In this document: piece by piece, positions 1-24,162 of the stretch | Numbering within the stretch: position 1 is the first letter of the stretch | Layout: each line of letters begins with the position of its first letter | Virus record (IMG/VR): IMGVR_UViG_2690316224_000007 | Direction: 5' to 3' (one strand) | Length of the DNA: 24,162 bases | Origin: a virus | Taxonomy: Duplodnaviria > Heunggongvirae > Uroviricota > Caudoviricetes | Made by a program: the position numbers and the translations under genes | The notes under the pieces: generated by a model | Databases searched by the model: none | Told to the model about the DNA's origin: nothing | Seen by the model: the letters and a program-made list of their open reading frames with translations, nothing else

Positions 1-197
1 TTTGTCTCTTCCGGCCAGTTGCGATCCCAGCGGTCAACGGAAAACGCCCAGGCGAGATAAGGCAGCAGATGCACCGGGCAGGTGTCCGGCGACCACAGCG
101 TGTTGAGGTCTACCGGAATGTCTGTAATGCGTGTTCCGACGGCTTCGGCACAACGCATGAAATTGCTGGCTGATGGTGGTAACAACGAATTACTCAT
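1..197 (-). CDS. I: Baseplate protein gpI, N-terminal fragment running off the window start
   Basis: Reverse-strand ATG at 197..195; my translation MSNSLLPPSASNFMRCAEAVGTRITDIPVDLNTLWSPDTCPVHLLPYLAWAFSVDRWDRNWPEETK resembles the gpI N-terminus as I recall it (LAWAFSVDRWD block). Lies immediately downstream of J as in P2; start overlaps the J stop. Confidence 0.65.
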   Translation of the reverse strand, partial: MSNSLLPPSASNFMRCAEAVGTRITDIPVDLNTLWSPDTCPVHLLPYLAWAFSVDRWDRNWPEET

Positions 198-1086
198 TGC
201 GCCCACCTTCGCTGATGGTGAATGACTCACAGCGCGCCGCCTGTATGTCGCTGATGGCCATATTCTGTGTGGGTTCGATTATCTCCACGCGTTGCACACC
301 GTGCACATGCAGTGCGGCAGCAATGGCGGACAACGCCACGTCCTGACCGATAAGCCCCTGCTCAGCCAGCCACTTCCTGAACGACGATTCAGCCGCGGCC
401 AGAATAGGTTCGGATTCCGGGCCGGGGTAAAAGTACAGTTTTGCATTCAGCCGCCATGTCACGATTCTGGCGCTCTGTACGGTCAGGCGGTCGGCCACCG
501 GACGGGTATCCTCTGCATTCAGAACGGCGCGAACGGTATTAAGCAACGCCTCCGTTGCTGTGCCGTCGCCTTCAGTGGACAGAATGGAAACCGTCACACA
601 GGCCGGAGACGGGCTGATGGCCCGCGCATCACGCACCAGACCGCTGGCGCTGCGTGCAAAATACTCGTATGCACCTGACGGGCCAGCAACACTCAGGCCA
701 TCGTACGCCCGCTGTGCCCGCAGTCTCAGCGAGGTGTCACTTTCCATCACTGCGTCGGTGGTATCCGTTGCCGGAGTGATGGTCAGGCGCTTTGTGTTCA
801 TATTGCCCGCGAGGTTGTCCAGGTCTGTCCCGGCGCTGTGGCTTAACATGCAGGCGCGTGCCCCCTCATTGACCCGCTGGCGTAACAGCATTTCACGAAA
901 CGCTGTTGTCTGGGCGATAACGTTCAGGGGTTCCGATTCCAGCTCCAGCGCGGCGGAGACGGCTTCACGCTGTTCGGCGGGATAAGCCGCAATCATCATG
1001 GCCTTTGTGTCAGCCAGAATTGCCTCAAAGTCAGGCTCCGCGATGATGGCGGGTTCCGGTAACTGGGAAAGGTCAACGGCGGGCAT
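190..1086 (-). CDS. J: Baseplate assembly protein gpJ
   Basis: 298-aa ORF; size and position (after W, before I) match P2 J. AAGGAG SD 7 nt upstream of ATG at 1086. Confidence 0.88.
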   Translation of the reverse strand: MPAVDLSQLPEPAIIAEPDFEAILADTKAMMIAAYPAEQREAVSAALELESEPLNVIAQTTAFREMLLRQRVNEGARACMLSHSAGTDLDNLAGNMNTKRLTITPATDTTDAVMESDTSLRLRAQRAYDGLSVAGPSGAYEYFARSASGLVRDARAISPSPACVTVSILSTEGDGTATEALLNTVRAVLNAEDTRPVADRLTVQSARIVTWRLNAKLYFYPGPESEPILAAAESSFRKWLAEQGLIGQDVALSAIAAALHVHGVQRVEIIEPTQNMAISDIQAARCESFTISEGGRNE

Positions 1087-1089
1087 GAT

Positions 1090-1440
1090 TTACTCCTTCA
1101 GCGTGATGGTTAACTCAACATTCTGCATGGTCTGCATGACAGTGCCCGACAGCGTCACCCCGGCGCGGCCTCCCGCTTTCCAGACAACGTCGATGGCGTC
1201 CAGGGCAATGCGGGGTTCCCATCGTGTCAGCGCAATCACGGCAGCACTCATGCATTGCAGACGAGTTGTGTTATTCATGGGTTCGTCAATCAAATCAGGC
1301 ACAAGGCTGCCATATTCCCGTCGCATAACCCGGCTTGCCAGCGGGGTGATCAGGATGTCCCTGACTGACTGTTTCAGGTGCTCCATATCGTTCAGGTTTC
1401 CCGTCCCGTCCGGATTCATTCCTGTGTAGCGGGTTGTCAC
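1090..1440 (-). CDS. W: Baseplate wedge protein gpW (GPW/gp25 family)
   Basis: 116-aa ORF beginning (GTG) TTRYTGMNPDG, close to the P2 W N-terminus MTARYLGMN as recalled. GTGA start overlaps the V stop. Confidence 0.88.
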   Translation of the reverse strand: MTTRYTGMNPDGTGNLNDMEHLKQSVRDILITPLASRVMRREYGSLVPDLIDEPMNNTTRLQCMSAAVIALTRWEPRIALDAIDVVWKAGGRAGVTLSGTVMQTMQNVELTITLKE

Positions 1441-2018
1441 TGCGGGCCTCCTGTCGAATCGCTGCCACCTTTAACGCCACCGTGCTTATGCGTATGCACT
1501 GTGATGCCGTTTGAGGTGAAATCGCCGCCGCTGTGCGTGATATTGCCGCTCATCTTTCCCCCTTTTGTGACGTCAAGCGTCGCTGTTCTCAGAAGGTCTG
1601 TGCATTCCACGACGGGCGTATCCAGTGTCACGCTGACGGATGCCTGCAGGGTGGCTGTTTTCATGCCGCTGGCGCTCAGTGCGCCTGCGTCCGTGTCGTA
1701 GCGGAACACCGCGCCATCCGGCGCGCTGATCACGATTTCTTTCAGGCTTTTGCCGGGGGCCGGACTGGCATCACTCCACAGGCTGCCAATTATCATGGCG
1801 GTTTCCGGGTTGCCGCCAATGCAGGCAATTACCACCTGTTCGCCTGGTGATGGCGGCAGCCACACATTGAAGGCTCCCGCGCGCGTGGTGTTCCAGCGCA
1901 GCCAGCCTGTTTCCAGTTCGCCGCTGCGAACGCGCACGCACCAGGATTCCTCATCAACTTCAGAGATGATCCCGGTACGGATGATGTTGCTCAGCAGTCG
2001 CATGAGTTCTGCGCTCAC
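1437..2018 (-). CDS. V: Baseplate hub/spike protein gpV
   Basis: 193-aa ORF with IRTGII...GNPETA...HTHKHGG blocks matching P2 V as recalled. Probable GTG start at 2018 in a GTGA overlap with the S stop. Confidence 0.88.
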   Translation of the reverse strand: MSAELMRLLSNIIRTGIISEVDEESWCVRVRSGELETGWLRWNTTRAGAFNVWLPPSPGEQVVIACIGGNPETAMIIGSLWSDASPAPGKSLKEIVISAPDGAVFRYDTDAGALSASGMKTATLQASVSVTLDTPVVECTDLLRTATLDVTKGGKMSGNITHSGGDFTSNGITVHTHKHGGVKGGSDSTGGPQ

Positions 2019-2659
2019 CGTACAGCCTCCGCAATCCGGCCCAGCACCGTGTTATAAATCAGGCGCTCATCTGCCTGGCTGATACCCAGCAGCTCACGTA
2101 CCGGGTAATCGGTGAAAATGCCCGGCGCAACCTGATCGCGCTCACCGAACTGATGAACGCGTGCAATACGTGCGGCCACGCCGCTGTAACCCACCGTCAC
2201 ACCGGAAGCATCTGCACGGGCTTTCAGGTAGCGGGCGGTGCGCAGTTTTACGAACATGGGGACGCGCTTTGTGCTGTCCTGGTTGATGCGCCGGGTGCGT
2301 ATTTCCAGAAAACGGTCGATGTCATCCCGGTAAAACGTGCGGATATTGTTTTTATCCTCATCCCACCCGGTAATGGTTCGCCCGTATTTCCCCGTGTCGT
2401 GATGCCAGTTTTTCAGCGTGCGTGCTTCGTTATTCCAGATAAAGCGAATGCGCTCCTGTATCCGGGTTACGCGGCGTCTGCGTGGTGTCCATGCGGTCCC
2501 GTCCGGCGCTTTCTGTGACCGGATGCGCGCCTGCTGGGCGCGGCGTAAATCCTGTGCCAGCTTTCTGGCGATGTTATTGATGGCCTGCTGATTCAGGCTG
2601 TCGCGGATGGCCTCAAAGGTTTCATCCACGCGGGTGAATGCCTTATCCATCGCTTTCAC
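2015..2659 (-). CDS. S: Tail completion / virion morphogenesis protein (gpS position)
   Basis: 214-aa ORF between R and V in P2 order. Longer than P2 S, so the start is uncertain (alternative ATG at 2650); overlaps the R stop. Confidence 0.7.
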   Translation of the reverse strand: MKAMDKAFTRVDETFEAIRDSLNQQAINNIARKLAQDLRRAQQARIRSQKAPDGTAWTPRRRRVTRIQERIRFIWNNEARTLKNWHHDTGKYGRTITGWDEDKNNIRTFYRDDIDRFLEIRTRRINQDSTKRVPMFVKLRTARYLKARADASGVTVGYSGVAARIARVHQFGERDQVAPGIFTDYPVRELLGISQADERLIYNTVLGRIAEAVR

Positions 2660-3110
2660 CCCACGTCACATCCTGGAATACATGCGACCAGTCGCCTTCG
2701 GAAGATGGCAGGCGGGGTTTTGGCTCCGGCAGGTGTTCTGCCTGCGGTGTGCCCTGACTGCTGCGCGTGATGCGAACGCGTTCCCGCAGGGGGAGCGTAA
2801 ACAGGAGATCGGCGCTGTCATCGTCATTGATAACGGCGGAAAATTTGATGTCCTGATTACGCTCAGGGTTGAGCAACAACTGTGGCTGATTTTCGGATAA
2901 CCACGCCAGCAGCGGCAGCGTGAGGTCGTCCAGCTCCCCGGCGTAATCCATGACAAACATCACCATCTGATAGCGGTAAACAAACGAGGGCGTTTCTCCG
3001 GTCGTTTCAATGTTGCCGCTCTCCACGAAAATGGTGAATTTTTCCGGGTTGGCCTGACACCATCGGCATGAACGGGTCATGGCTTCACGCAGGGAATCAG
3101 TTTTCAGCAT
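2643..3110 (-). CDS. R: Tail completion protein gpR
   Basis: 155-aa ORF, same length as P2 R, N-terminus MLKTDSLREAM, located after the lysis genes and before S. Confidence 0.8.
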   Translation of the reverse strand: MLKTDSLREAMTRSCRWCQANPEKFTIFVESGNIETTGETPSFVYRYQMVMFVMDYAGELDDLTLPLLAWLSENQPQLLLNPERNQDIKFSAVINDDDSADLLFTLPLRERVRITRSSQGTPQAEHLPEPKPRLPSSEGDWSHVFQDVTWGESDG

Positions 3111-3417
3111 GGTTGTTGTCCTCGTTGTTCAGTCGTTGCAGTCTGCGCTGTTCCAGTAATTCAATGGCCCGTTTATCCGCGTTACAGGTTTCCAGTGCAT
3201 CCAGAAGGCGGTCGCCCCATATACCGAGATTTCCCCATGTGGGAGTGTCAGGGAAGGGGGGAGGCGTTACCGGTATGGTCAGCGTCTGCGGTATAAGCCG
3301 GACTGACGGCGCTGGCCGTGGCGCGTTCTGCGTGCCTGCGCAACCTGTCAGTAAAACGAGCATCAGGCAAAGCGTGGGCGCATTCATCTTTTGCAATATC
3401 GTTGCGTAGCTGTTCAC
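3097..3417 (-). CDS. lysC: Rz1/LysC-like o-spanin (outer-membrane lipoprotein)
   Basis: Signal peptide plus lipobox LLTGC followed by a proline-rich mature region. Starts inside the i-spanin gene in another frame and runs past its stop into the start of R (overlapped spanin architecture). True start may be the internal ATG near 3387. Confidence 0.7.
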   Translation of the reverse strand: MNSYATILQKMNAPTLCLMLVLLTGCAGTQNAPRPAPSVRLIPQTLTIPVTPPPFPDTPTWGNLGIWGDRLLDALETCNADKRAIELLEQRRLQRLNNEDNNHAEN

Positions 3418-3655
3418 GTCTGGCTTCTCCGTCCTGATTGCGTTGCTGATTTTCCACGCGGAGTTGCGCCAGCACCTGCTGCATATCCTGTACCCCGGTG
3501 CTGATGATATTCAGGGTGTCGACGGTACTTTTCAGGGTGCTGGCCTGCGCTTCGTTTCTGGCGTTCTCCCGGCCCAGCGACCACGACAGACGTATGGATG
3601 TTCCCCATGCGGCAATCAGAAGGAAAGCGACACCCAGCGTGGGCCAGAGCTTCAT
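3248..3655 (-). CDS. lysB: Rz/LysB-like i-spanin
   Basis: Uses the internal ATG at 3655 (MKLWPTLGVAFLLIAAWG: N-terminal transmembrane helix, then a coiled-coil-like Q/R/E-rich region); that ATG forms an ATGA overlap with the endolysin stop. The track ORF extends to 3799 with no supporting signal. Confidence 0.7.
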   Translation of the reverse strand: MKLWPTLGVAFLLIAAWGTSIRLSWSLGRENARNEAQASTLKSTVDTLNIISTGVQDMQQVLAQLRVENQQRNQDGEARREQLRNDIAKDECAHALPDARFTDRLRRHAERATASAVSPAYTADADHTGNASPLP

Positions 3656-4044
3656 GCCGGATAGGCTCCGTGTGGTAACTGAAAATGCGGTCCGTCTTTC
3701 AGGGTCTTCCAGTCGCCGCCCCATTCCACCGGAATATTCAGTTCCCGGCTGGCCTGTCTGAATGCTGCTGCGATTTTTTCGTACAGCGACCATTCCCATG
3801 ACACCTGGCTGCCGATATAAGCCACAACATCCACGGCATGCCCCGTAAGGTGGCGGCTGTTCATGGTCTGGCTCTTACCCGTGGCCACCAGTTGCTTCTG
3901 GCGGTAACGGCTGCGCAACCCTTCGGTGATACCAAAATCCACTTCCGAGATTTCCAGTGCCCGTCGGGTCACTTTCACCAGATCAGGATTTACGCCCTGC
4001 AAATTCTTTTCGCTCCGGCTGCTGAATTTAAATGTGTTGCTCAT
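3652..4044 (-). CDS. Endolysin, peptidase M15 family (L-alanyl-D-glutamate or D-Ala-D-Ala peptidase type)
   Basis: 130-aa ORF with the zinc-ligand pattern SRHLTGHAVDV (H-x6-D) and a C-terminal GPHFQLPHG His, typical of small phage M15 endolysins. Sits in the lysis cassette between holin and spanins; ATGA overlap with the holin stop at 4041-4044. Confidence 0.78.
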   Translation of the reverse strand: MSNTFKFSSRSEKNLQGVNPDLVKVTRRALEISEVDFGITEGLRSRYRQKQLVATGKSQTMNSRHLTGHAVDVVAYIGSQVSWEWSLYEKIAAAFRQASRELNIPVEWGGDWKTLKDGPHFQLPHGAYPA

Positions 4045-4364
4045 TCGTCCTTCTCCTTCACCCTGCGATTAAAGGCCGCAATAACCTTGTCGCGTGCTTT
4101 CTCTGCCCCCATAAAACCGATTGATGCGCCGATAAACGTCACGGCATCTTCAGGAAAACCGAAGAAGCGCAACGACCCGGCCACGGCCATGGCAAGAACG
4201 CCGCACGCCAGCGATCCCGTTACGGTCTGAACCAGTGTTCGTCCGTCATAAAGACTCATCAGCGCGGAAATGCTGACCGCCGCGCCTACTGCATACACCG
4301 TTGGCAGGTGGTCAAAGAGCCATGCAATAACCTGCTCTGTGATCCCTGTTTGAATGGTGCTCAC
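4041..4364 (-). CDS. Holin (class II-like, about 107 aa)
   Basis: Probable GTG start at 4364 preceded by a GGGGGGAG SD that lies in the 3' end of X. Product has two or three hydrophobic helices and a charged C-terminal tail (RRVKEKDE). The track's longer 180-aa ORF overlaps X out of frame and is discounted. Confidence 0.62.
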   Translation of the reverse strand: MSTIQTGITEQVIAWLFDHLPTVYAVGAAVSISALMSLYDGRTLVQTVTGSLACGVLAMAVAGSLRFFGFPEDAVTFIGASIGFMGAEKARDKVIAAFNRRVKEKDE

Positions 4365-4366
4365 TG

Positions 4367-4567
4367 CTACTCCCCCCACAACTGAATCATTTCTCGTTTC
4401 TTCTTCTCCGGCTCCGGCATCTCCACTTCCTGCCCGGCGTCCAGAAATACCTGCTGACAGAGTCCGGGGTTGGCATCCAGCACCTTTTCGGTGACGCCCT
4501 GCGTCGTGCCGTAGTACCGGAAACAGAGCGAATCCACGGTGTCGCCTTCCAGTGCCTTTACTTTCAT
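4367..4567 (-). CDS. X: Tail protein X
   Basis: 66-aa product from ATG at 4567 (MKVKALEGDTVDSLCFRYYG...), in a TGATG overlap with the L stop. Size and position match P2 X. Confidence 0.8.
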   Translation of the reverse strand: MKVKALEGDTVDSLCFRYYGTTQGVTEKVLDANPGLCQQVFLDAGQEVEMPEPEKKKREMIQLWGE

Positions 4568-5070
4568 CAGCACAACTCCGCAAAGATTCGCGGACGGCAC
4601 AGAATGTCAGAGATGGCCCAGCTCACATCACGCCACAAATCCGATGTCTGTATATCCAGTGCGTCCGCCCGGCGGTCGCCCTTGTCCGTTGTGTCCGCAT
4701 CGCGGTAACGCTCCAGAATCAGGGCGCGTGTGGCGGTGTAAACCGCATTGCGCCAGTGCCAGAGATTGACGCTTTCTCCGTTAATTACGGGTGCCGGAAC
4801 ATCGGCCAGCGTCTGATGGCCAGCCGCCTGCTGTTCCTGCTGCCATGCTTCCAGCTCGCGGGTAACATGTGCCACAGCCCCGGTGGCGGTATGCAGCAGA
4901 CGGGAGGTGGTCACACGGCCCGGCAGTCGTACCGCCAGACGCAGCTCACGCAGCACAATATCCGGCCAGAATGCACCCGCTGAAATACGGGTATCACCAT
5001 CATCGGTATCGGTGATGTCGTCCTCTGCGGGGCCGGGGTTGGTTCTGGCAACCATACTCATGGGGTTCAC
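4567..5070 (-). CDS. L: Head completion/stabilisation protein gpL
   Basis: 167-aa ORF between M and X; length and position as P2 L. Confidence 0.82.
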   Translation of the reverse strand: MNPMSMVARTNPGPAEDDITDTDDGDTRISAGAFWPDIVLRELRLAVRLPGRVTTSRLLHTATGAVAHVTRELEAWQQEQQAAGHQTLADVPAPVINGESVNLWHWRNAVYTATRALILERYRDADTTDKGDRRADALDIQTSDLWRDVSWAISDILCRPRIFAELC

Positions 5071-5163
5071 TCCTGAAAAAAATCGGGCGGTGGGTGCGCG
5101 GTGTAAACGGTCACGGAGTCAAACCGGAACACCGCGCACGCCGCCCGCTGACGGGGTCAGTCG

Positions 5164-5964
5164 TTAACCGCGCTTCGCCTTCTGCGTCGCGGTGGTTTTT
5201 CGTGTTGCAGGCTTCCGCGTTGTCTTTTTACTTTTGCTGCTTTCGTCCTGCGCCTGCTGTGCGCTGGCGTCTTCTGGTTCGGCTGCGGAATCGGCTTTTT
5301 TCAGGGCGCGGGAAAGGGTTGCAATCTCGCGTTTCACACCTGCATTCGGGTTCAGGTGCATTGCTTCGCGCAGCAGCTTCAGTGACAGGGCCATGCTGTC
5401 CGCATCACTCAGGCCACGACGGGCAAAGGCGCACGCCTTGCATAATTTGGCGCGCACTTCGTCCGGCATGTCCTGGTCGGTGACAATCTCCCGGAGGGTA
5501 TCCAGTGGTTCGATAAAGGCGGACAAATCCGCGTCGGCATCCGTCCCGGCCTGCGTCAGTACCGGGTTGCAGATTTCTTCGGTCAGCACTGTGGCAGCAG
5601 TACGGCCAAAGTTATCCGGCATAATGAGGTTATGACGGACCACATACGCACCAATACGCAACGCCAGCGGAAGATCGCCGCAGTCAATCGCCCACACCAT
5701 CAGCGTGGCAATCACTTCATCCTGCTGCCCGCCGTCAGCCTCCAGCGTTCCCTCAATCCAGCCGGAAAAGTCCGGCAACAACTCTTTTTTGATGGCGGCT
5801 TTCGCGCTTCTGGCCTGTACGCCCTTAAGCCGGGCCTGTGCCAGACGCAGACGATACAGCACCTCTTCATGCGCGGTACGCGCGGCGTGGTCCACGCCTT
5901 CATTCGCCCGGCCTGCGCGCTGTGCCATCACGTTCTGCCAGTGTTGCTGTGCAGGAGTAATCAT
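5164..5964 (-). CDS. M: Terminase endonuclease (small) subunit gpM
   Basis: 266-aa ORF after N in P2 order, with a basic Lys/Arg/Thr-rich C-terminal tail. Confidence 0.82.
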   Translation of the reverse strand: MITPAQQHWQNVMAQRAGRANEGVDHAARTAHEEVLYRLRLAQARLKGVQARSAKAAIKKELLPDFSGWIEGTLEADGGQQDEVIATLMVWAIDCGDLPLALRIGAYVVRHNLIMPDNFGRTAATVLTEEICNPVLTQAGTDADADLSAFIEPLDTLREIVTDQDMPDEVRAKLCKACAFARRGLSDADSMALSLKLLREAMHLNPNAGVKREIATLSRALKKADSAAEPEDASAQQAQDESSKSKKTTRKPATRKTTATQKAKRG

Positions 5965-6009
5965 TTTTTCTCTCCGTTACAGGCGGGCATGATGCCCGCT
6001 GTGAGTTGA

Positions 6010-7062
6010 TTAGCTGTCGGCGAACTTCAGGCCAGTGACCATCGCGCACTTGCCATAGTCTTCAACGACATAAGCGTCATTGATGGACTGGTAGGTGGCG
6101 ATGCGGTTGTATTCCGGTTCGTCTTTCATCAGACGACGCATTGAACCTTTCTGCCAGTAAATCGACAGGTTGTTGAACGAGGTGATCAGCATCGTTGCAT
6201 CCGGGAAGAACGGCGCAAGGAACACACCCAGCCCGCCAATGGTGCGCGATGACAGGATGAGCTGTCCGGCGAGTAATTCCGCATTGGGATTCTGGCCGCT
6301 GATGCTGTTCAGCACGGGCAGACGCAGCGAGTTAAACAGGTTGCGCCCCATAATCACCACGAGGTCGTCAGCTTCCTTGTGCCATTCATCCAGCAGGGAT
6401 GAGCGTGCGTCCTGAACCAGTGCATCAGCGTTCGCATACTTACCCGCGTGCGCCACGGTGTTGTCCATGTTGCGGGAGGTCAGCGTCACGTCATTCATTA
6501 CGCGCGCGCTGGCATTGGTTCTGATGTGCTCCAGCCACCCCACGTTAACGTCCTGAAGCAGCTTGTTGGTGCTGAAGTTGGATTTTTCCGCGTGTGACGT
6601 GCCGTTAAAGCCGATCATGATGCGGTCAAGCGCCACCTGTCGGGCAATCTGTGCGCTGATGCGGGTCTGGAAGTCATTGTGCGCCGCCCAGGCATCAAGC
6701 TGCGGATACGAAATAAACGTGTCGTAGTTCACCTGCTCACACTGGTACTGACGGGACTTCAGGTCGACAGCGTTAATCGGGTTGCGGCGATCTGTGCCGT
6801 CATAACTGGTATTTGTGCGCGCAATCGGCCCGGTGGTGTCCATGAGGACTTTTTCGCCTTTCTGGTCGGTCACACCGATCACGTTAATTTTTTTTGTAAG
6901 TTCGGTGCTATCCTTTGAGGCGTTTTCAAAACGCTGCTGCACCGAGGGTTCCACGGTAAATCGCGATACCAGCCCAGAAACCGGGATATTGTTAATCGAC
7001 GCCTGTCGCGTCATGTAGCAGCCCAGCTTGTTACGGGCATTATCTGACATCACCAGATTCAT
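6010..7062 (-). CDS. N: Major capsid protein gpN
   Basis: 350-aa ORF sharing blocks with P2 N as recalled (FTVEPSV, GFNG, VGWL, PFFPDATMLIT, NLSIYWQ, YVVEDY). AAGGAG SD upstream of ATG at 7062. Confidence 0.9.
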   Translation of the reverse strand: MNLVMSDNARNKLGCYMTRQASINNIPVSGLVSRFTVEPSVQQRFENASKDSTELTKKINVIGVTDQKGEKVLMDTTGPIARTNTSYDGTDRRNPINAVDLKSRQYQCEQVNYDTFISYPQLDAWAAHNDFQTRISAQIARQVALDRIMIGFNGTSHAEKSNFSTNKLLQDVNVGWLEHIRTNASARVMNDVTLTSRNMDNTVAHAGKYANADALVQDARSSLLDEWHKEADDLVVIMGRNLFNSLRLPVLNSISGQNPNAELLAGQLILSSRTIGGLGVFLAPFFPDATMLITSFNNLSIYWQKGSMRRLMKDEPEYNRIATYQSINDAYVVEDYGKCAMVTGLKFADS

Positions 7063-7085
7063 AAAAAATTTGCTCCTTTGTCTTA

Positions 7086-7922
7086 TCAGAAGTCAGCCAG
7101 CTGGTCGGAGGCTGCGCCCGTTGCGGTGAACCGGTTCTGCGGATCGCCGTCCTGCGTGCGCAGTTTTTCCTTCAGTGCTGTCAGCTCTGTGGTCAGCGAA
7201 GTGATTTTCTGGCTGTCCTGCTGATGGCGGGTTTCCAGTGCATTAAAACGGTCGATAATATCGGCCTGTGACGTTGCGACACCTTCCACCGCTTCCTGAA
7301 TACGGGAGAAACTGGCGTCATCCGCTTTGCGGCCACGGCCAATAATCCCCATAACGCGGTTAAACCACTGGGTGCCTTCTTCCTGACGTTGTTCGGTGAG
7401 TTCGATAAGTTCTGACTCCATAGCGGCGGTGAACATCGCCACGTCTCCCTGCTGACAGTTGAATGTCATCAGTTGCATACGTTGTTGTGCCGCAAAGGCC
7501 AGACGTTCCGTGCCCAGGCTGGCGGGGGTGTCGGTCATTGCCAGCCCGCGCAGGTAAGGGCCTCCCGTGATGGTTGACTGTGGTTCCAGCTCAATACTGG
7601 AGTAAATTTTTTTACCATCGTTAAGCAGGGACATCATGCGAGCGGTCGGCTCAATTTCGGCATACAGTGCCGTGCGGCCTGCCAGCGGGCCATCGGTTAT
7701 GTCTTCGGTGCTCAACCCCACAACATCGCCCATAGCGGAAAACTCGCTACCGGGGAGTGGTGACAGGATGTGCTCAATATTCACACGTGCACCATAAACG
7801 GACGGGTTATAACTGGTGGCGGCAGCTTTCAGCATGTCGCCGTTGATTTCGCGCCCGTCTGCCGTCACACCGGAGACAGCCACGCGAAACTTTTTGCGGG
7901 ATGTCTTTTTTTCATTAGTCAT
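7086..7922 (-). CDS. O: Capsid scaffolding protein gpO
   Basis: Start chosen at ATG 7922 (MTNEKKTSRKKFRVAVSG), which has an AGAGGGG SD 8 nt upstream; the longer track start at 7955 has no SD. Product has the P2 O-like DPASLGTE block and a coiled-coil C-terminus. Confidence 0.82.
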   Translation of the reverse strand: MTNEKKTSRKKFRVAVSGVTADGREINGDMLKAAATSYNPSVYGARVNIEHILSPLPGSEFSAMGDVVGLSTEDITDGPLAGRTALYAEIEPTARMMSLLNDGKKIYSSIELEPQSTITGGPYLRGLAMTDTPASLGTERLAFAAQQRMQLMTFNCQQGDVAMFTAAMESELIELTEQRQEEGTQWFNRVMGIIGRGRKADDASFSRIQEAVEGVATSQADIIDRFNALETRHQQDSQKITSLTTELTALKEKLRTQDGDPQNRFTATGAASDQLADF

Positions 7923-7955
7923 AGTTTTTGCCCCTCTGACTGGTTCTTCAGTCAT

Positions 7956-8076
7956 GATGGCAAAGCGTAACAGGCTGATACAAAGGGCTTTTGTTGTAAG
8001 AAAACAGTCAGAACAGGGGGTTAAGGAGAACGGTTTCGCGCGCGGGTAATCTTCCTGTAATTACTCAGGGGGAGCA
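7956..8076. promoter_or_regulatory. Divergent late promoter region between O (minus) and P (plus)
   Basis: 121-bp intergenic between divergently transcribed O and P, as at the P2 late promoters; GGGGGAG SD before the P ATG. I could not find a clean TGT-N12-ACA activator dyad by eye. Confidence 0.35.
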
Positions 8077-9828
8077 ATGATTCAGGACGCTTTTGTGCGC
8101 CAGCGTGCGCGGCAACTTTACTGGCAGGGTTATCCGCCCGCAGAAATATCACGTCTGATGGGAATAAACCCGAACACGATTTATGCGTGGAAAAAACGCG
8201 ACCAGTGGGATGAAACGCCACCCGTGCAGCGTGTCACGCAGTCCATCGATGCGCGCCTCATCCAGCTTACTGAAAAACAGAATAAAACAGGTGGTGACTT
8301 CAAGGAAATAGACCTGCTGACCCGGCAGCTTAAAAAGCTGCATGATGGCCAGCCGGATGTGATGGCCGCAGGAAAGAAAGGCCGGGCGAAAAAACTCAAA
8401 AATCATTTCACGCCGGAACAGATTGCCGCACTGCGGGAAAAAATCATCAGCAGGCTGGAGTGGCATCAGCGGGGCTGGTTTGACTCCCTGACCCTTTGCA
8501 GGGAAGCCGGGATACGTAACAGGATGATCCTGAAATCCCGACAGATTGGGGCGACCTGGTATTTTGCACAGGAAGCACTGCTGATGGCGCTGCGTGACGA
8601 TGTGGCACAACCTTACCAGCGTAACCAGATTTTTTTGTCTGCGTCGCGTCGTCAGGCGTTCCAGTTTAAAAGCATTATTCAGAAGGCTGCGGCTGAAGTT
8701 GATGTGGAGCTGAAAGGGGGCGATAAAATCATCCTCTCCAACGGCGCAGAGCTGCATTTTCTTGGTACTTCTGCTGCGACGGCACAGTCCTACACGGGCA
8801 ATTTTTATTTTGATGAATTTTTCTGGGTCAGTCGCTTTGCTGAACTGCGCAAGGTGGCTGGCGCTATGGCAACCCTCAGCGGACTGCGGCGCACCTACTT
8901 CTCCACGCCATCCACCGAAACGCACGAGGCATACGCCTACTGGAATGGCGACCGCTGGAACGAGAAAAAGGCCACGCATAAACGCCAGCGTTTTTCTGTG
9001 GACTGGAAAACGCTGCATAACGGGCTTATCTGCCCTGACCGGACGTGGCGGCAAATTGTCACGCTGGAAGATGTGGTTAATCACGGCTGGAAACACACCG
9101 ATATTGACGAAATTCGTGATGAAAACACCGAAGACGAGTTCCGCAATCTCTATATGTGTGAGTTTGTCCGCGAAGGGGAATCGGCATTTAACCTGAATAT
9201 CCTGATTGGCTGCGGTGTTGACGGATACGACGACTGGAAAGACTGGAAACCTTTTGCTCCCCGCCCGATGGGGAATCGTCCGGTATGGATTGGGTATGAC
9301 GCAAACGGCAGCAGTGGAAACGGCGACAGCGGCGCTGTGTCCGTGGTGGTTCCTCCGGCTGTTCCTGGAGGCCGTTTTCGAACGGTGGAGACGCGACGCG
9401 TTCAGGGGCTGGAGTTTGAAGAACAGGCCAGAGTCATTGAAGAGTTCACGTGTCGCTACAACGTGGAACACATCGGCATTGATGTGACGGGCGGGAACGG
9501 GGAGGCTGTTTATCAGATAGTGAAACGGTTTTTCCCTGCTGCTATTCCGTACACCTTCACGCTGTCATCAAAACGGTCGCTGGTACTGAAAATGCTGCAA
9601 ATAATGCGTGCCGGGCGGTGGGAATATGATCGCGCCGAACGCGAGCTGGTCGCAGCCTTTAACGCCGTGCGTAAGGTGAAAACACCGGGCGGCTTTATCA
9701 CTTACGAAACGGACCGTGCGAGGGGGATCAGCCACGGCGACCTTGCGTGGGCAACCATGCTTGCTGTCATTAACGAACCGATTGGCGGCGAAGGGGAAAA
9801 CGAGCGTTTTACGGTTATGGAGTTCTGA
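8077..9828 (+). CDS. P: Terminase ATPase (large) subunit gpP
   Basis: 583-aa ORF, P2 P-sized, with a strong SD; stop overlaps the Q start (TGATG at 9826-9830). Confidence 0.9.
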   Translation: MIQDAFVRQRARQLYWQGYPPAEISRLMGINPNTIYAWKKRDQWDETPPVQRVTQSIDARLIQLTEKQNKTGGDFKEIDLLTRQLKKLHDGQPDVMAAGKKGRAKKLKNHFTPEQIAALREKIISRLEWHQRGWFDSLTLCREAGIRNRMILKSRQIGATWYFAQEALLMALRDDVAQPYQRNQIFLSASRRQAFQFKSIIQKAAAEVDVELKGGDKIILSNGAELHFLGTSAATAQSYTGNFYFDEFFWVSRFAELRKVAGAMATLSGLRRTYFSTPSTETHEAYAYWNGDRWNEKKATHKRQRFSVDWKTLHNGLICPDRTWRQIVTLEDVVNHGWKHTDIDEIRDENTEDEFRNLYMCEFVREGESAFNLNILIGCGVDGYDDWKDWKPFAPRPMGNRPVWIGYDANGSSGNGDSGAVSVVVPPAVPGGRFRTVETRRVQGLEFEEQARVIEEFTCRYNVEHIGIDVTGGNGEAVYQIVKRFFPAAIPYTFTLSSKRSLVLKMLQIMRAGRWEYDRAERELVAAFNAVRKVKTPGGFITYETDRARGISHGDLAWATMLAVINEPIGGEGENERFTVMEF

Positions 9829-10874
9829 TGAGCAGAAAAAATAAAAAAGTGCGCATGAGTTCACGCATTGATCTCGCTGATGCGCTCAGGAAAGAATCAT
9901 CGCTCAGTGCATTCACATTTGATGGTCCTTATCGCCTGACCGGGCATGACCTGCTGGACAATATGTACTGTGCTGATAACGGGCGGTGGTATGAAACCCC
10001 GGTGGACTGGTACAGTCTGGCAAGAGCCGCCCGGCAAACGTCCTGGCATCAGTCTGCGCTTTACTTTAAGCGTAATGTATTGCTCGGGTGCTACATCCCG
10101 CACCCGCTGCTTTCCCGGCAGGATTTCTCGGCGCTGGCGCTGGACTGGTTTGTGTTCGGTAACGCATTCCTTGAGCTTCGGAGCAATATGCTCGGCGAAC
10201 CGCTTAAATTACGGCACGCCCTGGCGAAATACATGCGACGCGGAAGCGATCTTGAATCATGGTGGTATGTGCAGGATGGCAAGGACGCGTTCCAGTTTCG
10301 CCCTGGCAAAGTGTGCCACCTGATGAATCCGGATATTAACCAGGAAATCTACGGCATGCCGGAATATCTTGGCGCATTACTCTCGGCCAGCCTTTCTCAT
10401 TCGGCGGACATGTTCAGAAAACTGTACTACGACAACGGATCCCACGCCGGGTGCATCATCTACATCGGTGCAGCGCAGGTAAACCGCGAAAGCATGGACT
10501 CCCTGAAAGAAACGTTACAGGGTGCGCGTGGTGGTGGTGCATTTAAAAACGTGCTCATTCATGCGCCCAACGGGGGCAAAGAAGGGGTGCAAATTTTGCC
10601 GTTCCAGCAGATCACCGCAAAGGATGAGTTCATGAATGTTAAGGCGGCATCCCGTGATGATGTGCTGGCTGCGCACCGCGTTCCGCCGCAACTGATGGGG
10701 GCGATGCCGGGCGAAAAAAGTGCGTTTGGTGATGTGGAGAAGGCCGCGCGGGTTTACGCAATTAACGAGCTGATGCCCGTCATGGAGGCCATGAAGCACA
10801 TCAATGACTGGCTTGGCGAAGAGGTGATCCGCTTTAACCCTTACGCACTGTTAGACACCCAGCCCACATCCTGA
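9828..10874 (+). CDS. Q: Portal protein gpQ
   Basis: 348-aa ORF translationally coupled to P; size and position as P2 Q; ends facing the expected cos region. Confidence 0.9.
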   Translation: MSRKNKKVRMSSRIDLADALRKESSLSAFTFDGPYRLTGHDLLDNMYCADNGRWYETPVDWYSLARAARQTSWHQSALYFKRNVLLGCYIPHPLLSRQDFSALALDWFVFGNAFLELRSNMLGEPLKLRHALAKYMRRGSDLESWWYVQDGKDAFQFRPGKVCHLMNPDINQEIYGMPEYLGALLSASLSHSADMFRKLYYDNGSHAGCIIYIGAAQVNRESMDSLKETLQGARGGGAFKNVLIHAPNGGKEGVQILPFQQITAKDEFMNVKAASRDDVLAAHRVPPQLMGAMPGEKSAFGDVEKAARVYAINELMPVMEAMKHINDWLGEEVIRFNPYALLDTQPTS

Positions 10875-10897
10875 CGCGCTTCGCTTGTCTGCTGCTT

Positions 10898-10920
10898 CGC
10901 CGGGGCATAAAAAATTTATG
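10898..10920 (+). other. Perfect 10-bp-stem hairpin (GGGGCATAAA-AAA-TTTATGCCCC), 24 bp after the Q stop
   Basis: Read directly from the sequence. No T-tract follows on either strand, so it is not a canonical intrinsic terminator; may be an RNA processing or protein-binding element. Confidence 0.4.
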
Positions 10921-11328
10921 CCCCGACTCTCCAGCTCCTGTATCAGTCAGATAATTTCACGACGCTTTCCTGCTGATTGCCATCATCGACAGTCAGACTC
11001 TTACGCAATCCCACCGCGTTGACTGCATGTTCTCGCCGTCTCAGTGCGATTTTGACGGCCTTACCTTTCACCCCATCAAATCAAAAGCCCTCACGTCTTT
11101 TTCACGCTCAGCGTGAGAAATACAGCCATTCTGTTCTATCTCTGCGACATCGTTCAGGGAATGCTATTTACCCCCTGAAACGCGGGCTGTTCCCCCGTCA
11201 CCTGCGCGCAGAAAAAACGCGTTTTTTTGTGCACGTACGGATCCTTGACGGATCCAGCCACCACGCGGGCCGGTAGTACAAAAAGTCGTTCAAAAAAATT
11301 GTGCAAACTTGTGCACTATCGTGCAAAC

Positions 11329-11351
11329 AAAAAAAGCGCCTTATCGGCGCT
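11329..11351 (-). terminator. Rho-independent terminator (minus strand)
   Basis: Minus-strand reading AGCGCC-GATAA-GGCGCT followed by TTTTTTT, a few nt after the stop of the 11361..11630 ORF. Confidence 0.55.
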
Positions 11352-11360
11352 TCAAAAGTA

Positions 11361-11630
11361 TCAATTGTTGCTGTGTATTAATCGCCAACCACGAACATAT
11401 GCTTCATAGGCATCTCTGTGCCTTACAGTTCCAGCCTGGCTAAACGGAATGTTAGCTAAAACTAAATCATTCTGAGCCATAGCGCGTCCTTCAAGCGCAT
11501 CTTTTATGCCTAGCTCAAAAGCACAGGCAGCGCATTTGTGCCGACCTTCTTGTCCTTGATATTCAGGGAGAGACAGAAATGTTGGATTATAACGATGAGG
11601 GTTCTTGCAAATACCTGTTTTAGCCCGCAC
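11361..11630 (-). CDS. Hypothetical protein (89 aa, GTG start; contains C-x-x-C)
   Basis: ORF in the AT-richer islet with a GAGG SD 8 nt before a GTG start and a terminator immediately downstream. No recognisable homology; could instead begin at an internal ATG (39 aa). Confidence 0.35.
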   Translation of the reverse strand: MRAKTGICKNPHRYNPTFLSLPEYQGQEGRHKCAACAFELGIKDALEGRAMAQNDLVLANIPFSQAGTVRHRDAYEAYVRGWRLIHSNN

Positions 11631-11765
11631 TTTATTTACCTCATAGGAAAAATATGCGTGCCTTTACAGAGGTGCGTGTAAGCAATAAAATATACGACGC
11701 ACATTTTGATTTACTTCGGAAGGCACGCATATCAGGTTAAGTGAGTCCGACCGAGTTTTACGCCC

Positions 11766-11799
11766 CAATAGTTGCTGCTATTGGGGCGTTTTGCATGGA
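11766..11799 (+). terminator. Intrinsic terminator-like hairpin (plus strand)
   Basis: 12-bp perfect stem ACGCCCCAATAG / CTATTGGGGCGT with a 6-nt loop, followed by TTTTG. No annotated plus-strand gene ends here, so it may end a small transcript (see findings). Confidence 0.45.
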
Positions 11800-11994
11800 C
11801 AATGCCGCGCAATTATCTTGTCGCTCACAATGCGAACGATCTTACAAAAAGGCACATTACTGTCAAGATAATTGATCGTTTTAATCGATAGATAATAGAC
11901 AATCTATTTGTTTAACAGATCGATTATTGAAGTAAGTGTGCCAGATGGAATGATACTGTCTCTATAAACGTGAGCATTTTTCGCGCAGATGCTT

Positions 11995-12306
11995 TTACTC
12001 AGGAAATAACGCCCGGATATTCCCAGCCATCTGGCTGGTTATCTTAGCCACTGGTGCAGACTGTGCTTCAAACTTTTTTGAGCTGATTTGTGTCACAGGT
12101 AATATCTCATCATCAGCCCATGCGGCCAGTCGGTAAGCCTCTGCCGGATTCGTCTTCAGAAGTGCCAGCCCGGCCAGAAAAGCCACGCGTTGGCCGCTTT
12201 TGCGGGCTTCTGGTGTAAGGCTGTCCAGCCAGGCGCATGCTTCTCCTTCGTTCTTGACGGCAGCTGGCTTCAGATAGAAACTTATTCTTCTGGTTGGTGT
12301 CGTCAT
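11995..12306 (-). CDS. parR: ParR/StbB-like centromere-binding protein (ribbon-helix-helix type)
   Basis: 103-aa ORF 4 nt downstream of parM, with an AAGGAG SD in the parM 3' end. Blocks RRISFYLKP, ACAWLDSL..E, RVAFLAGLAL and NIRALFPE align with plasmid R1 ParR as recalled. Confidence 0.65.
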   Translation of the reverse strand: MTTPTRRISFYLKPAAVKNEGEACAWLDSLTPEARKSGQRVAFLAGLALLKTNPAEAYRLAAWADDEILPVTQISSKKFEAQSAPVAKITSQMAGNIRALFPE

Positions 12307-12310
12307 TGGT

Positions 12311-13270
12311 TTACTCCTTGTTCATTGCGTACAGCCCATTAACCAGAGCAAATTGTGGCACCCCGTCCGCGATGAAAGTCGCATTAACTCCGCAGGCTTC
12401 GCGGATAGCGGGTGCCACAATCTCCGCCCCGCCACCGACAACCATCACCCGCCCGTAACCCGAAAAAACCGCCAGAGCGCGGATCACGCGTTGTTTCAGT
12501 GTTTCTTCCTTTTCACGAATAATCGCCATCAGGCTGGCGTAATGCGCGTCATTGTGGATGTGCTGGCGCAACCAGGCTTCATCATGGCGATGTTCGATAA
12601 TGGTATTGGCGATGTGGTGACTGGTGCGCATACCGTTAGTGGCCATCACCGACAGTACGGCATCGGCCATCAGAGAAACGCCTACGTGTGGATCGCAAAA
12701 CACCTGGCTGATACCTGCCAGTTGCCCCTGAACCTTTGCCACATCCAGCGTGGTTCCGCCCAAATCCACAATCAGCAGGGATTCAAACGGACTCATGTCA
12801 GCCAGTGCCTTAAAGCCAGCCGGAATGGATTCAGGCATAACCCGCACGTTACGGATAGTGAATGCTTCGCCGTTCTGGTACTCCACCGGGCGCATAACGT
12901 TCGCTTTTTTGCGGTTGATGTTGGCCATGTCCGGCTGTGCGTTTGTGTCGAAATACTCGCTCAGTGGCAGGGTGACAACCACATCCACCTCCCGTGGCGT
13001 GATGCCTGATTTGACCAGCGCGTGATGAATGGCAATGACATTCACATCGCTGTACTGGTATTGCGTGTCGGTCGTCTGGACAAAGCGATCGCTGACCGGA
13101 TCAAAACCATAGCGCACGCCATCAAGCATGTAGTTCGCGGGCTGCGTGCCACCGAACGGCGCAGACCATTCCGACTTGAAGCTGTTCGGGCTGATGGCGT
13201 TGCGGCGTTCGCCGTTCTCAGTCCATGCCAGCTTGATGTTGGTGGAGCCGTCGTCGATACAAATTCTCAT
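12311..13270 (-). CDS. parM: ParM/StbA actin-like segregation ATPase
   Basis: 319-aa ORF with a near-complete set of ParM blocks matching R1 ParM as recalled: IDDGSTNIKL, SPNSFK, YSDVNV, HHAL, TLPL, RKKAN, FTIRNVRVMPESIPAG, SLLIVDLGGTTLD, GVSL, LKQRV, FSGYGRVMVVGGGAE, LVNGLY. AGGAAAA SD before the ATG. Confidence 0.9.
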   Translation of the reverse strand: MRICIDDGSTNIKLAWTENGERRNAISPNSFKSEWSAPFGGTQPANYMLDGVRYGFDPVSDRFVQTTDTQYQYSDVNVIAIHHALVKSGITPREVDVVVTLPLSEYFDTNAQPDMANINRKKANVMRPVEYQNGEAFTIRNVRVMPESIPAGFKALADMSPFESLLIVDLGGTTLDVAKVQGQLAGISQVFCDPHVGVSLMADAVLSVMATNGMRTSHHIANTIIEHRHDEAWLRQHIHNDAHYASLMAIIREKEETLKQRVIRALAVFSGYGRVMVVGGGAEIVAPAIREACGVNATFIADGVPQFALVNGLYAMNKE

Positions 13271-13301
13271 CTCGATTTTCCTTATGTTGATTAATTAATC
13301 G

Positions 13302-13415
13302 TTTACGGGATTTTTAAATCCCGTTTTCGCCTGTTTTGTGCGCGCTTCATATATCGCGGCGCGTTTTTTGCTCATTTACGGGATTTGTGAATCCCGTTTC
13401 TGTCTGTTTTTTGTT
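13302..13415. repeat. Two ~39-bp direct repeats, each with a palindrome (ACGGGATTTTTAAATCCCGT / ACGGGATTTGTGAATCCCGT), spanning the A stop codon and the parM upstream region
   Basis: Repeat 1 at 13302..13340, repeat 2 at 13377..13415, 75 bp apart; each has CCCGTTTy and CTGTTTT sub-motifs. A TTAATTAAT -10-like element lies between repeat 1 and the parM SD. Confidence 0.5.
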
Positions 13416-16169
13416 TCCACTGGTCAGGCTACCCCGCAGCAGGTCTGCTTTGCGGCGGGCGCGTTCAGTGGTTTCACTGATTCTCTGTGCGTGCTCTGCG
13501 TCACGAATGGCGCGCAGCATGTCAGAAAGCACGGTAACGGGGGTTTTCATGGTGTTCTGGTCCTGCTGAAGTGTGGATGCCAGGCGTGCGGCGGCTTCGG
13601 GGTCTGATGTCCCCAGCTGTTCCAGATAGCTGGCGACCGGGTTATGGCGGATCTCCGTACTGCTTACGCCGTGGTTACGGCTCAGGCGCTGCCAGAGCTG
13701 CGTGATCCGGCTGTCCGGTCGGGTATCCGGTTTGCGTACAATTTCAAATCCCTGCGGTGCAATGTTGCTGCCGTCAACGTACAGACTGCCGCCCCGTAAC
13801 AGGTGCTGCATCTGCTGTTCACCGATATGCAGGCCGAGAGATTCAGCAGACTCCCGCCATTCTTTAGCGAGTAGTTCGTGGTTATCAGGCAAAGGCCGCT
13901 GCTGTTTGCGGCTCTGTGTCCAGCTCTGCATTTCATCACGGCTGTTTTTTGCCTGTTTGTCACGAAGCGAACGCATCAGCGCCCGGCGTTCGTGCCGTTT
14001 CAGTGAGCGCATCCATTCGTTCACTTCAACGCCGTCAGGGAGCTGCGGCCACGGTGCTGGCCGTTCTTCCGGCTGTTCTGTCCCGTTGTTGTCCGTTTCC
14101 TGTACACGGGGACAGTTATTGCCACGAGTCCAAGGGGCGGCAGGGCCGCCCTGAAGGTCAAAACCATTTTCGCGGGCGCTGTCTTCCGCTTCCGGTTTGC
14201 GTCTTACCAGCTTCCAGTTATCCGGATGCGTGCATACGCGGGAAGACTCCCCAATGAGCGGCGACCAGATCCCGTAAATCTGTACACTCTGCTCGCCGTA
14301 ATCGTTCAGCTCATCTGCGAGGTCGTAGGCTGTGCGAATCAGGTAGTCCTTGCGCGGAACAAGTACGCCCCCCTGTTTTTCAATGTAGGTGGCAAAACAT
14401 CCGGCATCAGCGGCAGCGAGTACCGCATCCATTGCGTCATCCTTCAGCCGTTGCGGGCCTTCCGGGTTGCGTGCCATCTGGCTGGCAAGGCGGCGGAGTT
14501 CACGCCACACCTGACGGGAGGGGATGCCAAAGAACTGGAACTGGCGGACCCGGTGAAGGCGCGCCCAGCCGATGGCACGCTCCACGCTCTCGGCCATTGA
14601 TTTACCTGTTTCGTGGTCAACGCGTGGCTTGCCCGTTTTCGGGTCGATGCCATCCACGGCACGGCTGTCCAGGTTTTTCCCGATGTAGGTGGCGATGTAG
14701 CTGGTCGGTGTGCCTTTTGAGCCGTCGACGTACTCCGCTTTAAAACGCGGAGTTATGTCATCGCCCAGCTCGTGACGATCTTCCTGAATGGCAATATCGC
14801 GGGTGTGGGACACAATGGTGTCGATTTCTTCCGGATGAGCAAAGACCATCATATGCCAGTGCACGGTGCCGTCATGGTGAGGCTCCACCGTGCGGATGCC
14901 ATACCAGCGCAGGCCGTCGCGGTTCAGTTTCTTGCGGACCGCCGCAAAAAACGAGTTAACCAGGTAATCGCTGGAGTCGCGCATAGTGGCCCCGTTCCAT
15001 TTGGGATTCGGATGACCGTTCTCCGTTGTTGCGTGGTATTTTGACGGGCAGGTGACAGTCAGAAACACCGCTCTGTCGCCACGGGCTTCGGCCAGAAGTT
15101 CCAGCCCCTTCATGGTGGCCATCATTTCTGCCTTACGGTGAACCGGGTTACTTACTCCCGCGTAATACACCGTCTCGAGATCAATCGTGAACCCGTCTTC
15201 ATTTTCCAGCATGAAACTTTTCAGGAAATCGCGTGTTTTCTCGCGCTGTGCGCGAAACTCGCTTAACGCATCCTGGCTCAGATAGGGCGATGTTTTTCTG
15301 GAAACCAGACAGGCGGCGCGGAGTTGTTCTTCTCTCCACTCGCAACGTAACAGCCACAGTTTGCGTTTCCACCATTCCGCACAGGTCAGGCGAAGGACTG
15401 CGCCCGGCAGCAGCTCCGTGTCCGGTTCGTTCCTCCGGTCTTTATCTGTTGTCAGTGCGTCATAATGTGGAGGCATGATGTGCAGGTGTAACGCCATGCG
15501 GGCCAGCATCTGATACGTCTTCAGCGTTACATCCATGGTCAGTTCGCCATCGGTCGCGCCAAAGCCATCGCAGAGTTTTTCGAAGGTGCTGCTGAACATC
15601 GCCGCCGTCATGGTGGCCAGCGTCTGTATCTGGTGTTTGTTGAGCTGCGGCAGGTAAAGCAAATCGTCCAGGCGTTCGCGTCCGGCAAGGGAGCGATAAC
15701 CCGGTGTCAGCCAGCGTCCGTCAGTGCGATCCAGACGTTCGAATATTTTGCGCAGGGTTCCGCGTGCATAGCGTTCCGCCTGCCAGCTCTTTTTGCCTTT
15801 CCGGCGATCGACTTCCTGTTTTTTGCGCAGGAAGGAGAGGTGGCGAATAAGCGGATCGCGCAGATAGGACGGCAGCAGGCGCAGCGAGGCCATGGCTTCA
15901 TCCACCGTGCCGCGTGCCTGTCTTCTGGCGTCTCCTGCCAGCGTGATGGTTTTGTCCTGTTTTTCCTGTGCGTCCAGGCTTTTATTAATCAGGTTGCCCA
16001 GTGGCGTGGCAGAGAACGCCGCATCAGCCTTTTCCTGTCGGTGCTCGTTCTCTGCCTGGTAGGCATCCAGCCAGGAGGAAAGCGCAGATTCAGGTGCGGG
16101 GATCCCCGTTCCTTCACGCCCCACTGCGTGGCGCGGTTGTTGCCAGTCCCTGATGTACTCTGTCGTCAT
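13347..16169 (-). CDS. A: Replication initiation endonuclease gpA (rolling-circle HUH initiator), 940 aa
   Basis: HUH motif seen as VEPHHDGTVHWHMMVF and the two-tyrosine catalytic motif as TSYIATYIGKN (Y-x3-Y). Position downstream of the small early genes matches P2 A; about 180 aa longer than P2 A at the C-terminus. Confidence 0.88.
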   Translation of the reverse strand: MTTEYIRDWQQPRHAVGREGTGIPAPESALSSWLDAYQAENEHRQEKADAAFSATPLGNLINKSLDAQEKQDKTITLAGDARRQARGTVDEAMASLRLLPSYLRDPLIRHLSFLRKKQEVDRRKGKKSWQAERYARGTLRKIFERLDRTDGRWLTPGYRSLAGRERLDDLLYLPQLNKHQIQTLATMTAAMFSSTFEKLCDGFGATDGELTMDVTLKTYQMLARMALHLHIMPPHYDALTTDKDRRNEPDTELLPGAVLRLTCAEWWKRKLWLLRCEWREEQLRAACLVSRKTSPYLSQDALSEFRAQREKTRDFLKSFMLENEDGFTIDLETVYYAGVSNPVHRKAEMMATMKGLELLAEARGDRAVFLTVTCPSKYHATTENGHPNPKWNGATMRDSSDYLVNSFFAAVRKKLNRDGLRWYGIRTVEPHHDGTVHWHMMVFAHPEEIDTIVSHTRDIAIQEDRHELGDDITPRFKAEYVDGSKGTPTSYIATYIGKNLDSRAVDGIDPKTGKPRVDHETGKSMAESVERAIGWARLHRVRQFQFFGIPSRQVWRELRRLASQMARNPEGPQRLKDDAMDAVLAAADAGCFATYIEKQGGVLVPRKDYLIRTAYDLADELNDYGEQSVQIYGIWSPLIGESSRVCTHPDNWKLVRRKPEAEDSARENGFDLQGGPAAPWTRGNNCPRVQETDNNGTEQPEERPAPWPQLPDGVEVNEWMRSLKRHERRALMRSLRDKQAKNSRDEMQSWTQSRKQQRPLPDNHELLAKEWRESAESLGLHIGEQQMQHLLRGGSLYVDGSNIAPQGFEIVRKPDTRPDSRITQLWQRLSRNHGVSSTEIRHNPVASYLEQLGTSDPEAAARLASTLQQDQNTMKTPVTVLSDMLRAIRDAEHAQRISETTERARRKADLLRGSLTSGNKKQTETGFTNPVNEQKTRRDI

Positions 16170-16175
16170 ACTGAT

Positions 16176-16541
16176 TTACTGCGTCATACCGTTCAGGGTG
16201 TCACGGCAAACGGCAGCCAGCCGCTGAATTTCCAGCACGGTGTCTTCTGTGTCGGCATAGCGATGTGTGATGCGGATGCTGTCGGCAATCACATCGACGA
16301 TTGCAGAGGATGGGCGCTGGTAAATGCCAATAACGGACGGAGTGCCACCTTCAATGCGGTAAAGCCTGTAATTTCCCTCGTGGCTGTCAATCATGTAGCG
16401 ACCATCAATAACAATCTTTCCGTCAGCGAGCTGCGGTACAGGCAGGGATTTCAGGTACATGTCATAACGTTCACGCACGCGAACGGCAAGATCACGCTCT
16501 GTGTTGAGCAGGTATTCAAGAAAGTCGTTGGCGAGAATCAT
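16176..16541 (-). CDS. Hypothetical early protein (121 aa) immediately upstream of A
   Basis: AAGAGGA SD 8 nt upstream of the ATG; stop lies 6 nt before the A start. Present in all three repeat copies with a few amino-acid differences. No recognisable family. Confidence 0.6.
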   Translation of the reverse strand: MILANDFLEYLLNTERDLAVRVRERYDMYLKSLPVPQLADGKIVIDGRYMIDSHEGNYRLYRIEGGTPSVIGIYQRPSSAIVDVIADSIRITHRYADTEDTVLEIQRLAAVCRDTLNGMTQ

Positions 16542-16613
16542 TGCGGCAATCCTCTTGTTACAGATGTGCGAAGGCCTCCCGCCGCAAGGTGCAGGAAAGG
16601 CCCGGAACAGGAA

Positions 16614-16844
16614 TTAATGGAGTTTGTTTTGCTGCTGGATGAGCTGCTGAAGCTCGCGCAGATCATCCGCCAGATAACTGAAAACAGCGGATGAGTAGAG
16701 GTTTGAAAGTTCGCAGCTACGCTCATGCAGCATATTGATGTGCATGATTTTAGCGACGCGGAATGCGCGGGAAAGTCTGCGGTTGATTTCAGTCTGGATG
16801 TGACGACGCTCCGCGATAGCGCGGTGCTGTTTGCGGTTTGCCAT
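16614..16844 (-). CDS. Hypothetical small basic protein (76 aa)
   Basis: AGAGG SD 7 nt upstream of the ATG; basic helical N-terminus (NRKQHRAIAERRHIQTEINRRL); identical in all three copies. Confidence 0.5.
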   Translation of the reverse strand: MANRKQHRAIAERRHIQTEINRRLSRAFRVAKIMHINMLHERSCELSNLYSSAVFSYLADDLRELQQLIQQQNKLH

Positions 16845-17211
16845 GGTGTGGCCTCTTTGGTTGTAAGTTTTGAAAACTCACCATCCAGAGCTGCGAAACT
16901 GTGGGTGGCGAGACGTACGGGGTTCGCAGTACCGGCAACCAAAGAACCCGGCCCGACCGAAGTCGGCCCCGTACGCCCCGCCATAATTCTGACGCGAAAA
17001 AAACGTGGCAATACAGTACGCACAAAAAAACCGCTGGCGCGGTTGTGCGCTTTGGTTGTCAGCAGGCTGCGAAACCCGGCACCCGTTTTATGAGGTGCAG
17101 CGAAAATGTAACCTGACTGATTGCGGCATGGCAAGCGGTTTTTTTGTGAGAACGGCATACTAAAAAATCCTGATACTGCTCCGGCCAGCGGTTTGCACTG
17201 GCCGGGTGTCA
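16845..17211 (-). ncRNA. Structured non-coding spacer between the SPFH gene and the 76-aa gene (candidate terminator cluster or small RNA)
   Basis: Minus-strand reading shows, in order, an 8-bp-stem hairpin CCGGCCAG..CTGGCCGG just after the SPFH stop, a hairpin AACCGC-GCCA-GCGGTT followed by TTTTTTT, a second T7 run, and a CCGAC-UUCG-GUCGG tetraloop hairpin. The only long ORF across it is low-complexity and out of frame with the 76-aa gene. Identical copies at 20135..20501 and 21523..21889. Confidence 0.4.
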
Positions 17212-17636
17212 TTACTTCACGGGAACGAACGGAACAGCGGTGTTACTGGTCATGTATTGCGGCAGCGTGCCGTTCCATTTGTTGATCGCTTCCAGCTCCA
17301 TAACGCCGGGATTCTGGCGCAGAGCTTCGCCGCGTAAACGAATGGCGTCGGCTTCAGCCTGGGCTTTTGTGCGAATGGCATCGGCCTGTCCGGCAGCTTC
17401 TGCGCGCAACATGTTGGCTTCTGCTTCGCGCTGCTTGACTTCCTGTTCGCGTTGCAGGGTTTTCTGGTTTGCCGTGACTTTGGCATTAATGCTGTCGATA
17501 ACGGTTGGCGGGTATTCCGGCTTACCCACATAAGAGAGGCTCATTACCTGAATGCCGATAGGTGTCGTTTCTGCCTGAATGTCTTTAAGTGCTGAATCCA
17601 GCAGTTCAGACTTGCCACCGTCGATAAATTTATCGN
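17212..17636 (-). pseudogene. 3' fragment of the SPFH lipoprotein gene (copy 1), truncated at an N
   Basis: Colinear with 21890..22314 of the full-length gene; coding continuity ends exactly at the ambiguous base at 17637. Confidence 0.65.
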
Positions 17637-17637
17637 G
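17637..17637. other. Single N: probable contig join
   Basis: SPFH-gene sequence lies directly before the N and mid-gene A sequence directly after it, which cannot be one contiguous locus. Confidence 0.8.
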
Positions 17638-19459
17638 TGCGAATCAGGTAGTCTTTGCGTGGAACAAGTACGCCGCCCTGTTTCTCTATGTAGGTGGCAA
17701 AACATCCGGCATCAGCGGCAGCGAGTACCGCATCCATTGCGTCATCCTTCAGCCGTTGCGGGCCTTCCGGGTTGCGTGCCATCTGGCTGGCAAGGCGGCG
17801 GAGTTCACGCCACACCTGACGGGAGGGGATACCAAAGAACTGGAACTGGCGGACACGGTGAAGGCGCGCCCAGCCGATGGCGCGTTCCACGCTCTCGGCC
17901 ATTGATTTTCCGGTTTCGTGGTCAACGCGTGGCTTGCCCGTTTTCGGGTCGATGCCATCTACGGCGCGGCTGTCCAGGTTCTTTCCGATGTAGGTGGCGA
18001 TGTAGCTGGTTGGCGTGCCTTTTGAGCCGTCGACGTACTCCGCCTTAAAGCGTGGGGTAATATCATCACCCAGCTCGTGACGATCTTCCTGAATGGCAAT
18101 ATCGCGGGTGTGGGACACAATGGTGTCGATTTCTTCCGGATGAGCAAAGACCATCATATGCCAGTGCACGGTGCCGTCATGGTGAGGCTCCACCGTGCGG
18201 ATGCCATACCAGCGCAGGCCGTCGCGGTTCAGTTTCTTGCGGACCGCCGCAAAAAACGTGTTAACCAGGTAATCGCTGGAGTCGCGCATGGTGGCCCCGT
18301 TCCATTTGGGATTCGGATGACCGTTCTCTGTTGTGGCGTGGTATTTTGACGGGCAGGTGATGGTCAGAAACACCGCTTTGTCGCCACGGGCTTCGGCCAG
18401 AAGTTCCAGCCCCTTCATGGTGGCCATCATTTCTGCCTTACGGTGAACCGGGTTACTTACTCCCGCGTAATACACTGTCTCGAGATCAATCGTGAACCCG
18501 TCTTCGTTTTCCAGAATGAAACTTTTCAGGAAATCGCGTGTTTTCTCGCGCTGTGCGCGAAACTCGCTTAACGCGTCCTGGCTCAGATAGGGCGATGTTT
18601 TTCTGGAAACCAGACAGGCGGCGCGGAGTTGTTCTTCCCGCCACTCGCAACGTAACAGCCACAGTTTGCGTTTCCACCATTCCGCACAGGTCAGGCGAAG
18701 GATTGCGCCCGGTAACAGTTCCGTATCCGGATCGCTCTTGTTCAGAGCTTCGTAATGTGGCGGCATGGCGTGCAGGTGTAACGCCATGCGGGCCAGCATC
18801 TGATACGCCTTCAGCGTTACATCCATGGTCAGTTCGCCATCGGTCGCGCCAAAGCCATCGCAGAGTTTTTCGAAGGTGCTGCTGAACATCGCCGCCGTCA
18901 TGGTGGCCAGCGTCTGTATCTGGTACTGGTTGAGCTGCGGCAGGTAAAGCAAATCATCCAGGCGTTCGCGTCCGGCAAGGGAGCGATAACCCGGTGTCAG
19001 CCAGCGGTGGTCGGTGCGGTCCAGACGTTCGAATATTTTGCGCAGTGTTCCGCGCGCGTAGCGTTCAGCCTGCCAGCTCTTTTTGCCTTTCCGGCGATCG
19101 GCTTCCTGTTTTTTGCGCAGGAAGGAGAGGTGGCGAATAAGCGGATCGCGCAGATAGGACGGCAGCAGGCGCAGCGAGGCCATGGCTTCATCCACCGCGC
19201 CGCGTGCCTGTTTTCTGGCGTCTCCTGCCAGTGTGATGGTTTTGTCCTGTTTTTCCTGTGCGTCCAGGCTTTTATTAATCAGGTTGCCCAGCGGCGTGGC
19301 GGAGAACGCCGCATCAGCCATTTCCTGGCGGCGCTCGTTCTCTGCCCGGTAGGCATCCAGCCAGGAGGAAAGCGCGGATTCAGGAACGGGGATCCCCGTT
19401 CCTTCACGCCCCACTGCGTGGCGCGGTTGTTGCCAGTCCCTGATGTACTCTGCCGTCAT
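17638..19459 (-). pseudogene. A: gpA copy 2: N-terminal ~607 codons, truncated at the N
   Basis: Colinear with 14340..16169 but with many substitutions and an indel (HYDALTTDKDRRNEPDTELL versus HYEALNKSDPDTELL), i.e. a divergent allele rather than an exact duplicate. Confidence 0.7.
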
Positions 19460-19465
19460 AGTGAT

Positions 19466-19831
19466 TTACTTCGTCATGCCATTCAGGGTGTCGCGGCAGA
19501 CGGCAGCCAGCCGCTGAATTTCCAGCACGGTGTCTTCTGTGTCGGCATGGCGATGTGTGATGCGGATGCTGTCGGCAATCACATCGACGATTGCAGAGGA
19601 TGGGCGCTGGTAAATGCCAATAACGGACGGGGTGCCATCTTCAATGCGGTAAAGCCTGTAATTTCCCTCGTGGCTGTCAATCATGTAGCGACCATCAATA
19701 ACAATCTTTCCGTCAGCGAGCTGCGGTACAGGCAGGGATTTCAGGTACATGTCATAACGTTCACGCACGCGAACGGCAAGATCACGCTCTGTGTTGAGCA
19801 GGTATTCAAGAAAGTCGTTGGCGAGAATCAT
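19466..19831 (-). CDS. 121-aa early protein, copy 2
   Basis: Differs from copy 1 at three residues (G to D, Y to H, terminal Q to K). Confidence 0.55.
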   Translation of the reverse strand: MILANDFLEYLLNTERDLAVRVRERYDMYLKSLPVPQLADGKIVIDGRYMIDSHEGNYRLYRIEDGTPSVIGIYQRPSSAIVDVIADSIRITHRHADTEDTVLEIQRLAAVCRDTLNGMTK

Positions 19832-19903
19832 TGCGGCAATCCTCTTGTTACAGATGTGCGAAGGCCTCCCGCCGCAAGGTGCAGGAAAGGCCCGGAACAG
19901 GAA

Positions 19904-20134
19904 TTAATGGAGTTTGTTTTGCTGCTGGATGAGCTGCTGAAGCTCGCGCAGATCATCCGCCAGATAACTGAAAACAGCGGATGAGTAGAGGTTTGAAAGT
20001 TCGCAGCTACGCTCATGCAGCATATTGATGTGCATGATTTTAGCGACGCGGAATGCGCGGGAAAGTCTGCGGTTGATTTCAGTCTGGATGTGACGACGCT
20101 CCGCGATAGCGCGGTGCTGTTTGCGGTTTGCCAT
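19904..20134 (-). CDS. 76-aa basic protein, copy 2
   Basis: Identical to copy 1. Confidence 0.45.
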   Translation of the reverse strand: MANRKQHRAIAERRHIQTEINRRLSRAFRVAKIMHINMLHERSCELSNLYSSAVFSYLADDLRELQQLIQQQNKLH

Positions 20135-20501
20135 GGTGTGGCCTCTTTGGTTGTAAGTTTTGAAAACTCACCATCCAGAGCTGCGAAACTGTGGGTGGCG
20201 AGACGTACGGGGTTCGCAGTACCGGCAACCAAAGAACCCGGCCCGACCGAAGTCGGCCCCGTACGCCCCGCCATAATTCTGACGCGAAAAAAACGTGGCA
20301 ATACAGTACGCACAAAAAAACCGCTGGCGCGGTTGTGCGCTTTGGTTGTCAGCAGGCTGCGAAACCCGGCACCCGTTTTATGAGGTGCAGCGAAAATGTA
20401 ACCTGACTGATTGCGGCATGGCAAGCGGTTTTTTTGTGAGAACGGCATACTAAAAAATCCTGATACTGCTCCGGCCAGCGGTTTGCACTGGCCGGGTGTC
20501 A

Positions 20502-20768
20502 TTACTTCACGGGAACGAACGGAACAGCGGTGTTACTGGTCATGTATTGCGGCAGCGTGCCGTTCCATTTGTTGATCGCTTCCAGCTCCATAACGCCGGG
20601 ATTCTGGCGCAGAGCTTCGCCGCGTAAACGAATGGCGTCGGCTTCAGCCTGGGCTTTTGTGCGAATGGCATCGGCCTGTCCGGCAGCTTCTGCGCGCAAC
20701 ATGTTGGCTTCTGCTTCGCGCTGCTTGACTTCCTGTTCGCGTTGCAGGGTTTTCTGGTTTGCCGTGAC
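20502..20768 (-). pseudogene. 3' fragment of the SPFH lipoprotein gene (copy 2), truncated at the N run
   Basis: Colinear with 21890..22156; ends at NNNNNN. Confidence 0.65.
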
Positions 20769-20774
20769 NNNNNN
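20769..20774. other. NNNNNN: probable scaffold gap or contig join
   Basis: Flanked by SPFH-internal sequence on the left and the A 5' end on the right. Confidence 0.8.
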
Positions 20775-20847
20775 CGGGGATCCCCGTTCCTTCACGCCCC
20801 ACTGCGTGGCGCGGTTGTTGCCAGTCCCTGATGTACTCTGCCGTCAT
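20775..20847 (-). pseudogene. A: gpA copy 3: first 24 codons only
   Basis: MTAEYIRDWQQPRHAVGREGTGIP then the N run. Confidence 0.65.
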
Positions 20848-20853
20848 AGTGAT

Positions 20854-21219
20854 TTACTTCGTCATGCCATTCAGGGTGTCGCGGCAGACGGCAGCCAGCC
20901 GCTGAATTTCCAGCACGGTGTCTTCTGTGTCGGCATGGCGATGTGTGATGCGGATGCTGTCGGCAATCACATCGACGATTGCAGAGGATGGGCGCTGGTA
21001 AATGCCAATAACGGACGGAGTGCCACCTTCAATGCGGTAAAGCCTGTAATTTCCCTCGTGGCTGTCAATCATGTAGCGACCATCAATAACAATCTTTCCG
21101 TCAGCGAGCTGCGGTACAGGCAGGGATTTCTGGTACATGTCATAACGATCACGCACGCGAGCGGCAAGATCACGTTCTGTGTTGAGCAGGTATTCAAGAA
21201 AGTCGTTGGCGAGAATCAT
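20854..21219 (-). CDS. 121-aa early protein, copy 3
   Basis: A third allele (substitutions in the RVRDRYDMYQKSL segment relative to copies 1 and 2). Confidence 0.55.
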   Translation of the reverse strand: MILANDFLEYLLNTERDLAARVRDRYDMYQKSLPVPQLADGKIVIDGRYMIDSHEGNYRLYRIEGGTPSVIGIYQRPSSAIVDVIADSIRITHRHADTEDTVLEIQRLAAVCRDTLNGMTK

Positions 21220-21291
21220 TGCGGCAATCCTCTTGTTACAGATGTGCGAAGGCCTCCCGCCGCAAGGTGCAGGAAAGGCCCGGAACAGGAA

Positions 21292-21522
21292 TTAATGGAG
21301 TTTGTTTTGCTGCTGGATGAGCTGCTGAAGCTCGCGCAGATCATCCGCCAGATAACTGAAAACAGCGGATGAGTAGAGGTTTGAAAGTTCGCAGCTACGC
21401 TCATGCAGCATATTGATGTGCATGATTTTAGCGACGCGGAATGCGCGGGAAAGTCTGCGGTTGATTTCAGTCTGGATGTGACGACGCTCCGCGATAGCGC
21501 GGTGCTGTTTGCGGTTTGCCAT
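21292..21522 (-). CDS. 76-aa basic protein, copy 3
   Basis: Identical to copies 1 and 2. Confidence 0.45.
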   Translation of the reverse strand: MANRKQHRAIAERRHIQTEINRRLSRAFRVAKIMHINMLHERSCELSNLYSSAVFSYLADDLRELQQLIQQQNKLH

Positions 21523-21889
21523 GGTGTGGCCTCTTTGGTTGTAAGTTTTGAAAACTCACCATCCAGAGCTGCGAAACTGTGGGTGGCGAGACGTACGGGG
21601 TTCGCAGTACCGGCAACCAAAGAACCCGGCCCGACCGAAGTCGGCCCCGTACGCCCCGCCATAATTCTGACGCGAAAAAAACGTGGCAATACAGTACGCA
21701 CAAAAAAACCGCTGGCGCGGTTGTGCGCTTTGGTTGTCAGCAGGCTGCGAAACCCGGCACCCGTTTTATGAGGTGCAGCGAAAATGTAACCTGACTGATT
21801 GCGGCATGGCAAGCGGTTTTTTTGTGAGAACGGCATACTAAAAAATCCTGATACTGCTCCGGCCAGCGGTTTGCACTGGCCGGGTGTCA

Positions 21890-22720
21890 TTACTTCACGG
21901 GAACGAACGGAACAGCGGTGTTACTGGTCATGTATTGCGGCAGCGTGCCGTTCCATTTGTTGATCGCTTCCAGCTCCATAACGCCGGGATTCTGGCGCAG
22001 AGCTTCGCCGCGTAAACGAATGGCGTCGGCTTCAGCCTGGGCTTTTGTGCGAATGGCATCGGCCTGTCCGGCAGCTTCTGCGCGCAACATGTTGGCTTCT
22101 GCTTCGCGCTGCTTGACTTCCTGTTCGCGTTGCAGGGTTTTCTGGTTTGCCGTGACTTTGGCATTAATGCTGTCGATAACGGTTGGCGGGTATTCCGGCT
22201 TACCCACATAAGAGAGGCTCATTACCTGAATGCCGATAGGTGTCGTTTCTGCCTGAATGTCTTTAAGTGCTGAATCCAGCAGTTCAGACTTGCCACCGTC
22301 GATAAATTTATCGGTGGTCATTTTGCTGGCCAGTCGGTTGAGTGCGTCGGCGATCTTCTGGCGCAGGTCAGTGTCGGTAATGTCATCCACGCCTTTGCGG
22401 TAGGTCTGAAACACTGTAGTAACTTTGGATGGATCAACCTTGTAGGCCACACCGATGTGATAGCCGATGGTTGTGCCGTCACTCATCTGAAAGCTGAACG
22501 GCTCATCGTAGGTCTTCATTTGTTTGAAGGTCGGGAAGATGTAAACCTCGGTATTCCAGCCAGTCCAGTAGCGACCAACGCCAACCACTTCGCCAACGCC
22601 TTTGTCGTCGCCCAGCTTGTTGACTTTGATGCCCACATTACCTGGCTCAACGCGATCGCAGCCAACCAGCAGGATGGCGGCAAAAAGCGGGAGAATCTGA
22701 AAGAGTCTGAATTTCTTCAT
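21890..22720 (-). CDS. SPFH/Band-7 (stomatin/prohibitin/HflK-C-like) lipoprotein, predicted periplasmic-face inner-membrane anchored
   Basis: 276-aa ORF with signal peptide and lipobox LLVGC followed by Asp at +2 (C-D-R-V). SPFH-like core and a C-terminal Ala/Glu/Gln/Arg-rich coiled-coil (REQEVKQREAEANMLRAEAAGQADAIRTKAQAEADAIRLRGEAL). ATGA overlap with the upstream membrane-protein gene. Confidence 0.8.
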   Translation of the reverse strand: MKKFRLFQILPLFAAILLVGCDRVEPGNVGIKVNKLGDDKGVGEVVGVGRYWTGWNTEVYIFPTFKQMKTYDEPFSFQMSDGTTIGYHIGVAYKVDPSKVTTVFQTYRKGVDDITDTDLRQKIADALNRLASKMTTDKFIDGGKSELLDSALKDIQAETTPIGIQVMSLSYVGKPEYPPTVIDSINAKVTANQKTLQREQEVKQREAEANMLRAEAAGQADAIRTKAQAEADAIRLRGEALRQNPGVMELEAINKWNGTLPQYMTSNTAVPFVPVK

Positions 22721-22920
22721 TGTTTAATTTCCTTGATGTACTTACTGAAAAGGCGAACAACGCCTGCCGGGTACAACATGGCAATGAAAATGCCCAGCAA
22801 TACCAGGAAGGAGCTGTCTGATGAAATCATTCGGGGGAGTACCCCTACATACAGAATGAGAGAGACGAGGACGCATACCAGCGCCCATGCATATGCACGA
22901 AACCATGTCTTGTTGTTCAT
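22717..22920 (-). CDS. Small two-helix membrane protein (67 aa), translationally coupled to the SPFH gene
   Basis: ATG at 22920 with an AAGGG SD; product MNNKTWFRAYAWALVCVLVSLILYVGVLPRMISSDSSFLVLLGIFIAMLYPAGVVRLFSKYIKEIKQ has two hydrophobic helices. The longer track ORF from 23052 overlaps the upstream gene out of frame. Confidence 0.5.
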   Translation of the reverse strand: MNNKTWFRAYAWALVCVLVSLILYVGVLPRMISSDSSFLVLLGIFIAMLYPAGVVRLFSKYIKEIKQ

Positions 22921-22930
22921 GTTGCGGCCC

Positions 22931-23230
22931 TTACTGGTTAAGGAAAAAATCGAAAACCTTGTCAATGCGTTGCAGCAGCTCTTGTTGTATTGCTTCCGGC
23001 GTTTCCGGTTCGCCTGGCGCCTCCAACGTCGCGCAGAAATCAGCGATTTCATGATGGAGCGTCAGGCGAATGGCAGGAGCCGTGGTTCTGGCGTGCTCCA
23101 GCTCATCCAGCAATGCCAGCGCAGCAGACGGCGAGAGCATTGCGCGAAATGCCAGTAATTTTTGAGGTGTTGCCATTCGTTGCAGGGCAAATGCCAGTTC
23201 GCGTAGCTTCTGGTGGTTGATGGTGCTCAT
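22931..23230 (-). CDS. Hypothetical early protein (99 aa, acidic, helical)
   Basis: ATGA overlap with the upstream gene stop; no family recognised. Confidence 0.5.
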   Translation of the reverse strand: MSTINHQKLRELAFALQRMATPQKLLAFRAMLSPSAALALLDELEHARTTAPAIRLTLHHEIADFCATLEAPGEPETPEAIQQELLQRIDKVFDFFLNQ

Positions 23231-23493
23231 GTTCTGGCTTCCTTCAGTAGCTGGTTAAACATGTGAGTAAGTGGATTGCTACACCCGAACGGCATCGGGT
23301 TTACGTGGTAAGAAGCCTGGCCTCCAGTTTTGCGAGCGCGACCACCTGTGCTGCGGTTTGTTCTGATGACTAAGCCGCCGCGCCAAAGTTGGCGTAACTC
23401 AGCATTAATGGCTGTGGTTGGAGTATTCAGTGCTGCGGCGATCTCTCCGCCGCTACACCCCGGATGAGTAGCGATGTAGTCCAGAATGGTCAT
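23227..23493 (-). CDS. Putative winged-helix DNA-binding protein (88 aa)
   Basis: N-terminal ILDYIATHPGCSGGEIAAALNTPTTAINAELRQLWRGGLV resembles an HTH followed by a wing; ATGA overlap with the upstream gene. Confidence 0.45.
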   Translation of the reverse strand: MTILDYIATHPGCSGGEIAAALNTPTTAINAELRQLWRGGLVIRTNRSTGGRARKTGGQASYHVNPMPFGCSNPLTHMFNQLLKEART

Positions 23494-23693
23494 CTGCGTG
23501 GCTCCTGTACCTGTCGGATAAGGTTTACCCGCGCCACATTAGTGGCGCAGAAGTAAGTGCCGTCAGTGAGGTAGATGTGATGTGCATCCTTTTCCGAACG
23601 ATGTTTGTCGATAGTGGTAATCAGTCGTTCGTCGACCTCGTATTCGCGGTCTCTGGAGGTGAGGCGAACGACAGGAAAATGCTTAATTGCCAT
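23490..23693 (-). CDS. Hypothetical early protein (67 aa)
   Basis: TAATG overlap with the upstream gene; no family recognised. Confidence 0.4.
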   Translation of the reverse strand: MAIKHFPVVRLTSRDREYEVDERLITTIDKHRSEKDAHHIYLTDGTYFCATNVARVNLIRQVQEPRR

Positions 23694-23956
23694 TACACCC
23701 TCTTGGCTTTATGTCTGTATTTGAGCTTTTCTATTTCTTCTTTTTGTTCTTTTAATGTTCTTATGGCTGTGAAAACATTAAAGCCCATAAAATGTGCTCT
23801 GTTCGCTAATGTAATACTGGCACCTTTGTTAGCTATATCATCTTCAATATCAGTGAAATACTGACTGATTTCTTTTAGTGCGGCGCAAAGCTTTGCGAGA
23901 TCTCGCCCCCTGTCAAAATATGCATCCTTCAGTATTTTTTGATTTGTCCTGAGCAT
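23693..23956 (-). CDS. Hypothetical first gene of the early operon (87 aa from ATG 23956; track ORF extends to 24010)
   Basis: GAGG SD 5 nt upstream of ATG 23956, and a TATATATA -10-like element just upstream; AT-rich codon usage unlike the structural genes. Identity (Cox/Apl/CII-like) unknown. Confidence 0.4.
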   Translation of the reverse strand: MLRTNQKILKDAYFDRGRDLAKLCAALKEISQYFTDIEDDIANKGASITLANRAHFMGFNVFTAIRTLKEQKEEIEKLKYRHKAKRV

Positions 23957-24048
23957 GCTAACCTCGTGTTTATATATATGGATACCTCCGCGAGTGCGGA
24001 TTGTTTTCATGTTTTCTTATTTAATCGTGTGTTTTATTTGTGCTGTTA

Positions 24049-24159
24049 TTCTTCAGTGAAAAAACGCTCAATCTTTTTTACTGAATGAATAATTCGCATA
24101 ATCCCAATAGCGCAGGCCACCGAAATAATCAGAACAAGCCATGAGATAAATATACTCAT
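24049..24159 (-). CDS. Possible small hydrophobic peptide (36 aa) at the window edge
   Basis: MSIFISWLVLIISVACAIGIMRIIHSVKKIERFFTEE, one predicted transmembrane helix. The ATG is 3 nt from the window end, so no upstream signal is visible and the ORF may extend further. Confidence 0.2.
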
Positions 24160-24162
24160 GCG

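Follow-up and report, generated by a model that had tools for sequence, protein, structure and literature searches.

In phages of the P2 family, the cohesive-end site, cos, sits between gpQ and gpA and adjoins a hotspot of defence and cargo genes, and it is the only DNA that P2 and P4 have in common (PMC9122126). The cos of P2 and P4 has been described as having a 55-bp conserved core (Ziermann & Calendar 1990, as cited in PMC5694545 and PMC3931495). The 19-nt 5′ cohesive ends of P2, 186 and P4 have been mapped, as have the ends of RSA1 of Ralstonia and phiCTX of Pseudomonas; phiCTX has a 21-nt end, GCAG-type repeats annotated R3–R6 and an annotated IHF site around cos. In phage lambda, cos is made up of cosN and cosB, with three 16-bp R sites bound by gpNu1 and a site at which IHF bends the DNA, and cosB lies on the terminase-gene side. 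Our search of the literature found no published cos for P88.

The window, by which we mean the whole 24,162-nt stretch of DNA analysed (IMG/VR record IMGVR_UViG_2690316224_000007), is a P88-like prophage (Xuanwuvirus, Peduoviridae), and the region considered here, 10875–11360, spans the interval from the stop of the portal gene Q to the cargo hotspot. The gene order is M, N, O, P, Q, this region, cargo, ParM/StbB and gpA, identical to that of P88, and the window's O, N, M, P and Q proteins are 35–49% identical to their P2 counterparts. P88 itself is an inducible, plaque-forming phage (PMC5285337). Rightward of the region come an 89-aa cargo ORF (phrog_3941), the StbB/ParM partition cassette and gpA; given this order, the region spans the interval in which P2-family phages keep cos and their hotspot. 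A BLAST search with 10800–11420 found the Escherichia phages 500465-2 (99.2%), 520873, 503458, P88 and P884B11 and Citrobacter phiSM, all of them Xuanwuvirus or kin within Peduoviridae. P88 carries the region at about 90–93% identity, and the homologue of the large terminase gene is annotated as terminase large subunit in both P88 and P884B11. Among complete E. coli genomes, 1142 of 5426 (about a fifth) contain the 486-bp region, with most matches ending at query position 451, i.e. window 11325. The coding potential of 10875–11360 amounts to non-ATG ORFs without a family match, and the two small "hypothetical proteins" annotated here in P88 have no conserved counterpart.

Table 1. Features of the P88-like packaging locus and its flanks, in window coordinates
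Feature	Position	Strand	Description
Small terminase subunit gene (gpM homologue)	5164–5964	−	PF05944 (5.6e-37); phrog_74 (7.8e-82); 36% identity to P2 gpM
Capsid gene (N homologue)	6010–7062	opposite to P and Q	
Scaffold gene	7086–7955	opposite to P and Q	
Terminase large subunit gene (gpP homologue)	8077–9828	+	44% identity to P2 gpP over 593 aa
Portal gene Q	9828–10874	+	47% identity to P2 Q, 49% to 186 W; portal annotation in P88 relatives
Hairpin CGGGGCATAAA-AAA-TTTATGCCCCG	10901–10925	+	11-bp arms, 3-nt loop; starts 27 nt past the Q stop
Lineage-specific spacer, Q terminator to cos	10926–11160		Includes palindrome 11102–11116
Palindrome TCACGCT-C-AGCGTGA	11102–11116		
Predicted cosN	11184–11205	−	G-rich strand GGTGACGGGGGAACAGCCC (reverse complement of 11184–11202)
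Cargo-side flank of cosN	11202–11228		CTGCGCGCAG, then A6CGCGT7
Palindrome CTGCGCGCAG	11202–11211		
Palindrome AAAAAACGCGTTTTTT	11212–11227		
Proximal TTGTGCA	11227–11233	+	GTGCA at 11229–11233; about 28–31 nt from the predicted nick
Direct repeat ACGGATCC, two copies	11237–11244, 11248–11255		In the spacer between proximal motif and array
A-tract (TCAAAAAAAT) and three GTGCA	11289–11325	+	Distal part of the putative packaging signal
GTGCA copies of the array	11301–11305, 11311–11315, 11321–11325		Exactly 10 bp apart
Intrinsic terminator of cargo gene	11333–11353	−	Cargo module, outside cos; sequence beyond 11325 differs between lineages
Cargo ORF, 89 aa	11361–11630	−	cos-adjacent hotspot; phrog_3941 (6.3e-49; family of unknown function); no Pfam match

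The site is a P2-family cos, and so of a kind already known, with a cohesive end that has diverged from that of P2, and we consider it quite probable that 10875–11360 as a whole is the cos region of a P88-like phage, comprising a Q terminator, a spacer, cosN and four GTGCA motifs that would serve as a gpM-bound, cosB-like recognition and ruler element. The original prediction had relied on synteny to put cos after the Q stop and before the cargo genes, having recognised no P2 or 186 cohesive-end sequence by eye; the placement was right, and a diverged P2-family cohesive-end sequence lies at about 11184–11205, between the portal gene and the replication and cargo genes of a phage that has gpP and gpM genes. 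Aligning the region to known P2-family cos sites, as had been proposed, gave a divided answer. An nhmmer profile of the P2, P4 and 186 cos alone missed the site, its best matches in the window (E = 0.33) lying elsewhere, so that homology to the P2-type cos rests on intermediates. We therefore cite a bridge profile made from eight intermediate lineages, with the window, P2, P4 and 186 all left out; the intermediates came from the loci of a portal alignment, and their portals are 50–68% identical to that of the window. The best window match of this profile is 11169–11329 (E = 1.3e-19), and it also matches the mapped cos junctions of P4 (6.4e-13), 186 (4.9e-12) and P2 (7e-8). The columns that hold the 19-nt cohesive end of P2, P4 and 186 fall on window 11187–11202, with three gap columns, and it is from these columns that the position of cosN follows. 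In other words, homology to the P2-family core and its 19-nt cohesive end is present, and it is transitive.

The intermediate lineages make this connection readable. At the cosN position they have ...AGCGCGCGCTTGCTCCCCCGCCTCGCC|TGCGCGC...TTTTTGTGCAC..., and the reverse complement of their core is GGCGAGGCGGGGGAGCAAG, whose first 12 bases are the same as in P2 (12 of 12); other intermediates read GGCGTGGAGGGGAGACAAT, which is 186-like. The Novemvirus phiT5282H, with a portal 69% identical to that of the window, has DNA that can be aligned to the window over 11181–11331 only, with exact matches at GGGCTGTTCCCCCGTCACCTGCGC, TTTTTTGTGCA and the A-tract plus GTGCA array; GGGCTGTTCCCCCGTCACCTGCGC is common to the window, phiT5282H and the intermediate lineages. 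We infer from this alignment that GGTGACGGGGGAACAGCCC is a diverged version of P2's GGCGAGGCGGGGAAAGCAC and that staggered cleavage at 11184–11205 would leave a 5′ cohesive end reading roughly GGTGACGGGGGAACAGCCC. The nicks are predicted to within about 3 nt: an alternative overhang spanning 11187–11205 would read GCAGGTGACGGGGGAACAG, and nicks inside 11184–11205 would give ends such as GGTGACGGGGG... or GCAGGTGACGG.... The predicted end GGTGACGGGGG... of the window agrees with P2's GGCGAGGCGGGG... at 13 of 19 positions ungapped, with an apparent deletion of 2–3 nt. The cohesive end of RSA1, a phage whose host, like that of phiCTX, is distant from the window's, opens GGTGAGG, and that of the window would open GGTGACG. 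Like the cos of P2, 186 and P4, the window site follows the portal gene, adjoins the cargo hotspot and has a G-rich cohesive end beside GCGCGC. Its flanks differ: P2 has a hairpin, CCGCCCCG-N-CGGGCGG, beside the nick where the window has CTGCGCGCAG and A6CGCGT6, and the ACGGATCC pair of the window occupies a spacer that in P4 and 186 holds a GC-rich inverted repeat. None of the phage records examined starts or ends at cos, and neither a phage record nor a contig shows the two physical ends together. Two apparent ends were set aside, the start of the P884B11 record (equivalent to about 11280), which looks arbitrary, and an end in one contig (L121), which is a storage-chunk boundary.

Four GTGCA motifs lie in the same orientation on the cargo side of cosN. 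The original prediction had noted three of them, 10–11 bp apart, and suggested a terminase recognition array; the three are present at a spacing of exactly 10 bp, and a fourth copy, at 11227–11233, had been missed. The window has one such triple array, against an expectation of 0.01 from dinucleotide shuffles, and all three TTGTGCA heptamers of the 24-kb window fall inside the region. It is the geometry that ties these motifs to known sites. Measured on the cargo side from the experimentally defined nick, TGCA starts at −123, −111, −101 and −29 in P2; at −124, −111, −101 and −29 in P4 (also −75 and −35) and in 186 (also −120 and −35); at −129, −110, −100, −35 and −29 in RSA1; and at −109 and −28 in phiCTX, with GCAG-type repeats between. 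The intermediates have TGCA at −121, −111, −101 and −29, and the window and phiT5282H, if the nick is set 5′ of GGTGACG, at −123, −113, −103 and −31, or, for the window with an overhang of 11187–11205, at −120, −110, −100 and −28. Between these groups of phages the DNA separating the motifs cannot be aligned. We found no published criterion for such an arrangement and derived one here from the mapped phages, in which one TGCAY stands at about 29 nt and a triple array at about 100–124 nt from the nick, on the cargo side; the window has both, its proximal TGCAY being followed, as in P2, 186 and P4, by an A/T run. The TGCAY triple array is unique within each whole sequence checked. The differences are small: the window motif is TGCAC where P2, 186 and P4 have TGCAT, and the spacing of the array is 10/10 rather than 12–13/10. 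By hand count, the proximal motif is the counterpart of the TGCAT with which the 55-bp P2/P4 core begins, and the distal array falls outside that core and is without annotation in the P2, 186 and P4 records.

How well is this arrangement kept? A scan of viral contigs for the cos core gave at least 120 loci, and a portal gene lies upstream in all 114 of the listed loci that have enough flank. In a non-redundant alignment of 28 lineages, GCGyGGGCTGTTCCCCCGTCACCTGCGCGC is nearly invariant (a 19-mer within it being invariant by construction), the proximal motif TTTTGTGCA is invariant, TCAAAAAAATTGTGCAAAtTTGTGCActaTtGTGCa is conserved and conservation past 11325 is zero. Among 170 unique P88-type cos blocks, drawn from viral, genome and metagenome contigs, TGCA stands at +38, +110, +120 and +130 from C11192 in 74–83%; the 10-bp-spaced triple array is at its fixed distance in 151 and the proximal TTGTGCA is present in 149. 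The exceptions to the array are for the most part either unrelated GC-rich contigs that match by chance or arrays in which one base has changed. When each species was represented by a single genome, a scan located 22 loci, spread over Enterobacterales in genera that include Serratia, Pantoea, Erwinia, Kosakonia, Citrobacter, Enterobacter, Symbiopectobacterium and Salmonella.

Two mosaic genomes (L119 and L062; IMG/VR UViGs 2778261593_000009 and 2648501669_000002) show a shortened form of the site. The DNA that they share with the window is 11142–11234 only; identity to the window's proteins is 30% for the portal, 36% for the large terminase subunit and 24% for the small one, and their early region is P88-like by gene order, with 940-aa and 319-aa ORFs of the same sizes as the window's gpA and ParM. 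They lack 11235–11310 through a deletion between two TTGTGCAC copies that leaves two GTGCA motifs. If this variant is viable, the full triple array is not essential and two adjacent motifs could substitute for it, and for this reason we are less confident that the array is required than that the site is cos. The same two genomes have an Ogr-like gene between Q and cos, with a module junction about 40 bp left of cosN.

A further line of evidence comes from elements in which the cos block is complete and neither a portal nor a terminase gene lies within 4–7 kb. There are three, in Escherichia sp. MOD1-EC7003 (NZ_PTRE01000030.1), in Apirhabdus apintestini (CP138906.1) and on a 12.7-kb MAG contig (QAKE01000006.1). 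They encode an integrase, a Toprim primase (phrog_1139), an Ash-family protein, AlpA, an Ogr/Delta zinc finger, a 363-aa protein, a 236–264-aa protein without a family match and a P2-family major capsid homologue that is 36–38% identical to the window's N. What they have in common with the window at the DNA level is 11160–11325, 11173–11325 or 11181–11325, always ending at the third GTGCA. Since the shared stretch stops exactly there, the array belongs to the packaging signal; in sequence terms, this argues that the whole block, array included, is a cis-acting packaging signal, and the array is most likely a putative small-terminase (gpM) site, in line with the terminase recognition site that the original prediction had suggested. 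The relationship recalls that of P2 and P4, in that a P4-like element (integrase, AlpA, Toprim primase, Ogr/Delta) shares with a P88-like phage only a cos block of about 150–165 bp. Unlike P4, the new element has a P88-type cos and its own P2-family capsid homologue, and the 236–264-aa protein stands in place of recognisable sid and psu. The unit of about 12.2 kb appears to be a satellite with a capsid gene of its own, a type for which our literature search found no description. The MAG contig consists of a 12.2-kb unit with a perfect 507-bp terminal repeat, which starts, after nine adapter-like bases, at CTGTCCCCCCGTCACC, the equivalent of 11187 and a predicted nick position. Two metagenome contigs, one of 32.5 kb and the other of 31.8 kb, begin left of that position, by 6 and 25 nt. 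The three starts (equivalents of 11162, 11181 and 11187) suggest physical ends near cosN, and they disagree with each other too much to fix the nick.

These observations can be put together in a mechanism, the protein identities, stoichiometry and packaging direction of which are proposed by analogy with lambda cosB. The gpM homologue would bind the TGCAY motifs, all in one orientation, on the cargo side, the future mature right end. The A-tract and the spacer of about 72 bp would let the DNA wrap or bend, and the large subunit (the gpP homologue) would then be set over cosN, with the proximal motif about 29 nt away, and make the staggered nicks. The motifs with their bound gpM homologue would thus be a ruler that positions the nickase. 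Such a site would be like that of lambda in having a nick site with a one-sided array of short repeats within about 50–170 bp. The analogy is functional only: the window motifs are 5–7 bp long and flank the nick on the side opposite to the terminase and portal genes, and we rejected membership of the lambda cosB type for want of any sequence similarity and because the A-tract misfits the IHF consensus. More tentatively, TGCAY at about 29, 101, 111 and 121–124 nt could be a family-wide Peduoviridae cosB ruler, common to P2, 186, P4, RSA1 and P88-like phages and apparently not yet described, by which the small terminase would place the nick, with the P88-type end forming a separate packaging-specificity group that capsid-encoding P4-like satellites of about 12 kb exploit; we would call this combined proposal possible and stop short of calling it probable.

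What else might read the GTGCA motifs? The block could still be a packaging signal if a host architectural protein or another DNA-bending phage protein, rather than the small terminase, bound them. A conserved A-tract abuts the array, the phiCTX record places its IHF site and R3–R6 repeats around cos, and a spacing near the helical repeat suits any protein on one face of the DNA. Against such a protein, the motif does not fit the IHF consensus (by eye, TCAAAAAAATTG is off WATCAANNNNTTR by one base of spacing), and the motif itself changes with the phage, being TGCAT in P2, 186, P4 and RSA1, TGCAC in the P88 types and GCAG in phiCTX. Since it varies between lineages, a co-evolving phage protein fits better than a conserved host factor, and we judge a host or bending protein to be an unlikely reader.

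Much less probable is that the array is mainly a promoter or operator for neighbouring cargo or early genes and lies beside cos by position only. In P2 the TGCAT array is about 30–55 nt upstream of mapped old-tin transcript starts, on the opposite strand, and since it overlaps the −35 of the old promoter, a transcriptional role in some phages is possible. In the window, though, the cargo gene is oriented toward the array and has a terminator of its own (11353–11333), and no conserved ORF starts on either side. The array has also stayed unchanged while the cargo past 11325 was replaced in dozens of lineages, and satellites, both P4 and the new family, keep it beside unrelated genes. As an observation on P2 itself, the distal TGCAT array (L006 1054–1080; P2 record 33453–33479) overlaps the −35 region of a promoter deduced from the old-tin transcript starts, and for this reason packaging signal and cargo promoter may share DNA there. 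Least credible of all, the repeats might be recombination substrates whose microhomology drives cargo swaps at the edge of the hotspot, as a break in homology right after the third repeat in most E. coli genomes, the deletion between TTGTGCAC copies in the two mosaics and a published speculation that cos ends promote exchange at the hotspot (PMC9122126) might suggest, but recombination needs neither fixed distances to the nick across phages with unalignable intervening DNA nor retention by satellites, and a sharp boundary is what purifying selection on a cis-acting signal beside free cargo would be expected to leave. Other candidates were also tried and discarded. The array is not the parC centromere of the ParM/StbB cassette, as it lies downstream of the cassette and beyond the cargo, and it is also found in P2, 186, P4 and RSA1, which are not known to have ParM; by eye, no Ogr-type late-promoter element (TGT-N12-ACA) and no CRP, LexA or DnaA box fits it.

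The remainder of the region can be divided into conserved and lineage-specific parts. The hairpin past the Q stop had been given as a 10-bp stem at 10898–10920; it is real, with longer arms and somewhat different limits (Table 1). As RNA it folds with −26.4 kcal/mol (z = −4.6; equalled by 0 of 200 shuffles), it is nearly invariant in 64 E. coli-type sequences, and other lineages have, as read by eye, a different hairpin at the same place. The P2 and 186 records annotate terminators, tQ and tW, at the matching position, and the hairpin is probably the terminator of the P-Q operon and the analogue of these; it folds strongly and has no U-tract, so that we infer this role rather than read it directly. 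In the spacer from there to cos we detected no conserved function; it cannot be aligned outside the E. coli lineage and its ORFs match no family, and we propose that it is dispensable. The Q-to-cos interval tolerates insertions of about 600 bp at 10850–10871 and 10937–10947 in relatives; the inserts are about 635 bp (e.g. loci L021, L059 and L238, the last from Salmonella) or about 580 bp (locus L044).

The description of the region as dense in palindromes was sound as to density. With perfect inverted repeats counted if the arms are 7 or longer and the loop 5 or shorter, the 486 bp hold 6 counts (4 distinct), compared with 0.21 in 1000 shuffles, and 4 of the 18 such repeats of the whole window fall in this 2% of its length, an enrichment of more than 10-fold against both the shuffles and the remaining window. 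The palindrome at 11102–11116, the two adjacent ones beside cosN and the ACGGATCC direct repeat had all been correctly described. What the description did not capture is that most of the palindromes lie outside the conserved signal and belong to the E. coli lineage only. The 11102–11116 palindrome, A6CGCGT6 and the doubled ACGGATCC are ruled out as conserved elements by their absence elsewhere: in the flank of cosN, CTGCGCGC and the T-run are conserved and the palindromes as such vary, and of the ACGGATCC pair, which, GGATCC being a palindrome, doubles as a 6-bp inverted repeat, the first GATC alone is widely kept, the second copy being confined, like A6CGCGT6 as a palindrome, to the E. coli lineage.

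Location of cosN and its recognition block has several possible uses. It fixes the true genome ends and sets the boundary of the defence/cargo hotspot at 11325, and a P88-type cos predicts which satellites these phages can package. The fragment 11160–11325, about 165 bp, could be a compact basis for P88-type cosmids or transducing particles. Additionally, the conserved TGCAY geometry offers a testable model of how P2-family small terminases recognise cos. Two things seem to us most worth following: the distal TGCAY array, which is conserved, and the P4-like satellite that has this type of cos and encodes a capsid protein.

Other features of the window deserve mention. Between 14332 and 22720, blocks of about 3.1–3.3 kb are repeated at 95–99% identity (14332.. 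= 17637..; 16097.. = 19387.. = 20775..), with N at 17636 and 20769–20774, exactly at the borders of the repeat blocks. As a result gpA is present twice (940 and 609 aa) and a pair made up of an Ash-family ORF and a 121-aa ORF three times; the repeats probably reflect faulty scaffolding or assembly, or alleles stitched together, and not biology. On the minus strand at 11995–13270, between the cargo hotspot and gpA, the ParM (StbA)/StbB plasmid-partition cassette, also present in P88, hints at a plasmid-like or segregating stage of these phages. Two similar palindromes with 8–9-bp arms (ACGGGATTT..AAATCCCGT), at 13305–13324 and 13378–13397, lie on either side of the gpA stop, in the stretch that separates the gpA 3′ end from the parM start, and are a possible parC or regulatory site.

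Follow-up and report, generated by a model that had tools for sequence, protein, structure and literature searches.

Phages related to P2 carry variable cargo cassettes between replication gene A and cos, at the tin/old position (Rousset et al. 2022, PMC9122126). A partition system occupies this hotspot in about one quarter of P2-like phages, and the main text of the same paper mentions neither antisense nor non-coding RNA for it (PMC9122126). We have analyzed a window of 24,162 nucleotides of a Caudoviricetes genome (IMG/VR record IMGVR_UViG_2690316224_000007) in which an islet at this location follows a parMR module.

Parts of the islet also recall systems of other kinds. The ldr/rdl and symE/symR loci have a cis-encoded antisense RNA over a structured 5' leader. 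Together with hok/sok they belong to the type I toxin-antitoxin loci, in which a short stem-loop RNA with its terminator is encoded on the opposite strand, inside the long leader of a small mobile-element gene; the toxin is a short membrane peptide, usually hydrophobic and under ~60 aa. P22 sar, lambda OOP and the plasmid ctRNAs are small constitutive antisense RNAs with a terminal GC hairpin that take part in the control of phage accessory or regulatory genes. The controller (C) proteins of restriction-modification systems, which are helix-turn-helix (Xre-like) proteins with C-boxes, are encoded by small genes within or beside the restriction-modification operon. We consider it likely that the islet is an autonomous cassette of the gene A-cos hotspot, made of two convergently overlapping units, in which an antisense RNA limits the expression of a GATC-linked accessory protein, here called ORF89.

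The islet and its genomic context

The islet had been noticed as an AT-richer segment, and the GC profile bears this out: the GC fraction is 0.365-0.455 over positions ~11200-12100, as against 0.51-0.58 in the flanking DNA. The window is 98-99% identical to Xuanwuvirus prophages and has the gene order gpA, parM, parR, ORF89, portal. The islet, lying between gpA/parM/parR and the portal gene, is placed like other P2-type hotspot cargo between replication gene A and cos/portal, and like it varies among related phages; a second allele is ~50% identical to the one studied here, with flanks that are 96-100% identical. The allele of the window is present in 166 of 5,426 complete E. coli genomes (~3%) and is chromosomal in every case; O111:H- 11128 and FRIK2455 are among the strains with this prophage. 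As a cargo cassette, self-contained and lodged in a P2-like prophage, the islet shares with the P2 hotspot cassettes its AT-richness, a promoter and a terminator of its own, and the swapping of alleles between otherwise near-identical phages; unlike them, it encodes in ORF89 a protein without a match to any PADLOC defence-protein model (PADLOC profiles gave nothing at E <= 0.1 for ORF89, ParR or ParM). ParM and ParR match R1/StbAB-type partition systems.

Upstream of the ORF89 promoter a candidate operator is seen, a palindromic block (11870-11930) that contains ATCGATCTGTTAAACA, ATAGAT..ATCTATCGAT and two GATC sites. The block is 80% identical to the second P2-type allele, as against 25-57% in the immediately adjacent stretches, and thus forms a conserved island between alleles that are otherwise ~50% identical. 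The GATC and ATCGAT palindromes of the original prediction are present, and the proposal that the palindromes at 11860-11935 are protein-binding sites is plausible. GATC occurs at 11838, 11874 and 11918, which amounts to 8.2 sites per kb of the segment 11631-11994 compared with 2.6 per kb for the whole window; three sites in 364 nt are not significant on their own.

ORF89, its family and its leader

ORF89 is a GTG-initiated reading frame of 89 aa on the minus strand (11361-11630) that encodes a small protein with a CHCC zinc motif (C8, H12, C33 and C36); the C-x-x-C pair that had been pointed out is C-A-A-C at residues 33-36. Its earlier description as an orphan proved wrong. Residues 4-89 match the full length of the phrog_3941 profile (1-86 of 86) with an E-value of 6.3e-49, and this family, which carries no known function, is large: a word-indexed protein search gave two near-identical matches, an exhaustive search gave 172 clusters at 50% identity, and at 90% identity the family comprises 1,606 clusters. 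The C, H, C and C residues and two RH motifs are conserved across the family; in ORF89 the motifs read ICKxxHRY, GRHKCxxCA and SQAGxVRH. ORF89 had no match in Pfam, NCBIfam, PADLOC, PDB or BFVD, and no relatives of known function or fold were detected in these searches. The AlphaFold model (pLDDT 92.9) depicts a soluble protein of helices and a beta-bridge, without a transmembrane segment or hydrophobic helix. Given the family match, the cluster counts, the conserved C/H/C/C residues and RH motifs, the confident model and the existence of stand-alone homologues, ORF89 is a real gene; its product is a member of a widespread, unstudied family of small proteins that are predicted to bind zinc.

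A sigma-70-type promoter for ORF89 (TTGACA, 16 nt, TAAGAT) is predicted from the consensus at 11839-11866 on the minus strand, and equivalent promoters (TTGAnn, 16-18 nt, TAnnAT) were found in 16 of the 17 lineages tested. The -10 box shares its 3' end with one GATC, and a second GATC is found 7 nt upstream of the -35 box. Folding, and recurrence in other lineages, predict that the mRNA begins with a structured 5' leader of ~200 nt (11631-11832, minus strand). In 5' to 3' order this leader comprises a GC hairpin (11789-11760), a long hairpin (11732-11652) and the Shine-Dalgarno sequence GAGGT (11638-11642), which stands 7 nt upstream of the GTG. The same order recurs in leaders of 159-185 nt, mostly 170-174 nt, in other lineages, and across ~45 phage loci the architecture of a ~170-200-nt leader is constant despite sequence turnover. 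In the minimum-free-energy fold GAGGT pairs with the 5' flank of the long hairpin and, as in the type I loci, the ribosome-binding site is partly sequestered.

The long hairpin (11652-11732) consists of perfect 13-bp arms at 11652-11664 and 11720-11732 and an inner GTGCGT/ACGCAC stem. The arms are the perfect inverted repeat of the original prediction, which had placed the right arm one position too far. Of 300 dinucleotide shuffles of 11631-11994, none produced a perfect inverted repeat of 12 bp or longer. All 36 near-identical copies of the window lineage have the same arms, so that covariation provides no test in this lineage. On the plus strand, transcription is predicted to start at ~11698, inside the repeat, which leaves the left arm outside the plus-strand RNA; with start sites taken from the consensus promoters, both arms are transcribed on the minus strand only, within the ORF89 5' leader. 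The repeat therefore more likely acts there, adjoining the ribosome-binding site. At the other end of the unit, the minus-strand terminator that had been attributed to the 89-aa ORF was recovered by a terminator scan at 11353-11333 (GAAGCGCC-GATAA-GGCGCTTT then TTTTGTTTGC), starting 8 nt past the stop codon. The two terminators reported for the islet are one on each strand, and the statement holds in that sense alone.

The neighbourhoods of ORF89 homologues differ between groups of hosts. In enterobacterial and Gilliamella phages the homologue is a stand-alone cargo gene that occupies classic phage cargo sites, such as the gap between Q and the lysis genes or that between cI and N. In other phyla it lies inside or adjoins operons of Dam-like methylases and DpnII (GATC) restriction systems: at 44 of ~70 non-enteric loci at least one of two genes was found, for a D12-class (Dam-like) methylase within 3 kb or for a DpnII endonuclease, and 32 of the ~70 have both within 3 kb, in several gene orders. 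Fusions to NOV_C nuclease-like, DndB and WYL domains were also seen. The cassette occurs in phage defence and accessory hotspots, and on plasmids it stands beside toxin-antitoxin and defence genes. The leaders of the phage loci contain 3-5 GATC sites per 246 nt. The promoters of the restriction-modification operons, inspected for GATC clusters as a sign of GATC-dependent autoregulation, had none, and a literature search for a zinc protein tied to DpnII, Dam or GATC found nothing relevant. By this association, ORF89 is probably a nucleic-acid-binding accessory factor tied to GATC adenine methylation and restriction. The family resembles the C proteins in being encoded by a small gene between or beside the methylase and endonuclease genes of DpnII-type (GATC) systems in many phyla, although not in this window. 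It differs from them in having a CHCC zinc motif and a fold without known relatives in place of a helix-turn-helix, and no operator was found for ORF89.

A predicted small RNA antisense to the leader

A promoter-like element on the plus strand is embedded in the leader (11663-11691), with TTTACA at 11663-11668, a 17-nt spacer and TAAAAT at 11686-11691, within the loop of the leader hairpin; its assignment is based on the consensus and on invariance. CTTTAC and TAnnnT are the sole invariant columns in that part of the leader alignment, where the intervening bases vary freely, and no lineage departs from the 17-nt spacer. A similar pattern was found at 2 of 73 non-phage homologue loci, at one of them near this position. 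From this promoter we infer a cis-antisense RNA of ~95-100 nt (~11698-11795, plus strand) complementary to the middle of the ORF89 leader. It would end at a terminator (11760-11792) with a perfect 12-bp stem (11760-11771 and 11778-11789) and a 6-nt loop. The stem had been recognized from the sequence as a plus-strand terminator, and agrees with that assignment in that, on the plus strand only, it runs into four consecutive T's (11789-11792, of which the first still belongs to the stem as its final base); no T tract follows the GC hairpin on the minus strand. The T tails of these antisense terminators are short, with 4 nt in the window and TTCCC-type tails in other lineages.

In related phages the predicted RNA is ~70-80 nt long, and downstream of its promoter come two covarying hairpins. 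From 6 sequences we built a covariance model, which recovered the RNA in ~45 loci, on the opposite strand upstream of the ORF89 homologue. In the resulting alignment 95.0% of cells are paired, compared with 71.6% in shuffles, and two-sided changes occur in 19 of 22 pairs; with sliding partners the value is at most 54%. When the mirrored structure of the sense strand is scored, 85.2% of cells are paired and 18 of 22 pairs have changed on both sides, and a tally of G.U cells gives ~80 on the antisense strand against ~9 on the sense strand. These figures come from covariance-model alignments that are fitted to the same structure that they test. Across lineages the terminator stem-loop has 30 distinct variants; read on the plus strand these include 8 G.U pairs, whereas A.C pairs number at most 3 and are doubtful. 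RNAalifold predicted no pairs on a plain MAFFT alignment of the antisense genes, since the hairpins were out of register in that alignment, a problem that the covariance models solved. For the search for related loci, the 45-sequence alignment had no sufficiently conserved stretch, and a 7-sequence alignment was used instead.

The window lineage is atypical in that it lacks the first antisense hairpin of the other lineages and has a 27-nt insertion; its RNA matches the covariance model of the related RNAs locally, over the terminator half only (11742-11797, plus strand, E = 0.011). The folding proposed as a check on 11640-11800 gave a very stable structure on the plus strand (z = -7.1). The best Rfam scores on the window, to sar and ctRNA_pGA1, reached 22 bits against gathering scores of 43-45 and involved the terminator hairpin alone, and in seven related loci Rfam had no match on the leader. 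Overall, the idea of a small plus-strand regulatory RNA that ends at 11760-11792 gains support from the invariant promoter, the covarying hairpins and the strand bias in pairing, and the prediction that a small antisense RNA, conserved and not described before, overlaps the ORF89 leader is well backed by comparison. The RNA resembles sar, OOP and the ctRNAs in the terminator alone; the target gene, the position and the remainder of the RNA are unrelated. Both the RNA and the protein of the cassette are new to Rfam, Pfam, NCBIfam, PADLOC and PDB.

Proposed regulation of ORF89 and alternative readings

In the model that we favour, the cassette would be a 'moron' in the variable gene A-cos hotspot of a P2/186-like prophage, just downstream of parMR. 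The minus-strand unit would run from the promoter at 11866-11839 through the ~200-nt structured leader and ORF89 to the terminator at 11353-11333. The plus-strand unit would run from the leader-embedded promoter at 11663-11691 to the terminator at 11760-11792, and its ~95-nt RNA would be complementary to the central leader over its full length. Most likely the antisense RNA keeps ORF89 expression low. Pairing with the leader may keep or make the ribosome-binding site sequestered, may create a substrate for RNase III, or both, and the 13-bp repeat would form a hairpin of the ORF89 mRNA leader whose 5' arm could be captured by the antisense RNA. In thermodynamic modelling, blocking the stretch complementary to the antisense RNA had no effect on, or reduced, the predicted accessibility at the ribosome-binding site and start codon in 15 of 16 lineages; the drop was at least 0.15 in ten of the 16, and small in the window (from 0.55 to 0.47). 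ORF89 is likely to be expressed from the prophage, as suggested by its own promoter and its genomic positions.

Other readings of the same elements can be weighed against this model. We would give little credence to a leader without any functional antisense RNA, in which the hairpins act in the sense leader alone or insulate parMR, ORF89 and late transcription from one another in both directions, and TGTAAAG...TAnnnA is a promoter-like motif bound by protein or active in the sense RNA. Every hairpin does also form on the sense strand, where covariation is still seen (85% of cells paired, two-sided changes in 18 of 22 pairs), and the T tails of the antisense terminators are weak; however, the invariant positions coincide exactly with those most conserved in sigma-70 promoters, and their 17-nt spacing is fixed while the bases in between vary freely. 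Wobble pairing favours the antisense strand, on which 95.0% of cells are paired as against 85.2%, and on the sense strand the GC hairpin lacks any T tract. The invariant promoter also bears on a very improbable reading, that of the original prediction, in which a plus-strand transcript of 120-150 nt from upstream of 11652 encodes a 28-aa peptide and the 13-bp repeat gates translation at its start codon. The 28-aa ORF (11654-11740, plus strand) does exist, with an AGGA motif and the bracketing repeat, and the fold of 11640-11800 on that strand is very stable. The ORF is not conserved, however: other lineages have no ORF or unrelated ones at this position, and searches of Pfam, NCBIfam, PADLOC and phrog gave no family match for the peptide. 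The sole promoter-like site on the plus strand, which is the element invariant in all lineages, would start transcription at ~11698, downstream of the ATG at 11654, so that the start codon lies outside this RNA and its occlusion by the repeat falls away. Better placed, if still unlikely, is a type I toxin-antitoxin-like module in which ORF89 is a growth inhibitor whose mRNA is silenced by the unstable antisense RNA, and prophage stabilisation or abortive infection follows when antisense transcription stops. A cis-antisense RNA over a long structured leader with a partly sequestered ribosome-binding site recalls ldr/rdl and symE/symR, the cassette lies in phage defence and accessory hotspots and beside plasmid toxin-antitoxin and defence genes, and a tight dual control suggests a product that is costly to the cell. 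The complementarity of antisense RNA to toxin mRNA that defines such loci has its predicted counterpart here in the promoter and covarying hairpins in the leader. The protein, however, is not the short hydrophobic peptide of those loci: at 89 aa it is soluble and predicted to bind zinc, has no hydrophobic helix and matches no PADLOC model. The cassette RNA, unlike those of ldr/rdl, symE/symR and hok/sok, spares the ribosome-binding site and start codon, and it matched no Rfam family. The same protein is encoded in methylase and endonuclease operons of many phyla with no antisense promoter there, which argues against intrinsic toxicity.

The palindrome-rich stretch at 11860-11994 might instead lie outside the ORF89 cassette and be the parC centromere or a second ParR-binding site. 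The stretch adjoins parR on its downstream side, is rich in AT and in short repeats, and includes the non-coding block that is best conserved when the two alleles are compared. The N-terminal part of ParR, which binds DNA, is conserved in both alleles, so that the comparison cannot separate a ParR site from another. In R1/StbAB-type partition systems, however, parC lies upstream of parM, and a pair of 20-bp palindromes is found upstream of parM here (13305-13324 and 13378-13397), a region with which the block has no 8-mer in common. A gap of 4-7 nt separates the block from the -35 box of ORF89, which puts it where a promoter operator or UP element is usually found, and we regard a partition site in this stretch as improbable.

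The reading of the locus as a cassette with an antisense-limited ORF89 can be extended towards the GATC link. Temperate phages of Dam-positive hosts appear to have co-opted ORF89 as a tightly gated accessory gene. Tentatively, and with the odds rather against it, ORF89 may represent a zinc-finger fold not described before, able to read nucleic acid with adenine-methylated or unmethylated GATC or to act on it, and may be a third component of DpnII-type restriction-modification systems in many phyla. It would have been captured by temperate phages of Dam-positive Enterobacterales and Orbaceae and placed under an antisense RNA exclusive to the phage-borne clade. Expressed from the prophage, it would then work in defence, in counter-defence or as an epigenetic switch, in each case linked to methylation.

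The 'partition system' cargo of the P2 hotspot is seen here to travel with a second, independent module. The cassette is common, with other alleles in P22-like and lambdoid phages of Salmonella, Providencia, Proteus, Yersinia and Gilliamella. Its predicted RNA and leader form a new, cleanly delimited antisense RNA-target pair, for which the comparative support, an invariant promoter and covarying stems, is unusually strong. The ORF89 family suggests that GATC-specific restriction-modification systems have a small component that has so far escaped notice, and the association offers an entry to how phages of Dam-positive hosts may exploit or sense adenine methylation.

Genomic setting of the islet

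The window carries a P2/186-like prophage (Peduoviridae, Xuanwuvirus), and Escherichia phages 520873 and 503458 match its segment 11200-12100 at 98-99% identity. On the plus strand, the large terminase (8077-9828) and portal (9828-10874) genes are followed by the cos-proximal spacer; beyond it, on the minus strand, lie ORF89 (11361-11630), which encodes a small CHCC zinc-motif protein, parR (11995-12306, Pfam Plasmid_stab_B), parM (12311-13270) and replication gene A (13347-16169). Given this gene order, the islet, the AT-rich segment between parR and the cos-proximal region, falls in the hotspot of variable cargo that separates gene A from cos and that in P2 is the site of tin/old. A putative partition system occupies this hotspot in about one quarter of P2-like phages (Rousset et al., PMC9122126). 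At 95% identity or more, the islet is present in 166 of 5,426 complete E. coli genomes; every copy is on the chromosome, and a search of the plasmid collection gave no match.

The sequence observations of the original prediction are real and far above chance. The GC content of the islet is 0.365-0.455, versus 0.51-0.58 in both flanks. The 89-aa GTG-initiated ORF is present, with GAGGT 7 nt upstream of its start and a minus-strand terminator, rated good, at 11353-11333. The perfect 13-bp inverted repeat is found at 11652-11664 / 11720-11732, its right arm one position away from where it had first been placed; a perfect repeat of at least 12 bp occurred in none of 300 dinucleotide-preserving shuffles of 11631-11994. 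The proposed plus-strand terminator has its 12-bp stem (11760-11771 / 11778-11789) and, on that strand only, a four-T run (11789-11792). RNA folding of plus-strand 11640-11800 gave a z-score of -7.1.

Several features of the surrounding prophage may be recorded here. The replication region (13347-21890) is tandemly duplicated, with repeats of at least 300 nt at 16097/19387/20775, 14332/17637 and 15452/18742; it contains two gene A ORFs (940 aa, 13347-16169; 609 aa, 17630-19459) and three 224-aa Ash-family ORFs with equal Pfam scores (16538-17212, 19828-20502 and 21216-21890). The duplication reflects either genuine amplification or an error of assembly. A 42-nt direct repeat, with a 20-bp palindrome (ACGGGATTTnnAAATCCCGT) in each copy, occurs once between gene A and parM (13299-13340) and once within the 3' end of gene A (13372-13413); it may be a parC centromere or, alternatively, a gene A 3' end duplicated on cargo insertion. 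The early region includes a 276-aa ORF of the SPFH/Band 7 family (21890-22720), and the stretch that separates the ORF89 terminator from the cos-proximal region contains three short direct repeats (11295-11328) of the form (A/T)TTGTGCAAAC / TCGTGCAAAC.

A predicted antisense RNA in the ORF89 leader

In the 250 nt upstream of the start codon, the phage-borne homologues of ORF89 keep the same order of elements in widely different sequences. First comes a TTGAnn / 16-18 nt / TAnnAT promoter whose -35 box is preceded, at a distance of 6-7 nt, by a GATC; the promoter is followed by a 5' hairpin, a purine-rich linker, a GC-rich hairpin, an A-rich linker, a long hairpin, a conserved TGTAAAG and finally a hairpin or pairing that takes in the Shine-Dalgarno sequence. 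Read on the opposite strand, the invariant leader columns are CTTTAC, exactly 17 variable bases and TAnnnT, the positions at which sigma-70 promoters are most conserved. Downstream of this antisense promoter, a short unpaired 5' end (often CGAGATCTCAAG) is followed in all lineages by an A/U-rich stem-loop, a strong GC stem-loop and a pyrimidine-rich tail. A six-sequence covariance model detected the predicted antisense RNA in about 45 loci, always on the opposite strand and upstream of the zinc-protein gene; the RNA matched no Rfam family. Outside the phage clade, similar promoter patterns occurred in 2 of 73 homologue loci, only one of them near the leader position.

In the antisense alignment, whose fitting to the covariance model inflates pairing somewhat, 95.0% of cells are paired, versus 71.6% in shuffles. 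Changes on both sides are seen in 19 of the 22 pairs, and sliding the partners by 1-3 columns leaves at most 54% paired. Thirty distinct variants of the terminator stem-loop are visible without any model. The sense-strand mirror of the structure, given its own model and alignment, has 85.2% of cells paired. Many variants have a G.U on the antisense strand that is a C.A on the sense strand: our tally from the pair tables gave about 80 G.U cells versus about 9, and the terminator stems have 8 G.U versus at most 3 doubtful A.C. The lower sense-strand pairing and the excess of G.U over A.C thus indicate, at the level of sequence comparison, that selection acts on the structure in the antisense strand, the plus strand of the window.

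Two pairs of near-identical phages differ in the terminator loop, the stem being unchanged: cggcaa versus ttgccg (L051 and L052, an exact reverse complement) and ttagcg versus cgccaa (L064 and L065, a near reverse complement). Such inversions are a signature of template switching at a hairpin. In an Arsenophonus plasmid-prophage (L005, 5145-5341), Rfam matches to isrK and C4 antisense RNA mark a P1/P7-type immunity region about 2 kb from that replicon's copy of the cassette.

The window lineage is a divergent version of the cassette. It retains the sense promoter of ORF89 (TTGACA / 16 nt / TAAGAT, minus strand, 11866-11839), the antisense promoter (TTTACA at 11663-11668 and TAAAAT at 11686-11691, plus strand) and the antisense terminator. 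The antisense promoter predicts a transcription start near 11698. A 27-nt insertion follows the antisense -10 box, the antisense RNA is without the first stem-loop, and the covariance model matches the terminator half only (11742-11797, local E = 0.011). The predicted RNA is about 95-100 nt long, from 11698 to about 11795; lacking the left arm of the repeat, it has little structure in its 5' half. Both arms occur together only in the minus-strand ORF89 leader, where the 13-bp perfect repeat is the long hairpin; in the minimum free energy fold this hairpin is extended and its 5' flank pairs with the Shine-Dalgarno region. The arms are invariant among 36 near-identical copies, with polymorphisms in loops and linkers, a pattern compatible with constraint.

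The repeat had been read as a possible gate on translation of a 28-aa plus-strand ORF (11654-11740). Its left arm (11652-11664) and the ATG (11654) lie upstream of the predicted antisense start, and therefore the repeat cannot occlude the start codon in that RNA; moreover, other lineages have no ORF, or an unrelated one, at this place. The expectation of a regulatory RNA was right in spirit and wrong in anatomy, and the idea of a gated 28-aa peptide finds no support.

In the window, the antisense RNA is the complement of leader positions 38-135; in most other lineages the complementary stretch is about 32-105. Of the long hairpin this stretch takes in the 5' arm and leaves out the 3' arm; it includes the GC hairpin and excludes the Shine-Dalgarno sequence and the start codon. 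When this stretch was constrained to be unavailable, predicted accessibility of the Shine-Dalgarno-to-start region was unchanged or lower in 15 of 16 modelled lineages. It dropped by at least 0.15 in ten of them (for example 0.46 to 0.18, 0.49 to 0.16 and 0.35 to 0.14), and from 0.55 to 0.47 in the window. On account of this trend, the thermodynamic models favour negative control of ORF89 by the antisense RNA. Pairing would free the 3' arm of the long hairpin, which could then help to close the ribosome-binding site, and the extended sense-antisense duplex would be an RNase III substrate as well.

A palindromic block (11870-11930) that abuts the ORF89 -35 box is a candidate operator; its identity to a second P2-type allele is 80%, versus 25-57% in the immediate surroundings. 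Two of the three GATC sites of the islet lie in this block and the third overlaps the ORF89 -10 box. Related leaders have 3-5 GATC per 246 nt, versus about one expected by our own estimate. These sites fit a methylation-linked function of the cassette without proving it. A perfect 11-bp inverted repeat (11810-11820 / 11864-11874; CAATTATCTTG / CAAGATAATTG) brackets the ORF89 promoter, and a third AGATAAT copy is found at 11890. This repeat is not conserved in the L040 copy of the second allele, and may be due to chance or be a lineage-specific operator.

The zinc-protein family and GATC systems

ORF89, at first taken for an orphan, matches phrog_3941 over its full length (E = 6e-49), a family with no known function. 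An exhaustive HMMER search gave 172 homologues as representatives at 50% identity, and a profile search gave 1,606 clusters at 90% identity; no Pfam domain was found among these clusters, and the few named by their source are all "hypothetical protein". The domain also occurs as a tandem duplicate and in fusions with WYL, DndB-like and NOV_C nuclease-like domains (two N-terminal copies in the last case); the fusions suggest a module that binds or senses nucleic acids.

The nearest relatives, at 50-63% identity, stand alone at classic cargo sites of other temperate phages. A Providencia phage and an Arsenophonus prophage-plasmid have the homologue on the opposite strand, flanked by antiterminator Q and the lysis genes; a P22-like Salmonella phage has it downstream of cI, ahead of N. 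On enterobacterial and Aeromonas plasmids it is found amid toxin-antitoxin and defence genes.

The arrangement is different, and consistent, in Firmicutes, Bacteroidota, Spirochaetota and other phyla: a D12-class N6-adenine (Dam-like) methyltransferase typically lies 9-24 nt upstream of the gene and a DpnII-family endonuclease 30-48 nt downstream. At least one of the two is within 3 kb in 44 of about 70 non-enteric loci, and both are in 32. The position of the zinc-protein gene relative to them varies (between, after or divergent); a Lactiplantibacillus plasmid has the order Dam methylase, 429-aa protein, zinc protein. DpnII systems recognise GATC, and gene association thus links the family in function to the methylation and restriction of GATC. 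The literature searched yielded no description of a small zinc component of such systems. Where, in many phyla, the small zinc protein is encoded within or beside a Dam-like methylase/DpnII operon (genome loci L096-L166), the methylase often has an N-terminal HTH_17 domain, and a conserved GGTATTGCTATTATTCGAG..TAGAATATAAT element is present in the promoter upstream of its gene in most loci examined.

Exchange and independence of the cassette

The second P2-type allele (L040-L044) shares 96-98% identity with the window allele in parM, about 50% in parR and about 60% in the zinc protein, between conserved gpA and portal flanks. The divergence of both genes within conserved flanks implies that parR, the leader and the zinc-protein gene were swapped as one block. 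Within parR itself the N-terminal half and the C-terminal tip are conserved and the middle is divergent. Lambdoid and P22-like phages carry the cassette without parMR; it is therefore an independent module.

The regulatory logic is of a known kind; as far as the tools and libraries used here show, neither the antisense RNA nor the protein fold nor the association with restriction-modification has been described. The islet is best described as a prophage cargo cassette under predicted antisense-RNA control, encoding a zinc protein of a family associated with GATC restriction-modification.

Follow-up and report, generated by a model that had tools for sequence, protein, structure and literature searches.

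An intact, predicted type II (ParMRC) DNA-segregation cassette in the replication module of P88-like prophages, with a possible role on extrachromosomal phage circles

The stretch of DNA analyzed here (the window, 24,162 nucleotides; IMG/VR record IMGVR_UViG_2690316224_000007) belongs to a P88-like (Xuanwuvirus) prophage of the P2 family. Two genes, parM and parR, lie on its minus strand between the gene for the rolling-circle replication endonuclease gpA, whose stop codon is at 13347-13349, and the portal gene, which ends at 10874. The preliminary description had placed a parC-parM-parR cassette downstream of gene A and ahead of the cos-proximal region, and both the coordinates and the gene order agree with this. 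At the DNA level the module is 95-100% identical to that of P88 and other Xuanwuvirus prophages. In the direction of transcription the features of the region are:

13347-16169, minus strand: gene A, encoding the 940-aa rolling-circle replication endonuclease gpA (Pfam Phage_GPA, 1e-130)
13372-13413, minus strand: distal parC-like repeat of 42 nt, with its palindrome at 13378-13397, inside the last gpA codons
13299-13340, minus strand: proximal parC-like repeat of 42 nt, with its palindrome at 13305-13324, lying after the gpA stop codon and before the parM ribosome-binding site
13290-13299, minus strand: AT-rich, -10-like element TTAATTAAT before the parM ATG, read from the sequence
13278-13283, minus strand: AAGGAA, putative ribosome-binding site just before parM, read from the sequence
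12311-13270, minus strand: parM, encoding a 319-aa actin-like segregation ATPase (Pfam, phmmer)
12314-12319, minus strand: AAGGAG, putative Shine-Dalgarno element for parR inside the 3'-terminal codons of parM; read from the sequence
11995-12306, minus strand: parR, encoding a predicted centromere-binding adaptor of 103 aa (ParR/StbB family)
10875-11994, no strand assigned: variable cos-proximal stretch from the portal gene to parR, with an 89-aa ORF (11361-11630, minus strand) and an RNA-like unit

Profile searches confirm the identities that had been proposed for both proteins. Residues 1-157 of ParM match the Pfam StbA_N domain (1.7e-81, 272 bits) and residues 159-316 the Pfam ParM C-terminal domain (1.7e-68, 230 bits), both far above the cut-off, and phmmer aligns the protein over its full length (residues 2-316) with ParM of R1 (1mwk; E=1.2e-92). 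The nucleotide-binding residues are in place: ParM retains the phosphate-1 loop (IDDGSTNIK), the PES motif (E147, corresponding to R1 E148), the DLGGTTLD motif (D169, corresponding to R1 D170) and GGGAE, and all the aligned residues are identical to those of R1. Within the alignment of the phage clade (see below) D6, D7, G8, S9, T10, K13, E147, D169, G171, G172, T173, T174 and G279-A282 are invariant. ParR is recovered by the Pfam Plasmid_stab_B profile (7.8e-24) and by PHROG 2515. A search of NCBIfam gave matches far below threshold for ParM and none for ParR, and a comparison of ParR with the PDB sequences likewise returned no match.

Among 18 ParR alleles the N-terminal strand (RRISFYLKP) and the C-terminal NI(R/Q)ALFPE motif are invariant and the intervening linker is hypervariable. 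These conserved ends fit a ribbon-helix-helix for DNA binding at the N terminus and a ParM-binding tail at the C terminus; an AlphaFold model of the monomer, built from the 18 alleles, is poor (pLDDT 56). The ParR alleles range from 55 to 99% in identity, while ParM stays at 97-99%. The parR ATG lies 4 nt past the parM stop codon, a gap common to all E. coli-type loci, and the Shine-Dalgarno element that had been noted inside the 3' end of parM is indeed found there.

The two 42-nt direct repeats upstream of parM are 83% identical and 73 bp apart, and each carries a 20-nt palindrome of the form ACGGGATTT..AAATCCCGT. This pattern is matched four times in the window against 0.03 expected by chance, with no match outside the repeats, and in a whole 34.4-kb P88-like genome the two repeat palindromes are the only sites at one mismatch or fewer. 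The palindrome arms are kept across 45 upstream variants, save for single-base changes in some, and the center is variable. In the Plesiomonas and Hafnia loci the two-site geometry recurs with a different sequence, with GGG-N10-CCC cores 72-73 bp apart, and the distal site is placed as in the window with respect to the ORF preceding parM, which is gpA in Plesiomonas and a 167-aa ORF in Hafnia. One locus with a ParR of only 55% identity has a nearly identical parC region.

The palindromic repeats and the AT-rich TTAATTAAT element of the proposed upstream layout are thus present, and TTAATCAA is conserved in Plesiomonas and Hafnia too; a scan for a consensus sigma-70 promoter upstream of parM, on the other hand, detected none. 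The interval between gpA and parM contains neither a sense-strand terminator nor a consensus promoter. This is consistent with co-expression of gpA and parMR, and expression of the cassette is likely to be linked to replication. The absence of a consensus promoter is, however, weak evidence on the timing of parMR expression.

To place the cassette in its genomic context we surveyed 80 loci from IMG/VR. In 75 of the 76 E. coli-type loci fewer than 200 nt separate the end of gpA from parM; parM is intact in all 80, and the stretch from parR to the portal gene varies from 990 to 4,173 bp. At a coverage of at least 80%, the P88-type gpA 3' end is present in 1,355 E. coli genomes and parM in 1,279. 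An E. albertii locus compares with the window at 98% identity in gpA and 99% in ParM, against 30% in the portal protein and 36% in the terminase. A scan of genome contigs with single-protein patterns recovered just three loci, all of at least 97% identity; more distant relatives were found by protein search combined with contig look-ups. These include parM-parR pairs that occupy the slot between gpA and the portal gene in P2-like prophages of Plesiomonas, Hafnia, Serratia and Enterobacter; their ParMs are 62-53% identical to that of the window. The pair directly follows gpA in Plesiomonas and Serratia, with one ORF intervening in Hafnia and two in Enterobacter. As parMR is constant and the cargo varies after parR, the pair behaves like a component of the replication module and not like hotspot cargo, and the earlier comparison with the variable tin/old-type cargo of P2 does not hold. 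In the cos-proximal region itself, no match to the P2 cos sequence GGCGAGGCGGGGAAAGCAC was found at up to 3 mismatches and the position of cos was not located, and an Rfam search of 10800-13600 gave just two sub-threshold matches, both on one terminator hairpin.

The module is common: of 5,426 complete E. coli genomes, 1,303 (~24%) contain its DNA. Phage P88 and its Xuanwuvirus relatives carry it, with the gene already annotated as ParM. About a quarter of P2-like phages were reported to have a putative plasmid partitioning system, which was listed under "other functions" (Rousset 2022, PMC9122126), and an episomal state was proposed from the partition genes both there and in Pfeifer 2021. The module of P88/Xuanwuvirus in those papers, which go no further than remarking on the genes, is the same as the one described here. 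A ParMRC cassette in a P2-like prophage is therefore already known, being common, annotated and commented on in print. The preliminary description had allowed that the cassette might prove both common and characterized in P2-like phages; the first is the case, and a search of the literature found no experimental study of ParM in these phages. What we add is a separate phage ParM clade, the linkage to gpA, purifying selection and a count of chromosomal locations. In a tree of 106 tips the ParMs from phage contexts form one clade of 16; they are about 46-52% identical to plasmid ParMs, the best being ~52%. The dN/dS ratio of parM is 0.02-0.25, showing that the gene is under strong purifying selection.

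The closest point of comparison is the ParMRC system of R1/NR1 (the parA locus, or StbAB). The order of sites, parM and parR is the same, ParM can be aligned with R1 ParM over its whole length, with the ATPase residues retained, ParR shares its Pfam family with StbB and ends in a conserved tail, and the candidate sites likewise lie upstream of parM around the likely promoter. Taken together, these comparisons identify the cassette as a predicted, intact type II (ParMRC) DNA-segregation set that is fixed in the replication module of P88-like phages and in related prophages of other Enterobacterales. There are also differences. The R1 parC is an array of ten 11-bp iterons, and such iterons are visible in a plasmid-type relative (L014), but the R1-type array is absent upstream of parM in the window, where there are two 20-nt palindromes 73 bp apart, one of them inside the coding end of gpA. 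Moreover, the replicon is an integrating phage and not a low-copy plasmid. Given only two candidate sites in place of ten, a filament-capturing complex on this DNA is putative.

We next considered the state in which these phages are found. The prophage is integrated next to pheL and has a tyrosine integrase and Cox, and of the 1,443 places where complete E. coli genomes carry parM, 1,441 lie on chromosomes. The annotation of the whole prophage lists no plasmid-type Rep, and the early region of the window has gpA (Phage_GPA) as its only replication initiator. One finished assembly includes a PLSDB record, pZ1323PEC0009-2, that is a complete P88-like genome in the form of a 34,461-bp circle joined at attP, with the integrase present; in the E. 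coli collection, from which its own assembly is apparently absent, a phage 99.9% identical to it sits integrated in another strain. This record indicates that an extrachromosomal form does occur, and the circle could equally be excised or induced DNA. The remaining "plasmid" matches are very large replicons of 228 kb to 1.4 Mb, plus one linear contig. Three records were inspected as potential plasmid copies and rejected: the IncC plasmid pC-Ec2-KPC holds an IS26-captured prophage fragment, the Shigella boydii record is a linear contig riddled with IS elements, and "Phage 520873" is an excerpt of a prophage that includes flanking host DNA and an IS100 insertion.

It is an even call, in our judgment, that parMRC serves to segregate transient extrachromosomal circles of the phage; this reading does not involve a permanent plasmid lifestyle. 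It draws on the complete and canonical parts, their conservation, the linkage to gpA, the integrated state and the one circular record, and on a precedent, the role shown for SrpMRC in the integrative, rolling-circle-replicating elements of the SXT/R391 family. SrpMRC stabilizes the excised, rolling-circle-replicating R391 and lowers loss of the element, with a centromere of only four 13-bp repeats (Carraro 2015, PMC4489591). The two systems are alike in that a type II partition system with a small centromere is carried by a normally integrated element that replicates by the rolling-circle mode. They differ in that SrpM and SrpR are distant from R1 ParMR, whereas the pair described here is orthodox, and in that the SXT/R391 element is conjugative and not a phage; its segregation function is experimental, where that of the phage cassette is inferred from the genomic data.

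In this model, dimers of ParR would bind both palindromic sites flanking the gpA stop codon, just upstream of parM, and in doing so would probably also repress a weak parM promoter there. The conserved C-terminal tail of ParR might then capture filaments of ATP-bound ParM, whose elongation would drive ParR-bound phage circles apart. The likely substrates are monomeric circles generated by gpA-dependent rolling-circle replication, either after infection and prior to integration or following excision. A lone, non-replicating circle would gain nothing from partition, which counts against the model, and any benefit would presuppose some gpA replication in cells that survive. As the pay-off, each daughter cell would retain a copy during the time that the genome spends outside the chromosome, and the outcome might be more lysogens per infection and less loss upon abortive excision.

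A different possibility, to which we attach a clearly smaller probability, is that ParM and ParR form a cytoskeleton for the lytic cycle, positioning or spreading the replicating circles and so raising the efficiency of replication or packaging. A precedent exists in the AlpC/AlpA/alpS system of the CGP3 prophage of Corynebacterium glutamicum, which is needed for efficient viral DNA replication (PMC4446434, PMC5539076) and in which, similarly, an integrated prophage encodes an actin-like protein, an adaptor that binds DNA and the corresponding sites, the whole acting on the phage's own DNA. The location of parMR after gpA, on the same strand and with no terminator or consensus promoter between, would suit such a role, as would its deep conservation within the phage lineage and the fact that it moves with the replication module and not with that of the head. 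However, P2 and many other P2-like phages replicate without parMR, and the proteins are an orthodox ParM/ParR pair of the plasmid type rather than a diverged, phage-specific one. AlpC, for its part, is a distant actin-like protein from a Gram-positive host, with homology limited to the actin fold, and what its system has been shown to affect is the efficiency of replication once the prophage is induced. The genomic record does not distinguish a role in segregation from one in lytic replication.

The preliminary description had also suggested an episome with active partition. In the form considered here, P88-like phages would be able to live on over many generations as plasmids of low copy number, with gpA for replication and ParMRC for partition, in place of integrating. 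The description took such a P2-like phage-plasmid to be uncharacterized, but the proposals of Pfeifer 2021 and Rousset 2022 (PMC9122126) precede it, and KS14 is a characterized P2-like plasmid prophage with P2-like structural genes, RepB and ParA (PMC3091744). The D6 plasmid prophage, which uses a StbA-type ParM homolog (47.8% identical), points in the same direction; P1 and P7, also phages with plasmid partition genes, carry ParAB. The circular genome of pZ1323PEC0009-2, recorded as a plasmid, likewise speaks for this reading, although it is equally explicable as excised or induced DNA. Yet D6, P1/P7 and KS14 are kept as plasmids by plasmid-type replication functions, KS14 relying on RepB and ParA without use of gpA, whereas P88-like phages are found integrated and have an integrase and gpA only. 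It also counts against this reading that, by the P2 model, gpA belongs to the repressor-controlled early operon. An integrase and attP are retained even in the circular record, and the other "plasmid" matches are huge replicons, one of them with a captured fragment, or a linear contig. Of the hallmarks of phage-plasmids such as P1, N15, SSU5, D6 and KS14, namely an extrachromosomal state in lysogens, plasmid-type replication that works despite prophage repression and usually the lack of an integration module, none is apparent in the genomic record, the one circular record in PLSDB aside. The genomic record hence does not support plasmid maintenance as the usual state, and we consider long-term plasmid persistence improbable.

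Even less probable is that the pair acts as cargo of benefit to the host or in conflicts, whether in exclusion or defense by the lysogen, as the preliminary description had offered, or through incompatibility used against plasmids or phages with a related centromere. The cassette does lie in the gpA-to-portal region defined as a defense hotspot by Rousset 2022 (PMC9122126), HicAB and a KAP NTPase adjoin parMR in relatives, and the ParR alleles are far more diverse than ParM. Against this, ParM, ParR and the 89-aa neighbor have no match to any PADLOC family at E<=0.01, the module is a complete canonical ParMRC, and parMR is constant next to variable cargo. The variation of ParR lies in the linker and not in the DNA-binding end, with near-identical parC despite 55% identity in ParR, and the same survey that defined the hotspot put the module under "other functions". 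That the cassette is a relic, captured from a plasmid and no longer useful to a phage that, by integrating, would seem not to need partition, is barely credible in view of the purifying selection on parM, the intact ORFs in all 80 loci and the persistence of the pair at one genomic position in several genera, with identity falling as low as 53%.

About a quarter of complete E. coli genomes thus hold, in a prophage, an intact partition module under purifying selection, and there is apparently no experimental work on the role of such a system in an integrating phage. If parMRC stabilizes the unintegrated or excised circle, the lesson of SXT/R391, that integrative elements too need plasmid-like replication and partition, would extend to tailed phages, with a bearing on how lysogeny is established and lost. 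We also see a small but appreciable chance that gpA-made, ParM-segregated circles form a facultative plasmid passed on over generations, or that ParM filaments organize lytic replication. Either would be the first demonstrated case of actin-based segregation for an integrating tailed phage of E. coli, and would explain why a "plasmid" partition system resides in about a quarter of E. coli chromosomes. The discovery value is small, the genes being annotated and the idea in print; the question is experimentally cheap and well defined. As to the window itself, N bases occur at 17636 and 20769-20774 alone, leaving the cassette free of them, and an apparent tandem triplication upstream of gpA, considered as a biological feature, was attributed to scaffolding.

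Its ORF map, together with the annotation of near-identical records, shows the window to be a P2-family prophage whose map is reversed relative to the usual P2 layout.

Features of the prophage around the partition cassette
1-7955, (-): tail, lysis and head genes (ORF map, annotated near-identical records)
8077-9828, (+): terminase (ORF map, annotated records)
9828-10874, (+): portal (ORF map, annotated records)
10875-11994: cos-proximal stretch of 1.1 kb, after the portal gene and before the 103-aa ORF
11361-11630, (-): 89-aa Cys-containing ORF (PHROG 3941, 6.3e-49)
11663-11798, (+): small-RNA-like unit with promoter-like TTTACA-17-TAAAAT (10/12 matches)
11995-12306, (-): 103-aa ORF, parR (ORF map, Pfam)
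12311-13270, (-): 319-aa ORF, parM (ORF map, Pfam)
13299-13340 and 13372-13413: direct repeats upstream of parM, 42 nt each, with one 20-nt palindrome apiece
13347-16169, (-): gene A (gpA), 940 aa (ORF map, Pfam)

Both Pfam ParM domains are recognised in the 319-aa protein (1.7e-81 and 1.7e-68). Its alignment with R1 ParM (1mwk; E=1.2e-92) is full-length and shows identity in the phosphate-1 loop, the equivalents of E148 and D170, and the GGGA motif. The 103-aa protein matches the StbB/ParR family (Pfam Plasmid_stab_B, 7.8e-24), each protein falls in a PHROG 'partition protein' family, and 4 nt separate the parM stop from the parR ATG, with an AAGGAG within the final parM codons. The observation in the preliminary description, a parM-parR pair with parC-like repeats upstream, is thus borne out in every detail. 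In Escherichia, ParR alleles are anywhere between 99% and about 45-55% identical, whereas ParM keeps to 97-99%. The variation lies in a linker (residues 65-95) in proteins of mainly two length classes (103 aa in 59 of 80 loci, 104 aa in 18), and the N-terminal strand RRISFYLKP and C-terminal NI(R/Q)ALFPE are invariant, a pattern that would fit the usual ParR architecture, in which a flexible linker joins the DNA-binding end to the ParM-binding tail. At a locus where ParR identity is 55%, parC is nearly unchanged. BLAST matches break within parR (query position 353, window position 12252); as it is the ParR linker that diverges while ParM and the upstream sites stay constant, this suggests that breakpoints of the neighbouring hotspot fall within parR, which would form its recombination edge.

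The palindrome pattern of the repeats gives four matches against 0.03 expected by chance, with none elsewhere in the window, and a complete P88-like genome of 34.4 kb has no match at one mismatch or fewer apart from the two palindromes. The distal repeat lies within the last codons of gene A. Among 45 distinct upstream variants the centre varies and the arms CGGGA and TCCCG are largely kept; in some variants the proximal arm carries one C-to-T substitution. Plesiomonas and Hafnia have other sequence on the same plan, with a pair of GGG-N10-CCC cores spaced 72-73 bp from each other: the distal core falls within the ORF that precedes parM, and the proximal core is followed closely by a conserved TTAATCAA and the ribosome-binding site. 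The arrangement differs in Serratia and Enterobacter, where two inverted arms, each about 20 nt long, are separated by 26-28 nt, and a plasmid-type relative has classic 11-bp iterons. Recurrence of the two-core plan across loci points to a putative minimal two-site centromere or operator in the phage clade, unlike R1 parC. Small size is not disqualifying, since srpC of R391 is functional with only four 13-bp repeats (PMC4489591). Neither a sense-strand terminator nor a consensus sigma-70 promoter was found in the gpA-parM gap, just a weak AT-rich -10-like element adjoining the proximal palindrome, which would fit co-expression of parMR with the replication gene plus autoregulation by ParR.

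In IMG/VR, parM encodes 319 aa and is intact in all 80 loci. Of the 76 with enough flank, 75 have fewer than 200 nt between the gpA end and the parM that follows it. The parR stop and the portal gene are separated by anything from 990 to 4,173 bp, which places the variable cargo beyond parR; the window's counterpart of this stretch is 10875-11994. Among complete E. coli genomes (at least 80% coverage), the P88-type gpA 3' end is present in 1,355 and parM in 1,279. That parMR travels with the replication module is evident from E. albertii NBRC 107761, whose gpA and ParM are 98% and 99% identical to those of the window, against no more than 30% for its portal and 36% for its terminase. This locus is a clear module swap, with its boundary near parR and cos. 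The 89-aa ORF, without matches in Pfam or PADLOC, is the only cargo-like gene between parR and portal in the window, and a terminator-like hairpin lies beside it (11333-11353). In the 11663-11798 unit a strong 13-bp hairpin with a T run (11760-11795) follows the promoter-like site by about 100 nt, and the computed folding energy of the 102-nt stretch is -35.6 kcal/mol (z = -3.75). The unit has no above-threshold Rfam match; it may be a small regulatory RNA, and would be antisense to the leader of minus-strand transcripts entering the 89-aa ORF.

Fourteen phage records contain DNA matching the cassette (among them P88, 520873, 503458, P884B11, PhiR44_2, Chuche and Citrobacter phiSM). Of 5,426 complete E. 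coli genomes, 1,303 have parM; nucleotide identity is at least 95% in nearly all of them, and the gene carries the annotation 'plasmid segregation protein ParM'. More distant ParMs occupy this slot in other P2-like prophages, at 62% (Plesiomonas), 61% (Hafnia), 58% (Serratia) and 53% identity (Enterobacter ludwigii). There parM directly follows gpA in Plesiomonas and Serratia, one 167-aa ORF intervenes in Hafnia and two ORFs in Enterobacter, and extra cargo follows parR in such distant prophages (e.g. HicAB, KAP NTPase, small ORFs). Relatives at 48-50% identity lie in an ICE and an integrated plasmid. Phage-context ParMs form one clade in a neighbour-joining tree (16 of 106 tips). Among 72,556 plasmids, six records show 95-99% ParM identity, all pieces of such prophages, and every other ParM is below 60% (best about 52%), leaving an identity gap.

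Replication of the P2 type yields monomeric circles. In the integrative SXT/R391 elements, whose excised form replicates by rolling circle, the type II partition system SrpMRC averts loss at cell division (PMC4489591), making it the nearest working analogue of P88-type parMR. By this analogy we favour, with about even confidence, a role in which parMR would segregate transient extrachromosomal phage circles before integration or after excision. The main rival, a part in lytic replication like that of AlpAC, has that system as precedent (PMC4446434) and appears rather unlikely.

Stable plasmid life of P88-like phages is quite improbable, as annotations of these prophages contain no plasmid-type initiator and the chromosome accounts for 1,441 of the 1,443 places where complete E. 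coli genomes carry parM. KS14, a characterised P2-like plasmid prophage, uses RepB and ParA, not gpA and ParMR (PMC3091744). Those plasmid matches that were inspected are a linear IS-riddled contig and an IS26-captured fragment on the IncC plasmid pC-Ec2-KPC (NZ_MK439959.1); four others are carried by very large replicons, of 272 kb to 1.4 Mb. The exception is pZ1323PEC0009-2, a 34,461-bp circle comprising a whole P88-like genome joined at attP with its integrase kept; a second strain from the same project has a phage 99.9% identical to it in integrated form. A circular extrachromosomal form thus clearly occurs. Beside attP on this circle (110-1431) lie a Com/methyltransferase pair and a gene for a toxin of the Hok/Gef family, and a post-segregational killer next to a partition system is a plasmid-like pairing. 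On pC-Ec2-KPC, a conjugative KPC plasmid, a rearranged P88-like segment (gpA, parM, parR) lies between IS26 copies, a possible route for a phage partition module to reach plasmids.

The preliminary description had also placed the cassette in the variable tin/old-type slot; constant parM beside gpA, with the variability after parR, contradicts this, and defence or incompatibility cargo is very unlikely. Purifying selection acts on parM (dN/dS 0.02-0.25 over 15 pairs), and a relic is scarcely credible. The module is widespread, and it has been annotated and discussed in print, with an episomal state suggested (Rousset et al. 2022, PMC9122126; Pfeifer et al. 2021), and therefore little of it is new: the original observation and identification hold, and the framing as cargo and as an uncharacterised P2-like phage-plasmid is only partly right. 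Our literature search found no paper testing the P88-type module, and the role of parMR in an integrating phage is a modestly interesting question for experiment.

The segment 11900-13420 occurs at 100% identity in E. coli chromosomes from pig and human. Upstream of gpA, 14332-17478 matches 17637-20768 (96.8%) and 16097-17639 matches 20775-22316 (99.2%), so that gpA recurs in truncated form (609 aa, 17630-19459) and a gene pair encoding 121-aa and 224-aa (Ash family) proteins occurs three times. We reject this triplication (14332-22316) as a scaffolding join of related contigs: its junctions are exactly the window's only N runs (17636, 20769-20774), and the region is present only once in complete E. 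coli genomes, where the 10.8-kb query matches about 6.1-6.3 kb. In E. coli EC361 the prophage is integrated beside pheL/pheA and carries integrase, Cox and repressor genes. The early region is mosaic too, since the window's genes for a full SPFH/Band-7 domain protein (276 aa, 21890-22720(-); Pfam 2.9e-30) and an Ash-family protein (16538-17212(-)) were not found in the EC361 copy.

Follow-up and report, generated by a model that had tools for sequence, protein, structure and literature searches.

The DNA analyzed here, referred to as the window (24,162 nucleotides), is a P2-like prophage in reverse orientation, of the P88-like type (Xuanwuvirus). On its minus strand, gpA, parM, and parR follow each other in that order in the cargo hotspot between gpA and gpQ (Table 1). 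Over this region, the DNA is 94-97 % identical to that of Escherichia phage P88 and other Xuanwuvirus members (Peduoviridae), in which gpA, parM, and parR carry the same annotation. ParM is an actin-like ATPase, as in type II (ParMRC) partition systems; it matches the structure of R1 ParM (1MWK) with an E value of 1e-92 and is 47 % identical to ParM of R100. The small ribbon-helix-helix protein ParR is encoded directly downstream, its gene beginning 5 nt past the end of parM. It has the N-terminal strand TRRISFYLKP and ends in the tail NIRALFPE. A profile of the ParR family (10 relatives) matched the pB171 ParR structure 2JD3 (E = 7e-12); the single ParR sequence gave no match to a solved structure in the PDB. 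The N-terminus is 34 % identical to that of R100 ParR over 56 aa. At the C-terminus, N-x3-LFP was invariant in 10 of 10 aligned ParRs, the C-terminal halves of which otherwise diverge; R100 ParR ends differently. Judging from the systems reviewed in PMC5016525, this tail would be the contact with ParM. NCBIfam offered nothing useful for ParR or A.

Table 1 Features of the parMR region of the window and of neighboring genes
Feature	Position	Strand	Remarks
Terminase	8077-9828	+	
Portal	9828-10874	+	
parR	11995-12306	-	Ribbon-helix-helix centromere-binding adaptor, 103 aa; Pfam PF10784, 7.8e-24
parM	12311-13270	-	Actin-like segregation ATPase, 319 aa; Pfam StbA_N, 1.7e-81; ParM C-terminal domain, 1.7e-68
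Shine-Dalgarno AAGGA of parM	13279-13283	-	Surrounding CATAAGGA is also present in the R100/R1 parM leader
AT-rich ATTAATTAATCAA (sense strand)	13287-13299	-	Candidate -10 of a parMR promoter; TTAATCAA within it is conserved at the same place in Hafnia and Plesiomonas
Proximal block (putative parC)	13299-13340	-	42-nt direct repeat within the A-parM intergenic region
Proximal palindrome	13305-13324	.	ACGGGATTT-N2-AAATCCCGT = ACGGGATTTTTAAATCCCGT; 9-bp arms, 2-nt center; putative ParR site and operator
Spacer between blocks	13341-13371	-	Contains the A stop codon; poorly constrained
Distal block (putative parC)	13372-13413	-	Direct repeat of 42 nt that takes up the final codons of A; CAAAAAACAGACAGAAACGGGATTCACAAATCCCGTAAATGA on the sense strand; homology with locus L066 begins here
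Distal palindrome	13378-13397	.	ACGGGATT-N4-AATCCCGT = ACGGGATTTGTGAATCCCGT; 8-bp arms, 4-nt center; conserved core CGGGA-N8-TCCCG; putative ParR dimer-of-dimers site
Replication gene A	13347-16169	-	gpA replication endonuclease, 940 aa; Pfam Phage_GPA, 1e-130; stop codon 13347-13349

At least three ParR alleles (~97 %, 83 %, and 55 % identical; loci L002, L003, and L004) occur alongside near-identical ParM and parC sequences. They differ mostly in the C-terminal half of the protein (window 11995-12110, the 3' third of parR), and all retain the final N-x3-LFPE tail. An 89-aa ORF between parR and the portal gene (11361-11630, minus strand) had as its sole match PHROG 3941, of unknown function, and none in Pfam or NCBIfam; the PADLOC defense models matched neither this ORF nor ParM or ParR.

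A repeat search recovered two direct repeats of 42 nt each, 83 % identical and 73 bp apart from start to start, both with a 20-nt palindrome. The palindrome-bearing direct repeats that the preliminary description had placed at 13302-13415 are thus real, and only their dimensions, given there as ~39 bp and 75 bp apart, had to be corrected. Its gene positions also hold: the intergenic stretch between A and parM measures 76 bp (13271-13346) and houses the proximal repeat, and the distal repeat falls in the last ~22 codons of A. Gene A is a neighbor of the repeat element and not a part of it, its last codons merely running into the distal block. ATTAATTAAT, at 13290-13299, adjoins the proximal repeat, and the two blocks end 29 nt short of the parM ATG. 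In one natural variant, the spacer contains ATAAAACAT in place of GCGATATAT. The search for the palindrome elsewhere in the element, which had been put forward as a check, yielded these two places only: ACGGGATT-N4-AATCCCGT, with at most three mismatches, occurs exactly twice in the 24-kb window. In shuffled sequences, the mean was 0.13 and none of 100 reached two; the pair is far above chance expectation. The repeat search found no other repeat family upstream of or within the parMR module. AAAY motifs recur ~10.7 bp apart inside each block, and the half-site cores are ~11 bp apart; a lag analysis did not reveal a clear periodicity. The repeats of type II loci are expected to be tandem iterons of 10-11 bp, each bound by one ParR dimer. 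Strong conservation is limited to the central core pair of each block, and the additional phased AAAY motifs are no more than suggestive.

The parC of type II systems is an array of repeats, either continuous or split in two, that directly precedes the operon (PMC5016525); this definition was adopted here. In the window, two blocks 73 bp apart lie directly upstream of parM. As the sites stand in the same relation to parMR in different backbones, and as ParM and ParR are genuine and in the canonical order, the repeats are read as parC. The two 42-nt blocks would, with a probability of roughly 0.8, form the split parC of a type II ParMRC module, as in R1, which is carried as prophage cargo between gpA and the portal gene. 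They probably also serve as the operator of parMR. The sequences show the anatomy of the blocks, their linkage to parMR instead of A, their conservation as DNA and not as a peptide or hairpin, and their co-variation with the ParR strand. Of the earlier proposals that the repeats could be parC and the ParR operator, or an element recognized by gpA, or both, with replication and partition coupled, the first has gained comparative support, the blocks being located upstream of a genuine parM-parR pair, traveling with this pair, being kept in distant cassettes, and co-varying with the strand of ParR; recognition by gpA and the coupling have not.

The distant cassettes are found in P2-like prophages with parM-parR in the corresponding position, either immediately behind A or separated from it by one additional ORF. 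Their ParM proteins are 62 % (Plesiomonas, L089), 61 % (Hafnia, L090), 58 % (Serratia, L092), and 53 % (Enterobacter, L094) identical to that of the window. A YGGG-N10-CCCR pair has been kept in Plesiomonas (CGGGACAACAAAAACCCG and CGGGACAACACTAACCCA, spaced 72 bp) and in Hafnia (TGGGATTGAGGAAACCCA and CGGGTTCATTAAATCCCA, spaced 73 bp). The distance from the proximal site to the parM ATG is 60 nt in Plesiomonas, 56 nt in Hafnia, and 53 nt in the window. These two lineages have retained neither the inner ATT/AAT arms nor the location with respect to the upstream stop codon. Among simulated sequences (300 per locus), a pair of sites spaced 70-76 bp was never seen for the two 9-kb loci and once for the 24-kb window. 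ParM-based searches for distant relatives in viral contigs, in genome contigs, and, with a five-lineage alignment, again in viral contigs returned almost only near-identical P88-like loci, and a search with the ParR N-terminus gave only close Escherichia-type alleles with at least 59 % identity.

The type of site changes with the type of ParR. In the alignment of ten ParRs, the N-terminal strand TRR[IV]SFYL is present in exactly the three lineages with GGG/CCC sites. The ParRs of Serratia, Enterobacter, and the IncL/M plasmids have the strand NRK[IC]SFY, and their upstream regions carry AGAAAAAT-type repeats instead, arranged as a 14-19-nt inverted pair in the Serratia and Enterobacter phages and as direct 11-mers in IncL/M. 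ParR of R100/R1 also has an RR strand (KRRTIAFKL), and the iterons in the R100 record are A-rich 11-mers ending in CCC. The direction of this co-variation, which involves few independent lineages (three with the motif plus R1), fits ParR as the reader of the sites. It also bears on the possibility that the palindromes are operators of another DNA-binding protein, a phage regulator or a host factor controlling parMR, with the real centromere elsewhere or diffuse. Palindromes of 20 bp are typical operators of many dimeric regulators, and a strong tandem array of iterons, as in R1, is not apparent. Such a regulator is nevertheless improbable: the sites move as a unit with parMR across phage backbones, parMR encodes only one DNA-binding protein, and the type of site tracks the β-strand type of this very protein. 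Moreover, the 24-kb window has no further copy of the palindrome, and there is no other repeat family upstream of or within the module.

Variation within the P88 family was assessed in 88 loci comprising 73 upstream haplotypes, and site spacing and arms were scored in 85 loci. Over the 73 haplotypes, the CGGGA and TCCCG cores are nearly invariant, with a minor-allele frequency of ~0.008 (0.047 for the proximal TCCCG), and the 8-nt centers of the palindromes are the most variable positions of the region (0.07-0.10). The blocks are spaced 73 bp in 84 of the 85 loci and 72 bp in the remaining one. In 38 of the 85, a T-to-C change has turned the left arm of the distal site into GGGAC, and the right arm does not compensate for it. 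Variable centers between nearly invariant cores are, on this sequence variation, the mark of a site that a dimeric protein contacts in two halves, roughly one turn of the helix from each other, and not of an RNA or DNA hairpin under selection. The loss of the inner stem in Plesiomonas and Hafnia likewise indicates a protein site.

A role as RNA hairpins, be it as a terminator or attenuator between A and parM, as an mRNA-stabilizing or processing element, or as antisense terminators on the plus strand, is accordingly quite improbable. The capacity to fold does exist, each palindrome giving an 8-bp hairpin of about -10 to -13.6 kcal/mol (z-scores of -1.8 to -4.6), and on the plus strand T-rich tracts follow, the distal copy even passing a terminator scan. 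The plus strand, however, is the antisense strand of A as well as of parM. On their sense strand, the hairpins are followed by AAAC or AAAT without a U-run, and no minus-strand terminator was called; an intrinsic terminator would combine a GC-rich stem with a subsequent U-run on the strand that is transcribed, and the terminator-like call is confined to the distal copy on the plus strand. Nor is the stem maintained in relatives, as would be expected of a terminator: in Plesiomonas, pairing is limited to CGGG with CCCG (or CCCA) over a 10-nt loop, the inner arms are also lost in Hafnia, and the uncompensated GGGAC arm is present in the 38 distal sites mentioned above. Compensatory substitutions were not seen.

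Comparison of cassettes indicates that the repeats are inherited with parMR and not with A, and that the DNA, and not the tail peptide of A, is the conserved entity. In L066, an IMG/VR locus, the gene in front of parM is a 155-aa ORF unrelated to the A tail; similarity to the window starts at GAAAAACAGAC, with which the distal block begins, and runs through both blocks into parM. Conversely, the 3' end of A in a prophage of E. coli M1/5 is 96 % identical to that of the window (13447-14000) and that in strain 2196 is 94 % identical (13441-14000); these prophages have other cargo and no parMR, their A genes end on their own stop codons, and neither the repeats nor the palindromes are present. 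An A-run at 13407-13412 (a T-run on the plus strand), the length of which shifts the frame of the last codons of A, is A6 in 79 loci, A7 in two, and A5 in two. In phage Chuche, the distal block is read in another frame, and A ends at a TGA 25 nt upstream of the usual stop codon, with loss of the tail peptide. The overlap of the repeats with A is apparently a consequence of where the cargo module joins: the upstream reading frame would simply run into the module until it meets a stop codon.

Together, L066, the M1/5 and 2196 prophages, and the frame shifts in the A-run speak strongly against the idea that gpA recognizes the repeats and also against a reading of the repeats as a duplicated peptide or small ORF. 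In P2 and 186, gene A houses the replication origin. This and the position of the distal repeat inside the A reading frame favor regarding the repeats as an origin or accessory site for the initiator gpA, the overlap with A coupling replication to partition, as the preliminary description had suggested. That suggestion is now very unlikely to be correct. An origin of the P2/186 type would be expected to be co-inherited with the A gene, but M1/5 and 2196 share this A 3' end and lack the repeats, L066 has the same repeats behind its unrelated ORF, and in Hafnia both sites are in or over a separate 167-aa ORF and not in A. Furthermore, the distal repeat is read in different A frames, the A-run variants being tolerated, and the position of the sites is fixed relative to parM and not to A. 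The notion that the repeat is duplicated coding sequence is just as unlikely: both copies, in the same relative frame, do give KQ..TGF.NPVN[DE], one as the tail of A and the other as part of a possible 26-aa ORF (MSKKRAAIYEARTKQAKTGFKNPVND) starting inside the distal repeat, and L066 retains the same tail, KQTKTGFTNPVNEQKTRSDI, on a different protein, but the common peptide follows automatically from the common DNA palindrome, the variants in A-run length read the distal copy in another frame (with the tail peptide lost in Chuche), no Shine-Dalgarno sequence precedes the ATG of the 26-aa ORF, and the sites of Plesiomonas and Hafnia encode unrelated residues.

Some further observations concern the slot between A and its downstream neighbors. 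The possibility that A reached its 940 aa by fusing to an ORF downstream of it was considered and dropped, since A of L066 aligns to residues 89-859 of A of the window, which points to a mosaic A 3' region instead of a simple fusion. The 155-aa ORF of L066 (2457-2924), which is flanked by parM and by a gpA of reduced length, contains CxxC...CCxC motifs (CRQCGREL...HICCRCRG) and takes its last 20 residues from the distal parC block; the unrelated 167-aa ORF of Hafnia occupies the same slot. The C-terminal tail of gpA is variable through homopolymer frame shifts and apparently dispensable. In the gpA-gpQ slot, the M1/5 prophage (L098) carries an AAA ATPase and an S8 peptidase, and the 2196 prophage (L099) three hypothetical proteins. 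Both represent cargo swapping at the P2 hotspot, with the junction ~30 nt upstream of the start of the parC module.

Among the closest known systems is the split parC of plasmids R1/R100 (Dam and Gerdes 1994, as cited in PMC5016525), in which repeats, parM, and parR have the same order and the centromere is likewise split into two blocks just upstream of parM. In addition to the identities of ParM (47 %) and the ParR N-terminus (34 %), the two systems have in common the RR-containing strand of ParR, A-rich sequences ending in CCC (the iterons of R1/R100 and the right half-site, AAATCCC, of the window), and the CATAAGGA ribosome-binding region. They differ in that R1 has 2 × 5 direct 11-bp iterons around a clear promoter (R100 record; PMC5016525), whereas the window lacks a consensus promoter between the blocks and each ~42-nt block contains one strong inverted pair (CGGGA-N8-TCCCG) with at most degenerate flanking iterons. 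That two strong sites are visible here as opposed to ten iterons in R1 counts against the parC reading. The distal block of the window is, furthermore, inside an upstream coding region, and its carrier is an integrated P2-like prophage, R1 being a plasmid.

The IncL/M plasmids (pKPC-2fe2, NZ_CP026210) possess the closest plasmid parM at the DNA level (~66 % identity). Upstream of it, two repeat clusters 73 bp apart are located around a good promoter. These clusters consist of direct GTATTTTTCT-type 11-mers flanking a TTTACA...TAATAAT promoter, and ParR has the RK strand and is 25 % identical overall. No experimental characterization of the IncL/M parMR repeats was found in the literature. The srpMRC system of the SXT/R391 integrative and conjugative elements (ICEs) is also a type II module on an element that is normally chromosomal and transiently circular (Carraro et al. 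2015, PMC4489591). SrpR has no recognizable similarity to ParR proteins (PMC4489591), whereas ParR of the window is clearly of the PF10784/R1 type; the repeat sequences and the carriers (ICE versus phage) differ as well, and srpMRC is experimentally supported, the system of the window being known from sequence alone. AlpAC/alpS of the Corynebacterium glutamicum prophage CGP3 (PMC5539076) similarly combines a prophage-encoded actin-like filament protein with a DNA-binding adaptor and specific DNA sites, and is reported to act in transport and replication of phage DNA. The actin-like protein and the adaptor are of different families, and hosts and phage types differ; by analogy, a role in phage DNA transport or replication is plausible for the module of the window.

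A mechanism covering ParR binding and its stoichiometry, looping, autoregulation, and the form of the DNA that is partitioned may be proposed by homology to R1 and pB171 (PMC5016525). Ribbon-helix-helix dimers of ParR would bind each palindrome as a dimer of dimers, contacting CGGGA and TCCCG, the centers of which are about one helical turn apart. The flanking AAAY A-tract motifs, with their phase of ~10.7 bp and some four turns per 42-nt block, could provide weaker, iteron-like contacts. The 73 bp between the blocks correspond to approximately seven helical turns, which would place both on the same side of the DNA, so that ParR could join them in a single complex from which the spacer loops out, in the manner of the split R1 parC. 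The clustered C-terminal tails of ParR (N-x3-LFP) would then capture the ends of ParM-ATP filaments, and these filaments would push sister circles of phage DNA away from each other. ParR on the proximal block, which covers a weak -35-like element and is situated just upstream of the conserved TTAATCAA, might also repress parMR or act as a roadblock to read-through from A.

As to expression, a consensus promoter scan of 11800-13800 found none at or between the blocks and only one promoter, at 11866. By eye, the proximal site can be seen to coincide with a weak TTTAAA-17-ATTAAT, with the -35-like TTTAAA at the center of the proximal palindrome. With no consensus σ70 promoter between or beside the blocks, the operator role is a weak one. 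A terminator scan found no sense-strand terminator between A and parM, and read-through from A into parM is therefore possible. Repression of a weak parMR promoter by ParR through the proximal block is plausible; a ParR roadblock to early-operon read-through from A could equally be at work. A spacer promoter at GATATAT was dropped as a candidate, this patch being replaced in natural variants.

Of 5426 complete E. coli genomes, 1373 contain the junction of parM, parC, and A (window 13100-14000), in up to three copies each. All except two of its 1535 places in E. coli (1533) are chromosomal. With almost all copies integrated, a plasmid centromere has no obvious job there, which counts against the parC reading, although srpMRC and AlpAC provide precedents for partition modules on normally integrated elements. 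Also against it counts an exact 73-bp deletion in locus L021 (IMG/VR UViG_2657245439_000011, about 2900-3000), which has fused the blocks into one hybrid repeat, as expected from recombination between direct repeats; the existence of this single hybrid block means that two blocks are not strictly required for prophage persistence. A circular sequence of 34,461 bp filed as an E. coli plasmid (NZ_CP148288.1, L180) comprises the whole genome of a P88-like phage, including integrase, parMR, and gpA, and might represent an episomal form, an excised form, or an assembly by-product.

About a fourth of the P2-like phages have been reported to carry a putative plasmid partitioning system at the gpA-gpQ hotspot, and it was suggested that this system might let the prophages be maintained as plasmids (Rousset et al. 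2022, PMC9122126). No partition system is mentioned in the paper on the P88 genome, and searches of the literature on P88, Xuanwuvirus, or Peduoviridae in combination with ParM yielded no description or test of the centromere. Similarly, searches for binding, stabilization, or incompatibility experiments on a P88-type parMR system found none. What is new here is thus the centromere, the presence of a partition system in P2-like phages having been noted before. It does not represent a new kind of system, and its position upstream of parM is where parC is expected.

A broader and decidedly tentative proposal is that an entire lineage of P2-like phages applies a ParMRC spindle of the R1 type to the circular phage genome, the centromere being a minimal parC of two palindromic sites that extends into the coding region upstream. 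This lineage would span the P88-like prophages, found in about a quarter of the complete E. coli genomes, and their relatives in Hafnia, Plesiomonas, Serratia, and Enterobacter. If the proposal is true, the spindle could serve episomal carriage or the active positioning and segregation of excised or replicating circles, and ParR at parC could, in addition, control read-through into parMR from the early operon for replication. With the putative centromere narrowed down to two short palindromic blocks (~115 bp), the idea of plasmid-like prophages becomes directly testable. Natural controls exist in the one-block deletion variant, L021, which is a ready-made one-block parC allele, and in the prophages with the same A gene and other cargo. 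The repeats also offer a compact, sequence-defined example of ParR specificity (RR versus RK strand) tracking centromere sequence.

The upstream regions of the parMR genes in the Serratia (L092, 3880-3980) and Enterobacter (L094, 2880-2960) phages and in L181, all with an RK-type ParR, contain an inverted repeat, GGGAAC.ATATAGAAAAAT ... ATTTTTCT.TTTCGTTCCC, with ~26-28 bp between its halves, and a CCGTTTAAACGG palindrome. This architecture is presumably a second type of parC in P2-like phages. The cargo next to parMR in the same hotspot also differs, a HicA/HicB toxin-antitoxin pair being located there in Serratia (L092, 5450-6084) and a KAP-family NTPase in Enterobacter (L094, 4411-5757).

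Follow-up and report, generated by a model that had tools for sequence, protein, structure and literature searches.

Identity and prevalence of the gpA initiator

The gpA gene of the window (the whole stretch of viral DNA analysed here, 24,162 nt in length) most probably encodes an ordinary replication initiator of a P88-like, P2-family prophage with a layered C-terminal tail, a structural and evolutionary account to which we assign a probability of about 80% from sequence comparison. It is considered ordinary because the tail appears to consist of a conserved domain, a lineage-specific helix and a par-encoded end. The gene (13347-16169, minus strand) comprises 940 codons and a stop codon, and the ORF list gives one reading frame without interruption over this interval, in agreement with the length reported by the first-pass annotation. 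The protein matched the Pfam family Phage_GPA (PF05840; E=1.1e-130, 435.8 bits against a cutoff of 31.4 bits) at residues 179-503, covering all 321 positions of the profile, and PHROG 91, 'nicking at origin of replication', with E=1.1e-275, while an NCBIfam search with gpA returned no family. The profile alignments to PHROG 91 and PHROG 6857 both reach residue 940, with residues 252-940 aligning to positions 181-855 of the latter. The HUH motif (H437-W-H439; 14853-14861, minus strand) is unchanged in an alignment with the A proteins of P88, P2 and 186. The predicted catalytic tyrosine pair Y491/Y495 (YIATY; 14685-14699, minus strand) occupies columns that are also invariant in 186 and pairs, in the BLASTP register, with Y450/Y454 of P2 A, which we take to be the catalytic tyrosines of that protein. 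Family profile, HUH motif and tyrosine pair place gpA among the P2-type HUH initiators, and the N-terminal two-thirds of the protein would constitute the HUH nuclease.

A predicted ori nick region, GCCGCCCCTTGGACTCGTGGCAATAACTGT, lies at 14111-14145 (minus strand; codons ~675-686), within the coding region of the initiator itself as in P2-type initiators. In an alignment of this region with the 186 ori and the nick site annotated in P2 (29892), CAATAACTGT and GGA-T are invariant. Synonymous divergence is very low across codons 661-707 around the ori (pS ~0.02) and dN/dS exceeds 1, as expected for constraint at the DNA level; other patches of gpA also present low synonymous divergence, and recent recombination could contribute near the ori. 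Nicking by gpA within this interval would prime rolling-circle replication.

By full-length collinearity, including the C-terminal 200 aa, gpA belongs to the Xuanwuvirus (P88-like) orthologue group (PHROG 6857), and the protein is already known at full length in RefSeq and PHROGs. P88-type synteny around the gene is kept in P88, Shae_phiSM and PhiR44_2, and the tail was matched in all P88-like phage records (14/14) at 90-97% identity. Of 5426 complete E. coli genomes, 1371 (about a quarter) contain the DNA of the tail, and 1226 the exact 3' junction of the gene. Given these frequencies, the 940-aa gp16 of P88 and A proteins of 804-946 aa in other genera, long A proteins are the rule in this lineage, an outcome that the first-pass annotation had itself named as incompatible with its reading of the C-terminus.

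Length difference from the P2 and 186 A proteins

That reading held that gpA carries a C-terminal extension of ~180 aa relative to P2 A, whose length, given there as about 760 aa, is 761 aa in the deposited record (NP_046795.1); the 186 A protein is shorter still at 694 aa (NP_052289.1). The length comparison draws on an exhaustive search of representative sequences together with annotated records, as homologue searches gave mostly fragments. The gpA protein is indeed longer than P2 A, but the excess of 179 aa is distributed over the N-terminus (+35), the interior (+32) and the C-terminus (+112) and does not form a single block, with BLASTP pairing gpA residues 77-708 with P2 A residues 42-641. 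Residues 728-744 (RRALMRSLRDKQAKNSR), with which the extra region was proposed to begin, can be aligned to RRELTNRLRKKKPTTRR of 186 A and to other gpA proteins and are therefore not extra. The description of the C-terminal region as charged (30 K+R and 26 D+E in the last 200 aa) and helical (mostly so in the AF2 models) was borne out, as was the overlap of the gene end with a palindrome, ACGGGATTCACAAATCCCGT, which at 13378-13397 falls within codons 925-931. Differences in length between homologues should thus be apportioned by alignment before an 'extension' is named.

Architecture of the C-terminal region

The non-catalytic accessory region of gpA, comprising all that follows the ori-coding segment, is built of successive layers (a-d). 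Layer (a), probably common to most enterobacterial gpA proteins, is a basic helix, RSLKRHERRALMRSLRDKQAKNSR (residues 721-744; 13938-14009, minus strand; pI 10.8), delimited by BLASTP, multiple alignments and an AF2-predicted helix. It is common to 186, KP12, YenM_42.18 and other gpA proteins, the alignment with 186 reaching residue 744.

Layer (b) would be a swappable module, present in a subset of gpA lineages and kept by purifying selection. This conserved C-terminal domain of ~107 aa (residues 765-871; 13557-13877, minus strand), recognised by homology, hhalign, dN/dS and AF2 modelling, has a predicted alpha/beta topology of helix-helix-three strands-three helices (mean pLDDT 77.6), the AF2 models being of moderate confidence (pLDDT 65 and 78) and built from shallow alignments. 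The domain is common to the 841-aa gpA P0024 (phmmer E=4e-11) and ~10 other clusters, and an exhaustive search of 1.84e9 representatives retrieved only 24 matches, the distant ones converging on residues ~770-865 at the C-termini of gpA proteins. When its profile was compared by hhalign, the tail of YenM_42.18 was matched with 96% probability (E=3.6e-9) and KP12 with 29%, while P2 A gave 1.1% and only a 27-column in-register motif, and 186 A gave no match. The lineage of strain 720632 carries an allele of the domain with 44-50% identity that starts directly after the basic helix. Values of dN/dS are 0.14-0.15 for the domain and 0.10 for the gpA core, as estimated from 5-7 sequences that are related and not independent of one another, the short segments yielding small counts. 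On this comparative evidence, residues 765-871 form a genuine protein module that purifying selection maintains. The earlier proposal of an added domain therefore stands in so far as a selected module is present that is undetected in P2 and 186; it falls as a description of an unusual addition, long A proteins being the norm in the lineage.

Layer (c) is a helix of ~48 aa restricted to the P88 lineage (residues 872-919; 13413-13556, minus strand), delimited by alignments, AF2 and dN/dS, which contains an internal Met880 and is missing in every other gpA lineage aligned. A long helix is predicted at residues 877-917 (pLDDT ~68-76), the segment is basic (pI 10.7), and dN/dS for residues 872-910 is ~0.15 (Sd=12, Nd=6 in the 5-sequence set), with codon-level purifying selection extending to ~residue 910.

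Layer (d) would be a disordered end of 21 aa, produced where the reading frame enters the first centromere-like palindrome of an inserted parMR cassette before reaching a stop. These last codons, KKQTETGFTNPVNEQKTRRDI followed by the stop (13347-13412, minus strand), come from the left end of the par module. The same final 21 residues end an unrelated 155-aa ORF in two other loci (L004 and L012), and DNA homology to L004 begins abruptly at ~13414. Over the last 30 codons dN/dS is 0.6-1.5, AF2 pLDDT is <50 across the last 21 residues, which are predicted to be disordered, and in phage Chuche, deposited as a complete phage genome, a frameshift gives gpA a different last 13 aa. By these comparisons the last 21 codons are par-cassette DNA without protein-level constraint. 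The interval between GpA and GpQ is the main P2 hotspot, with intense recombination (PMC13586616). The 3' end of gpA forms the left border of this variable-cargo hotspot, and the 21-aa end would exist only because the gene abuts it; in annotated gpA proteins, the final 20-30 residues are therefore by-products of the junction and should not be read as domains.

The par cassette and its palindromes

Directly downstream, an actin-like segregation ATPase, ParM (12311-13270, minus strand; PF06406 StbA_N, E=1.7e-81; PF21523 ParM C-terminal, E=1.7e-68), and a ParR-type partition adaptor (11995-12306, minus strand; Plasmid_stab_B, PF10784, E=7.8e-24; PHROG 2515, partition protein) are identified by profile matches as tandem genes, as in type II ParMRC loci. 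The palindrome within the end of gpA (palindrome 1) and an intergenic second one, ACGGGATTTAAAAATCCCGT (palindrome 2; 13305-13324), are both located upstream of parM and accompany the cassette. The 20-bp palindrome gives 4 strand-matches where 0.01 would be expected by chance, and palindrome 1 falls within a 42-nt direct repeat whose spacing is 73 bp. Both are candidate ParR sites, the first being parC-like, and by analogy with known partition loci ParR may bind them. A simple scan between the palindromes found no sigma-70-like promoter, so that a parC/promoter reading of the palindromes is drawn from analogy only.

Alternative explanations for the C-terminal region

Several other accounts of the long C-terminus were weighed against that of an ordinary, layered initiator. 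It is extremely improbable that a frameshift in the assembly merged two separate ORFs into the 940-aa protein. The window does contain assembly faults (an N at 17636, NNNNNN at 20769-20774 and duplicated content beyond), but gpA lies wholly in the contiguous piece 1-17635, and the selection at codon level runs on as far as ~residue 910. As the ORF, at 940 aa (or 935-946 aa), is also found in the annotations of P88, Shae_phiSM, PhiR44_2 and strain 99-3165, among others, and recurs in >1200 complete genomes, the merged ORF that the first-pass annotation had itself raised as a way to overturn its claim is excluded. A natural origin by in-frame fusion, in which a small downstream ORF starting at Met880 was joined to a gpA ending soon after the domain, and in which Met880 may also serve as a start for separate production of residues 880-940, is unlikely, with more in its favour: the other domain-bearing lineages all stop 5-15 codons past the position equivalent to AWxxLFG, the window reads AAARLASTLQQDQNT-M880-KTPV exactly where they stop, AGGA sits ~10 nt upstream of the Met880 codon, and ORFs beginning at MKTPVTVLSDML have been predicted by gene callers (P0019, P0025). 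However, the single ORF is intact in the same >1200 genomes, no relative was found in which the 880-940 segment is a natural stand-alone gene, and the short gene calls there are fragments, frameshifted copies or a deletion derivative; the two candidates for a stand-alone gene were rejected on these grounds, P0026 being the deletion derivative and P0033 a 548-bp contig fragment. Separately, the second gpA copy in the window (17630-19459) was considered as a natural, C-terminally truncated paralogue and dismissed, since Ns occur at both of its junctions and no complete genome spans the junction; it is a scaffolding artefact.

The remaining alternatives concern what the tail does. An S4-like (alpha-L) nucleic-acid-binding motif within the domain, binding ori DNA or RNA, is doubtful. 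An hhalign comparison of the domain profile with five canonical S4 domains gave 55% (P ~1e-4), EWRESAESLGLHIGEQQMQHLLRGGSLYVDGSNIAPQ falls in register with the S4 pattern RLD...SR..A..LI..G.V.VNG in a hand-made S4 alignment, and the predicted helix-helix-strand order agrees; yet this test is partly circular, as the idea came from seeing that very pattern. The S4 family (PF01479) matched none of 11 domain members at E up to 10, no S4 protein is found among the Foldseek PDB matches of the domain model and BFVD gave none, and the mildly acidic character of the domain (pI 5.8) also counts against such binding. Given these empty Pfam and Foldseek PDB/BFVD results, an S4-like fold for ~768-805 was not adopted. 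Less likely again is the notion that the extension is an added DNA-binding or partner domain working with par, for instance by linking the segregation machinery to the initiator or to the origin once replicated. It would account for the physical overlap between the gene and the first par palindrome, for the adjacency of gpA and parMR in ~90% of tail-carrying genomes (1226/1357), and for the basic helix of layer (c) being under purifying selection. Natural variants nevertheless separate the extension from par (loci L012 and L010), and the functional link suggested by the first-pass annotation was rejected for this reason. In strain 720632, parMR is intact with both palindromes, but gpA is 871 aa long and ends right after the domain, a different ORF reading into the palindrome; in strain E06, residues 872 to ~908 are kept and homology stops at ~13447, but an AAA ATPase and an S8 peptidase stand in par's place. 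The residues overlying the palindrome are, moreover, the ones that lack protein-level constraint and are frameshifted in phage Chuche. As judged from these variants, the extension is not functionally coupled to par, and the sole link between them is physical, the last 21 codons being DNA of the par module.

Possible roles of the tail

For an ordinary initiator with a layered tail, the comparisons above show ORF integrity, orthology, layer boundaries, selection pattern, module junctions and the decoupling from par; the biochemical roles of layers a-c are inferred, and the specific role of the domain is much less certain than this structural and evolutionary account. Searches of Pfam, PDB sequences, Foldseek-PDB and BFVD gave no match for residues 708-919, and the domain itself has no match in Pfam, PDB or BFVD. 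In sequence searches of solved structures, full gpA gave no matches and the domain profile only matches of E 0.1 or worse; Foldseek gave no match at E <1 with the 226-aa tail model and only matches of E >0.7 against PDB with the pLDDT-77.6 domain model. The suggested DNA-binding or partner-interaction role found no support in these searches, and a literature search on the C-terminus of P2 and 186 A yielded nothing usable among the papers available, with no discussion of gpA domains or ParM in the P88 paper. Domain presence was also compared with the absence of a P2 B-like gene, and this association was discarded: the domain and an annotated GpB occur together in YenM_42.18, while in the 186 stretch no B gene is annotated and no domain can be detected, the cases being few.

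The domain may help origin handling or recruit a host replication partner such as Rep helicase. We tentatively suggest, as a possibility more doubtful than probable, that residues 765-871 are an uncharacterised domain without a recognisable fold, limited to an enterobacterial P2-family subset and exchanged between initiators as a module, that could set host-factor or origin specificity of rolling-circle initiation; if so, it might act by recruiting Rep helicase or by melting the intragenic ori. More speculatively still, since gpA is transcribed and translated early and across the first candidate ParR-binding palindrome, expression of the initiator and autoregulation of par could disturb one another. 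As gpA is the usual initiator in a prophage lineage that ranks among the commonest of E. coli, the value of the present analysis is mainly one of careful annotation. The unnamed conserved domain, with neither a Pfam model nor structural relatives, is a reasonable target for study and of interest for understanding origin recognition by P2-family initiators or their recruitment of host helicases.

Comparison with known systems

The closest counterpart is gp16 of Escherichia phage P88 ('replication endonuclease', YP_009113059.1; Peduoviridae), which has the same length, is 97% identical to gpA and differs by point substitutions only. The gene is likewise preceded by a 121-aa gene and followed by ParM and ParR, with palindromes at the junction, the first being slightly degenerate in P88 and leading to the protein end GLTNPANEQKTRSDI. 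Gp13 of Yersinia phage vB_YenM_42.18 (925 aa, Firavirus) and P0024 share with gpA the HUH core, the basic helix and the domain, but end at or just past the domain without residues 872-940, and their genes have no par cassette immediately downstream. The A proteins of P2 and 186, at 31-36% identity, are alike in the Phage_GPA HUH core, the invariant HUH motif and tyrosine pair, the ori nick sequence inside the gene and the presence of a non-catalytic tail after it, 186 A additionally having the basic helix of gpA. The cargo downstream of A differs, being orf91/tin/old in P2, tum in 186 and parMR in the window.

The parMRC (stbAB) loci of R1 and NR1 resemble the cassette of the window in their ParM ATPase, their Plasmid_stab_B ParR and the repeats directly upstream of parM. 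The parC site of R1 consists of arrays of short direct iterons, whereas the window has two 20-bp palindromes 73 bp apart, with the end of a phage replication gene running over the first of them, and the carrier is an integrating prophage.

The gpA gene and the assembly of the window

The P2-family rolling-circle initiator gpA is encoded by a single ORF of 940 aa on the minus strand (13347–16169) and matches the Pfam family Phage_GPA over residues 179–503 (E=1.1e-130). In comparison with the A proteins of P2 and 186, both histidines of its HUH motif, H437 and H439, are invariant, as are the paired tyrosines Y491 and Y495 (Y450 and Y454 in P2). Two profiles, PHROG 91 (852 positions; 'nicking at origin of replication') and PHROG 6857 (855 positions), could be aligned as far as residue 940. 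Downstream on the same strand, Pfam identifies ParM (12311–13270) and a Plasmid_stab_B-type ParR (11995–12306). The gene lies wholly inside the contiguous piece 1–17635. The window is broken by one N (17636) and by NNNNNN (20769–20774), and beyond each gap earlier content recurs at 97–99% identity (14332–17478 vs 17637–20768; 16097–17639 vs 20775–22316), creating an apparent second gpA of 609 aa (17630–19459) and three copies of a gene pair (Ash-family, 224 aa, and a 121-aa gene). These were rejected as biology given the N-marked joins, the re-covered content and the finding that none of the complete E. coli genomes spans the junction; the repeated stretches look like contigs from P88-like prophage variants, nearly identical to one another, that were scaffolded or concatenated.

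Distribution of the extra length

The first-pass annotation described a C-terminal extension of about 180 aa relative to P2 A (761 aa; 186 A has 694 aa). BLASTP aligned gpA 77–708 with P2 A 42–641 at 31% identity, and the 179-aa excess over P2 A is thus made up of 35 residues at the N-terminus, 32 within the protein and 112 at the C-terminus. The alignment with 186 A extends to gpA residue 744, and the motif at which the extension was said to start, RRALMRSLRDKQAKNSR, pairs with RRELTNRLRKKKPTTRR of 186 A. The length and the overlap with a palindrome hold, but the single C-terminal block does not, as the excess sits in three places. At the other end of the protein, residues 1–120 (15810–16169) show much higher divergence across P88-like phages (pS about 0.5, pN about 0.3) than the remainder of gpA. 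In the 946-aa variants (PhiR44_2, strain W13-16) both the N-terminal allele and the upstream gene differ (the latter 390 nt vs 366 nt), and the N-terminal ~120 residues therefore mark a second mosaic boundary.

Composition of the gpA tail

The tail comprises a basic helix (residues 721–744) common to 186, KP12, YenM_42.18 and others, a conserved domain (765–871), a helix without counterpart outside the P88 lineage (872–919) and a terminal stretch from par-module DNA (920–940). An exhaustive phmmer search of residues 700–940 against 1.84 billion representatives returned only 24 matches, the distant ones all centring on residues about 770–865 and lying C-terminally in other gpA proteins, such as the 841-aa P0024. 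One match, P0032, is a repetitive Ig protein and was discarded as spurious. A domain profile made without the sequences it was tested on matched the YenM_42.18 tail with 96% probability (E=3.6e-9), KP12 only over a 23-column motif (29%) and P2 in register at a non-significant 1.1% (P=0.05), with no match to 186. The domain has a dN/dS of 0.14–0.15 vs 0.10 for the core, and AF2 predicts a helix-helix-three strands-three helices arrangement (pLDDT 77.6).

Residues 708–919 belong to no Pfam or NCBIfam family and have no sequence relatives among solved structures, and Foldseek against PDB and BFVD gave nothing significant. An S4-like motif (hhalign, 55% probability, expected register) was unsupported by profile and fold tests and was set aside. 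Other rolling-circle initiators bear non-catalytic partner-binding or DNA-binding regions, and by analogy our working inference is that residues 708–919 may have an accessory function in handling the origin or in recruiting a host helicase.

Within 872–919, AF2 predicts one long helix over residues 877–917, and the segment has a dN/dS of about 0.15. Residues 920–940 have a dN/dS of 0.6–1.5 and are predicted by AF2 to be disordered, and the same 21 residues close an unrelated 155-aa ORF in strains with variant gpA; at the DNA level, homology to that locus has a sharp onset at about 13414 and continues across both palindromes into parM. In phage Chuche (L009:763–3579, deposited as a complete genome) a frameshift alters the last 13 residues; its source is a one-base difference in an A-run (AAAAAAC) directly ahead of the first palindrome, and the protein ends ...SVNKKTDRNGIHKSRK vs ...SGNKKQTETGFTNPVNEQKTRRDI otherwise. 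In other domain-bearing lineages the gpA stop falls 5–15 codons past the domain in every case; at the matching point the window gpA reads ...QQDQNT-M880-KTPV, with AGGA about 10 nt upstream. It is plausible that the last 60 residues stem from a small ORF fused in frame to gpA long ago; a separate copy of this segment was looked for among relatives and none was found.

Palindromes, par and the cargo hotspot

The palindrome ACGGGATTnAnAAATCCCGT occurs inside gpA codons 925–931 (13378–13397) and in the intergenic region (13305–13324), each time within a 42-nt direct repeat, the repeats being 73 bp apart (4 strand-matches vs 0.01 expected by chance). A simple scan found no sigma-70-like promoter at the palindromes, which by position and co-travel with the cassette are candidate ParR sites.

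The suggested connection of the extension to par is decoupled in both directions. In E. coli 720632, parMR is intact and both palindromes are present; gpA (871 aa) ends just past the domain, with the gap between gpA and par occupied by a separate 155-aa ORF. E. coli E06 keeps gpA residues 872 to about 908 (ending ...LLQDKGNSEKKK), with an AAA ATPase and an S8 peptidase where par would be. These arrangements indicate that the extension has no functional link to par. They place breakpoints at no fewer than two positions (about 13447 and about 13414) in the last 33 gpA codons. The 155-aa ORF, located between the 871-aa gpA and parM at L012:3598–4065 and L004:5292–5759 (E. coli 720632 and GCA_002973245.1, respectively; sister lineage), has CxxC...CxxC motifs near its N-terminus; its frame runs on into the par palindrome, and its last 21 residues are those of the window gpA.

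The main P2 cargo hotspot lies between GpA and the portal GpQ and undergoes intense recombination (PMC13586616). The breakpoints agree with this published hotspot, of which the gpA end is the left border. The slot downstream of gpA holds an AAA family ATPase and an S8/S53 peptidase in E. coli E06 (L010:3728–6039) and a D12-class methyltransferase with an AAA_15/AAA_21 ATPase in Logan ERR11812296 (L013:5200–7760), probably defence systems within the hotspot. Between the portal gene and parR (11000–12000), GC content is 0.41–0.48 vs about 0.55 elsewhere in the window; this stretch, with an 89-aa minus-strand ORF (11361–11630) without Pfam match, is probably further cargo. Some P88-like genes (a 946-aa gpA, ParM, ParR and a terminase family protein) are carried by pZ1323PEC0009-2 (NZ_CP148288.1), a phage-sized circle of 34,461 bp deposited as a non-mobilizable plasmid, which raises the question of whether such phages might persist episomally through ParMR or the record is merely an excised phage circle. 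Within the E. coli collection, two more of the matches to the tail lie on plasmids.

A predicted origin inside the gene

The stretch 14111–14145 (GCCGCCCCTTGGACTCGTGGCAATAACTGT; codons about 675–686) aligns with the nick site annotated in P2 and with the ori of 186. Across seven P88-like gpA genes, pS falls to about 0.02 with dN/dS above 1 at codons 661–707 (14049–14189), where non-synonymous changes persist as synonymous divergence collapses. Low pS carries on to about codon 780 (about 13830), with values of 0.00–0.07 around and downstream of the predicted nick site. This pattern fits DNA-level constraint around the ori, extending into the start of the interval 13347–13950, and suggests a cis-acting ori covering roughly 300 bp of coding sequence; recombination history may be partly responsible, because other low-pS patches are present in gpA.

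Long A proteins in the P88 lineage and beyond

The DNA of 13347–13950 is present in 1371/5426 complete E. coli genomes, always annotated there as 'replication endonuclease', and 1226 of these 1371 share the exact 3' junction of gpA. In other isolates of the P88 lineage, gpA lengths are 935–946 aa. The proposed additional domain does exist relative to P2 and 186, but it is standard in this lineage. This prevalence, the length of P88 gp16 and the long A proteins elsewhere together show that a 940-aa gpA is not unusual and that long A proteins are the norm for this lineage, an outcome that the first-pass annotation had named as refuting its view: the 'replication endonuclease' gp16 of P88 (Xuanwuvirus, Peduoviridae) is also exactly 940 aa, with 97% identity to the window gpA, and likewise has genes for ParM and a partition protein downstream, while other genera contribute the A proteins of Klebsiella phage KP12 (804 aa) and Yersinia phage vB_YenM_42.18 (925 aa).

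Follow-up and report, generated by a model that had tools for sequence, protein, structure and literature searches.

The 1382-bp block that occurs three times in the window analysed here, a 24,162-nt stretch constituting the entire contig CYDA01000046.1 of draft Escherichia coli assembly GCA_001285085.1, is almost certainly a false duplication flanked by gaps, generated during draft assembly or scaffolding, rather than the structure of a DNA molecule. The contig presents one locus as three overlapping segments with N characters between them, and two parent prophages, hereafter X and Z', account exactly for the mosaic make-up of the middle and right segments. We infer that in the true structure window positions 1-17635 are joined directly to 22314-24162; removal of the redundant region between them (17636-22313; 4,678 positions) restores a single-copy prophage.

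The window carries a P88-like (P2-type) prophage, which from gpA to the SPFH gene shares 95.7% nucleotide identity with Escherichia phage P88 (KP063541/NC_026014). Pfam identified a Phage_GPA domain in its replication protein (PF05840; E = 1e-130) and Phage_cap_P2, Phage_GPO_N, Phage_portal, Terminase and Phage_term_smal on the source contig; P2-type capsid, GPO scaffold, terminase and portal genes are also annotated on L001. Together with gpA, the conserved arrangement of these head, terminase and portal genes assigns it to the P88-like, P2-type (Xuanwuvirus) prophages. This family occupies 2,073 places in 1,684 of 5,426 complete E. coli genomes, with a maximum of four per genome, and the window prophage is an ordinary member of it with ordinary biology. 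PADLOC, run on the SPFH protein together with its neighbours, returned no credible defence-system match, and no mention of the assembly accessions, including GCA_001285085.1, was found in the literature.

Self-BLAST and a repeat search both recovered the three block copies noticed in a previous, sequence-only reading of the window, at 16097-17478, 19387-20768 and 20775-22156, with self-BLAST identities of 99.57% between copies 2 and 3 (6 mismatches) and 99.16% between copies 1 and 3. The constant offsets described in that reading do not hold, the start-to-start distances of 3290 and 1388 being incompatible with a regular array. Homology extends beyond the block, with 14332-17478 matching 17637-20768 (3147 nt, 96.8%) and 16097-17635 matching 20775-22313, and the 76-aa gene, the spacer and the SPFH 3' end show no difference among the three copies. 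Apart from an N at 17636 and NNNNNN at 20769-20774, every one of the 24,162 characters is A, C, G or T, and both exceptions coincide exactly with collinearity breaks, so that N characters separate the duplicated segments at both junctions. The junctions had been placed at ambiguous bases in the sequence-only reading, rightly for NNNNNN and for the existence of a single N, which lies at 17636 and not at 17637; the abrupt switch from SPFH-internal to gpA sequence noted there falls precisely on these breaks. Junction 1 leads from 17635 to the equivalent of 14332, joining SPFH-internal to gpA-internal sequence, with the N itself equivalent to 14331 (T in X, G in Z), and junction 2 leads from the equivalent of 17478 to that of 16097, joining SPFH-internal sequence to the gpA 5' end. 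The two junctions involve two different pairs of points, and each of them truncates both SPFH and gpA. In both continuations at junction 1, ATCG is followed by GTG, a 3-nt microhomology at chance level (1 in 64).

Piece 1 (1-17635) represents prophage X faithfully: it is collinear with the locus of ETEC1749, has the X state at all informative sites and is identical to sister contig L035 over 11164-17635. It encompasses the late genes, ParM/StbB, gpA (13347-16169, minus strand), the 121-aa gene (16176-16541, minus), a 76-aa derepression gene (16614-16844, minus), C4 and isrK, and the 3' part of SPFH (17212-17635). The structured spacer is a predicted C4 antisense RNA (16901-16988, minus) and isrK sRNA (17024-17098, minus), putatively regulatory, with Rfam covariance-model scores of 87.1 bits for C4 (RF01695; gathering threshold 45; model positions 1-87 of 87) and 65.9 bits for isrK (RF01394; gathering threshold 50; 1-77 of 77); both occur three times in the window. 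The additional C4/isrK pairs at 20191-20388 and 21579-21776 (minus) are artefactual repeats of the locus at 16901-17098.

The left part of piece 2 (17637-19638, minus) is Z'-derived, 95% identical to X, and contains the 5' 1823 nt (607 codons) of a second gpA allele (17637-19459, minus) and the 3' part of a 121-aa gene. The crossover from Z' to X falls within 104 nt common to both (19639-19742), and the right part (19743-20768, minus) is X-derived. The 121-aa gene of this piece (19466-19831, minus) takes its 5' part from the X-derived side and encodes chimeric allele 2; the other features are a 76-aa gene (19904-20134), C4 (20191-20278), isrK (20314-20388) and an SPFH 3' fragment (20502-20768), all on the minus strand. 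Piece 3 begins with a mosaic (20775-21324, minus), of which 20775-21230 is 99.8% identical to Z-type loci, holding the first 73 nt of gpA (20775-20847, minus) and allele 3 of the 121-aa gene (20854-21219, minus). The rest of the piece is X-derived (21325-24162, minus), with 21231-24162 100% identical to L032 and L035. It comprises a redundant repeat of 16647-17635 (21325-22313, minus) and, according to the collapse test described below, the true continuation of piece 1 (22314-24162, minus), and includes the complete SPFH gene (21890-22720, minus) followed by upstream early genes.

Two templates are enough to explain all three pieces. X is the backbone prophage of the window and carries SPFH as a cargo gene; Z' is the P88-like prophage type adjoining pdxB in strain 14EC047, and lacks the SPFH gene. 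Identity between them is ~95-96% across gpA, and stretches of the 121-aa gene are nearly identical. Positions 17637-19640 match E. coli 14EC047 and 14EC017 at 100.0% over 2004 nt, and 19841-20768 (928 nt) shows 100% identity with X (L035, L032) but only 94% with Z; over the full length of piece 2, the best complete-genome match is 97.7%. A two-parent test resolved piece 2 into 90 consecutive Z' sites followed by 90 consecutive X sites, and piece 3 into 8 Z' (20841-20937), 2 X (21019 and 21026), 4 Z' (21131-21175) and 86 X sites (from 21325), leaving zero unexplained sites in the two pieces, which contradict each other in their overlap and have different switch points.

That gpA copy 2 departs from copy 1, as previously noticed, was substantiated by 81 substitutions, 57 of them at third codon positions, and one in-frame 15-nt indel. 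The third-position bias and in-frame indel rule out sequencing error as the source of the differences and identify them as real alleles; the copies carry template-specific variants, not random errors. The 121-aa protein likewise has the three alleles claimed for it, varying at six residues (20, 24, 30, 65, 95 and 121). Allele 3 is a protein variant common in nature, with 830 blocks listing it; allele 2 has no record outside this contig, and is an artefactual chimera. These three haplotypes, with an apparent private variant at 19638, first suggested three templates, a model rejected on the 100% match of 14EC047 to the left part of piece 2, base 19638 included, and on the completeness of the two-parent test. 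The proposal that the scaffold combines contigs of two or three prophages therefore stands for two related templates; a third is needless, and pieces 2 and 3 are themselves X/Z' chimeras, not faithful contigs of other prophages. Both left piece boundaries abut X/Z variant sites (14331 and 16095-16096; joint chance ~0.0014), the equivalent of the second of these, a variant pair, directly preceding the start of piece 3. Greedy edge extension that halts at ambiguous bases would be expected to leave such boundaries, which indicate an algorithmic rather than a biological cause. The right end of the contig (24162) was also checked for the start of an X/Z-identical repeat; X and Z are ~96% identical there.

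Comparison with other genomes and assemblies supports a single-copy locus. Complete genomes carry one copy, and on the complete ETEC1749 genome the three pieces map to overlapping intervals (6703-24339, 21033-24179 and 22798-25727) of a single-copy locus. With at least 80% query coverage required, junction 1 and junction 2 were each found in 0 of 5,426 complete E. coli genomes, each junction half by itself occurring in more than 1,100 of them. Scans of viral contigs returned no match to the junction pattern, relatives there reaching at most ~98% identity; exact DNA patterns of the window had no match in GTDB representative genomes and one in JGI/ENA metagenomes, at only 96% identity, and it was an exact protein lookup that led to the source contig. 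Excision of 17636-22313 leaves 19,484 nt (1-17635 plus 22314-24162), and this collapsed sequence contains all of sister contig CYEK01000062.1 (8,312 nt) as an exact substring, a match absent from the raw window. The sister assembly holds the same prophage at 100% identity, in one copy and with neither junction, and Logan assembly SRR9615973 likewise shows this gpA in a single-copy arrangement, independent assemblies thus confirming the structure obtained after duplicate removal. The suspicion of mis-stitching in place of true tandem amplification is hence upheld by the N characters at the junctions, the single-copy genomes, the junction counts and the single-copy sister, and the region marked as possibly chimeric (17212-21889) is indeed suspect, its extent being slightly wider, at 17636-22313.

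False duplications are characteristically marked by gaps lying between the two members of a pair, and published criteria for them also include reduced or anomalous read depth and discordant read pairs (PMC9516828). GapFiller extends contig edges one base at a time using 30-mer overlaps, lets the majority decide where alleles differ, and closes a gap only if its two extensions overlap and agree with the gap size (PMC3446322); the paper describing a high-throughput Velvet, SSPACE and GapFiller pipeline states that greedy tools can make false joins (PMC5320598). A mechanism of the SSPACE/GapFiller type would account for the window. The sequenced sample would have contained two related P88-like prophage templates, X and Z', and a paired-read scaffolder may have strung together three contigs (one of X, a short one of Z' gpA and the right-hand one of X), as read pairs of either prophage would lead into the region that both share. 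The contig edges would then have been lengthened by a greedy gap filler into the gaps base by base, hopping between paralogs where identity is longer than the k-mer and halting where the templates disagree without a majority. The extensions presumably did not merge at the expected size, so that the gaps would have stayed open, leaving one N and six N between sequences that overlap. On the right, pieces 1 and 2 end within SPFH (at 17635 and 20768), where Z' has no homologue, so these two ends are not accounted for by a stop at an ambiguous base; exhausted gap N characters or a lack of reads may be assumed instead.

Alternatively, recombination or gene conversion between two co-resident P88-like prophages could have produced a genuine tandem partial duplication, with nested partial copies of the stretch from gpA to SPFH and the N characters as chance low-quality calls. 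The natural alleles in the copies, which are not errors, agree with this, as do the two viral contigs obtained from one isolate and the frequency of several P88-like prophages per genome (2,073 places in 1,684 genomes), which supplies partners for recombination. It would nevertheless require the sole N characters in 24 kb to fall on both junctions, two junctions unlike each other, and double truncation of both SPFH and gpA, and it conflicts with the absence of the junctions from all 5,426 complete genomes, with the single copy in the 100%-identical sister prophage and with piece boundaries adjoining X/Z variant sites; we consider it highly improbable. This view, with its slim chance, would make the nested partial copies real X/Z' mosaic duplications of the replication/derepression region, endowing the prophage with three C4/isrK immunity-type RNA loci, and the N characters poor base calls at junctions that are difficult to sequence.

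Somewhat less remote, yet still improbable, is a wrong scaffold of faithful contigs, in which pieces 2 and 3 would derive from two further natural recombinant prophages, making three in total. Genomes with 3-5 matching places do exist, the 121-aa haplotypes are three, and that of piece 3 encodes the common natural allele listed in 830 blocks. Against this, each piece is composed exactly of segments from one and the same pair of parents and has no private site, piece 3 switches parent three times within ~500 nt, and the recombinant of piece 2 is in no complete genome (best 97.7%), its 121-aa protein being unique on record. Moreover, SPFH is missing from natural Z-type prophages, whose identity to X across the 76-aa/spacer region is only 94%, and the acquisition of X's exact right-hand sequence by two extra prophages is unparsimonious. 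The same artefact could also have arisen from a mixed or contaminated culture of two E. coli strains with one prophage each, a possibility raised in the sequence-only reading, which sequence alone does not tell from the one-genome case; it is unlikely, though the least so of these alternatives. Attachment sites in finished genomes differ, X-type prophages lying by pheA (ETEC1749) and Z-type by pdxB, and multiple copies per genome are common, which makes co-residence the simpler assumption.

Recognizing this false duplication is of value for data hygiene. Through the artefact, a public contig has acquired 4,678 spurious positions and, with them, false gene gains: two extra copies each of the 121-aa gene, the 76-aa derepression gene and the C4/isrK RNA pair, a 609-aa gpA fragment and two SPFH fragments. 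The chimeric 121-aa "allele" is now in public protein collections, with no other source on record, and prophage gene copy number, sRNA loci and allele diversity counted from such drafts will be misleading. The same error can be flagged elsewhere without reads by N characters exactly at collinearity breaks, by pieces that are exact two-parent mosaics and by piece boundaries adjoining paralogue-variant sites.

Once the artefact is removed, the window prophage is unremarkable beside phage P88 and the Xuanwuvirus, P2-type temperate phages, whose gene order it shares. What the window shares with a genuine tandem amplification or segmental duplication of prophage DNA is a same-strand, head-to-tail repetition of several genes. 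In contrast to such arrays, its units are unequal (3,305 and 1,388 nt between equivalent points), its copies are 3% diverged with reading frames intact, and its two different junctions are each replaced by N, so that there is neither uninterrupted sequence over the unit junctions nor an identical junction recurring between successive units; the structure is also missing from every finished genome examined, and independent genomes (0 of 5,426) and the sister assembly lack both junctions. The closest likeness is to the "heterotype" false duplications (Ko et al. 2022, Genome Biol, PMC9516828), in which two diverged versions of a single locus are likewise placed in one scaffold, separated by gaps, with version-specific variants in the copies and false gene gains. 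The window differs from these in that paralogous prophages, of a haploid bacterium or a mixed culture, take the place of diploid haplotypes, and in that the inserted pieces are additionally mosaics of both versions.

The window is a P88-like prophage (Xuanwuvirus, P2-type) of E. coli, 95.7% identical to phage P88 from gpA to the SPFH gene. Of 5,426 complete E. coli genomes, 1,684 carry P88-like matches; these fall at 2,073 places in all and at no more than 4 in any one genome. Read on the minus strand, which carries all of these features, the block region encodes a 276-aa SPFH/Band_7 protein (intact copy at 21890-22720), the isrK sRNA (17024-17098) and the C4 antisense RNA (16901-16988), both Rfam gathering-level matches, followed by a Derepression-family protein of 76 aa (PF25738), a 121-aa protein with no function assigned (phrog_3237) and the 940-aa replication endonuclease gpA (PF05840).

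Self-BLAST and a repeat search of the window recovered the threefold 1,382-bp block described in the sequence-only reading, with homology running past the block at either side. Positions 14332-17478 align with 17637-20768 (3,147 nt, 96.8%, 6 gap openings), 16097-17639 with 20775-22316 (99.16%), and 19387-20768 with 20775-22156 (1,382 nt, 99.57%). The window contains exactly two non-ACGT stretches, a single N at 17636, initially placed at 17637, and NNNNNN at 20769-20774. Collinearity is broken twice, each time precisely on these characters, as had been proposed, delimiting three pieces: P1 (1-17635), P2 (17637-20768) and P3 (20775-24162). The copies had been described as lying at constant offsets, but their spacing (3,290 vs 1,388) makes the array irregular.

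Comparison with other genomes and assemblies reveals that the three pieces are overlapping views of one single-copy locus. On the complete chromosome of strain ETEC1749, P1 maps to 6703-24339, P2 returns to 21033-24179 and P3 returns again to 22798-25727. When 300-nt queries, each centered on one junction, were searched against the complete E. coli genomes, none of the 5,426 covered at least 80% of either query, while either half alone was matched in more than 1,100 of them. An exact match to the 940-aa gpA identifies the window as the complete 24,162-bp contig CYDA01000046.1, part of NCBI draft assembly GCA_001285085.1. The identical gpA is found in single-copy layout on two Logan assemblies and on CYEK01000062.1 (8,312 bp, no N), a sister contig from assembly GCA_001286265.2, whose accession number neighbors that of GCA_001285085.1. 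This 8,312-nt contig is absent as an exact substring from the uncollapsed window, but removal of 17636-22313 leaves 19,484 nt that contain it whole and exactly, and the true structure is therefore 1-17635 joined to 22314-24162, with 4,678 spurious positions.

The extra sequence derives from more than one parent. The gpA copies differ by 81 substitutions, 57 of them at third codon positions, and by a sole, in-frame indel of 15 nt; this third-position excess and the preserved frame indicate that the differences are not read errors. The gpA part of P2 is only ~95% identical to three loci of the window's own prophage type (X), the sister contig included, but 99.6-99.8% identical to another P88-like type (Z), whose prophages adjoin pdxB and lack the SPFH gene. 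The first 2,004 nt of P2 are 100.0% identical to the finished genomes 14EC047 and 14EC017, which carry the Z-type prophage hereafter termed Z', whereas from 19841 on P2 is 100% identical to the X-type sister contig and 94% to Z. The first 456 nt of P3 are 99.8% Z-type, and the sequence from 21231 on is 100% X. Scoring all sites at which X (sister contig) and Z' (14EC047) differ resolves P2 into 90 consecutive Z' sites followed by 90 consecutive X sites, with the parent switch inside a 104-nt X/Z'-identical interval (19639-19742), and P3 into 8 Z', 2 X, 4 Z' and 86 X sites. At none of these sites does P2 or P3 match neither parent. The two pieces disagree at six sites within their overlap and hence cannot both be faithful to one locus, and no complete genome matches P2 over its entire length at more than 97.7%. 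Two templates, X and Z', explain everything.

The 121-aa protein encoded at 19466-19831 (minus) combines V20, E24 and L30 from X with D65, H95 and K121 from Z'. This allele was not found in any other contig of the protein collection; it is an artefactual chimera, yet is stored in a public protein collection. The allele encoded by P3 is widespread, with 830 blocks listed.

The left-hand piece boundaries abut X/Z variants. P2 starts one base past the equivalent of position 14331 (T in X, G in Z), the lone N filling that exact position, and P3 starts directly behind the X/Z variant pair 16095-16096. The chance of a boundary falling right after a variant column is 0.038, and ~0.0014 for both boundaries. 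This fits a greedy edge extender such as GapFiller, which grows scaffold edges one nucleotide per step with a 30-mer overlap and a majority-vote ratio at "allelic differences", and which closes a gap only with overlapping extensions and an insert of the estimated size (PMC3446322). Working over two paralogous templates, greedy extension would switch parent where these are identical for more than k, would halt where neither base wins, and would leave some N characters standing between extensions that overlap. A bacterial high-throughput pipeline in wide use runs Velvet, SSPACE and then 120 GapFiller iterations and is described as greedy and liable to false joins (PMC5320598); a pipeline of this type is a candidate maker of GCA_001285085.1. 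On the right, P1 ends at 17635 and P2 at 20768, both within SPFH, where Z' has no homologous sequence, and a stop at an ambiguity does not account for these two ends.

The two templates may have come from a mixed culture instead of two prophages in one genome. Co-residence of X and Z' is plausible, since X and Z types occupy different attachment sites in finished genomes and several copies per genome are common. Isolate genome 2563366899 is represented in IMG/VR by two separate P88-like contigs, each with the X-type gpA pattern, and exemplifies more than one P88-like prophage per isolate, the setting for such misassembly. The mis-stitching of related prophages suggested by the sequence-only reading is supported, with two templates sufficing and a third unneeded. 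The inserted pieces are themselves chimeric, and the spurious span is 17636-22313, slightly wider than the 17212-21889 for which possibly chimeric annotations had been suspected. Duplicated pairs separated by gaps are a hallmark of false duplications and result in false gene gains (PMC9516828). The repeated block is no biological feature, and gene calls in 17636-22313 should be ignored: a 609-aa gpA fragment, two SPFH fragments, and two surplus copies each of the 121-aa gene, the 76-aa gene and the C4/isrK pair.

Directly downstream of gpA lies a plasmid-type partition module (11995-13413), kept in relatives. It encodes ParM at 12311-13270 (minus) and, at 11995-12306 (minus), an StbB-like Plasmid_stab_B protein. 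A possible parC-like centromere is a pair of 42-nt direct repeats that lie immediately upstream of parM and overlap the gpA 3' end; the repeats, at 13299-13340 and 13372-13413, share 83% identity and lie 73 nt apart. The interval from the portal gene to the StbB-like gene (10867-11995) is a variable spot relative to two X-type loci and ETEC1749, filled by different small genes in different prophages, and identity to close relatives falls or breaks at about 10850-10867. Within 21890-22920, the SPFH/Band_7 gene (phrog_200 "lipoprotein", minus) is overlapped from upstream by a 67-aa membrane-protein gene (22717-22920, minus; phrog_1130 "moron"). Both genes behave as an optional cargo cassette: one X-type locus with identical gpA has neither called between its 99-aa and 76-aa genes, and Z-type prophages lack SPFH. 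PADLOC returned no credible defence-system match for the SPFH protein and its neighbors.

The "structured spacer" at 16835-17110 (minus), artefactually repeated at 20125-20400 and 21513-21788, holds isrK and then C4 on the strand of the early operon, immediately upstream of the 76-aa Derepression-family gene. A 224-aa ORF (16538-17212) overlaps both RNAs and scores above the Pfam threshold for Phage_ASH at residues 35-126, so that one protein-family and two RNA-family matches share identical DNA; RefSeq annotates the equivalent ETEC1749 region as an "ash family protein" pseudogene. At the published Gifsy-1 IsrK locus, the RNA is reported to function as an sRNA and also to form part of an mRNA (PMC4825925). 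The layout of the spacer resembles that locus and suggests that the derepression gene of P88-like phages may be under RNA control.

Follow-up and report, generated by a model that had tools for sequence, protein, structure and literature searches.

The closest described relatives of the locus studied here are the early operons of P2-like phages. In phage P88, gp15 (SF19_gp15, YP_009113058.1) is a 121-aa protein, annotated as hypothetical, whose gene is flanked by those of gp14, a derepression protein, and gp16, a replication endonuclease. P88 carries the block that contains it in a single copy, in the order SPFH gene, derepression gene, 121-aa gene, gene A, and ParM gene. In P2, the small early-operon protein Orf83, of the DUF5405 family (PF17399), is encoded directly upstream of gene A, which its gene overlaps. 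In phage 186, too, gene A begins where an ORF ends, and according to the 186 record A appears to be translated only if ribosomes reach the end of that preceding ORF. However, this coupling ORF is PAPS-reductase-like, and the DUF5405 gene, which the record calls 'not essential', is located one gene further upstream. The early-operon position immediately upstream of gene A is thus found in P88, in P2, and in the locus described below, with phage 186 as the exception. P2 and 186 also differ from the P88 type in carrying DUF2732 and DksA/TraR-like genes where the latter has an isrK/C4 RNA and derepression module. A literature search on DUF5405 and orf83 returned nothing usable.

A second group of described systems bears on regulation. 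In the c4-icd-ant operon of P1/P7 and the CI RNA-epsilon-alpha operon of P4, a C4-family RNA is processed out of the operon leader, and its loop is complementary to repeats, one located upstream and the other at the ribosome-binding site of the gene that follows. On the P4 map, the replication gene stands at the distal end of the operon, as it does here. A related operon, isrK-orf45-anrP, is found in Gifsy-1 (PMC4825925).

We analyzed a stretch of DNA of 24,162 bp (the window), the whole of which is the WGS record CYDA01000046.1 of the E. coli draft assembly GCA_001285085.1. DNA searches identified it as part of a P88-like prophage (Xuanwuvirus, Peduoviridae; P2-type). ORF listing and family scans placed terminase and portal genes on the plus strand, and capsid, ParM/StbB-like partition, 940-aa gene A, and SPFH lipoprotein genes on the minus strand (Table 1). 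In DNA sequence, the block that runs from gene A to the SPFH gene shares 95.7% identity with phage P88 and as much as 98.1% with complete E. coli chromosomes, and a DNA search recovered it from 1,684 of 5,426 complete E. coli genomes. Overall, approximately 1,000–1,700 of these 5,426 genomes have the element, at up to 3–5 places per genome, and the 121-aa gene is present in roughly one fifth of them. We also noted that gene A is followed directly downstream by plasmid-type partition genes, ParM (StbA) and StbB-like (11995–13270, minus strand), and that 36 of the 2,073 matching places in the E. coli genome search were on plasmid records; persistence of the element as a plasmid is a possibility. 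The SPFH gene sits between the early genes and the RNA module, and its 3' part recurs at 92–93% identity in Stx-converting phages and on many E. coli plasmids of ~90 kb, a distribution that suggests a mobile accessory (moron-like) SPFH/Band-7 gene.

Table 1. Features of the replication-start region and of its further copies, with their positions in the window.
Feature	Coordinates	Strand	Evidence
121-aa gene, copy 1 (Y95, Q121)	16176..16541	-	ORF; phrog_3237 E 3.9e-54; P88 gp15 homologue
121-aa gene, copy 2 (G65D), scaffold piece 2	19466..19831	-	ORF
121-aa gene, copy 3 (A20, D24, Q30), scaffold piece 3	20854..21219	-	ORF
Gene A, complete, 940 aa, replication initiator endonuclease	13347..16169	-	Pfam Phage_GPA E 1e-130; phrog_91
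gpA fragment, second variant, first ~608 codons, cut by scaffold join	17637..19459	-	
gpA 5' stub, ~25 codons, start of scaffold piece 3	20775..20847	-	
76-aa 'derepression' (P4 epsilon-like) gene, copy 1	16614..16844	-	Pfam PF25738 E 6e-7; phrog_3688 E 3.5e-45
76-aa gene, identical further copies	19904-20134; 21292-21522	-	
C4-type antisense RNA gene, copy 1	16901..16988	-	Rfam RF01695, 87.1 bits
C4 RNA gene, further copies	20191-20278; 21579-21666	-	
isrK-type RNA element, copy 1	17024..17098	-	Rfam RF01394, 65.9 bits
isrK RNA, further copies	20314-20388; 21702-21776	-	
SPFH/Band-7 lipoprotein gene, complete in piece 3 only	21890..22720	-	Pfam Band_7 E 3e-30
SPFH gene, 3' fragments	17212-17635; 20502-20768	-	
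Single N, piece 1/piece 2 junction, mid-SPFH to mid-gpA	17636..17636		
NNNNNN, piece 2/piece 3 junction	20769..20774		

Self-BLAST showed three co-oriented copies of the block in the window: positions 14332–17478 matched 17637–20768 (96.8% identity over 3,147 nt), 16097–17639 matched 20775–22316 (99.2% identity), and 19387–20768 matched 20775–22156 (99.6% identity). Three 366-nt ORFs for the 121-aa protein, all on the minus strand, exist as called, and Rfam placed isrK and C4 RNA genes upstream in each copy. An earlier reading of the window, made from the sequence only, had observed that the three 121-aa ORFs differ while the 76-aa protein and the spacer are invariant, and direct comparison of the copies confirmed this. 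There is no difference among the three copies from 16542 to 17478 (937 nt), a stretch that comprises the spacer, the 76-aa ORF, the C4 and isrK RNA genes, and the 3' part of the SPFH gene; every difference in the part that the copies share falls within 16163–16497. Copies 1 and 2 of the block differ at 86 of 3147 positions (2.7%). The uneven spread of these differences is not due to chance, since ~26 would be expected in the identical 937 nt and none was seen.

A codon-level comparison of the three copies, which had been proposed as a check, gave 12 variable nucleotide sites in the 121-aa ORFs, six synonymous and six non-synonymous. Copy 3 carries V20A, E24D, and L30Q, copy 2 carries G65D, and copy 1 carries H95Y and K121Q. 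Five of these had been listed correctly before (G/D, Y/H, Q/K, E/D, L/Q), but the sixth, V/A, had been missed. The view that gpA diverges more also held: between copies 1 and 2, gpA differs at 81 of 1,821 aligned nt (4.4%), with a 5-codon indel, over 607 codons, whereas the 121-aa gene differs at 8 of 366 nt (2.2%). The gpA changes are 55 synonymous and 26 non-synonymous (pN/pS 0.14), and the within-window pN/pS of the 121-aa gene is 0.19–0.62, on 6–10 sites. gpA is complete (940 aa) in copy 1 only; it is cut by an N at about residue 608 in copy 2, and copy 3 has the first ~25 codons only, such that the third gpA comparison rests on 73 nt. Upon inspection of the two gpA variants, we noted that the indel lies near residue 241 (TDKDRRNEPD vs NKSDPD), and that the non-synonymous changes cluster in the first ~300 codons. 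The window gpA, at 940 aa against the 761-aa A implied by P2 coordinates 28034–30319, has a long C-terminal extension that matches phrog_6857.

The only non-ACGT characters in the window, seven in all, are the N at 17636 and the NNNNNN at 20769–20774, and they coincide exactly with the block junctions found by self-BLAST (17635/17637 and 20768/20775). At junction 1, the middle of the SPFH gene abuts codon ~608 of the second gpA; at junction 2, the 3' part of the SPFH gene abuts codon ~25 of the third gpA. No complete E. coli genome out of 5,426 covered at least 80% of a 600-nt query across junction 1, nor was junction 2 contiguous in any of them. Instead, the two halves of the junction 2 query mapped separately in complete genomes, 1,382 bp apart, at the ends of one normal copy. 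Based on the Ns at the junctions, the absence of these junctions elsewhere, and the single-copy block of P88, we conclude that the 'tandem copies' appear to be contigs of the same region that were chained by the scaffolder instead of being overlapped. The contigs 1–17635, 17637–20768, and 20775–24162 would have been laid end to end with N spacers. The SSPACE scaffolder adds a single n where contigs that are expected to overlap show no overlap. A genuine P88-like genome would carry the block once, as SPFH gene, isrK/C4 RNA, 76-aa gene, 121-aa gene, and gene A.

The sequence-only reading had spoken of three block copies; these do not appear to form a tandem array in the genome, given that their junctions sit on the window's only Ns. 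If the immunity/replication-start region had truly undergone partial amplification in tandem, with the Ns as mere low-quality bases, this would fit the co-oriented, head-to-tail arrangement and the very short N runs (1 and 6 nt). However, both junctions fall on the only Ns in 24 kb (a coincidence with a chance of ~1e-8 by our estimate), and the mid-SPFH/mid-gpA fusions are absent from 5,426 complete genomes; a test for genuine tandem duplication, which asks for junctions that are sequenced through and recur in other assemblies, failed at both of them. Moreover, a recent amplification predicts identical copies, yet the differences reach 3.2% with a strong synonymous excess, and two of the three alleles are common, independent natural alleles. 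We regard such an amplification as extremely improbable.

Next, we considered whether the differences between the chained copies are real. Within a collection of 15 billion proteins, the copy 1 protein (allele 1) had exact matches on 847 contigs and the copy 3 protein (allele 3) on 443, and only CYDA01000046.1 had an exact match to the copy 2 protein (G65D). The copy 3 DNA is one synonymous nucleotide away from the allele of E. coli UMNF18, and natural alleles exist within 1–2 nt of each copy. Sequencing or assembly error had been named as the explanation that would undo the observation, and for most sites it fails on alleles 1 and 3 with their 847 and 443 contigs. It can draw on the G65D allele being known from CYDA01000046.1 only, and on copies 2 and 3, which show a mosaic-like relation to each other at gene positions 194 and 201. 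Random errors would not, however, produce 55 synonymous to 26 non-synonymous changes in gpA, an excess that is a signature of evolutionary divergence and not of error, and the nearby natural alleles argue against errors as well; at most, the G65D site is an error or a private mutation. That all of the differences are errors in a single prophage is, in our judgment, barely credible. Collectively, these matches indicate that the three copies largely carry naturally occurring variants of the prophage region.

Two or three related prophages within a single isolate are the likeliest source of the variants. Complete E. coli genomes contain up to three copies of the 121-aa gene, at separate places, and the frequency of the element and its multiple places per complete genome make polylysogeny a sufficient and common explanation. 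Nevertheless, the perfect identity over ~940–1,140 nt among the pieces is unusual for co-resident prophages. In four other genomes with two co-resident P88-like prophages (locus pairs L014/L029, L031/L033, L011/L044, and L050/L055), the copies differ in the isrK/C4/76-aa region by 3–55 nt per feature, and the 121-aa gene differs by 10–17 nt. The identical stretch may be one collapsed consensus instead of three independent sequences. A mixed culture or contaminating strains could have supplied the variants in place of several prophages in one genome, with the rest of the interpretation unchanged: the window itself fits mixture and polylysogeny equally, and the identical ~1-kb shared region is atypical of co-resident prophages. 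An element that resides in ~1,000–1,700 of 5,426 genomes, at up to 3–5 places each, speaks against the need for such a mixture, which we consider unlikely. Polylysogeny in the sequenced isolate most likely gave rise to the variants.

To place the three copies in a population, we measured diversity across 81 related loci (80 IMG/VR loci and the P88 locus, L001). The 121-aa gene had a pi of 0.023 and a piN/piS of 0.17, its diversity being the lowest among the local genes, spacers aside. The thirds of gpA had pi values of 0.032–0.042 (piN/piS 0.09–0.22) and the SPFH gene 0.032 (piN/piS 0.044), and pi reached 0.079 for the isrK RNA and 0.096 for the C4 RNA. The most variable feature was the 76-aa gene (pi 0.119, piN/piS 0.46). 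A piN/piS of 0.17 reflects ordinary purifying selection, within the range of gpA. It had been proposed that the 121-aa gene is under a different constraint from its invariant 76-aa neighbor; among the 81 loci this contrast was reversed (pi 0.023 vs 0.119). The contrast within the window is an accident of three samples or an assembly effect in an N-joined scaffold. The 121-aa gene belongs to the replication module and is conserved, and variability resides in the 76-aa/RNA module.

Among the 76-aa alleles we distinguished three sharply divergent classes, at 0–5, 17–27, and 51–60 differences per 231 nt, of which the window carries the commonest. The variation of the 76-aa protein is concentrated in the center (approximately residues 21–63) and the termini are conserved, so that the center of the protein looks like a specificity determinant, possibly one that matches different repressors. 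The 121-aa gene has 46 DNA alleles in a mosaic pattern across the 81 loci, and its allele 1 was found linked with all three 76-aa classes; recombination therefore separates the two genes. The allelic differences of the 121-aa gene would then be ordinary polymorphism under purifying selection, reshuffled by recombination.

A host-interaction or counter-defence factor under diversifying selection would give another account of the variation. Half of the 12 within-window differences are non-synonymous, and copies 2 and 3 give a pN/pS of 0.62, albeit on 6 sites only. At the population level, a test for positive selection failed: piN/piS is 0.17, and pi is below that of gpA, the 76-aa gene, and the RNA genes, the lowest locally apart from spacers. 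In addition, 60 of the 121 residues are invariant among relatives down to 67% identity, PADLOC gave no match, and the elevated piN/piS (0.46) and the discrete classes belong to the 76-aa neighbor. Diversifying selection on the 121-aa protein is thus very improbable, and ordinary polymorphism is the reading we retain.

To find out what the 121-aa protein might be, we searched profile and structure collections. It matched phrog_3237 from end to end (E 3.9e-54, residues 1–121 against profile positions 1–127 of 129), with no match in Pfam even at E≤10 and none in NCBIfam or PADLOC. The window protein itself did not reach the gathering score of PF17399 (21.6 bits), but homologues did: P0043, which is 69% identical, scored 26.5 bits, P0070 scored 29.0, and P0080 scored 37.7. 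A word-indexed search found enterobacterial relatives only, at no less than 67% identity, and a HMMER scan with the family profile found 32 representatives, including full-length proteins at 23–53% identity. Nine of the 17 members of the family alignment A2 matched Pfam DUF5405 at E≤0.01. In hhalign, A2 aligned with P2 Orf83 at an E of 5.9e-5 and a probability of only 65% over 77 columns at 18% identity, residues 42–119 corresponding to residues 4–89 of Orf83.

The structure prediction that had been suggested pointed to the same family. An AlphaFold2 model built from the 17-sequence alignment reached a pLDDT of 84.9, replacing an earlier one from eight close sequences (pLDDT 70), and shows a four-stranded meander flanked by two helices on its N-terminal and two on its C-terminal side. 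Among the viral models of BFVD, the best match that Foldseek found for it was a DUF5405 protein of Salmonella phage TR2 (E 1.5e-3, probability 1.00, TM 0.56/0.67), which offers moderate support for a fold common to DUF5405 proteins, with predicted models on both sides of the comparison. Foldseek against the PDB found nothing better than E 0.2 (TM <0.4); these matches were too weak for the AP2-domain and antitoxin identities that they offered. Likewise, mL48 was rejected as an identity, as it came from an insignificant (E ≥ 0.05) PDB sequence search with the family profile. By transitive evidence, then, the 121-aa protein is probably an N-terminally extended member of the DUF5405 (P2 Orf83-type) family. 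Its predicted architecture is a helical hairpin of ~40 residues, which is extra relative to P2 Orf83, followed by a DUF5405 core of a four-stranded beta meander and two helices. Its difference from P88 gp15 is allelic only. Taken jointly, the scaffold arrangement, the natural origin of the alleles, and the DUF5405-family assignment are likely to be correct.

We then examined the position of the gene relative to gene A. The 121-aa gene has an AGAGGA Shine-Dalgarno sequence 8 nt before its ATG, and its TAA stop lies 6 nt before the ATG of gpA, which lacks an obvious Shine-Dalgarno sequence. This spacing of stop, 6 nt, and ATG before gene A is invariant in 81 of 81 related loci. Relatives of the 121-aa protein down to 24–31% identity also sit directly upstream of a Phage_GPA gene, as is the case in four of the four distant contexts with an identified downstream gene (L083, L084/L085, L089, and L091); L092, where a cut ORF follows at the equivalent position, and L090, which ends at the gene, stand outside this count. 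L083 is another P2-like prophage, L084/L085 is a small integrase-bearing element, and in L089 a gap of 276 nt separates the homologue from A. The genes upstream of distant homologues are often a 76-aa 'Derepression' family gene or a 'Phage_ASH' ORF. We also noted that L084 (GCA_017655185.1, JAEMGT010000082.1) carries two integrases, an HTH gene, a 'Phage_ASH' ORF, the distant homologue (171 aa), and a gpA of 844 aa, among which no structural genes lie. Possibly, this small element is satellite-like and replicates by means of a P2-type module.

This anatomy suggests that the 121-aa gene would be the middle cistron of the early operon, with a good Shine-Dalgarno sequence of its own, and that its translation would deliver ribosomes to gene A by translational coupling, such that both proteins are made together. 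The 121-aa protein would then probably assist the cis-acting initiator gpA at the origin. The earlier proposal that the position before A marks a replication accessory holds up as a reasonable deduction from the kinship with Orf83/DUF5405 and from the relatives before Phage_GPA. Coupling to gene A and an accessory role for gpA, taken together, are nonetheless a tentative proposal, to which we give slightly less than an even chance. The purifying selection seen in the codon data shows that the 121-aa protein itself matters, hence translational coupling would not be the sole role of its gene. Nor is coupling universal in the family, because an ORF intervenes in 186 and a 276-nt gap in L089. Since the 186 record calls its DUF5405 gene non-essential, any role of DUF5405 towards gpA would be dispensable in that phage.

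A more elaborate possibility is that the 121-aa protein is an allele-matched partner of gpA, made in a ratio that coupling fixes, such that there is no cross-talk among prophages, while the RNA module is gene-converted. If so, variation in the 121-aa protein and in the N-terminus of gpA would let co-resident P88-like prophages replicate separately, and the shared antirepressor/RNA module would be homogenised between prophages by gene conversion. We think it quite improbable.

Upstream of the two protein genes, the C4 loop CTTTGGTTG (operon strand, 16936–16944) is complementary to CAACCAAAG at 16855–16863 and at 17050–17058. The former site precedes the ATG of the 76-aa gene by 11 nt, beside its Shine-Dalgarno sequence, and the latter is inside isrK. 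This 9-mer and its complement occur nine times in the window, against 0.22 expected, and the other two copies have the same layout. ViennaRNA duplexfold of C4 against the leader returned an uninformative whole-length duplex (z = –2.2). By analogy to P1 c4-ant and P4 CI, we propose that a C4-type RNA may gate the operon: the ribosome-binding site of the 76-aa gene would be the gate of the early operon, as the predicted target of the C4-type antisense RNA encoded upstream. The first protein of the window operon is, as in P4, a member of the epsilon-like 'derepression' family. By contrast, the replication protein here is a P2-type gpA nickase and not the alpha primase-helicase of P4, and no counterpart of the 121-aa gene was detected in P1 or P4; on the side of the window, the comparison of regulation is drawn from the sequence.

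A 224-aa ORF at 16538–17212 (minus strand; also at 19828–20502 and 21216–21890) matches Pfam Phage_ASH (E 7e-7), and its counterpart bears the RefSeq annotation 'ash family protein'. The match (residues 35–126) corresponds to nt ~16834–17110, that is, to the isrK and C4 RNA genes. The ORF overlaps the 76-aa gene in another frame, and the frame is broken in 19 of 63 related loci. On these grounds, we did not accept it as a real neighboring gene; what is called 'Ash' here probably results from translating conserved RNA genes.

These findings call for caution with draft scaffolds, in which short runs of N can make variants of a single region look like tandem paralogues; three copies joined in this manner tell nothing reliable about constraint. 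As a P88-type relative of P2 Orf83, the 121-aa gene is common, and its variation is ordinary. A gene so far labeled 'hypothetical' can now be linked to the P2 Orf83/DUF5405 family, and its relatives stand directly before gene A in each context with sufficient identified downstream sequence, from P2-like phages to small integrative elements. On this basis, the 121-aa gene would be a sensible choice for a first functional test of DUF5405.

Follow-up and report, generated by a model that had tools for sequence, protein, structure and literature searches.

Antisense-RNA switch families of the C4 kind were first described in phages P1 and P4. The immunity region of P4 includes PLE, seqA, CI RNA, seqC, kil, epsilon, orf151 and alpha. 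Heteroimmunity of P1 and P7 rests on their differing a/b specificity (Rfam RF01695, RF03163). In P4, CI RNA pairs with seqA and seqC, leading to premature termination (PMC4825925; PMC3632133). IsrK and C4 have been equated with seqA and CI of P4, and cassettes of this type in lambdoid prophages are already present in the literature (PMC3632133; PMC4825925). IsrK of the Gifsy-1 prophage binds Hfq, exists as short and read-through isoforms and activates in trans the translation of the downstream antirepressor operon; the pairing of its middle part with the downstream RNA was proven by compensatory mutations (PMC4825925). In lysogens, IsrK and STnc1160 are highly expressed and the lytic genes are silent (PMC7067206). 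STnc1160, a stable processed RNA encoded just downstream of IsrK, is apparently the counterpart of C4.

The locus described here belongs to a 24,162 nt stretch of Caudoviricetes DNA (IMG/VR record IMGVR_UViG_2690316224_000007), referred to below as the window. The prophage is P88-like (Xuanwuvirus, Peduoviridae) and 94% identical to P88 over 1.5 kb. Its spacer (16845-17211, 367 bp, minus strand) is the gap that separates the SPFH gene, whose stop codon is at 17214-17212, from a 76-aa gene with its ATG at 16844. The original prediction, made from sequence alone, had described this gap as structured. Indeed, folding of the minus-strand spacer RNA (386 nt) yields -149.4 kcal/mol against -124.5 +/- 5.7 kcal/mol for shuffled sequences (z = -4.4), and none of the 100 shuffles matches it. 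We consider the spacer, with good confidence, to be an antisense-RNA immunity cassette of the P4/P1 type residing in a P88-like, P2-family prophage. It is an ordinary member of catalogued RNA families, i.e., an already known kind of phage switch, and its novelty is low.

The covariance-model search proposed in the original prediction was performed against the whole of Rfam with curated gathering thresholds (50 bits for isrK, 45 for C4 and 46.7 for c4-a1b1). It found just two families above threshold in each copy of the spacer, isrK and C4, both on the minus strand (Table 1). The spacer had been suspected to contain either a terminator with a re-start promoter or a conserved small RNA; it contains both at once, and what escaped that prediction is the antisense logic, the decoy and the assignment of the hairpins to two RNA families already on record. 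The c4-a1b1 model (RF03163) reached 19.6 bits in the window, and membership in this family was rejected as the score is below threshold. The isrK model spans the same element, and the two models overlap on one element in other loci as well.

The IsrK element consists of two hairpins, a single-stranded stretch and an intrinsic terminator. Four of the six pairs in its first hairpin have compensatory changes (16 loci). C4 begins 35 nt past the end of IsrK. Within its 17-bp closing stem lie the UUCG hairpin (16966-16953) and another hairpin, whose loop has 12 nt. The CCGAC-UUCG-GUCGG hairpin had been noticed correctly; it is the first internal hairpin, i.e., one arm of C4. Compensatory changes were found in 16 of the 26 C4 stem pairs (58 sequences). 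Three short conserved blocks of C4 were fixed by the search pattern and are therefore uninformative on covariation either way. By analogy with P1 C4, from which the ends were taken, the mature RNA is probably 77 nt long (G16982..A16906). A U precedes the first G of the stem, and ACC follows the stem.

Table 1. Features of the cassette and its surroundings in the window, listed in the direction of minus-strand transcription
Feature	Position	Strand	Details
Complete SPFH gene	21890-22720	-	PF01145, 2.9e-30; the only full copy, adjoins the third spacer copy
Third spacer copy	21523..21889	-	isrK 21776..21702, C4 21666..21579
Second spacer copy	20135..20501	-	isrK 20388..20314, C4 20278..20191; scaffold duplicate
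224-aa ORF	17212-16538	-	Runs across the spacer in another frame than the 76-aa gene
Hairpin CCGGCCAGUG-CAAAC-CGCUGGCCGG	17181..17205	-	10-bp GC-rich stem (17205-17196/17190-17181) in the predicted fold, directly past the SPFH stop codon
A-tract arm CACAAAAAAACCGC	17135..17148	-	Adjoins the -35 hexamer on its upstream side
Promoter-like site TTGCCA-18-TACATT	17105..17134	-	-35 17134-17129, -10 17110-17105; sigma-70-like consensus match
IsrK/seqA-type leader RNA	17024..17098	-	RF01394, 65.9 bits
a1 UUCGCAG	17067..17073	-	Loop of IsrK hairpin 2; exact complement of a'; decoy copy of target a
b1 CAACCAAAG	17050..17058	-	Within IsrK; exact complement of b'; decoy copy of target b
IsrK intrinsic terminator AACCGC-GCCA-GCGGUU + U7	17024..17044	-	Stem 17044-17029, U-tract 17030-17024; inside the Rfam isrK model
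C4/CI-type antisense RNA	16901..16988	-	RF01695, 87.1 bits, model positions 1-87/87, E = 3e-16
b' UCUUUGGUUG	16936..16945	-	Loop of C4 hairpin 2
a' CUGCGAA	16923..16929	-	Single-stranded junction of C4
a2 UUCGCAG	16891..16897	-	Downstream target, 3 nt past the C4 end; complement of a'
b2 CAACCAAAGA	16863-16854	-	Overlaps the Shine-Dalgarno sequence AAGAGG (16857-16852) of the 76-aa gene; element 16852..16863
76-aa epsilon-like gene	16614..16844	-	PF25738, 29.5 bits (cutoff 27); first gene under the proposed C4 control
121-aa gene	16176..16541	-	phrog_3237 (PHROG match); next in the operon
Replication endonuclease gene A (P2 gpA family)	13347..16169	-	PF05840, E = 1e-130; last gene downstream of the cassette

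Of the two hairpin/T7 terminators seen in the original prediction only the one at 17044-17024 stands. The T7 tract at about 17004-16998 has no stem, either in the terminator scan or in the fold, and the other homopolymer run on the minus strand is an A7 (17145-17139). A single terminator-like element is therefore present in place of the supposed stacked terminators. An 8-bp hairpin had been placed past the SPFH stop codon; the hairpin exists, with a stem of 10 bp. It is not a canonical intrinsic terminator since the nearest U-run is 12 nt off. This hairpin is restricted to relatives which have the SPFH gene; in P88-like relatives without SPFH the homology begins only at 17148. A search for tRNA and tmRNA found none.

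The promoter-like site in front of isrK would direct transcription to start exactly at the first base of the isrK match. Both its hexamers are kept in 13 of 13 P88-like sequences, and the stretch between them differs in one locus (L064). Another promoter-like site, TTGCCA-17-AATTAT at 17011..16983, was taken as a chance match: transcription from it would begin within the C4 stem, and its -35 hexamer and the T7 spacer are unconserved in P88-like relatives. The 14-nt arm at 17148-17135, which precedes the -35 hexamer, matches in perfect complementarity 17034-17021, covering the 3' half and the U-tract of the IsrK terminator. In thermodynamic calculations only transcripts that originate upstream lose the IsrK terminator through this arm. 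The full 14 nt are confined to the P88-like clade, while P4-like loci share just an A-tract. The arm may be a UP-like element or an antiterminator arm for transcripts started upstream.

The window is a scaffold, and the spacer occurs in it three times. These copies are parted by N (17636) and NNNNNN (20769-20774), and exact identity between them overshoots the spacer by 347-496 nt at one end and by 634-791 nt at the other. The corresponding 5.7-kb stretch collapses into one 3.3-kb locus in finished E. coli genomes, which have a single copy of the spacer; the scaffold represents this locus by three overlapping pieces. Because of the N gaps, the identity running past the spacer and the single locus in finished genomes, the triple-copy argument for conservation, according to which the spacer is identical in all copies while the coding neighbours vary, fails. 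On the whole, the original prediction is partly supported: it pointed in the right direction, was incomplete and rested in part on this assembly artefact.

The recognition sites of the cassette match the hallmarks of RF01695: a' and b' are exposed, site pairs are located on both sides of C4, and b2 lies on the ribosome-binding site of the first gene, whose AAGAGG Shine-Dalgarno sequence is 7 nt before the ATG. Predicted duplex energies are -14.8 kcal/mol for b'-b2, -12.8 for b'-b1, -10.5 for a'-a2 and -12.0 for a'-a1. The composite motif TTCGCAG-N(5-35)-CAACCAAAG is found three times per copy of the spacer (as a1b1, a2b2 and, in the complement, a'b') and is absent elsewhere in the 24 kb, with 0.00 occurrences expected by chance.

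A 14-base C4 core pattern, used to scan viral contigs, hit 120 loci, 59 of which remained after redundancy removal. The a' and b' sequences differ widely among them. Nevertheless, exact complements of at least 7 nt are located at fixed offsets upstream in 64-69% and downstream in 63-76% of the 59 loci; when sites are swapped between loci as a control, the rate falls to 2-5%. Thus, a1/a'/a2 and b1/b'/b2 co-vary. The a2 site is offset by 0-8 nt from the C4 end in nearly all of these loci, and in nearly every locus the 3' end of b2 is GGA, GGAG or GAGG, 7-9 nt ahead of the start codon.

The same can be seen at a shorter distance, within the P88-like clade (13 sequences, 84-99.9% identical). Here the spacer substitutions concentrate in the six recognition sites and change in concert, and changes in the C4 stem are compensatory, e.g., C9-G80 to U-A. 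P88 itself has b' GUUCUGUAGUUG and a' UUGUGGAAA, both unlike those of the window, and its targets match accordingly. Two loci (L053 and L090) combine b' of the window type with a' of the P88 type. The spacer is 90.7% identical to that of P88, against 94.2% for the larger region. It is the most variable part of the region, as substitutions cluster in the recognition sites and change together there. Such hypervariable sites are the expected pattern for a determinant of immunity specificity. As they both vary and recombine between otherwise near-identical phages, the spacer may define the immunity type, in the way that the equivalent sites set P1 and P7 apart.

The 76-aa protein is 29% identical to P4 epsilon (BLASTP, E = 1e-8), which itself scores 170 bits on PF25738. 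Its Pfam match is to the epsilon family and not to an Ant family. In the P88-like clade the 76-aa frame has a pN/pS of 0.41 and 24/24/46 variable sites at the three codon positions. The 121-aa protein was considered as a homologue of P4 orf151 and rejected, as BLASTP detected no similarity. A 95-aa ORF (23577-23864) was tried as the prophage immunity repressor; it resembles neither P2 C nor any Pfam family, and the window apparently stops short of the repressor gene.

P4 has the closest arrangement. A promoter-like site, TTGCCT-18-TATAGT, which we take to be PLE, is followed there by the isrK match, terminator, C4 match, a2, b2, a 65-aa ORF (presumably kil) and epsilon. The distance from the promoter-like site to the isrK match is the same as in the window. 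P4 scores 60.8 bits with the isrK model (with a1 and b1) and 74.9 bits with the C4 model (CI RNA); its terminator is homologous (GACGCGCCACGCGTC followed by T7), and its b2 includes an AGGAGG Shine-Dalgarno sequence. An epsilon-family protein and a replication gene are encoded downstream of the cassette in P4 and in the window alike. However, P4 is a satellite, whereas the cassette of the window resides in a full phage of the P2 family. The terminator is separated from C4 by about 35 nt in the window and by about 108 nt in P4, the replication gene codes for a P2-type nickase A instead of the alpha primase, and the a/b specificities differ. The window lacks a counterpart of the P4 65-aa ORF (putative kil), therefore the epsilon-like gene comes first after b2. 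With an epsilon-like first gene and gpA as the replication protein, the cassette is P4-like while the element is not a P4-like satellite. The original prediction had also suggested a comparison with the equivalent spacer in P2 and 186, but in the early regions of these phages neither the C4 nor the isrK model found a match, even at E <= 1. The cassette is absent from both phages, so that the spacer has no counterpart there.

The immI region of P1/P7 also resembles the window. In both, C4 has exposed a' and b', with a1b1 upstream and a2b2 downstream, and b2 falls on the ribosome-binding site of the first gene, a small one of about 75 codons. Control of an antirepressor, the output of immI, is also similar to what we propose for the window, where it is putative. 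On the other hand, the first gene in the window belongs to the epsilon/'Derepression' family while in P1 c4 is followed by icd and ant, and the a1b1 element of the window ends in its own terminator, which makes it an IsrK-type small RNA, unlike that of P1/P7.

Gifsy-1 resembles the window in its isrK-family RNA with its own promoter and leaky terminator, followed by a stable processed RNA (STnc1160) that is apparently C4-like and then by an antirepressor-type gene. It differs in being lambdoid, in having AnrP antirepressor downstream, reached via a 45-codon leader ORF, and in its published mechanism, which is activation by a structure switch. The ORF equivalent to this leader has 148 codons and is unconstrained in the window. 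The published Gifsy-1 model invokes alternative folds and orf45 translation and not free C4, which speaks against the model proposed here (PMC4825925). A related Salmonella phage carries the same Rfam pair. Gifsy-1 was not retrieved in a consensus-based search. Mapping of Gifsy-1 mutant coordinates onto Salmonella phage 118970_sal3 was abandoned, since that phage differs in sequence and nothing but the position of the AUG could be matched, 1 nt off.

The mechanism that we propose builds on family membership, consensus promoter and terminator, complementarity at two sites, co-variation, homology with P4 and constraint on the 76-aa frame. Transcription would start at about 17098 from the constitutive-looking promoter. 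The majority of transcripts would end at the intrinsic terminator, giving an RNA of about 75 nt of the IsrK/seqA type that carries the decoys a1 and b1. The read-through RNA would contain C4, probably excised by RNase P together with a 3' nuclease. The b' in the hairpin loop and a' in the junction of C4 would then pair with the adjacent a2 and b2. Since b2 reaches into the Shine-Dalgarno sequence of the 76-aa gene, such pairing would block translation of this gene. Rho would then terminate the untranslated RNA, in analogy to P1 c4-icd-ant and P4 cI-kil. The putative antirepressor, the 121-aa gene and gene A would thus be kept off in a lysogen and likewise in any superinfecting phage that shares its a/b specificity. 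IsrK, bearing the same a/b sequences, could titrate C4 and tip the switch. Since the first controlled gene is epsilon-like, and is neither kil nor icd, the physiological output is itself inferred. It also speaks against this scheme that lytic transcripts initiated at the early promoter must get past both the IsrK terminator and C4.

Two readings of the locus rely on translation across the spacer. The long ORF that the original prediction mentioned as being out of frame with the 76-aa gene is indeed present (224 aa). It starts at the SPFH stop codon (TAATG), ends on ATGA at the start of the 121-aa gene, is open in 13/13 P88-like sequences, is labelled 'ash family protein' in RefSeq and matches the Phage_ASH and PHROG 'transcriptional regulator' families. 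A real 'Ash family' regulator could accordingly be encoded by the 224-aa ORF or by its 148-codon version starting at the C4 AUG. However, the match to Phage_ASH (PF10554, 30.1 bits with a cutoff of 26) is limited to residues 35-126, and this region is exactly isrK + C4 + a2b2. When applied to P4, this profile hits the obsolete 'cI 137 aa' ORF over CI RNA; it has no match to the 65-aa ORF (putative Kil) alone and none to epsilon. In the P88-like clade the Ash frame shows no purifying selection (pN/pS of 1.10 in the spacer and 1.36 over the overlap with the 76-aa gene), while the 76-aa frame does; the distrust of the long ORF and the support for the 76-aa gene expressed in the original prediction were well placed. 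There is no 3-nt periodicity in the Ash frame, either in the P88 clade (25/29/24) or in the column entropies of 58 C4 sequences (0.98/1.02/0.94). C4 length in these 58 sequences ranges from 75 to 81 nt, in all three phases. In distant loci with an intact C4 the ORF beginning at the C4 AUG ends after 14-39 codons, and the offset from this AUG to the downstream start codon (127-141 nt) comes in every phase. Having no coding constraint, periodicity or frame conservation, the 224-aa ORF does not behave as a conserved translated gene, and we regard a functional Ash protein as very improbable. The 'Ash' family appears to be an RNA locus modelled as a protein. A direct relationship of the 224-aa ORF to the P4 'cI' ORF was also considered and rejected, as BLASTP found no similarity.

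The other reading follows Gifsy-1. The read-through RNA would be a self-inhibited mRNA with its IsrK part paired in cis with a'/b', short IsrK would open it in trans, and translation of the leader ORF from the C4 AUG would couple ribosomes to the 121-aa gene, on whose ATGA this ORF ends in the window; C4 would not be a free antisense RNA. Gifsy-1 provides an example of such a mechanism, including orf45 translation and the pairs G28-C162 and G31-C159 (PMC4825925), which look like a1-a' pairs when judged from Rfam consensus sequences and not from the Gifsy-1 sequence. The C4 AUG is at the expected position in 46/62 loci, and in some loci (L015, L119, L091 and L014) its ORF ends 1-16 nt beyond the downstream start codon. 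Yet the leader ORF of the P88 clade, at 148 codons, overlaps the whole 76-aa gene out of frame and has no coding constraint, its stop codon is lost in L053, and in several distant loci it ends within C4. The conserved A-U-G would equally fit the RNase P context (U at -1, G at +1 and the 3' ACC). We consider this reading unlikely; it is also compatible with C4 acting as described above, as the a/b pairings are identical. Plain operon punctuation, i.e., a terminator for the SPFH module and a re-start promoter for the replication genes with no RNA regulator, would agree with the presence of promoter-like and terminator-like sites, and a boundary is to be expected here since the SPFH module is mobile and common to Stx phages. 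But the terminator sits downstream of the promoter and not upstream of it, and an 88-nt structure with compensatory changes, the three-way a/b co-variation and the sequence homology with the P4 immunity region would all be left unexplained, so the probability of mere punctuation is practically negligible.

Returning to the antisense cassette, we put forward, as a conjecture that we ourselves hold to be rather doubtful, that a helper-type P2-family phage took over (or donated) the immunity/derepression module of satellite P4 and uses it as a second immunity layer. C4 would gate the epsilon-like antirepressor and gene A, interchangeable a/b specificities would define heteroimmune lineages, and early lytic transcripts would escape because the 17148-17135 arm sequesters the IsrK terminator exclusively in RNAs begun upstream. 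A corollary would be that the Pfam 'Ash' family and the RefSeq 'ash family protein' are a translated non-coding RNA locus and not a protein.

The spacer needs no new explanation, as a routine Rfam search detects the cassette. P88-like prophages, present in many E. coli genomes, would have gene A and an epsilon-like putative antirepressor placed behind a P4-type RNA switch, which is relevant when predicting induction, superinfection immunity and helper-satellite interplay in these prophages. Annotations are affected as well: 'Ash domain' and 'ash family protein' entries, including N-terminal extensions of Rha/antirepressor proteins, appear to be translated from this RNA locus. At least one study, on P4-like satellites, took the Ash profile as a marker of 'epsilon' (PMC8628076). 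The same cassette, about 70% identical, is located upstream of Rha/antirepressor genes in about 140 Stx and other lambdoid phages.

The match to Pfam PF10554 'Phage_ASH' falls on what the isrK-C4-a2b2 RNA locus, made up of the decoy RNA IsrK, the C4 antisense RNA and the downstream target sites, would encode if translated (window 16834-17110, residues 35-126 of ORF 17212-16538; positions 8329-8521 in the viral locus L123). The RefSeq name 'ash family protein' likewise falls on this conceptual translation, as do several PHROG 'transcriptional regulator' families with their N-terminal parts. P4 epsilon itself is matched by PF25738, not PF10554. In P4-like satellites PF10554 nevertheless served as an 'epsilon' marker (PMC8628076), and the 'Ash domain' was reported without an assigned function (PMC8951638).

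Among P88-like phages that are nearly identical (L001, which is P88, L053, L090, L025, L051, L060, L064, and L040), the C4 recognition sequences b' and a' occur in seven or more different combinations, and every change has its counterpart in decoy, antisense RNA and target alike. Some of these combinations are apparent recombinants.

At its 5' edge the C4 stem carries an AUG that 46 of the 62 loci (L003-L122) keep where it is expected. This AUG coincides with the first AUG of orf45, reported to be translated in Gifsy-1. The same position is also compatible with an RNase P cleavage context (U at -1, G at +1, 3' ACC). The cassette promoter and IsrK are flanked by the arms of a perfect 14-nt inverted repeat, CACAAAAAAACCGC / GCGGTTTTTTTGTG, predicted in silico to block the terminator hairpin only in transcripts begun upstream of the promoter. 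One unrelated viral contig found by the C4 pattern (L003) carries a HEARO RNA (RF02033, 106 bits) at 7332-7573.

Features of the window and its scaffold pieces
Feature	Position	Strand	Remark
N-run joints	17636; 20769-20774		
Scaffold pieces	13347-17635; 17637-20768; 20775-24162		
ParM (StbA) actin-like segregation protein and StbB/ParR-like protein	11995-13270	minus	ParM match E = 1.7e-81
SPFH/Band-7 gene	17245-17639 and 21890-22720		upstream of the cassette
AUG, 5' edge of C4 stem	16982-16984		
14-nt inverted repeat	17135-17148 and 17021-17034		

The SPFH/Band-7 gene is mobile cargo, since many Stx-converting phages, as well as phiP27, carry a gene with 91-92% identity to it under the annotation 'serine protease'. 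Several P88-like relatives lack it, and their homology to the window begins only at 17148. The ParM (StbA) and StbB/ParR-like genes lie directly downstream of the replication gene A of this P2-family phage, in an arrangement identical to that of P88, which hints at a plasmid-like maintenance option for the phage.

The window is a scaffold of three overlapping, slightly differing pieces of one prophage region joined by N runs; the region comprises gene A, the 121 aa and 76 aa genes, the spacer and the SPFH gene, and finished E. coli genomes have a single copy of it. As gene A differs by 3-5% between the pieces, these may derive from different prophages or strains.

Follow-up and report, generated by a model that had tools for sequence, protein, structure and literature searches.

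A translationally coupled gene pair for an SPFH/Band-7 lipoprotein and a small two-helix membrane protein in the early operon of a P88-like prophage

What use a phage might have for a protein of the SPFH/Band-7 superfamily, and for the small membrane protein encoded beside it, is the question raised by a 24,162 nt stretch of Caudoviricetes DNA (IMG/VR record IMGVR_UViG_2690316224_000007), which is referred to here as the window. The role of most bacterial SPFH proteins is an open question in the literature, and according to a phage paper of 2026 it "remains unclear" why a phage genome should encode an SPFH lipoprotein. No functional study of the family of SPFH and partner proteins came up in full-text literature searches (SPFH with prophage, defence or exclusion; band 7, HflK and lipoprotein; N4 gp19/gp20). 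The explanation that we consider the best as a whole, and which we put forward tentatively as falling somewhat short of an even chance, is that the two genes are a coupled cassette for a two-component inner-membrane assembly that would be made early in lytic growth, with the host FtsH protease, by analogy, as its likeliest client.

The SPFH gene lies at 21890..22720 on the minus strand and encodes 276 amino acids with a prohibitin/HflKC-like architecture. Its assignment as an SPFH/Band-7 protein in the original prediction is upheld by both profile and structure searches. The protein matches the Pfam family Band_7 (PF01145) with E=2.9e-30 and 106.1 bits against a cut-off of 23.6 bits, the match running over residues 23-209 and over profile positions 2-176 of 176, and it has a full-length profile match to phrog_200, annotated "lipoprotein" (residues 3-275, E=5.3e-111). 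The SPFH domain (22094..22654, minus strand), which is residues 23-209 by Pfam, has its alpha/beta core at residues 21-176 of an AF2 monomer model with a pLDDT of 91.9. In the same model the core is followed by an Ala/Glu/Gln-rich helix of 65 residues (179-243) and a short helix (245-255), encoded together at 21956..22186 on the minus strand, which are the counterparts of the "wall" (CC1) and "cap" (CC2) helices known from SPFH cages. A conserved K-W-x-G-x-x-P motif follows the cap helix at residues 255-261, and the conserved columns of a family alignment of 117 sequences are A191, Q193, A207, A216, A231, W256, G258 and P261. Foldseek searches with the model returned full-length matches to HflC, HflK, PHB1/2, erlin and stomatin with E about 1e-13, and flotillin and QmcA were also among the full-length matches; a family profile run against PDB sequences placed PHB1/2 first, with HflK/C next. 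These full-length matches are to cage-forming SPFH chains, whose architecture of an SPFH domain with a long wall helix behind it is also that of the phage protein model.

The window is a scaffold, with an N at 17636 and a run of six at 20769-20774, and in it the 3' end of the SPFH gene is found twice more, as truncated copies at 17212-17635 and 20502-20768. These are assembly duplicates; both abut the N runs and the complete genome ETEC1749 has a single copy, which excludes a real tandem duplication.

Where the SPFH protein resides is central to what it could do. Its N-terminus reads MKKFRLFQILPLFAAILLVGC-DR, in which a basic N-region and a hydrophobic core are followed by the lipobox L-V-G-C21; this fits the pattern [LVI][ASTVI][GAS]C and predicts processing of a signal peptide (residues 1-20) ahead of Cys21 (22658..22720, minus strand). 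The lipobox cysteine is at least 90% conserved in the alignment of 117 sequences, and family-wide it stands two to three residues ahead of the conserved first SPFH strand, "RVEPGxVGIKV". A lipobox with Asp at position +2 had been predicted and is indeed present, as LVGC21 followed by Asp22, with Arg23 at +3 (22652-22657, minus strand), and the +2 Asp is found in 102 of 108 close relatives that have a lipobox. The prediction had gone on to place the protein at the inner membrane on the strength of this Asp. The Lol retention rule as published requires "Asp at +2 followed by certain residues at +3", and the Arg found at +3 is not among the residues known to strengthen retention by Asp, so that the signal by itself leaves an outer-membrane location possible in E. 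coli. [quoted passage not shown] Among 150 distant representatives the lipobox pattern is unmatched in 37, many of which have an uncleaved N-terminal hydrophobic anchor instead.

The gene for the partner (22717..22920, minus strand) encodes 67 amino acids and matches phrog_1130, "membrane protein", as a full-length profile match over residues 6-67 (E=1.6e-20). That it is a small two-helix membrane protein, as had been proposed, is borne out by two hydrophobic stretches in its hydropathy profile and by an AF2 model with helices at residues 3-32 and 37-66; the model has a pLDDT of 89.5 and was built from the window protein together with natural fusions, the C-terminal residues of the partner being partly misaligned into the SPFH region. 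From hydropathy and charge distribution the predicted topology has both the N- and the C-terminus in the cytoplasm, with a short periplasmic turn. A motif, P29-x-(L/M)-(I/V)-S33, lies at the end of the first helix, and its P29 and S33 are invariant in an alignment of 23 partners and fusion N-termini. The arrangement had been described as recalling, without matching, the common pairing of SPFH and NfeD genes, and this description is apt: the 67-aa protein has no match to NfeD or any other Pfam family at cut-offs of E<=0.05-0.1, no Pfam match, to NfeD or otherwise, was obtained for any of the 23 aligned sequences, and no relative was found in the PDB for the partner profile. On the same grounds the partner is excluded from being a protein of the T4 Imm type.

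Several lines of evidence tie the two genes together. The ATG of the SPFH gene (22720-22718) overlaps the TGA of the partner gene (22719-22717) as the sequence ATGA (22717..22720, minus strand), an overlap that had been claimed before and is evident on direct reading, and a Shine-Dalgarno sequence for the SPFH gene, AAGGA, lies within the partner gene at 22731-22735, 10 nt upstream of the start. Similar overlaps of 4-8 nt join the pair in Fraca, Ostro, LG08, Jura/N4, Paxi and metagenomic phages. By tblastn, which provides the reliable count, the partner is upstream of the SPFH gene at 79 of the 80 IMG/VR loci, and at the 80th the end of the contig cuts the partner. A locus search was seeded with a 12-sequence alignment, the 117-sequence alignment being too diverse for this. 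In 25 loci of lambdoid type the SPFH protein is 92-93% identical whereas the partner is 46-48% identical. The partner was also found, in some cases unannotated, in phiP27, Pastis, Fraca, Cyrano, Ostro, Paxi, Maja, LG08, Jura (as N4 gp19/gp20) and Lak-B6. Of 79 GTDB loci at least 56 have it, this being the union of two motif scans with differing thresholds that gave 52 and 53 positives, and manual inspection revealed further partners beyond the scans, two of them pseudogenised. Furthermore, about 18 of the 150 representatives are natural fusions, in which the hairpin is followed by a linker, a third hydrophobic segment with a Cys, and the SPFH protein; these fusions show that the two proteins would act together in the inner membrane. 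The gene for the partner often goes unannotated, as in phiP27, Pastis and the RefSeq entry for ETEC1749, and this has probably hidden the pairing. It is missing upstream of the SPFH gene in phiEa104, NINP13076, PaP4 and one E. coli/Shigella type, so that the SPFH protein can work without it.

In the window the pair is part of a chain of six translationally coupled early genes (24010 to 21890), joined by 4-nt overlaps except for a single gap of 10 nt, in what is a P88-like prophage of the P2 family. Phage P88 and the complete genome ETEC1749 both carry the pair at the same position, and synteny with them places it between cox and the gene for replication endonuclease A. A crude consensus scan found no promoter-like site upstream of the pair and there is no room for a promoter of its own, so it is probably silent in the lysogen and made on infection or induction. 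The original prediction that the genes sit among replication-early genes rather than in a cargo position thus stands for this phage type, to which the early-operon position is limited; in lambdoid phages the pair is near int/xis, where accessory genes are typically located. Contigs of metagenomic phages have it amid replication genes. The hairpins that had been noticed behind the pair are a 10-bp GC-rich hairpin (21859..21883, minus strand) that begins 7 nt after the SPFH stop codon and has a U6 run 13 nt behind it, followed by two known RNA genes identified with Rfam, isrK (21702-21776) and C4 (21579-21666). The GC-rich hairpin marks the end of the cassette, and annotated terminators occupy the equivalent place behind the SPFH gene in Jura and Paxi.

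This genomic setting bears on two explanations that centre on the prophage state. P2-like phages are known carriers of defence cargo, and a membrane-acting cassette of two genes on a prophage could be an abortive infection or other anti-phage defence module. We consider this very improbable, given that the pair is embedded in a repressed early operon with no promoter-like site and that most sampled carriers are virulent phages. A known defence system is excluded by a PADLOC scan of both proteins, which gave nothing usable: the SPFH protein has no match in PADLOC-DB v2, and for the partner there is just one to PDC-M18B, 20 residues long (E=0.008). The full-text literature search found no link between SPFH proteins and phage defence. 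The second of these explanations, a lipoprotein for lysogenic conversion or virulence, would have a precedent in PM0222 of Pasteurella multocida, an HflK/C-like SPFH protein that is borne on a prophage and was compared here by description only. PM0222 is reported to be released in outer-membrane vesicles, to cause host inflammation via TLR1/2 signalling and to have a virulence phenotype, and it is the only prophage-borne SPFH protein with an experimental phenotype that we found in the literature; the genome that matches the window most closely is, moreover, that of a porcine ETEC strain. However, the gene in the window is in an early lytic operon and not in a position from which it would be expressed autonomously, and its wide occurrence in virulent environmental phages follows no host-animal logic, which makes a virulence role as remote a prospect as a defence one.

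The distribution of the family is broad. SPFH homologues are present in 411 phage records, many of them from virulent families, and the carriers include Schitoviridae, Bruynoghevirus, Ounavirinae, Vequintavirinae, Dolichocephalovirinae and Lak phages; amongst complete E. coli genomes about 10% have one as well. The pair as such is found in Lak megaphages and in families that are regarded as strictly virulent (the N4 genus and other Schitoviridae). Already catalogued as a family of phage genes (P88 gp11/gp12, PHROG 200 and 1130, N4 gp19/gp20), it is less unusual than had been implied. The possibility had been raised that it would turn out to be a core gene of the P2 family with a known function; it is instead accessory, with P88 the only member of the Peduoviridae to carry it at the nucleotide level, and there it is unnamed. 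Chromosomal pairs are found in Dyella, at syntenic loci beside nrdAB and blaI/blaR1-like genes, and in Leptospira, at syntenic loci beside sdhCAB, both of which we term conserved housekeeping loci.

Such a distribution can be set against the idea that the pair sways the decision between lysis and lysogeny by tuning how FtsH turns over a CII-like regulator. The SPFH protein does share its fold class, and by prediction its compartment, with HflK/C, which enclose FtsH, and the pair would be made early, when the decision is taken; however, no CII-like gene was identified in the early operon by Pfam, PHROG or synteny with P88, and the occurrence of the pair in virulent families and in non-phage chromosomal loci means that neither the lysogeny decision nor abortive infection can be its general function. 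Roles specific to lysogeny, like those in defence, are therefore disfavoured, and we consider the lysogeny reading improbable.

Superinfection exclusion at the inner membrane fits the distribution better, as virulent phages need exclusion too. In this explanation a cage and hairpin made early would block the DNA entry of later phages, for example by covering or sequestering entry components, and both the early expression and the predicted periplasmic face of the inner membrane would suit such a role. T4 Imm/Sp and HK97 gp15 exclude superinfecting phage by other means. In the Vi01-like phage PhiSH19 an SPFH ORF adjoins a gene annotated "superinfection exclusion protein", and the GIB1 paper offers, as a guess, that adsorption or the entry of DNA is involved. 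It is nevertheless difficult to see how one mechanism would face very different entry routes in hosts that range from Prevotella to Caulobacter; no match to the superinfection-immunity family of Pfam or to a PADLOC model was found for either protein, and the retention of the pair in the housekeeping loci of Dyella and Leptospira points to a core function that is cellular rather than anti-phage. We would therefore call exclusion unlikely, whilst giving it more weight than the readings above.

A further explanation is that the pair is an envelope-stress or membrane-integrity factor, which would stabilise or reseal the inner membrane with no specific protein client, be it after genome injection, whilst replication goes on for a long time, or to counter lysis from without or a holin that acts too early. 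As a group SPFH proteins serve as scaffolds that organise membranes, the pair is present in many virulent phage families including the N4 genus, and in Dyella it is divergent from a sensor-repressor pair of the blaI/blaR1 type, suggesting stress-responsive control. On the other hand a periplasmic cage over a small patch of membrane is not an obvious sealant, and the characterised SPFH cages of such an orientation act on proteases and not on the integrity of the membrane; the chances of this explanation appear to us to be low, and on a par with those of exclusion.

We therefore return to the coupled cassette and its two-component inner-membrane assembly, for which the following arrangement can be proposed. 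The SPFH protein would be exported, lipidated on Cys21 and kept on the periplasmic leaflet of the inner membrane, and with no more than two residues between the lipid and the first strand its SPFH domain would sit directly against the bilayer. As prohibitin and HflK/C do, it would probably oligomerise through the wall helix, and the resulting ring or cage, extrapolated from the monomer model, would cover a patch of membrane. The partner would insert as a hairpin of two helices whose ends are both cytoplasmic, and would show the periplasm only a four-residue turn and its conserved P-x-L-I-S motif. Since a lipid anchor reaches only one leaflet, the partner, at a ratio of 1:1, would probably supply the membrane-spanning fence that HflK/C obtain from their own N-terminal helices. 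As the cassette lies within the early lytic operon and lacks its own promoter, it would be made on infection or induction and not in the lysogen. Its general function could then be a piece of membrane physiology borrowed for lytic growth, namely to sequester or regulate an inner-membrane client. To our knowledge the only characterised SPFH cages that face the periplasm or the intermembrane space are those of HflK/C with FtsH and of prohibitin with the m-AAA protease, and by analogy with these two host FtsH would be the likeliest client.

A more far-reaching version, which we regard as doubtful, is that the hairpin protein is a new class of SPFH partner distinct from NfeD, and that with the lipid-anchored prohibitin-like protein it forms a periplasm-facing nanocage, with which P2-like and lambdoid phages, phage-plasmids, N4 and Lak phages would early on shut in or silence some machine common to all inner membranes, FtsH for instance. 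Were this so, the pair would be a phage-borne counterpart of HflK/C that some bacteria also keep as a chromosomal stress gene pair. In any case what was an isolated annotation becomes a defined two-component module, with a conserved partner motif, natural fusions and a clear predicted topology, and it is present in tractable phages, P88 and the N4 genus. As phages keep only genes that pay, its presence in N4 and P88 opens a way to the function of a periplasm-facing SPFH cage, and if the pair does control FtsH it would represent a new phage strategy for managing host proteolysis.

Amongst known systems the nearest is the pair gp11/gp12 of Escherichia phage P88 (Xuanwuvirus, Peduoviridae; PHROG 1130 and 200), the same two genes with order and early-operon position unchanged. 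The nucleotide identity is 95.6%, the SPFH proteins are 98.9% identical, there is no difference of substance, and the pair in the window can be considered an allele of that in P88, where the genes are labelled only "membrane protein" and "lipoprotein". The pair labelled N4 gp19/gp20 in Enquatrovirus Jura likewise consists of a 68-aa hairpin protein, with the motif P-x-M-M-S, and a 278-aa SPFH lipoprotein beginning CYDRVEPGNVGI, with 61.5% identity, the two genes overlapping by 8 nt and being flanked by annotated terminators. Unlike the phage in the window N4 is virulent and its pair has another genomic setting, and equivalent pairs are found in other Schitoviridae.

The SPFH-NfeD operons, such as those of E. 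coli QmcA-YbbJ (PDB 8z5g) and Pyrococcus PH1511/PH1510, resemble the cassette in that the gene for a small membrane protein is directly upstream and coupled, and there the small protein is probably at or inside the ring. NfeD, however, carries a C-terminal OB-fold domain, and in its long forms a ClpP-like protease, neither of which is present in the 67-aa partner. QmcA also faces the cytoplasm, whereas the SPFH protein of the window is predicted to face the periplasm.

The best sequence-profile match is to mitochondrial prohibitin PHB1/PHB2 (E=8.8e-10 for PHB1, profile positions 6-243), which is also of similar length, 272 aa against 276 aa, and faces the intermembrane space, topologically equivalent to the periplasmic orientation predicted here. 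Prohibitin differs in being a eukaryotic heteromer, in having a transmembrane helix rather than a lipid as its anchor, and in having no hairpin partner. E. coli HflK and HflC have the SPFH fold and the long wall helix in common with the phage protein, and their domains face the periplasm from the inner membrane, the orientation that is predicted for the window protein; identity is about 16-18%, and membership of either family is excluded by the NCBIfam equivalog cut-offs (TIGR01932 hflC, 23.2 bits against 134.4; TIGR01933 hflK, 21.8 against 159.4). Finally, HflK and HflC form a pair of paralogues that are both anchored by an N-terminal transmembrane helix of their own and have no separate small partner, whereas the phage in the window has a single SPFH gene with a lipobox, preceded by the gene for its 67-aa hairpin protein.

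The two genes lie on the minus strand, the SPFH gene at 21890-22720 encoding 276 aa and the partner gene at 22717-22920 encoding 67 aa, and they are translationally coupled, with the ATG start of the former and the TGA stop of the latter sharing an ATGA overlap and a ribosome-binding site (AAGGA) 10 nt 5' of the SPFH start. The SPFH protein matches the whole Pfam Band_7 profile (E=2.9e-30, 106 bits against a cut-off of 23.6 bits) and PHROG 200 'lipoprotein' (E=5e-111), and it begins with MKKFRLFQILPLFAAILLVGC-DR, a lipoprotein signal of the classical type in which Asp occupies +2 and Arg +3. The partner matches PHROG 1130 'membrane protein' (E=1.6e-20) and has two hydrophobic stretches with basic residues flanking both ends; its AF2 model (pLDDT 89.5) consists of helices 3-32 and 37-66 with a four-residue turn between them. 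The pair is thus as the original prediction described it from the sequence, an SPFH/Band-7 protein with a lipobox and Asp at +2, overlapped by the gene of a two-helix membrane protein.

An AF2 model of the SPFH protein, built from a 117-sequence alignment, has a pLDDT of 91.9 and comprises a signal helix, an alpha/beta SPFH core (21-176), an unbroken 65-residue helix (179-243), a short helix (245-255) and a tail of lower confidence with a conserved K-W-x-G-x-x-P motif. The fold is of the cage-forming type; Foldseek against the PDB returned full-length matches at E ~1e-13 to HflC, HflK, prohibitin 1/2, erlin 1/2 and stomatin, and weaker ones to QmcA (in the QmcA-YbbJ complex), flotillin and major vault protein; every one of these proteins forms cages. 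A profile of the family searched against PDB sequences placed prohibitin 1 top (E=8.8e-10, near full length) with HflK, HflC and QmcA next at ~1e-6. The protein is not HflK or HflC itself, as the equivalog cut-offs are missed widely, there is a single gene and not two, and the predicted anchor is a lipid. Nor is this an SPFH-NfeD pair, an arrangement that it had been said to recall without matching; the partner lacks an OB-fold and gave no match in an NfeD profile search.

Conservation of the pair in relatives, which the original prediction had also raised, is extensive: tblastn placed the partner immediately before the SPFH gene at 79 of 80 IMG/VR loci, and at the 80th a contig end cuts it. 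Identity is only 46-48% for the partner, against 92-93% for the SPFH protein, at 25 loci on larger lambdoid-type contigs, yet the same position is kept. Nucleotide similarity to lambdoid phages (Stx, phiP27), at ~92%, is limited to the mature portion of the SPFH gene (21923-22663) and ends near the lipobox, the signal peptide and partner gene being of a different and far more divergent type, and therefore the membrane-embedded parts either evolve faster or are swapped as a separate unit. Reading of upstream DNA located the partner in phiP27, Pastis, Fraca, the phage-plasmid Cyrano, Pseudomonas phage Ostro, Stenotrophomonas phage Paxi, Burkholderia phage Maja, Rhizobium phage LG08, the N4-genus phage Jura (where the genes are labelled N4 gp19/gp20) and the Prevotella megaphage Lak-B6. 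In an alignment of 23 partners a motif, P-x-(L/M)-(I/V)-S, marks the end of helix 1, with P29 and S33 invariant. The pair behaves as a self-contained cassette: in Jura (an Escherichia phage, Enquatrovirus; locus L183, 502-1537) it forms a two-gene unit between annotated terminators, and in Paxi an annotated terminator comes right after the SPFH gene.

The partner gene is unannotated in the ETEC1749 RefSeq record, in phiP27 and in Erwinia phage Pastis, the latter two having an intact ORF with the motif, and systematic under-annotation, seen at window 22717-22920 and in the compared loci L173 (9832-10041), L002 (3307-3669) and L084 (3280-3470), has probably hidden the pairing. No hairpin partner was found upstream of the SPFH gene in phiEa104, NINP13076, PaP4 or one E. 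coli/Shigella type; PaP4 has a single-helix protein instead. In Buttiauxella gaviniae (L094) and a Candidatus Symbiopectobacterium symbiont (L095) the partner has an in-frame stop codon, which could be decay or sequencing error, beside an apparently intact SPFH gene.

When 1.84 billion cluster representatives were searched exhaustively, the SPFH family numbered 2804 clusters at E<=0.001, of which 218 reached E<=1e-30. The best 150 of the 2804 are mostly lipoproteins of ~280 aa with the Cys 2-3 residues ahead of a conserved first strand; 37 have no lipobox-pattern match, many of these having an uncleaved N-terminal hydrophobic anchor. About 18 of the same 150 are natural partner-SPFH fusions, running from a hairpin with P-x-L-I-S through a basic linker and a third hydrophobic segment ending in a conserved Cys to the SPFH domain. 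This is Rosetta-stone evidence for joint action of the two proteins, and it also sets the topology, with both ends of the hairpin cytoplasmic and the SPFH domain periplasmic.

The window itself was scaffolded from overlapping contigs, with N at the joins (one N at 17636, N6 at 20769-20774), with 14332-17478 repeated at 17637-20768 (96.8% identity) and 16097-17639 at 20775-22316 (99.2%). The repeats on either side of the N account for three copies of a block with a 121-aa gene, derepression protein, C4 and isrK, and for two truncated SPFH 3' ends (17212-17635 and 20502-20768); the 96.8% block pair suggests that two related prophage alleles were collapsed into one scaffold. The complete genome of the porcine E. 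coli ETEC1749 has one copy of the region, in which the pair shares 99.9% identity with that of the window; the order there is portal, ParM, replication endonuclease A, 121-aa gene, derepression protein, SPFH gene, an unannotated gap at the partner position, 99-aa gene, MarR-like gene, further genes to Cox, then C repressor, integrase and pheL/pheA. Gene order is shared with phage P88 (Xuanwuvirus, Peduoviridae), whose gp11/gp12 correspond to the pair at 95.6% nucleotide identity, and so the early-operon placing that was predicted holds for this phage type, to which we confine it. The replication endonuclease has as neighbours a plasmid-segregation gene, ParM, and a partition protein (window 11995-13270, minus strand; 784-2059 in the compared locus L001), an unusual feature in an integrated phage of P2 type that may hint at an episomal stage.

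Four further ORFs upstream of the pair (to 24010) are chained by 4-nt overlaps and one 10-nt gap, and a consensus scan of the window found no sigma-70-like site upstream of the pair. The hairpins originally noticed after the pair resolve into a 10-bp GC hairpin starting 7 nt past the SPFH stop (RNA fold) and, beyond it, isrK (RF01394, 65.9 bits), C4 antisense RNA (RF01695, 87.1 bits) and a 76-aa 'derepression protein' (PF25738), on the minus strand at 21292-21776, directly downstream of the SPFH gene, and repeated at ~16614-17098 and ~19904-20388. Both isrK and C4 have promoter-like sites immediately 5' of them, and isrK contains a terminator-like hairpin. The block looks like a P1/P4-style RNA-controlled antirepressor module within a P2-like early operon, upstream of replication gene A. 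The cox-headed operon is repressed in lysogens of P2-type phages, and since the pair lies in such an operon with no room for its own promoter, we would anticipate, by analogy with P2, that it is an early lytic product in this prophage.

Using tblastn, an SPFH homologue was found in 411 of 50,697 phage records. Taxonomy, looked up for eight of the 411, gave Schitoviridae (Pastis, Paxi, Jura), Bruynoghevirus (PaP4), Ounavirinae (phiEa104), Vequintavirinae (NINP13076), Dolichocephalovirinae (Magneto) and Bcepfunavirus (Maja), most of which are regarded as strictly virulent. On two metagenomic contigs the pair lies among phage replication genes (primase-helicase, DNA polymerase A, dCTP deaminase). 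Nucleotide-level matches occur in 576 of 5,426 complete E. coli genomes, 227 of the matching places in this set being on plasmids, i.e. phage-plasmids. A GTDB scan with one genome per species found loci in Enterobacterales, Xenorhabdus, Morganella, Sutterella, many Dyella species, Leptospira, Saprospirales, Bacteroidales and Dependentiae, among others; of 79 loci that could be assessed, at least 56 had a recognisable partner (tallied from the scan lists).

The Dyella and Leptospira loci show synteny between species and have housekeeping surroundings, and therefore the module is both cellular and phage-borne. In six Dyella loci (L103, L107, L117, L122, L123, L125) the pair is divergent from Penicillinase_R/Peptidase_M56 (blaI/blaR1-like) genes, with hemerythrin and nrdA/nrdB also in the neighbourhood; in three from Leptospira (L146-L148) it adjoins sdhCAB, with glycosyltransferases nearby and, immediately downstream, a conserved gene for 154-155 aa lacking any Pfam match. 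The blaI/blaR1 neighbourhood agrees with a membrane-integrity or stress role needing no client, an unlikely reading, and superinfection exclusion, which fits the predicted timing and location, is about equally unlikely, being hard to reconcile with conserved housekeeping loci. Lysogeny control, as originally suggested, cannot be the conserved function given the families regarded as virulent and the non-phage loci, and we think it improbable. The distribution also disfavours an abortive-infection or defence role, and as a PADLOC scan was negative and the pair sits inside a repressed operon, this is very improbable. We hold in equally low regard a virulence role like that of PM0222, drawn from a single paper on this HflK/C-like Pasteurella prophage protein, a putative relative of the present family.

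The architectural claims of the reading that we prefer are highly probable. The SPFH protein would be lipidated and stay in the inner membrane, on its periplasmic leaflet. The Asp at +2, originally taken as the retention signal, is present but is not decisive by itself because retention depends on +3, here Arg; the transmembrane-anchored and fused homologues, and the lack of a tether between the Cys and the SPFH domain, point in the same direction. The protein would oligomerise through its wall helix into a ring or cage, and the partner, made 1:1, would supply bilayer-spanning helices beyond the reach of a single-leaflet lipid anchor. FtsH is our first guess at a client, offered tentatively, as HflK/C and prohibitin, the closest by profile and the sole characterised SPFH cages of this orientation, both enclose FtsH-family AAA proteases.

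SPFH ORFs have been noted in phage genomes since at least 2006, and some phage annotations set an 'HflC/HflK family inner membrane lipoprotein' beside a 'putative membrane protein'. A functional study of this phage family was not found in the literature searched, and why phages have the gene is described as unclear in a paper of 2026; as far as we searched, the conserved hairpin partner and its motif, the natural partner-SPFH fusions and the occurrence in both cells and phages are apparently new. The pair is real, well defined and open to experiment, and it is also common and already catalogued, its genes, allelic to P88 gp11/gp12 and homologous to N4 gp19/gp20, falling within the SPFH superfamily and PHROGs 200 and 1130.
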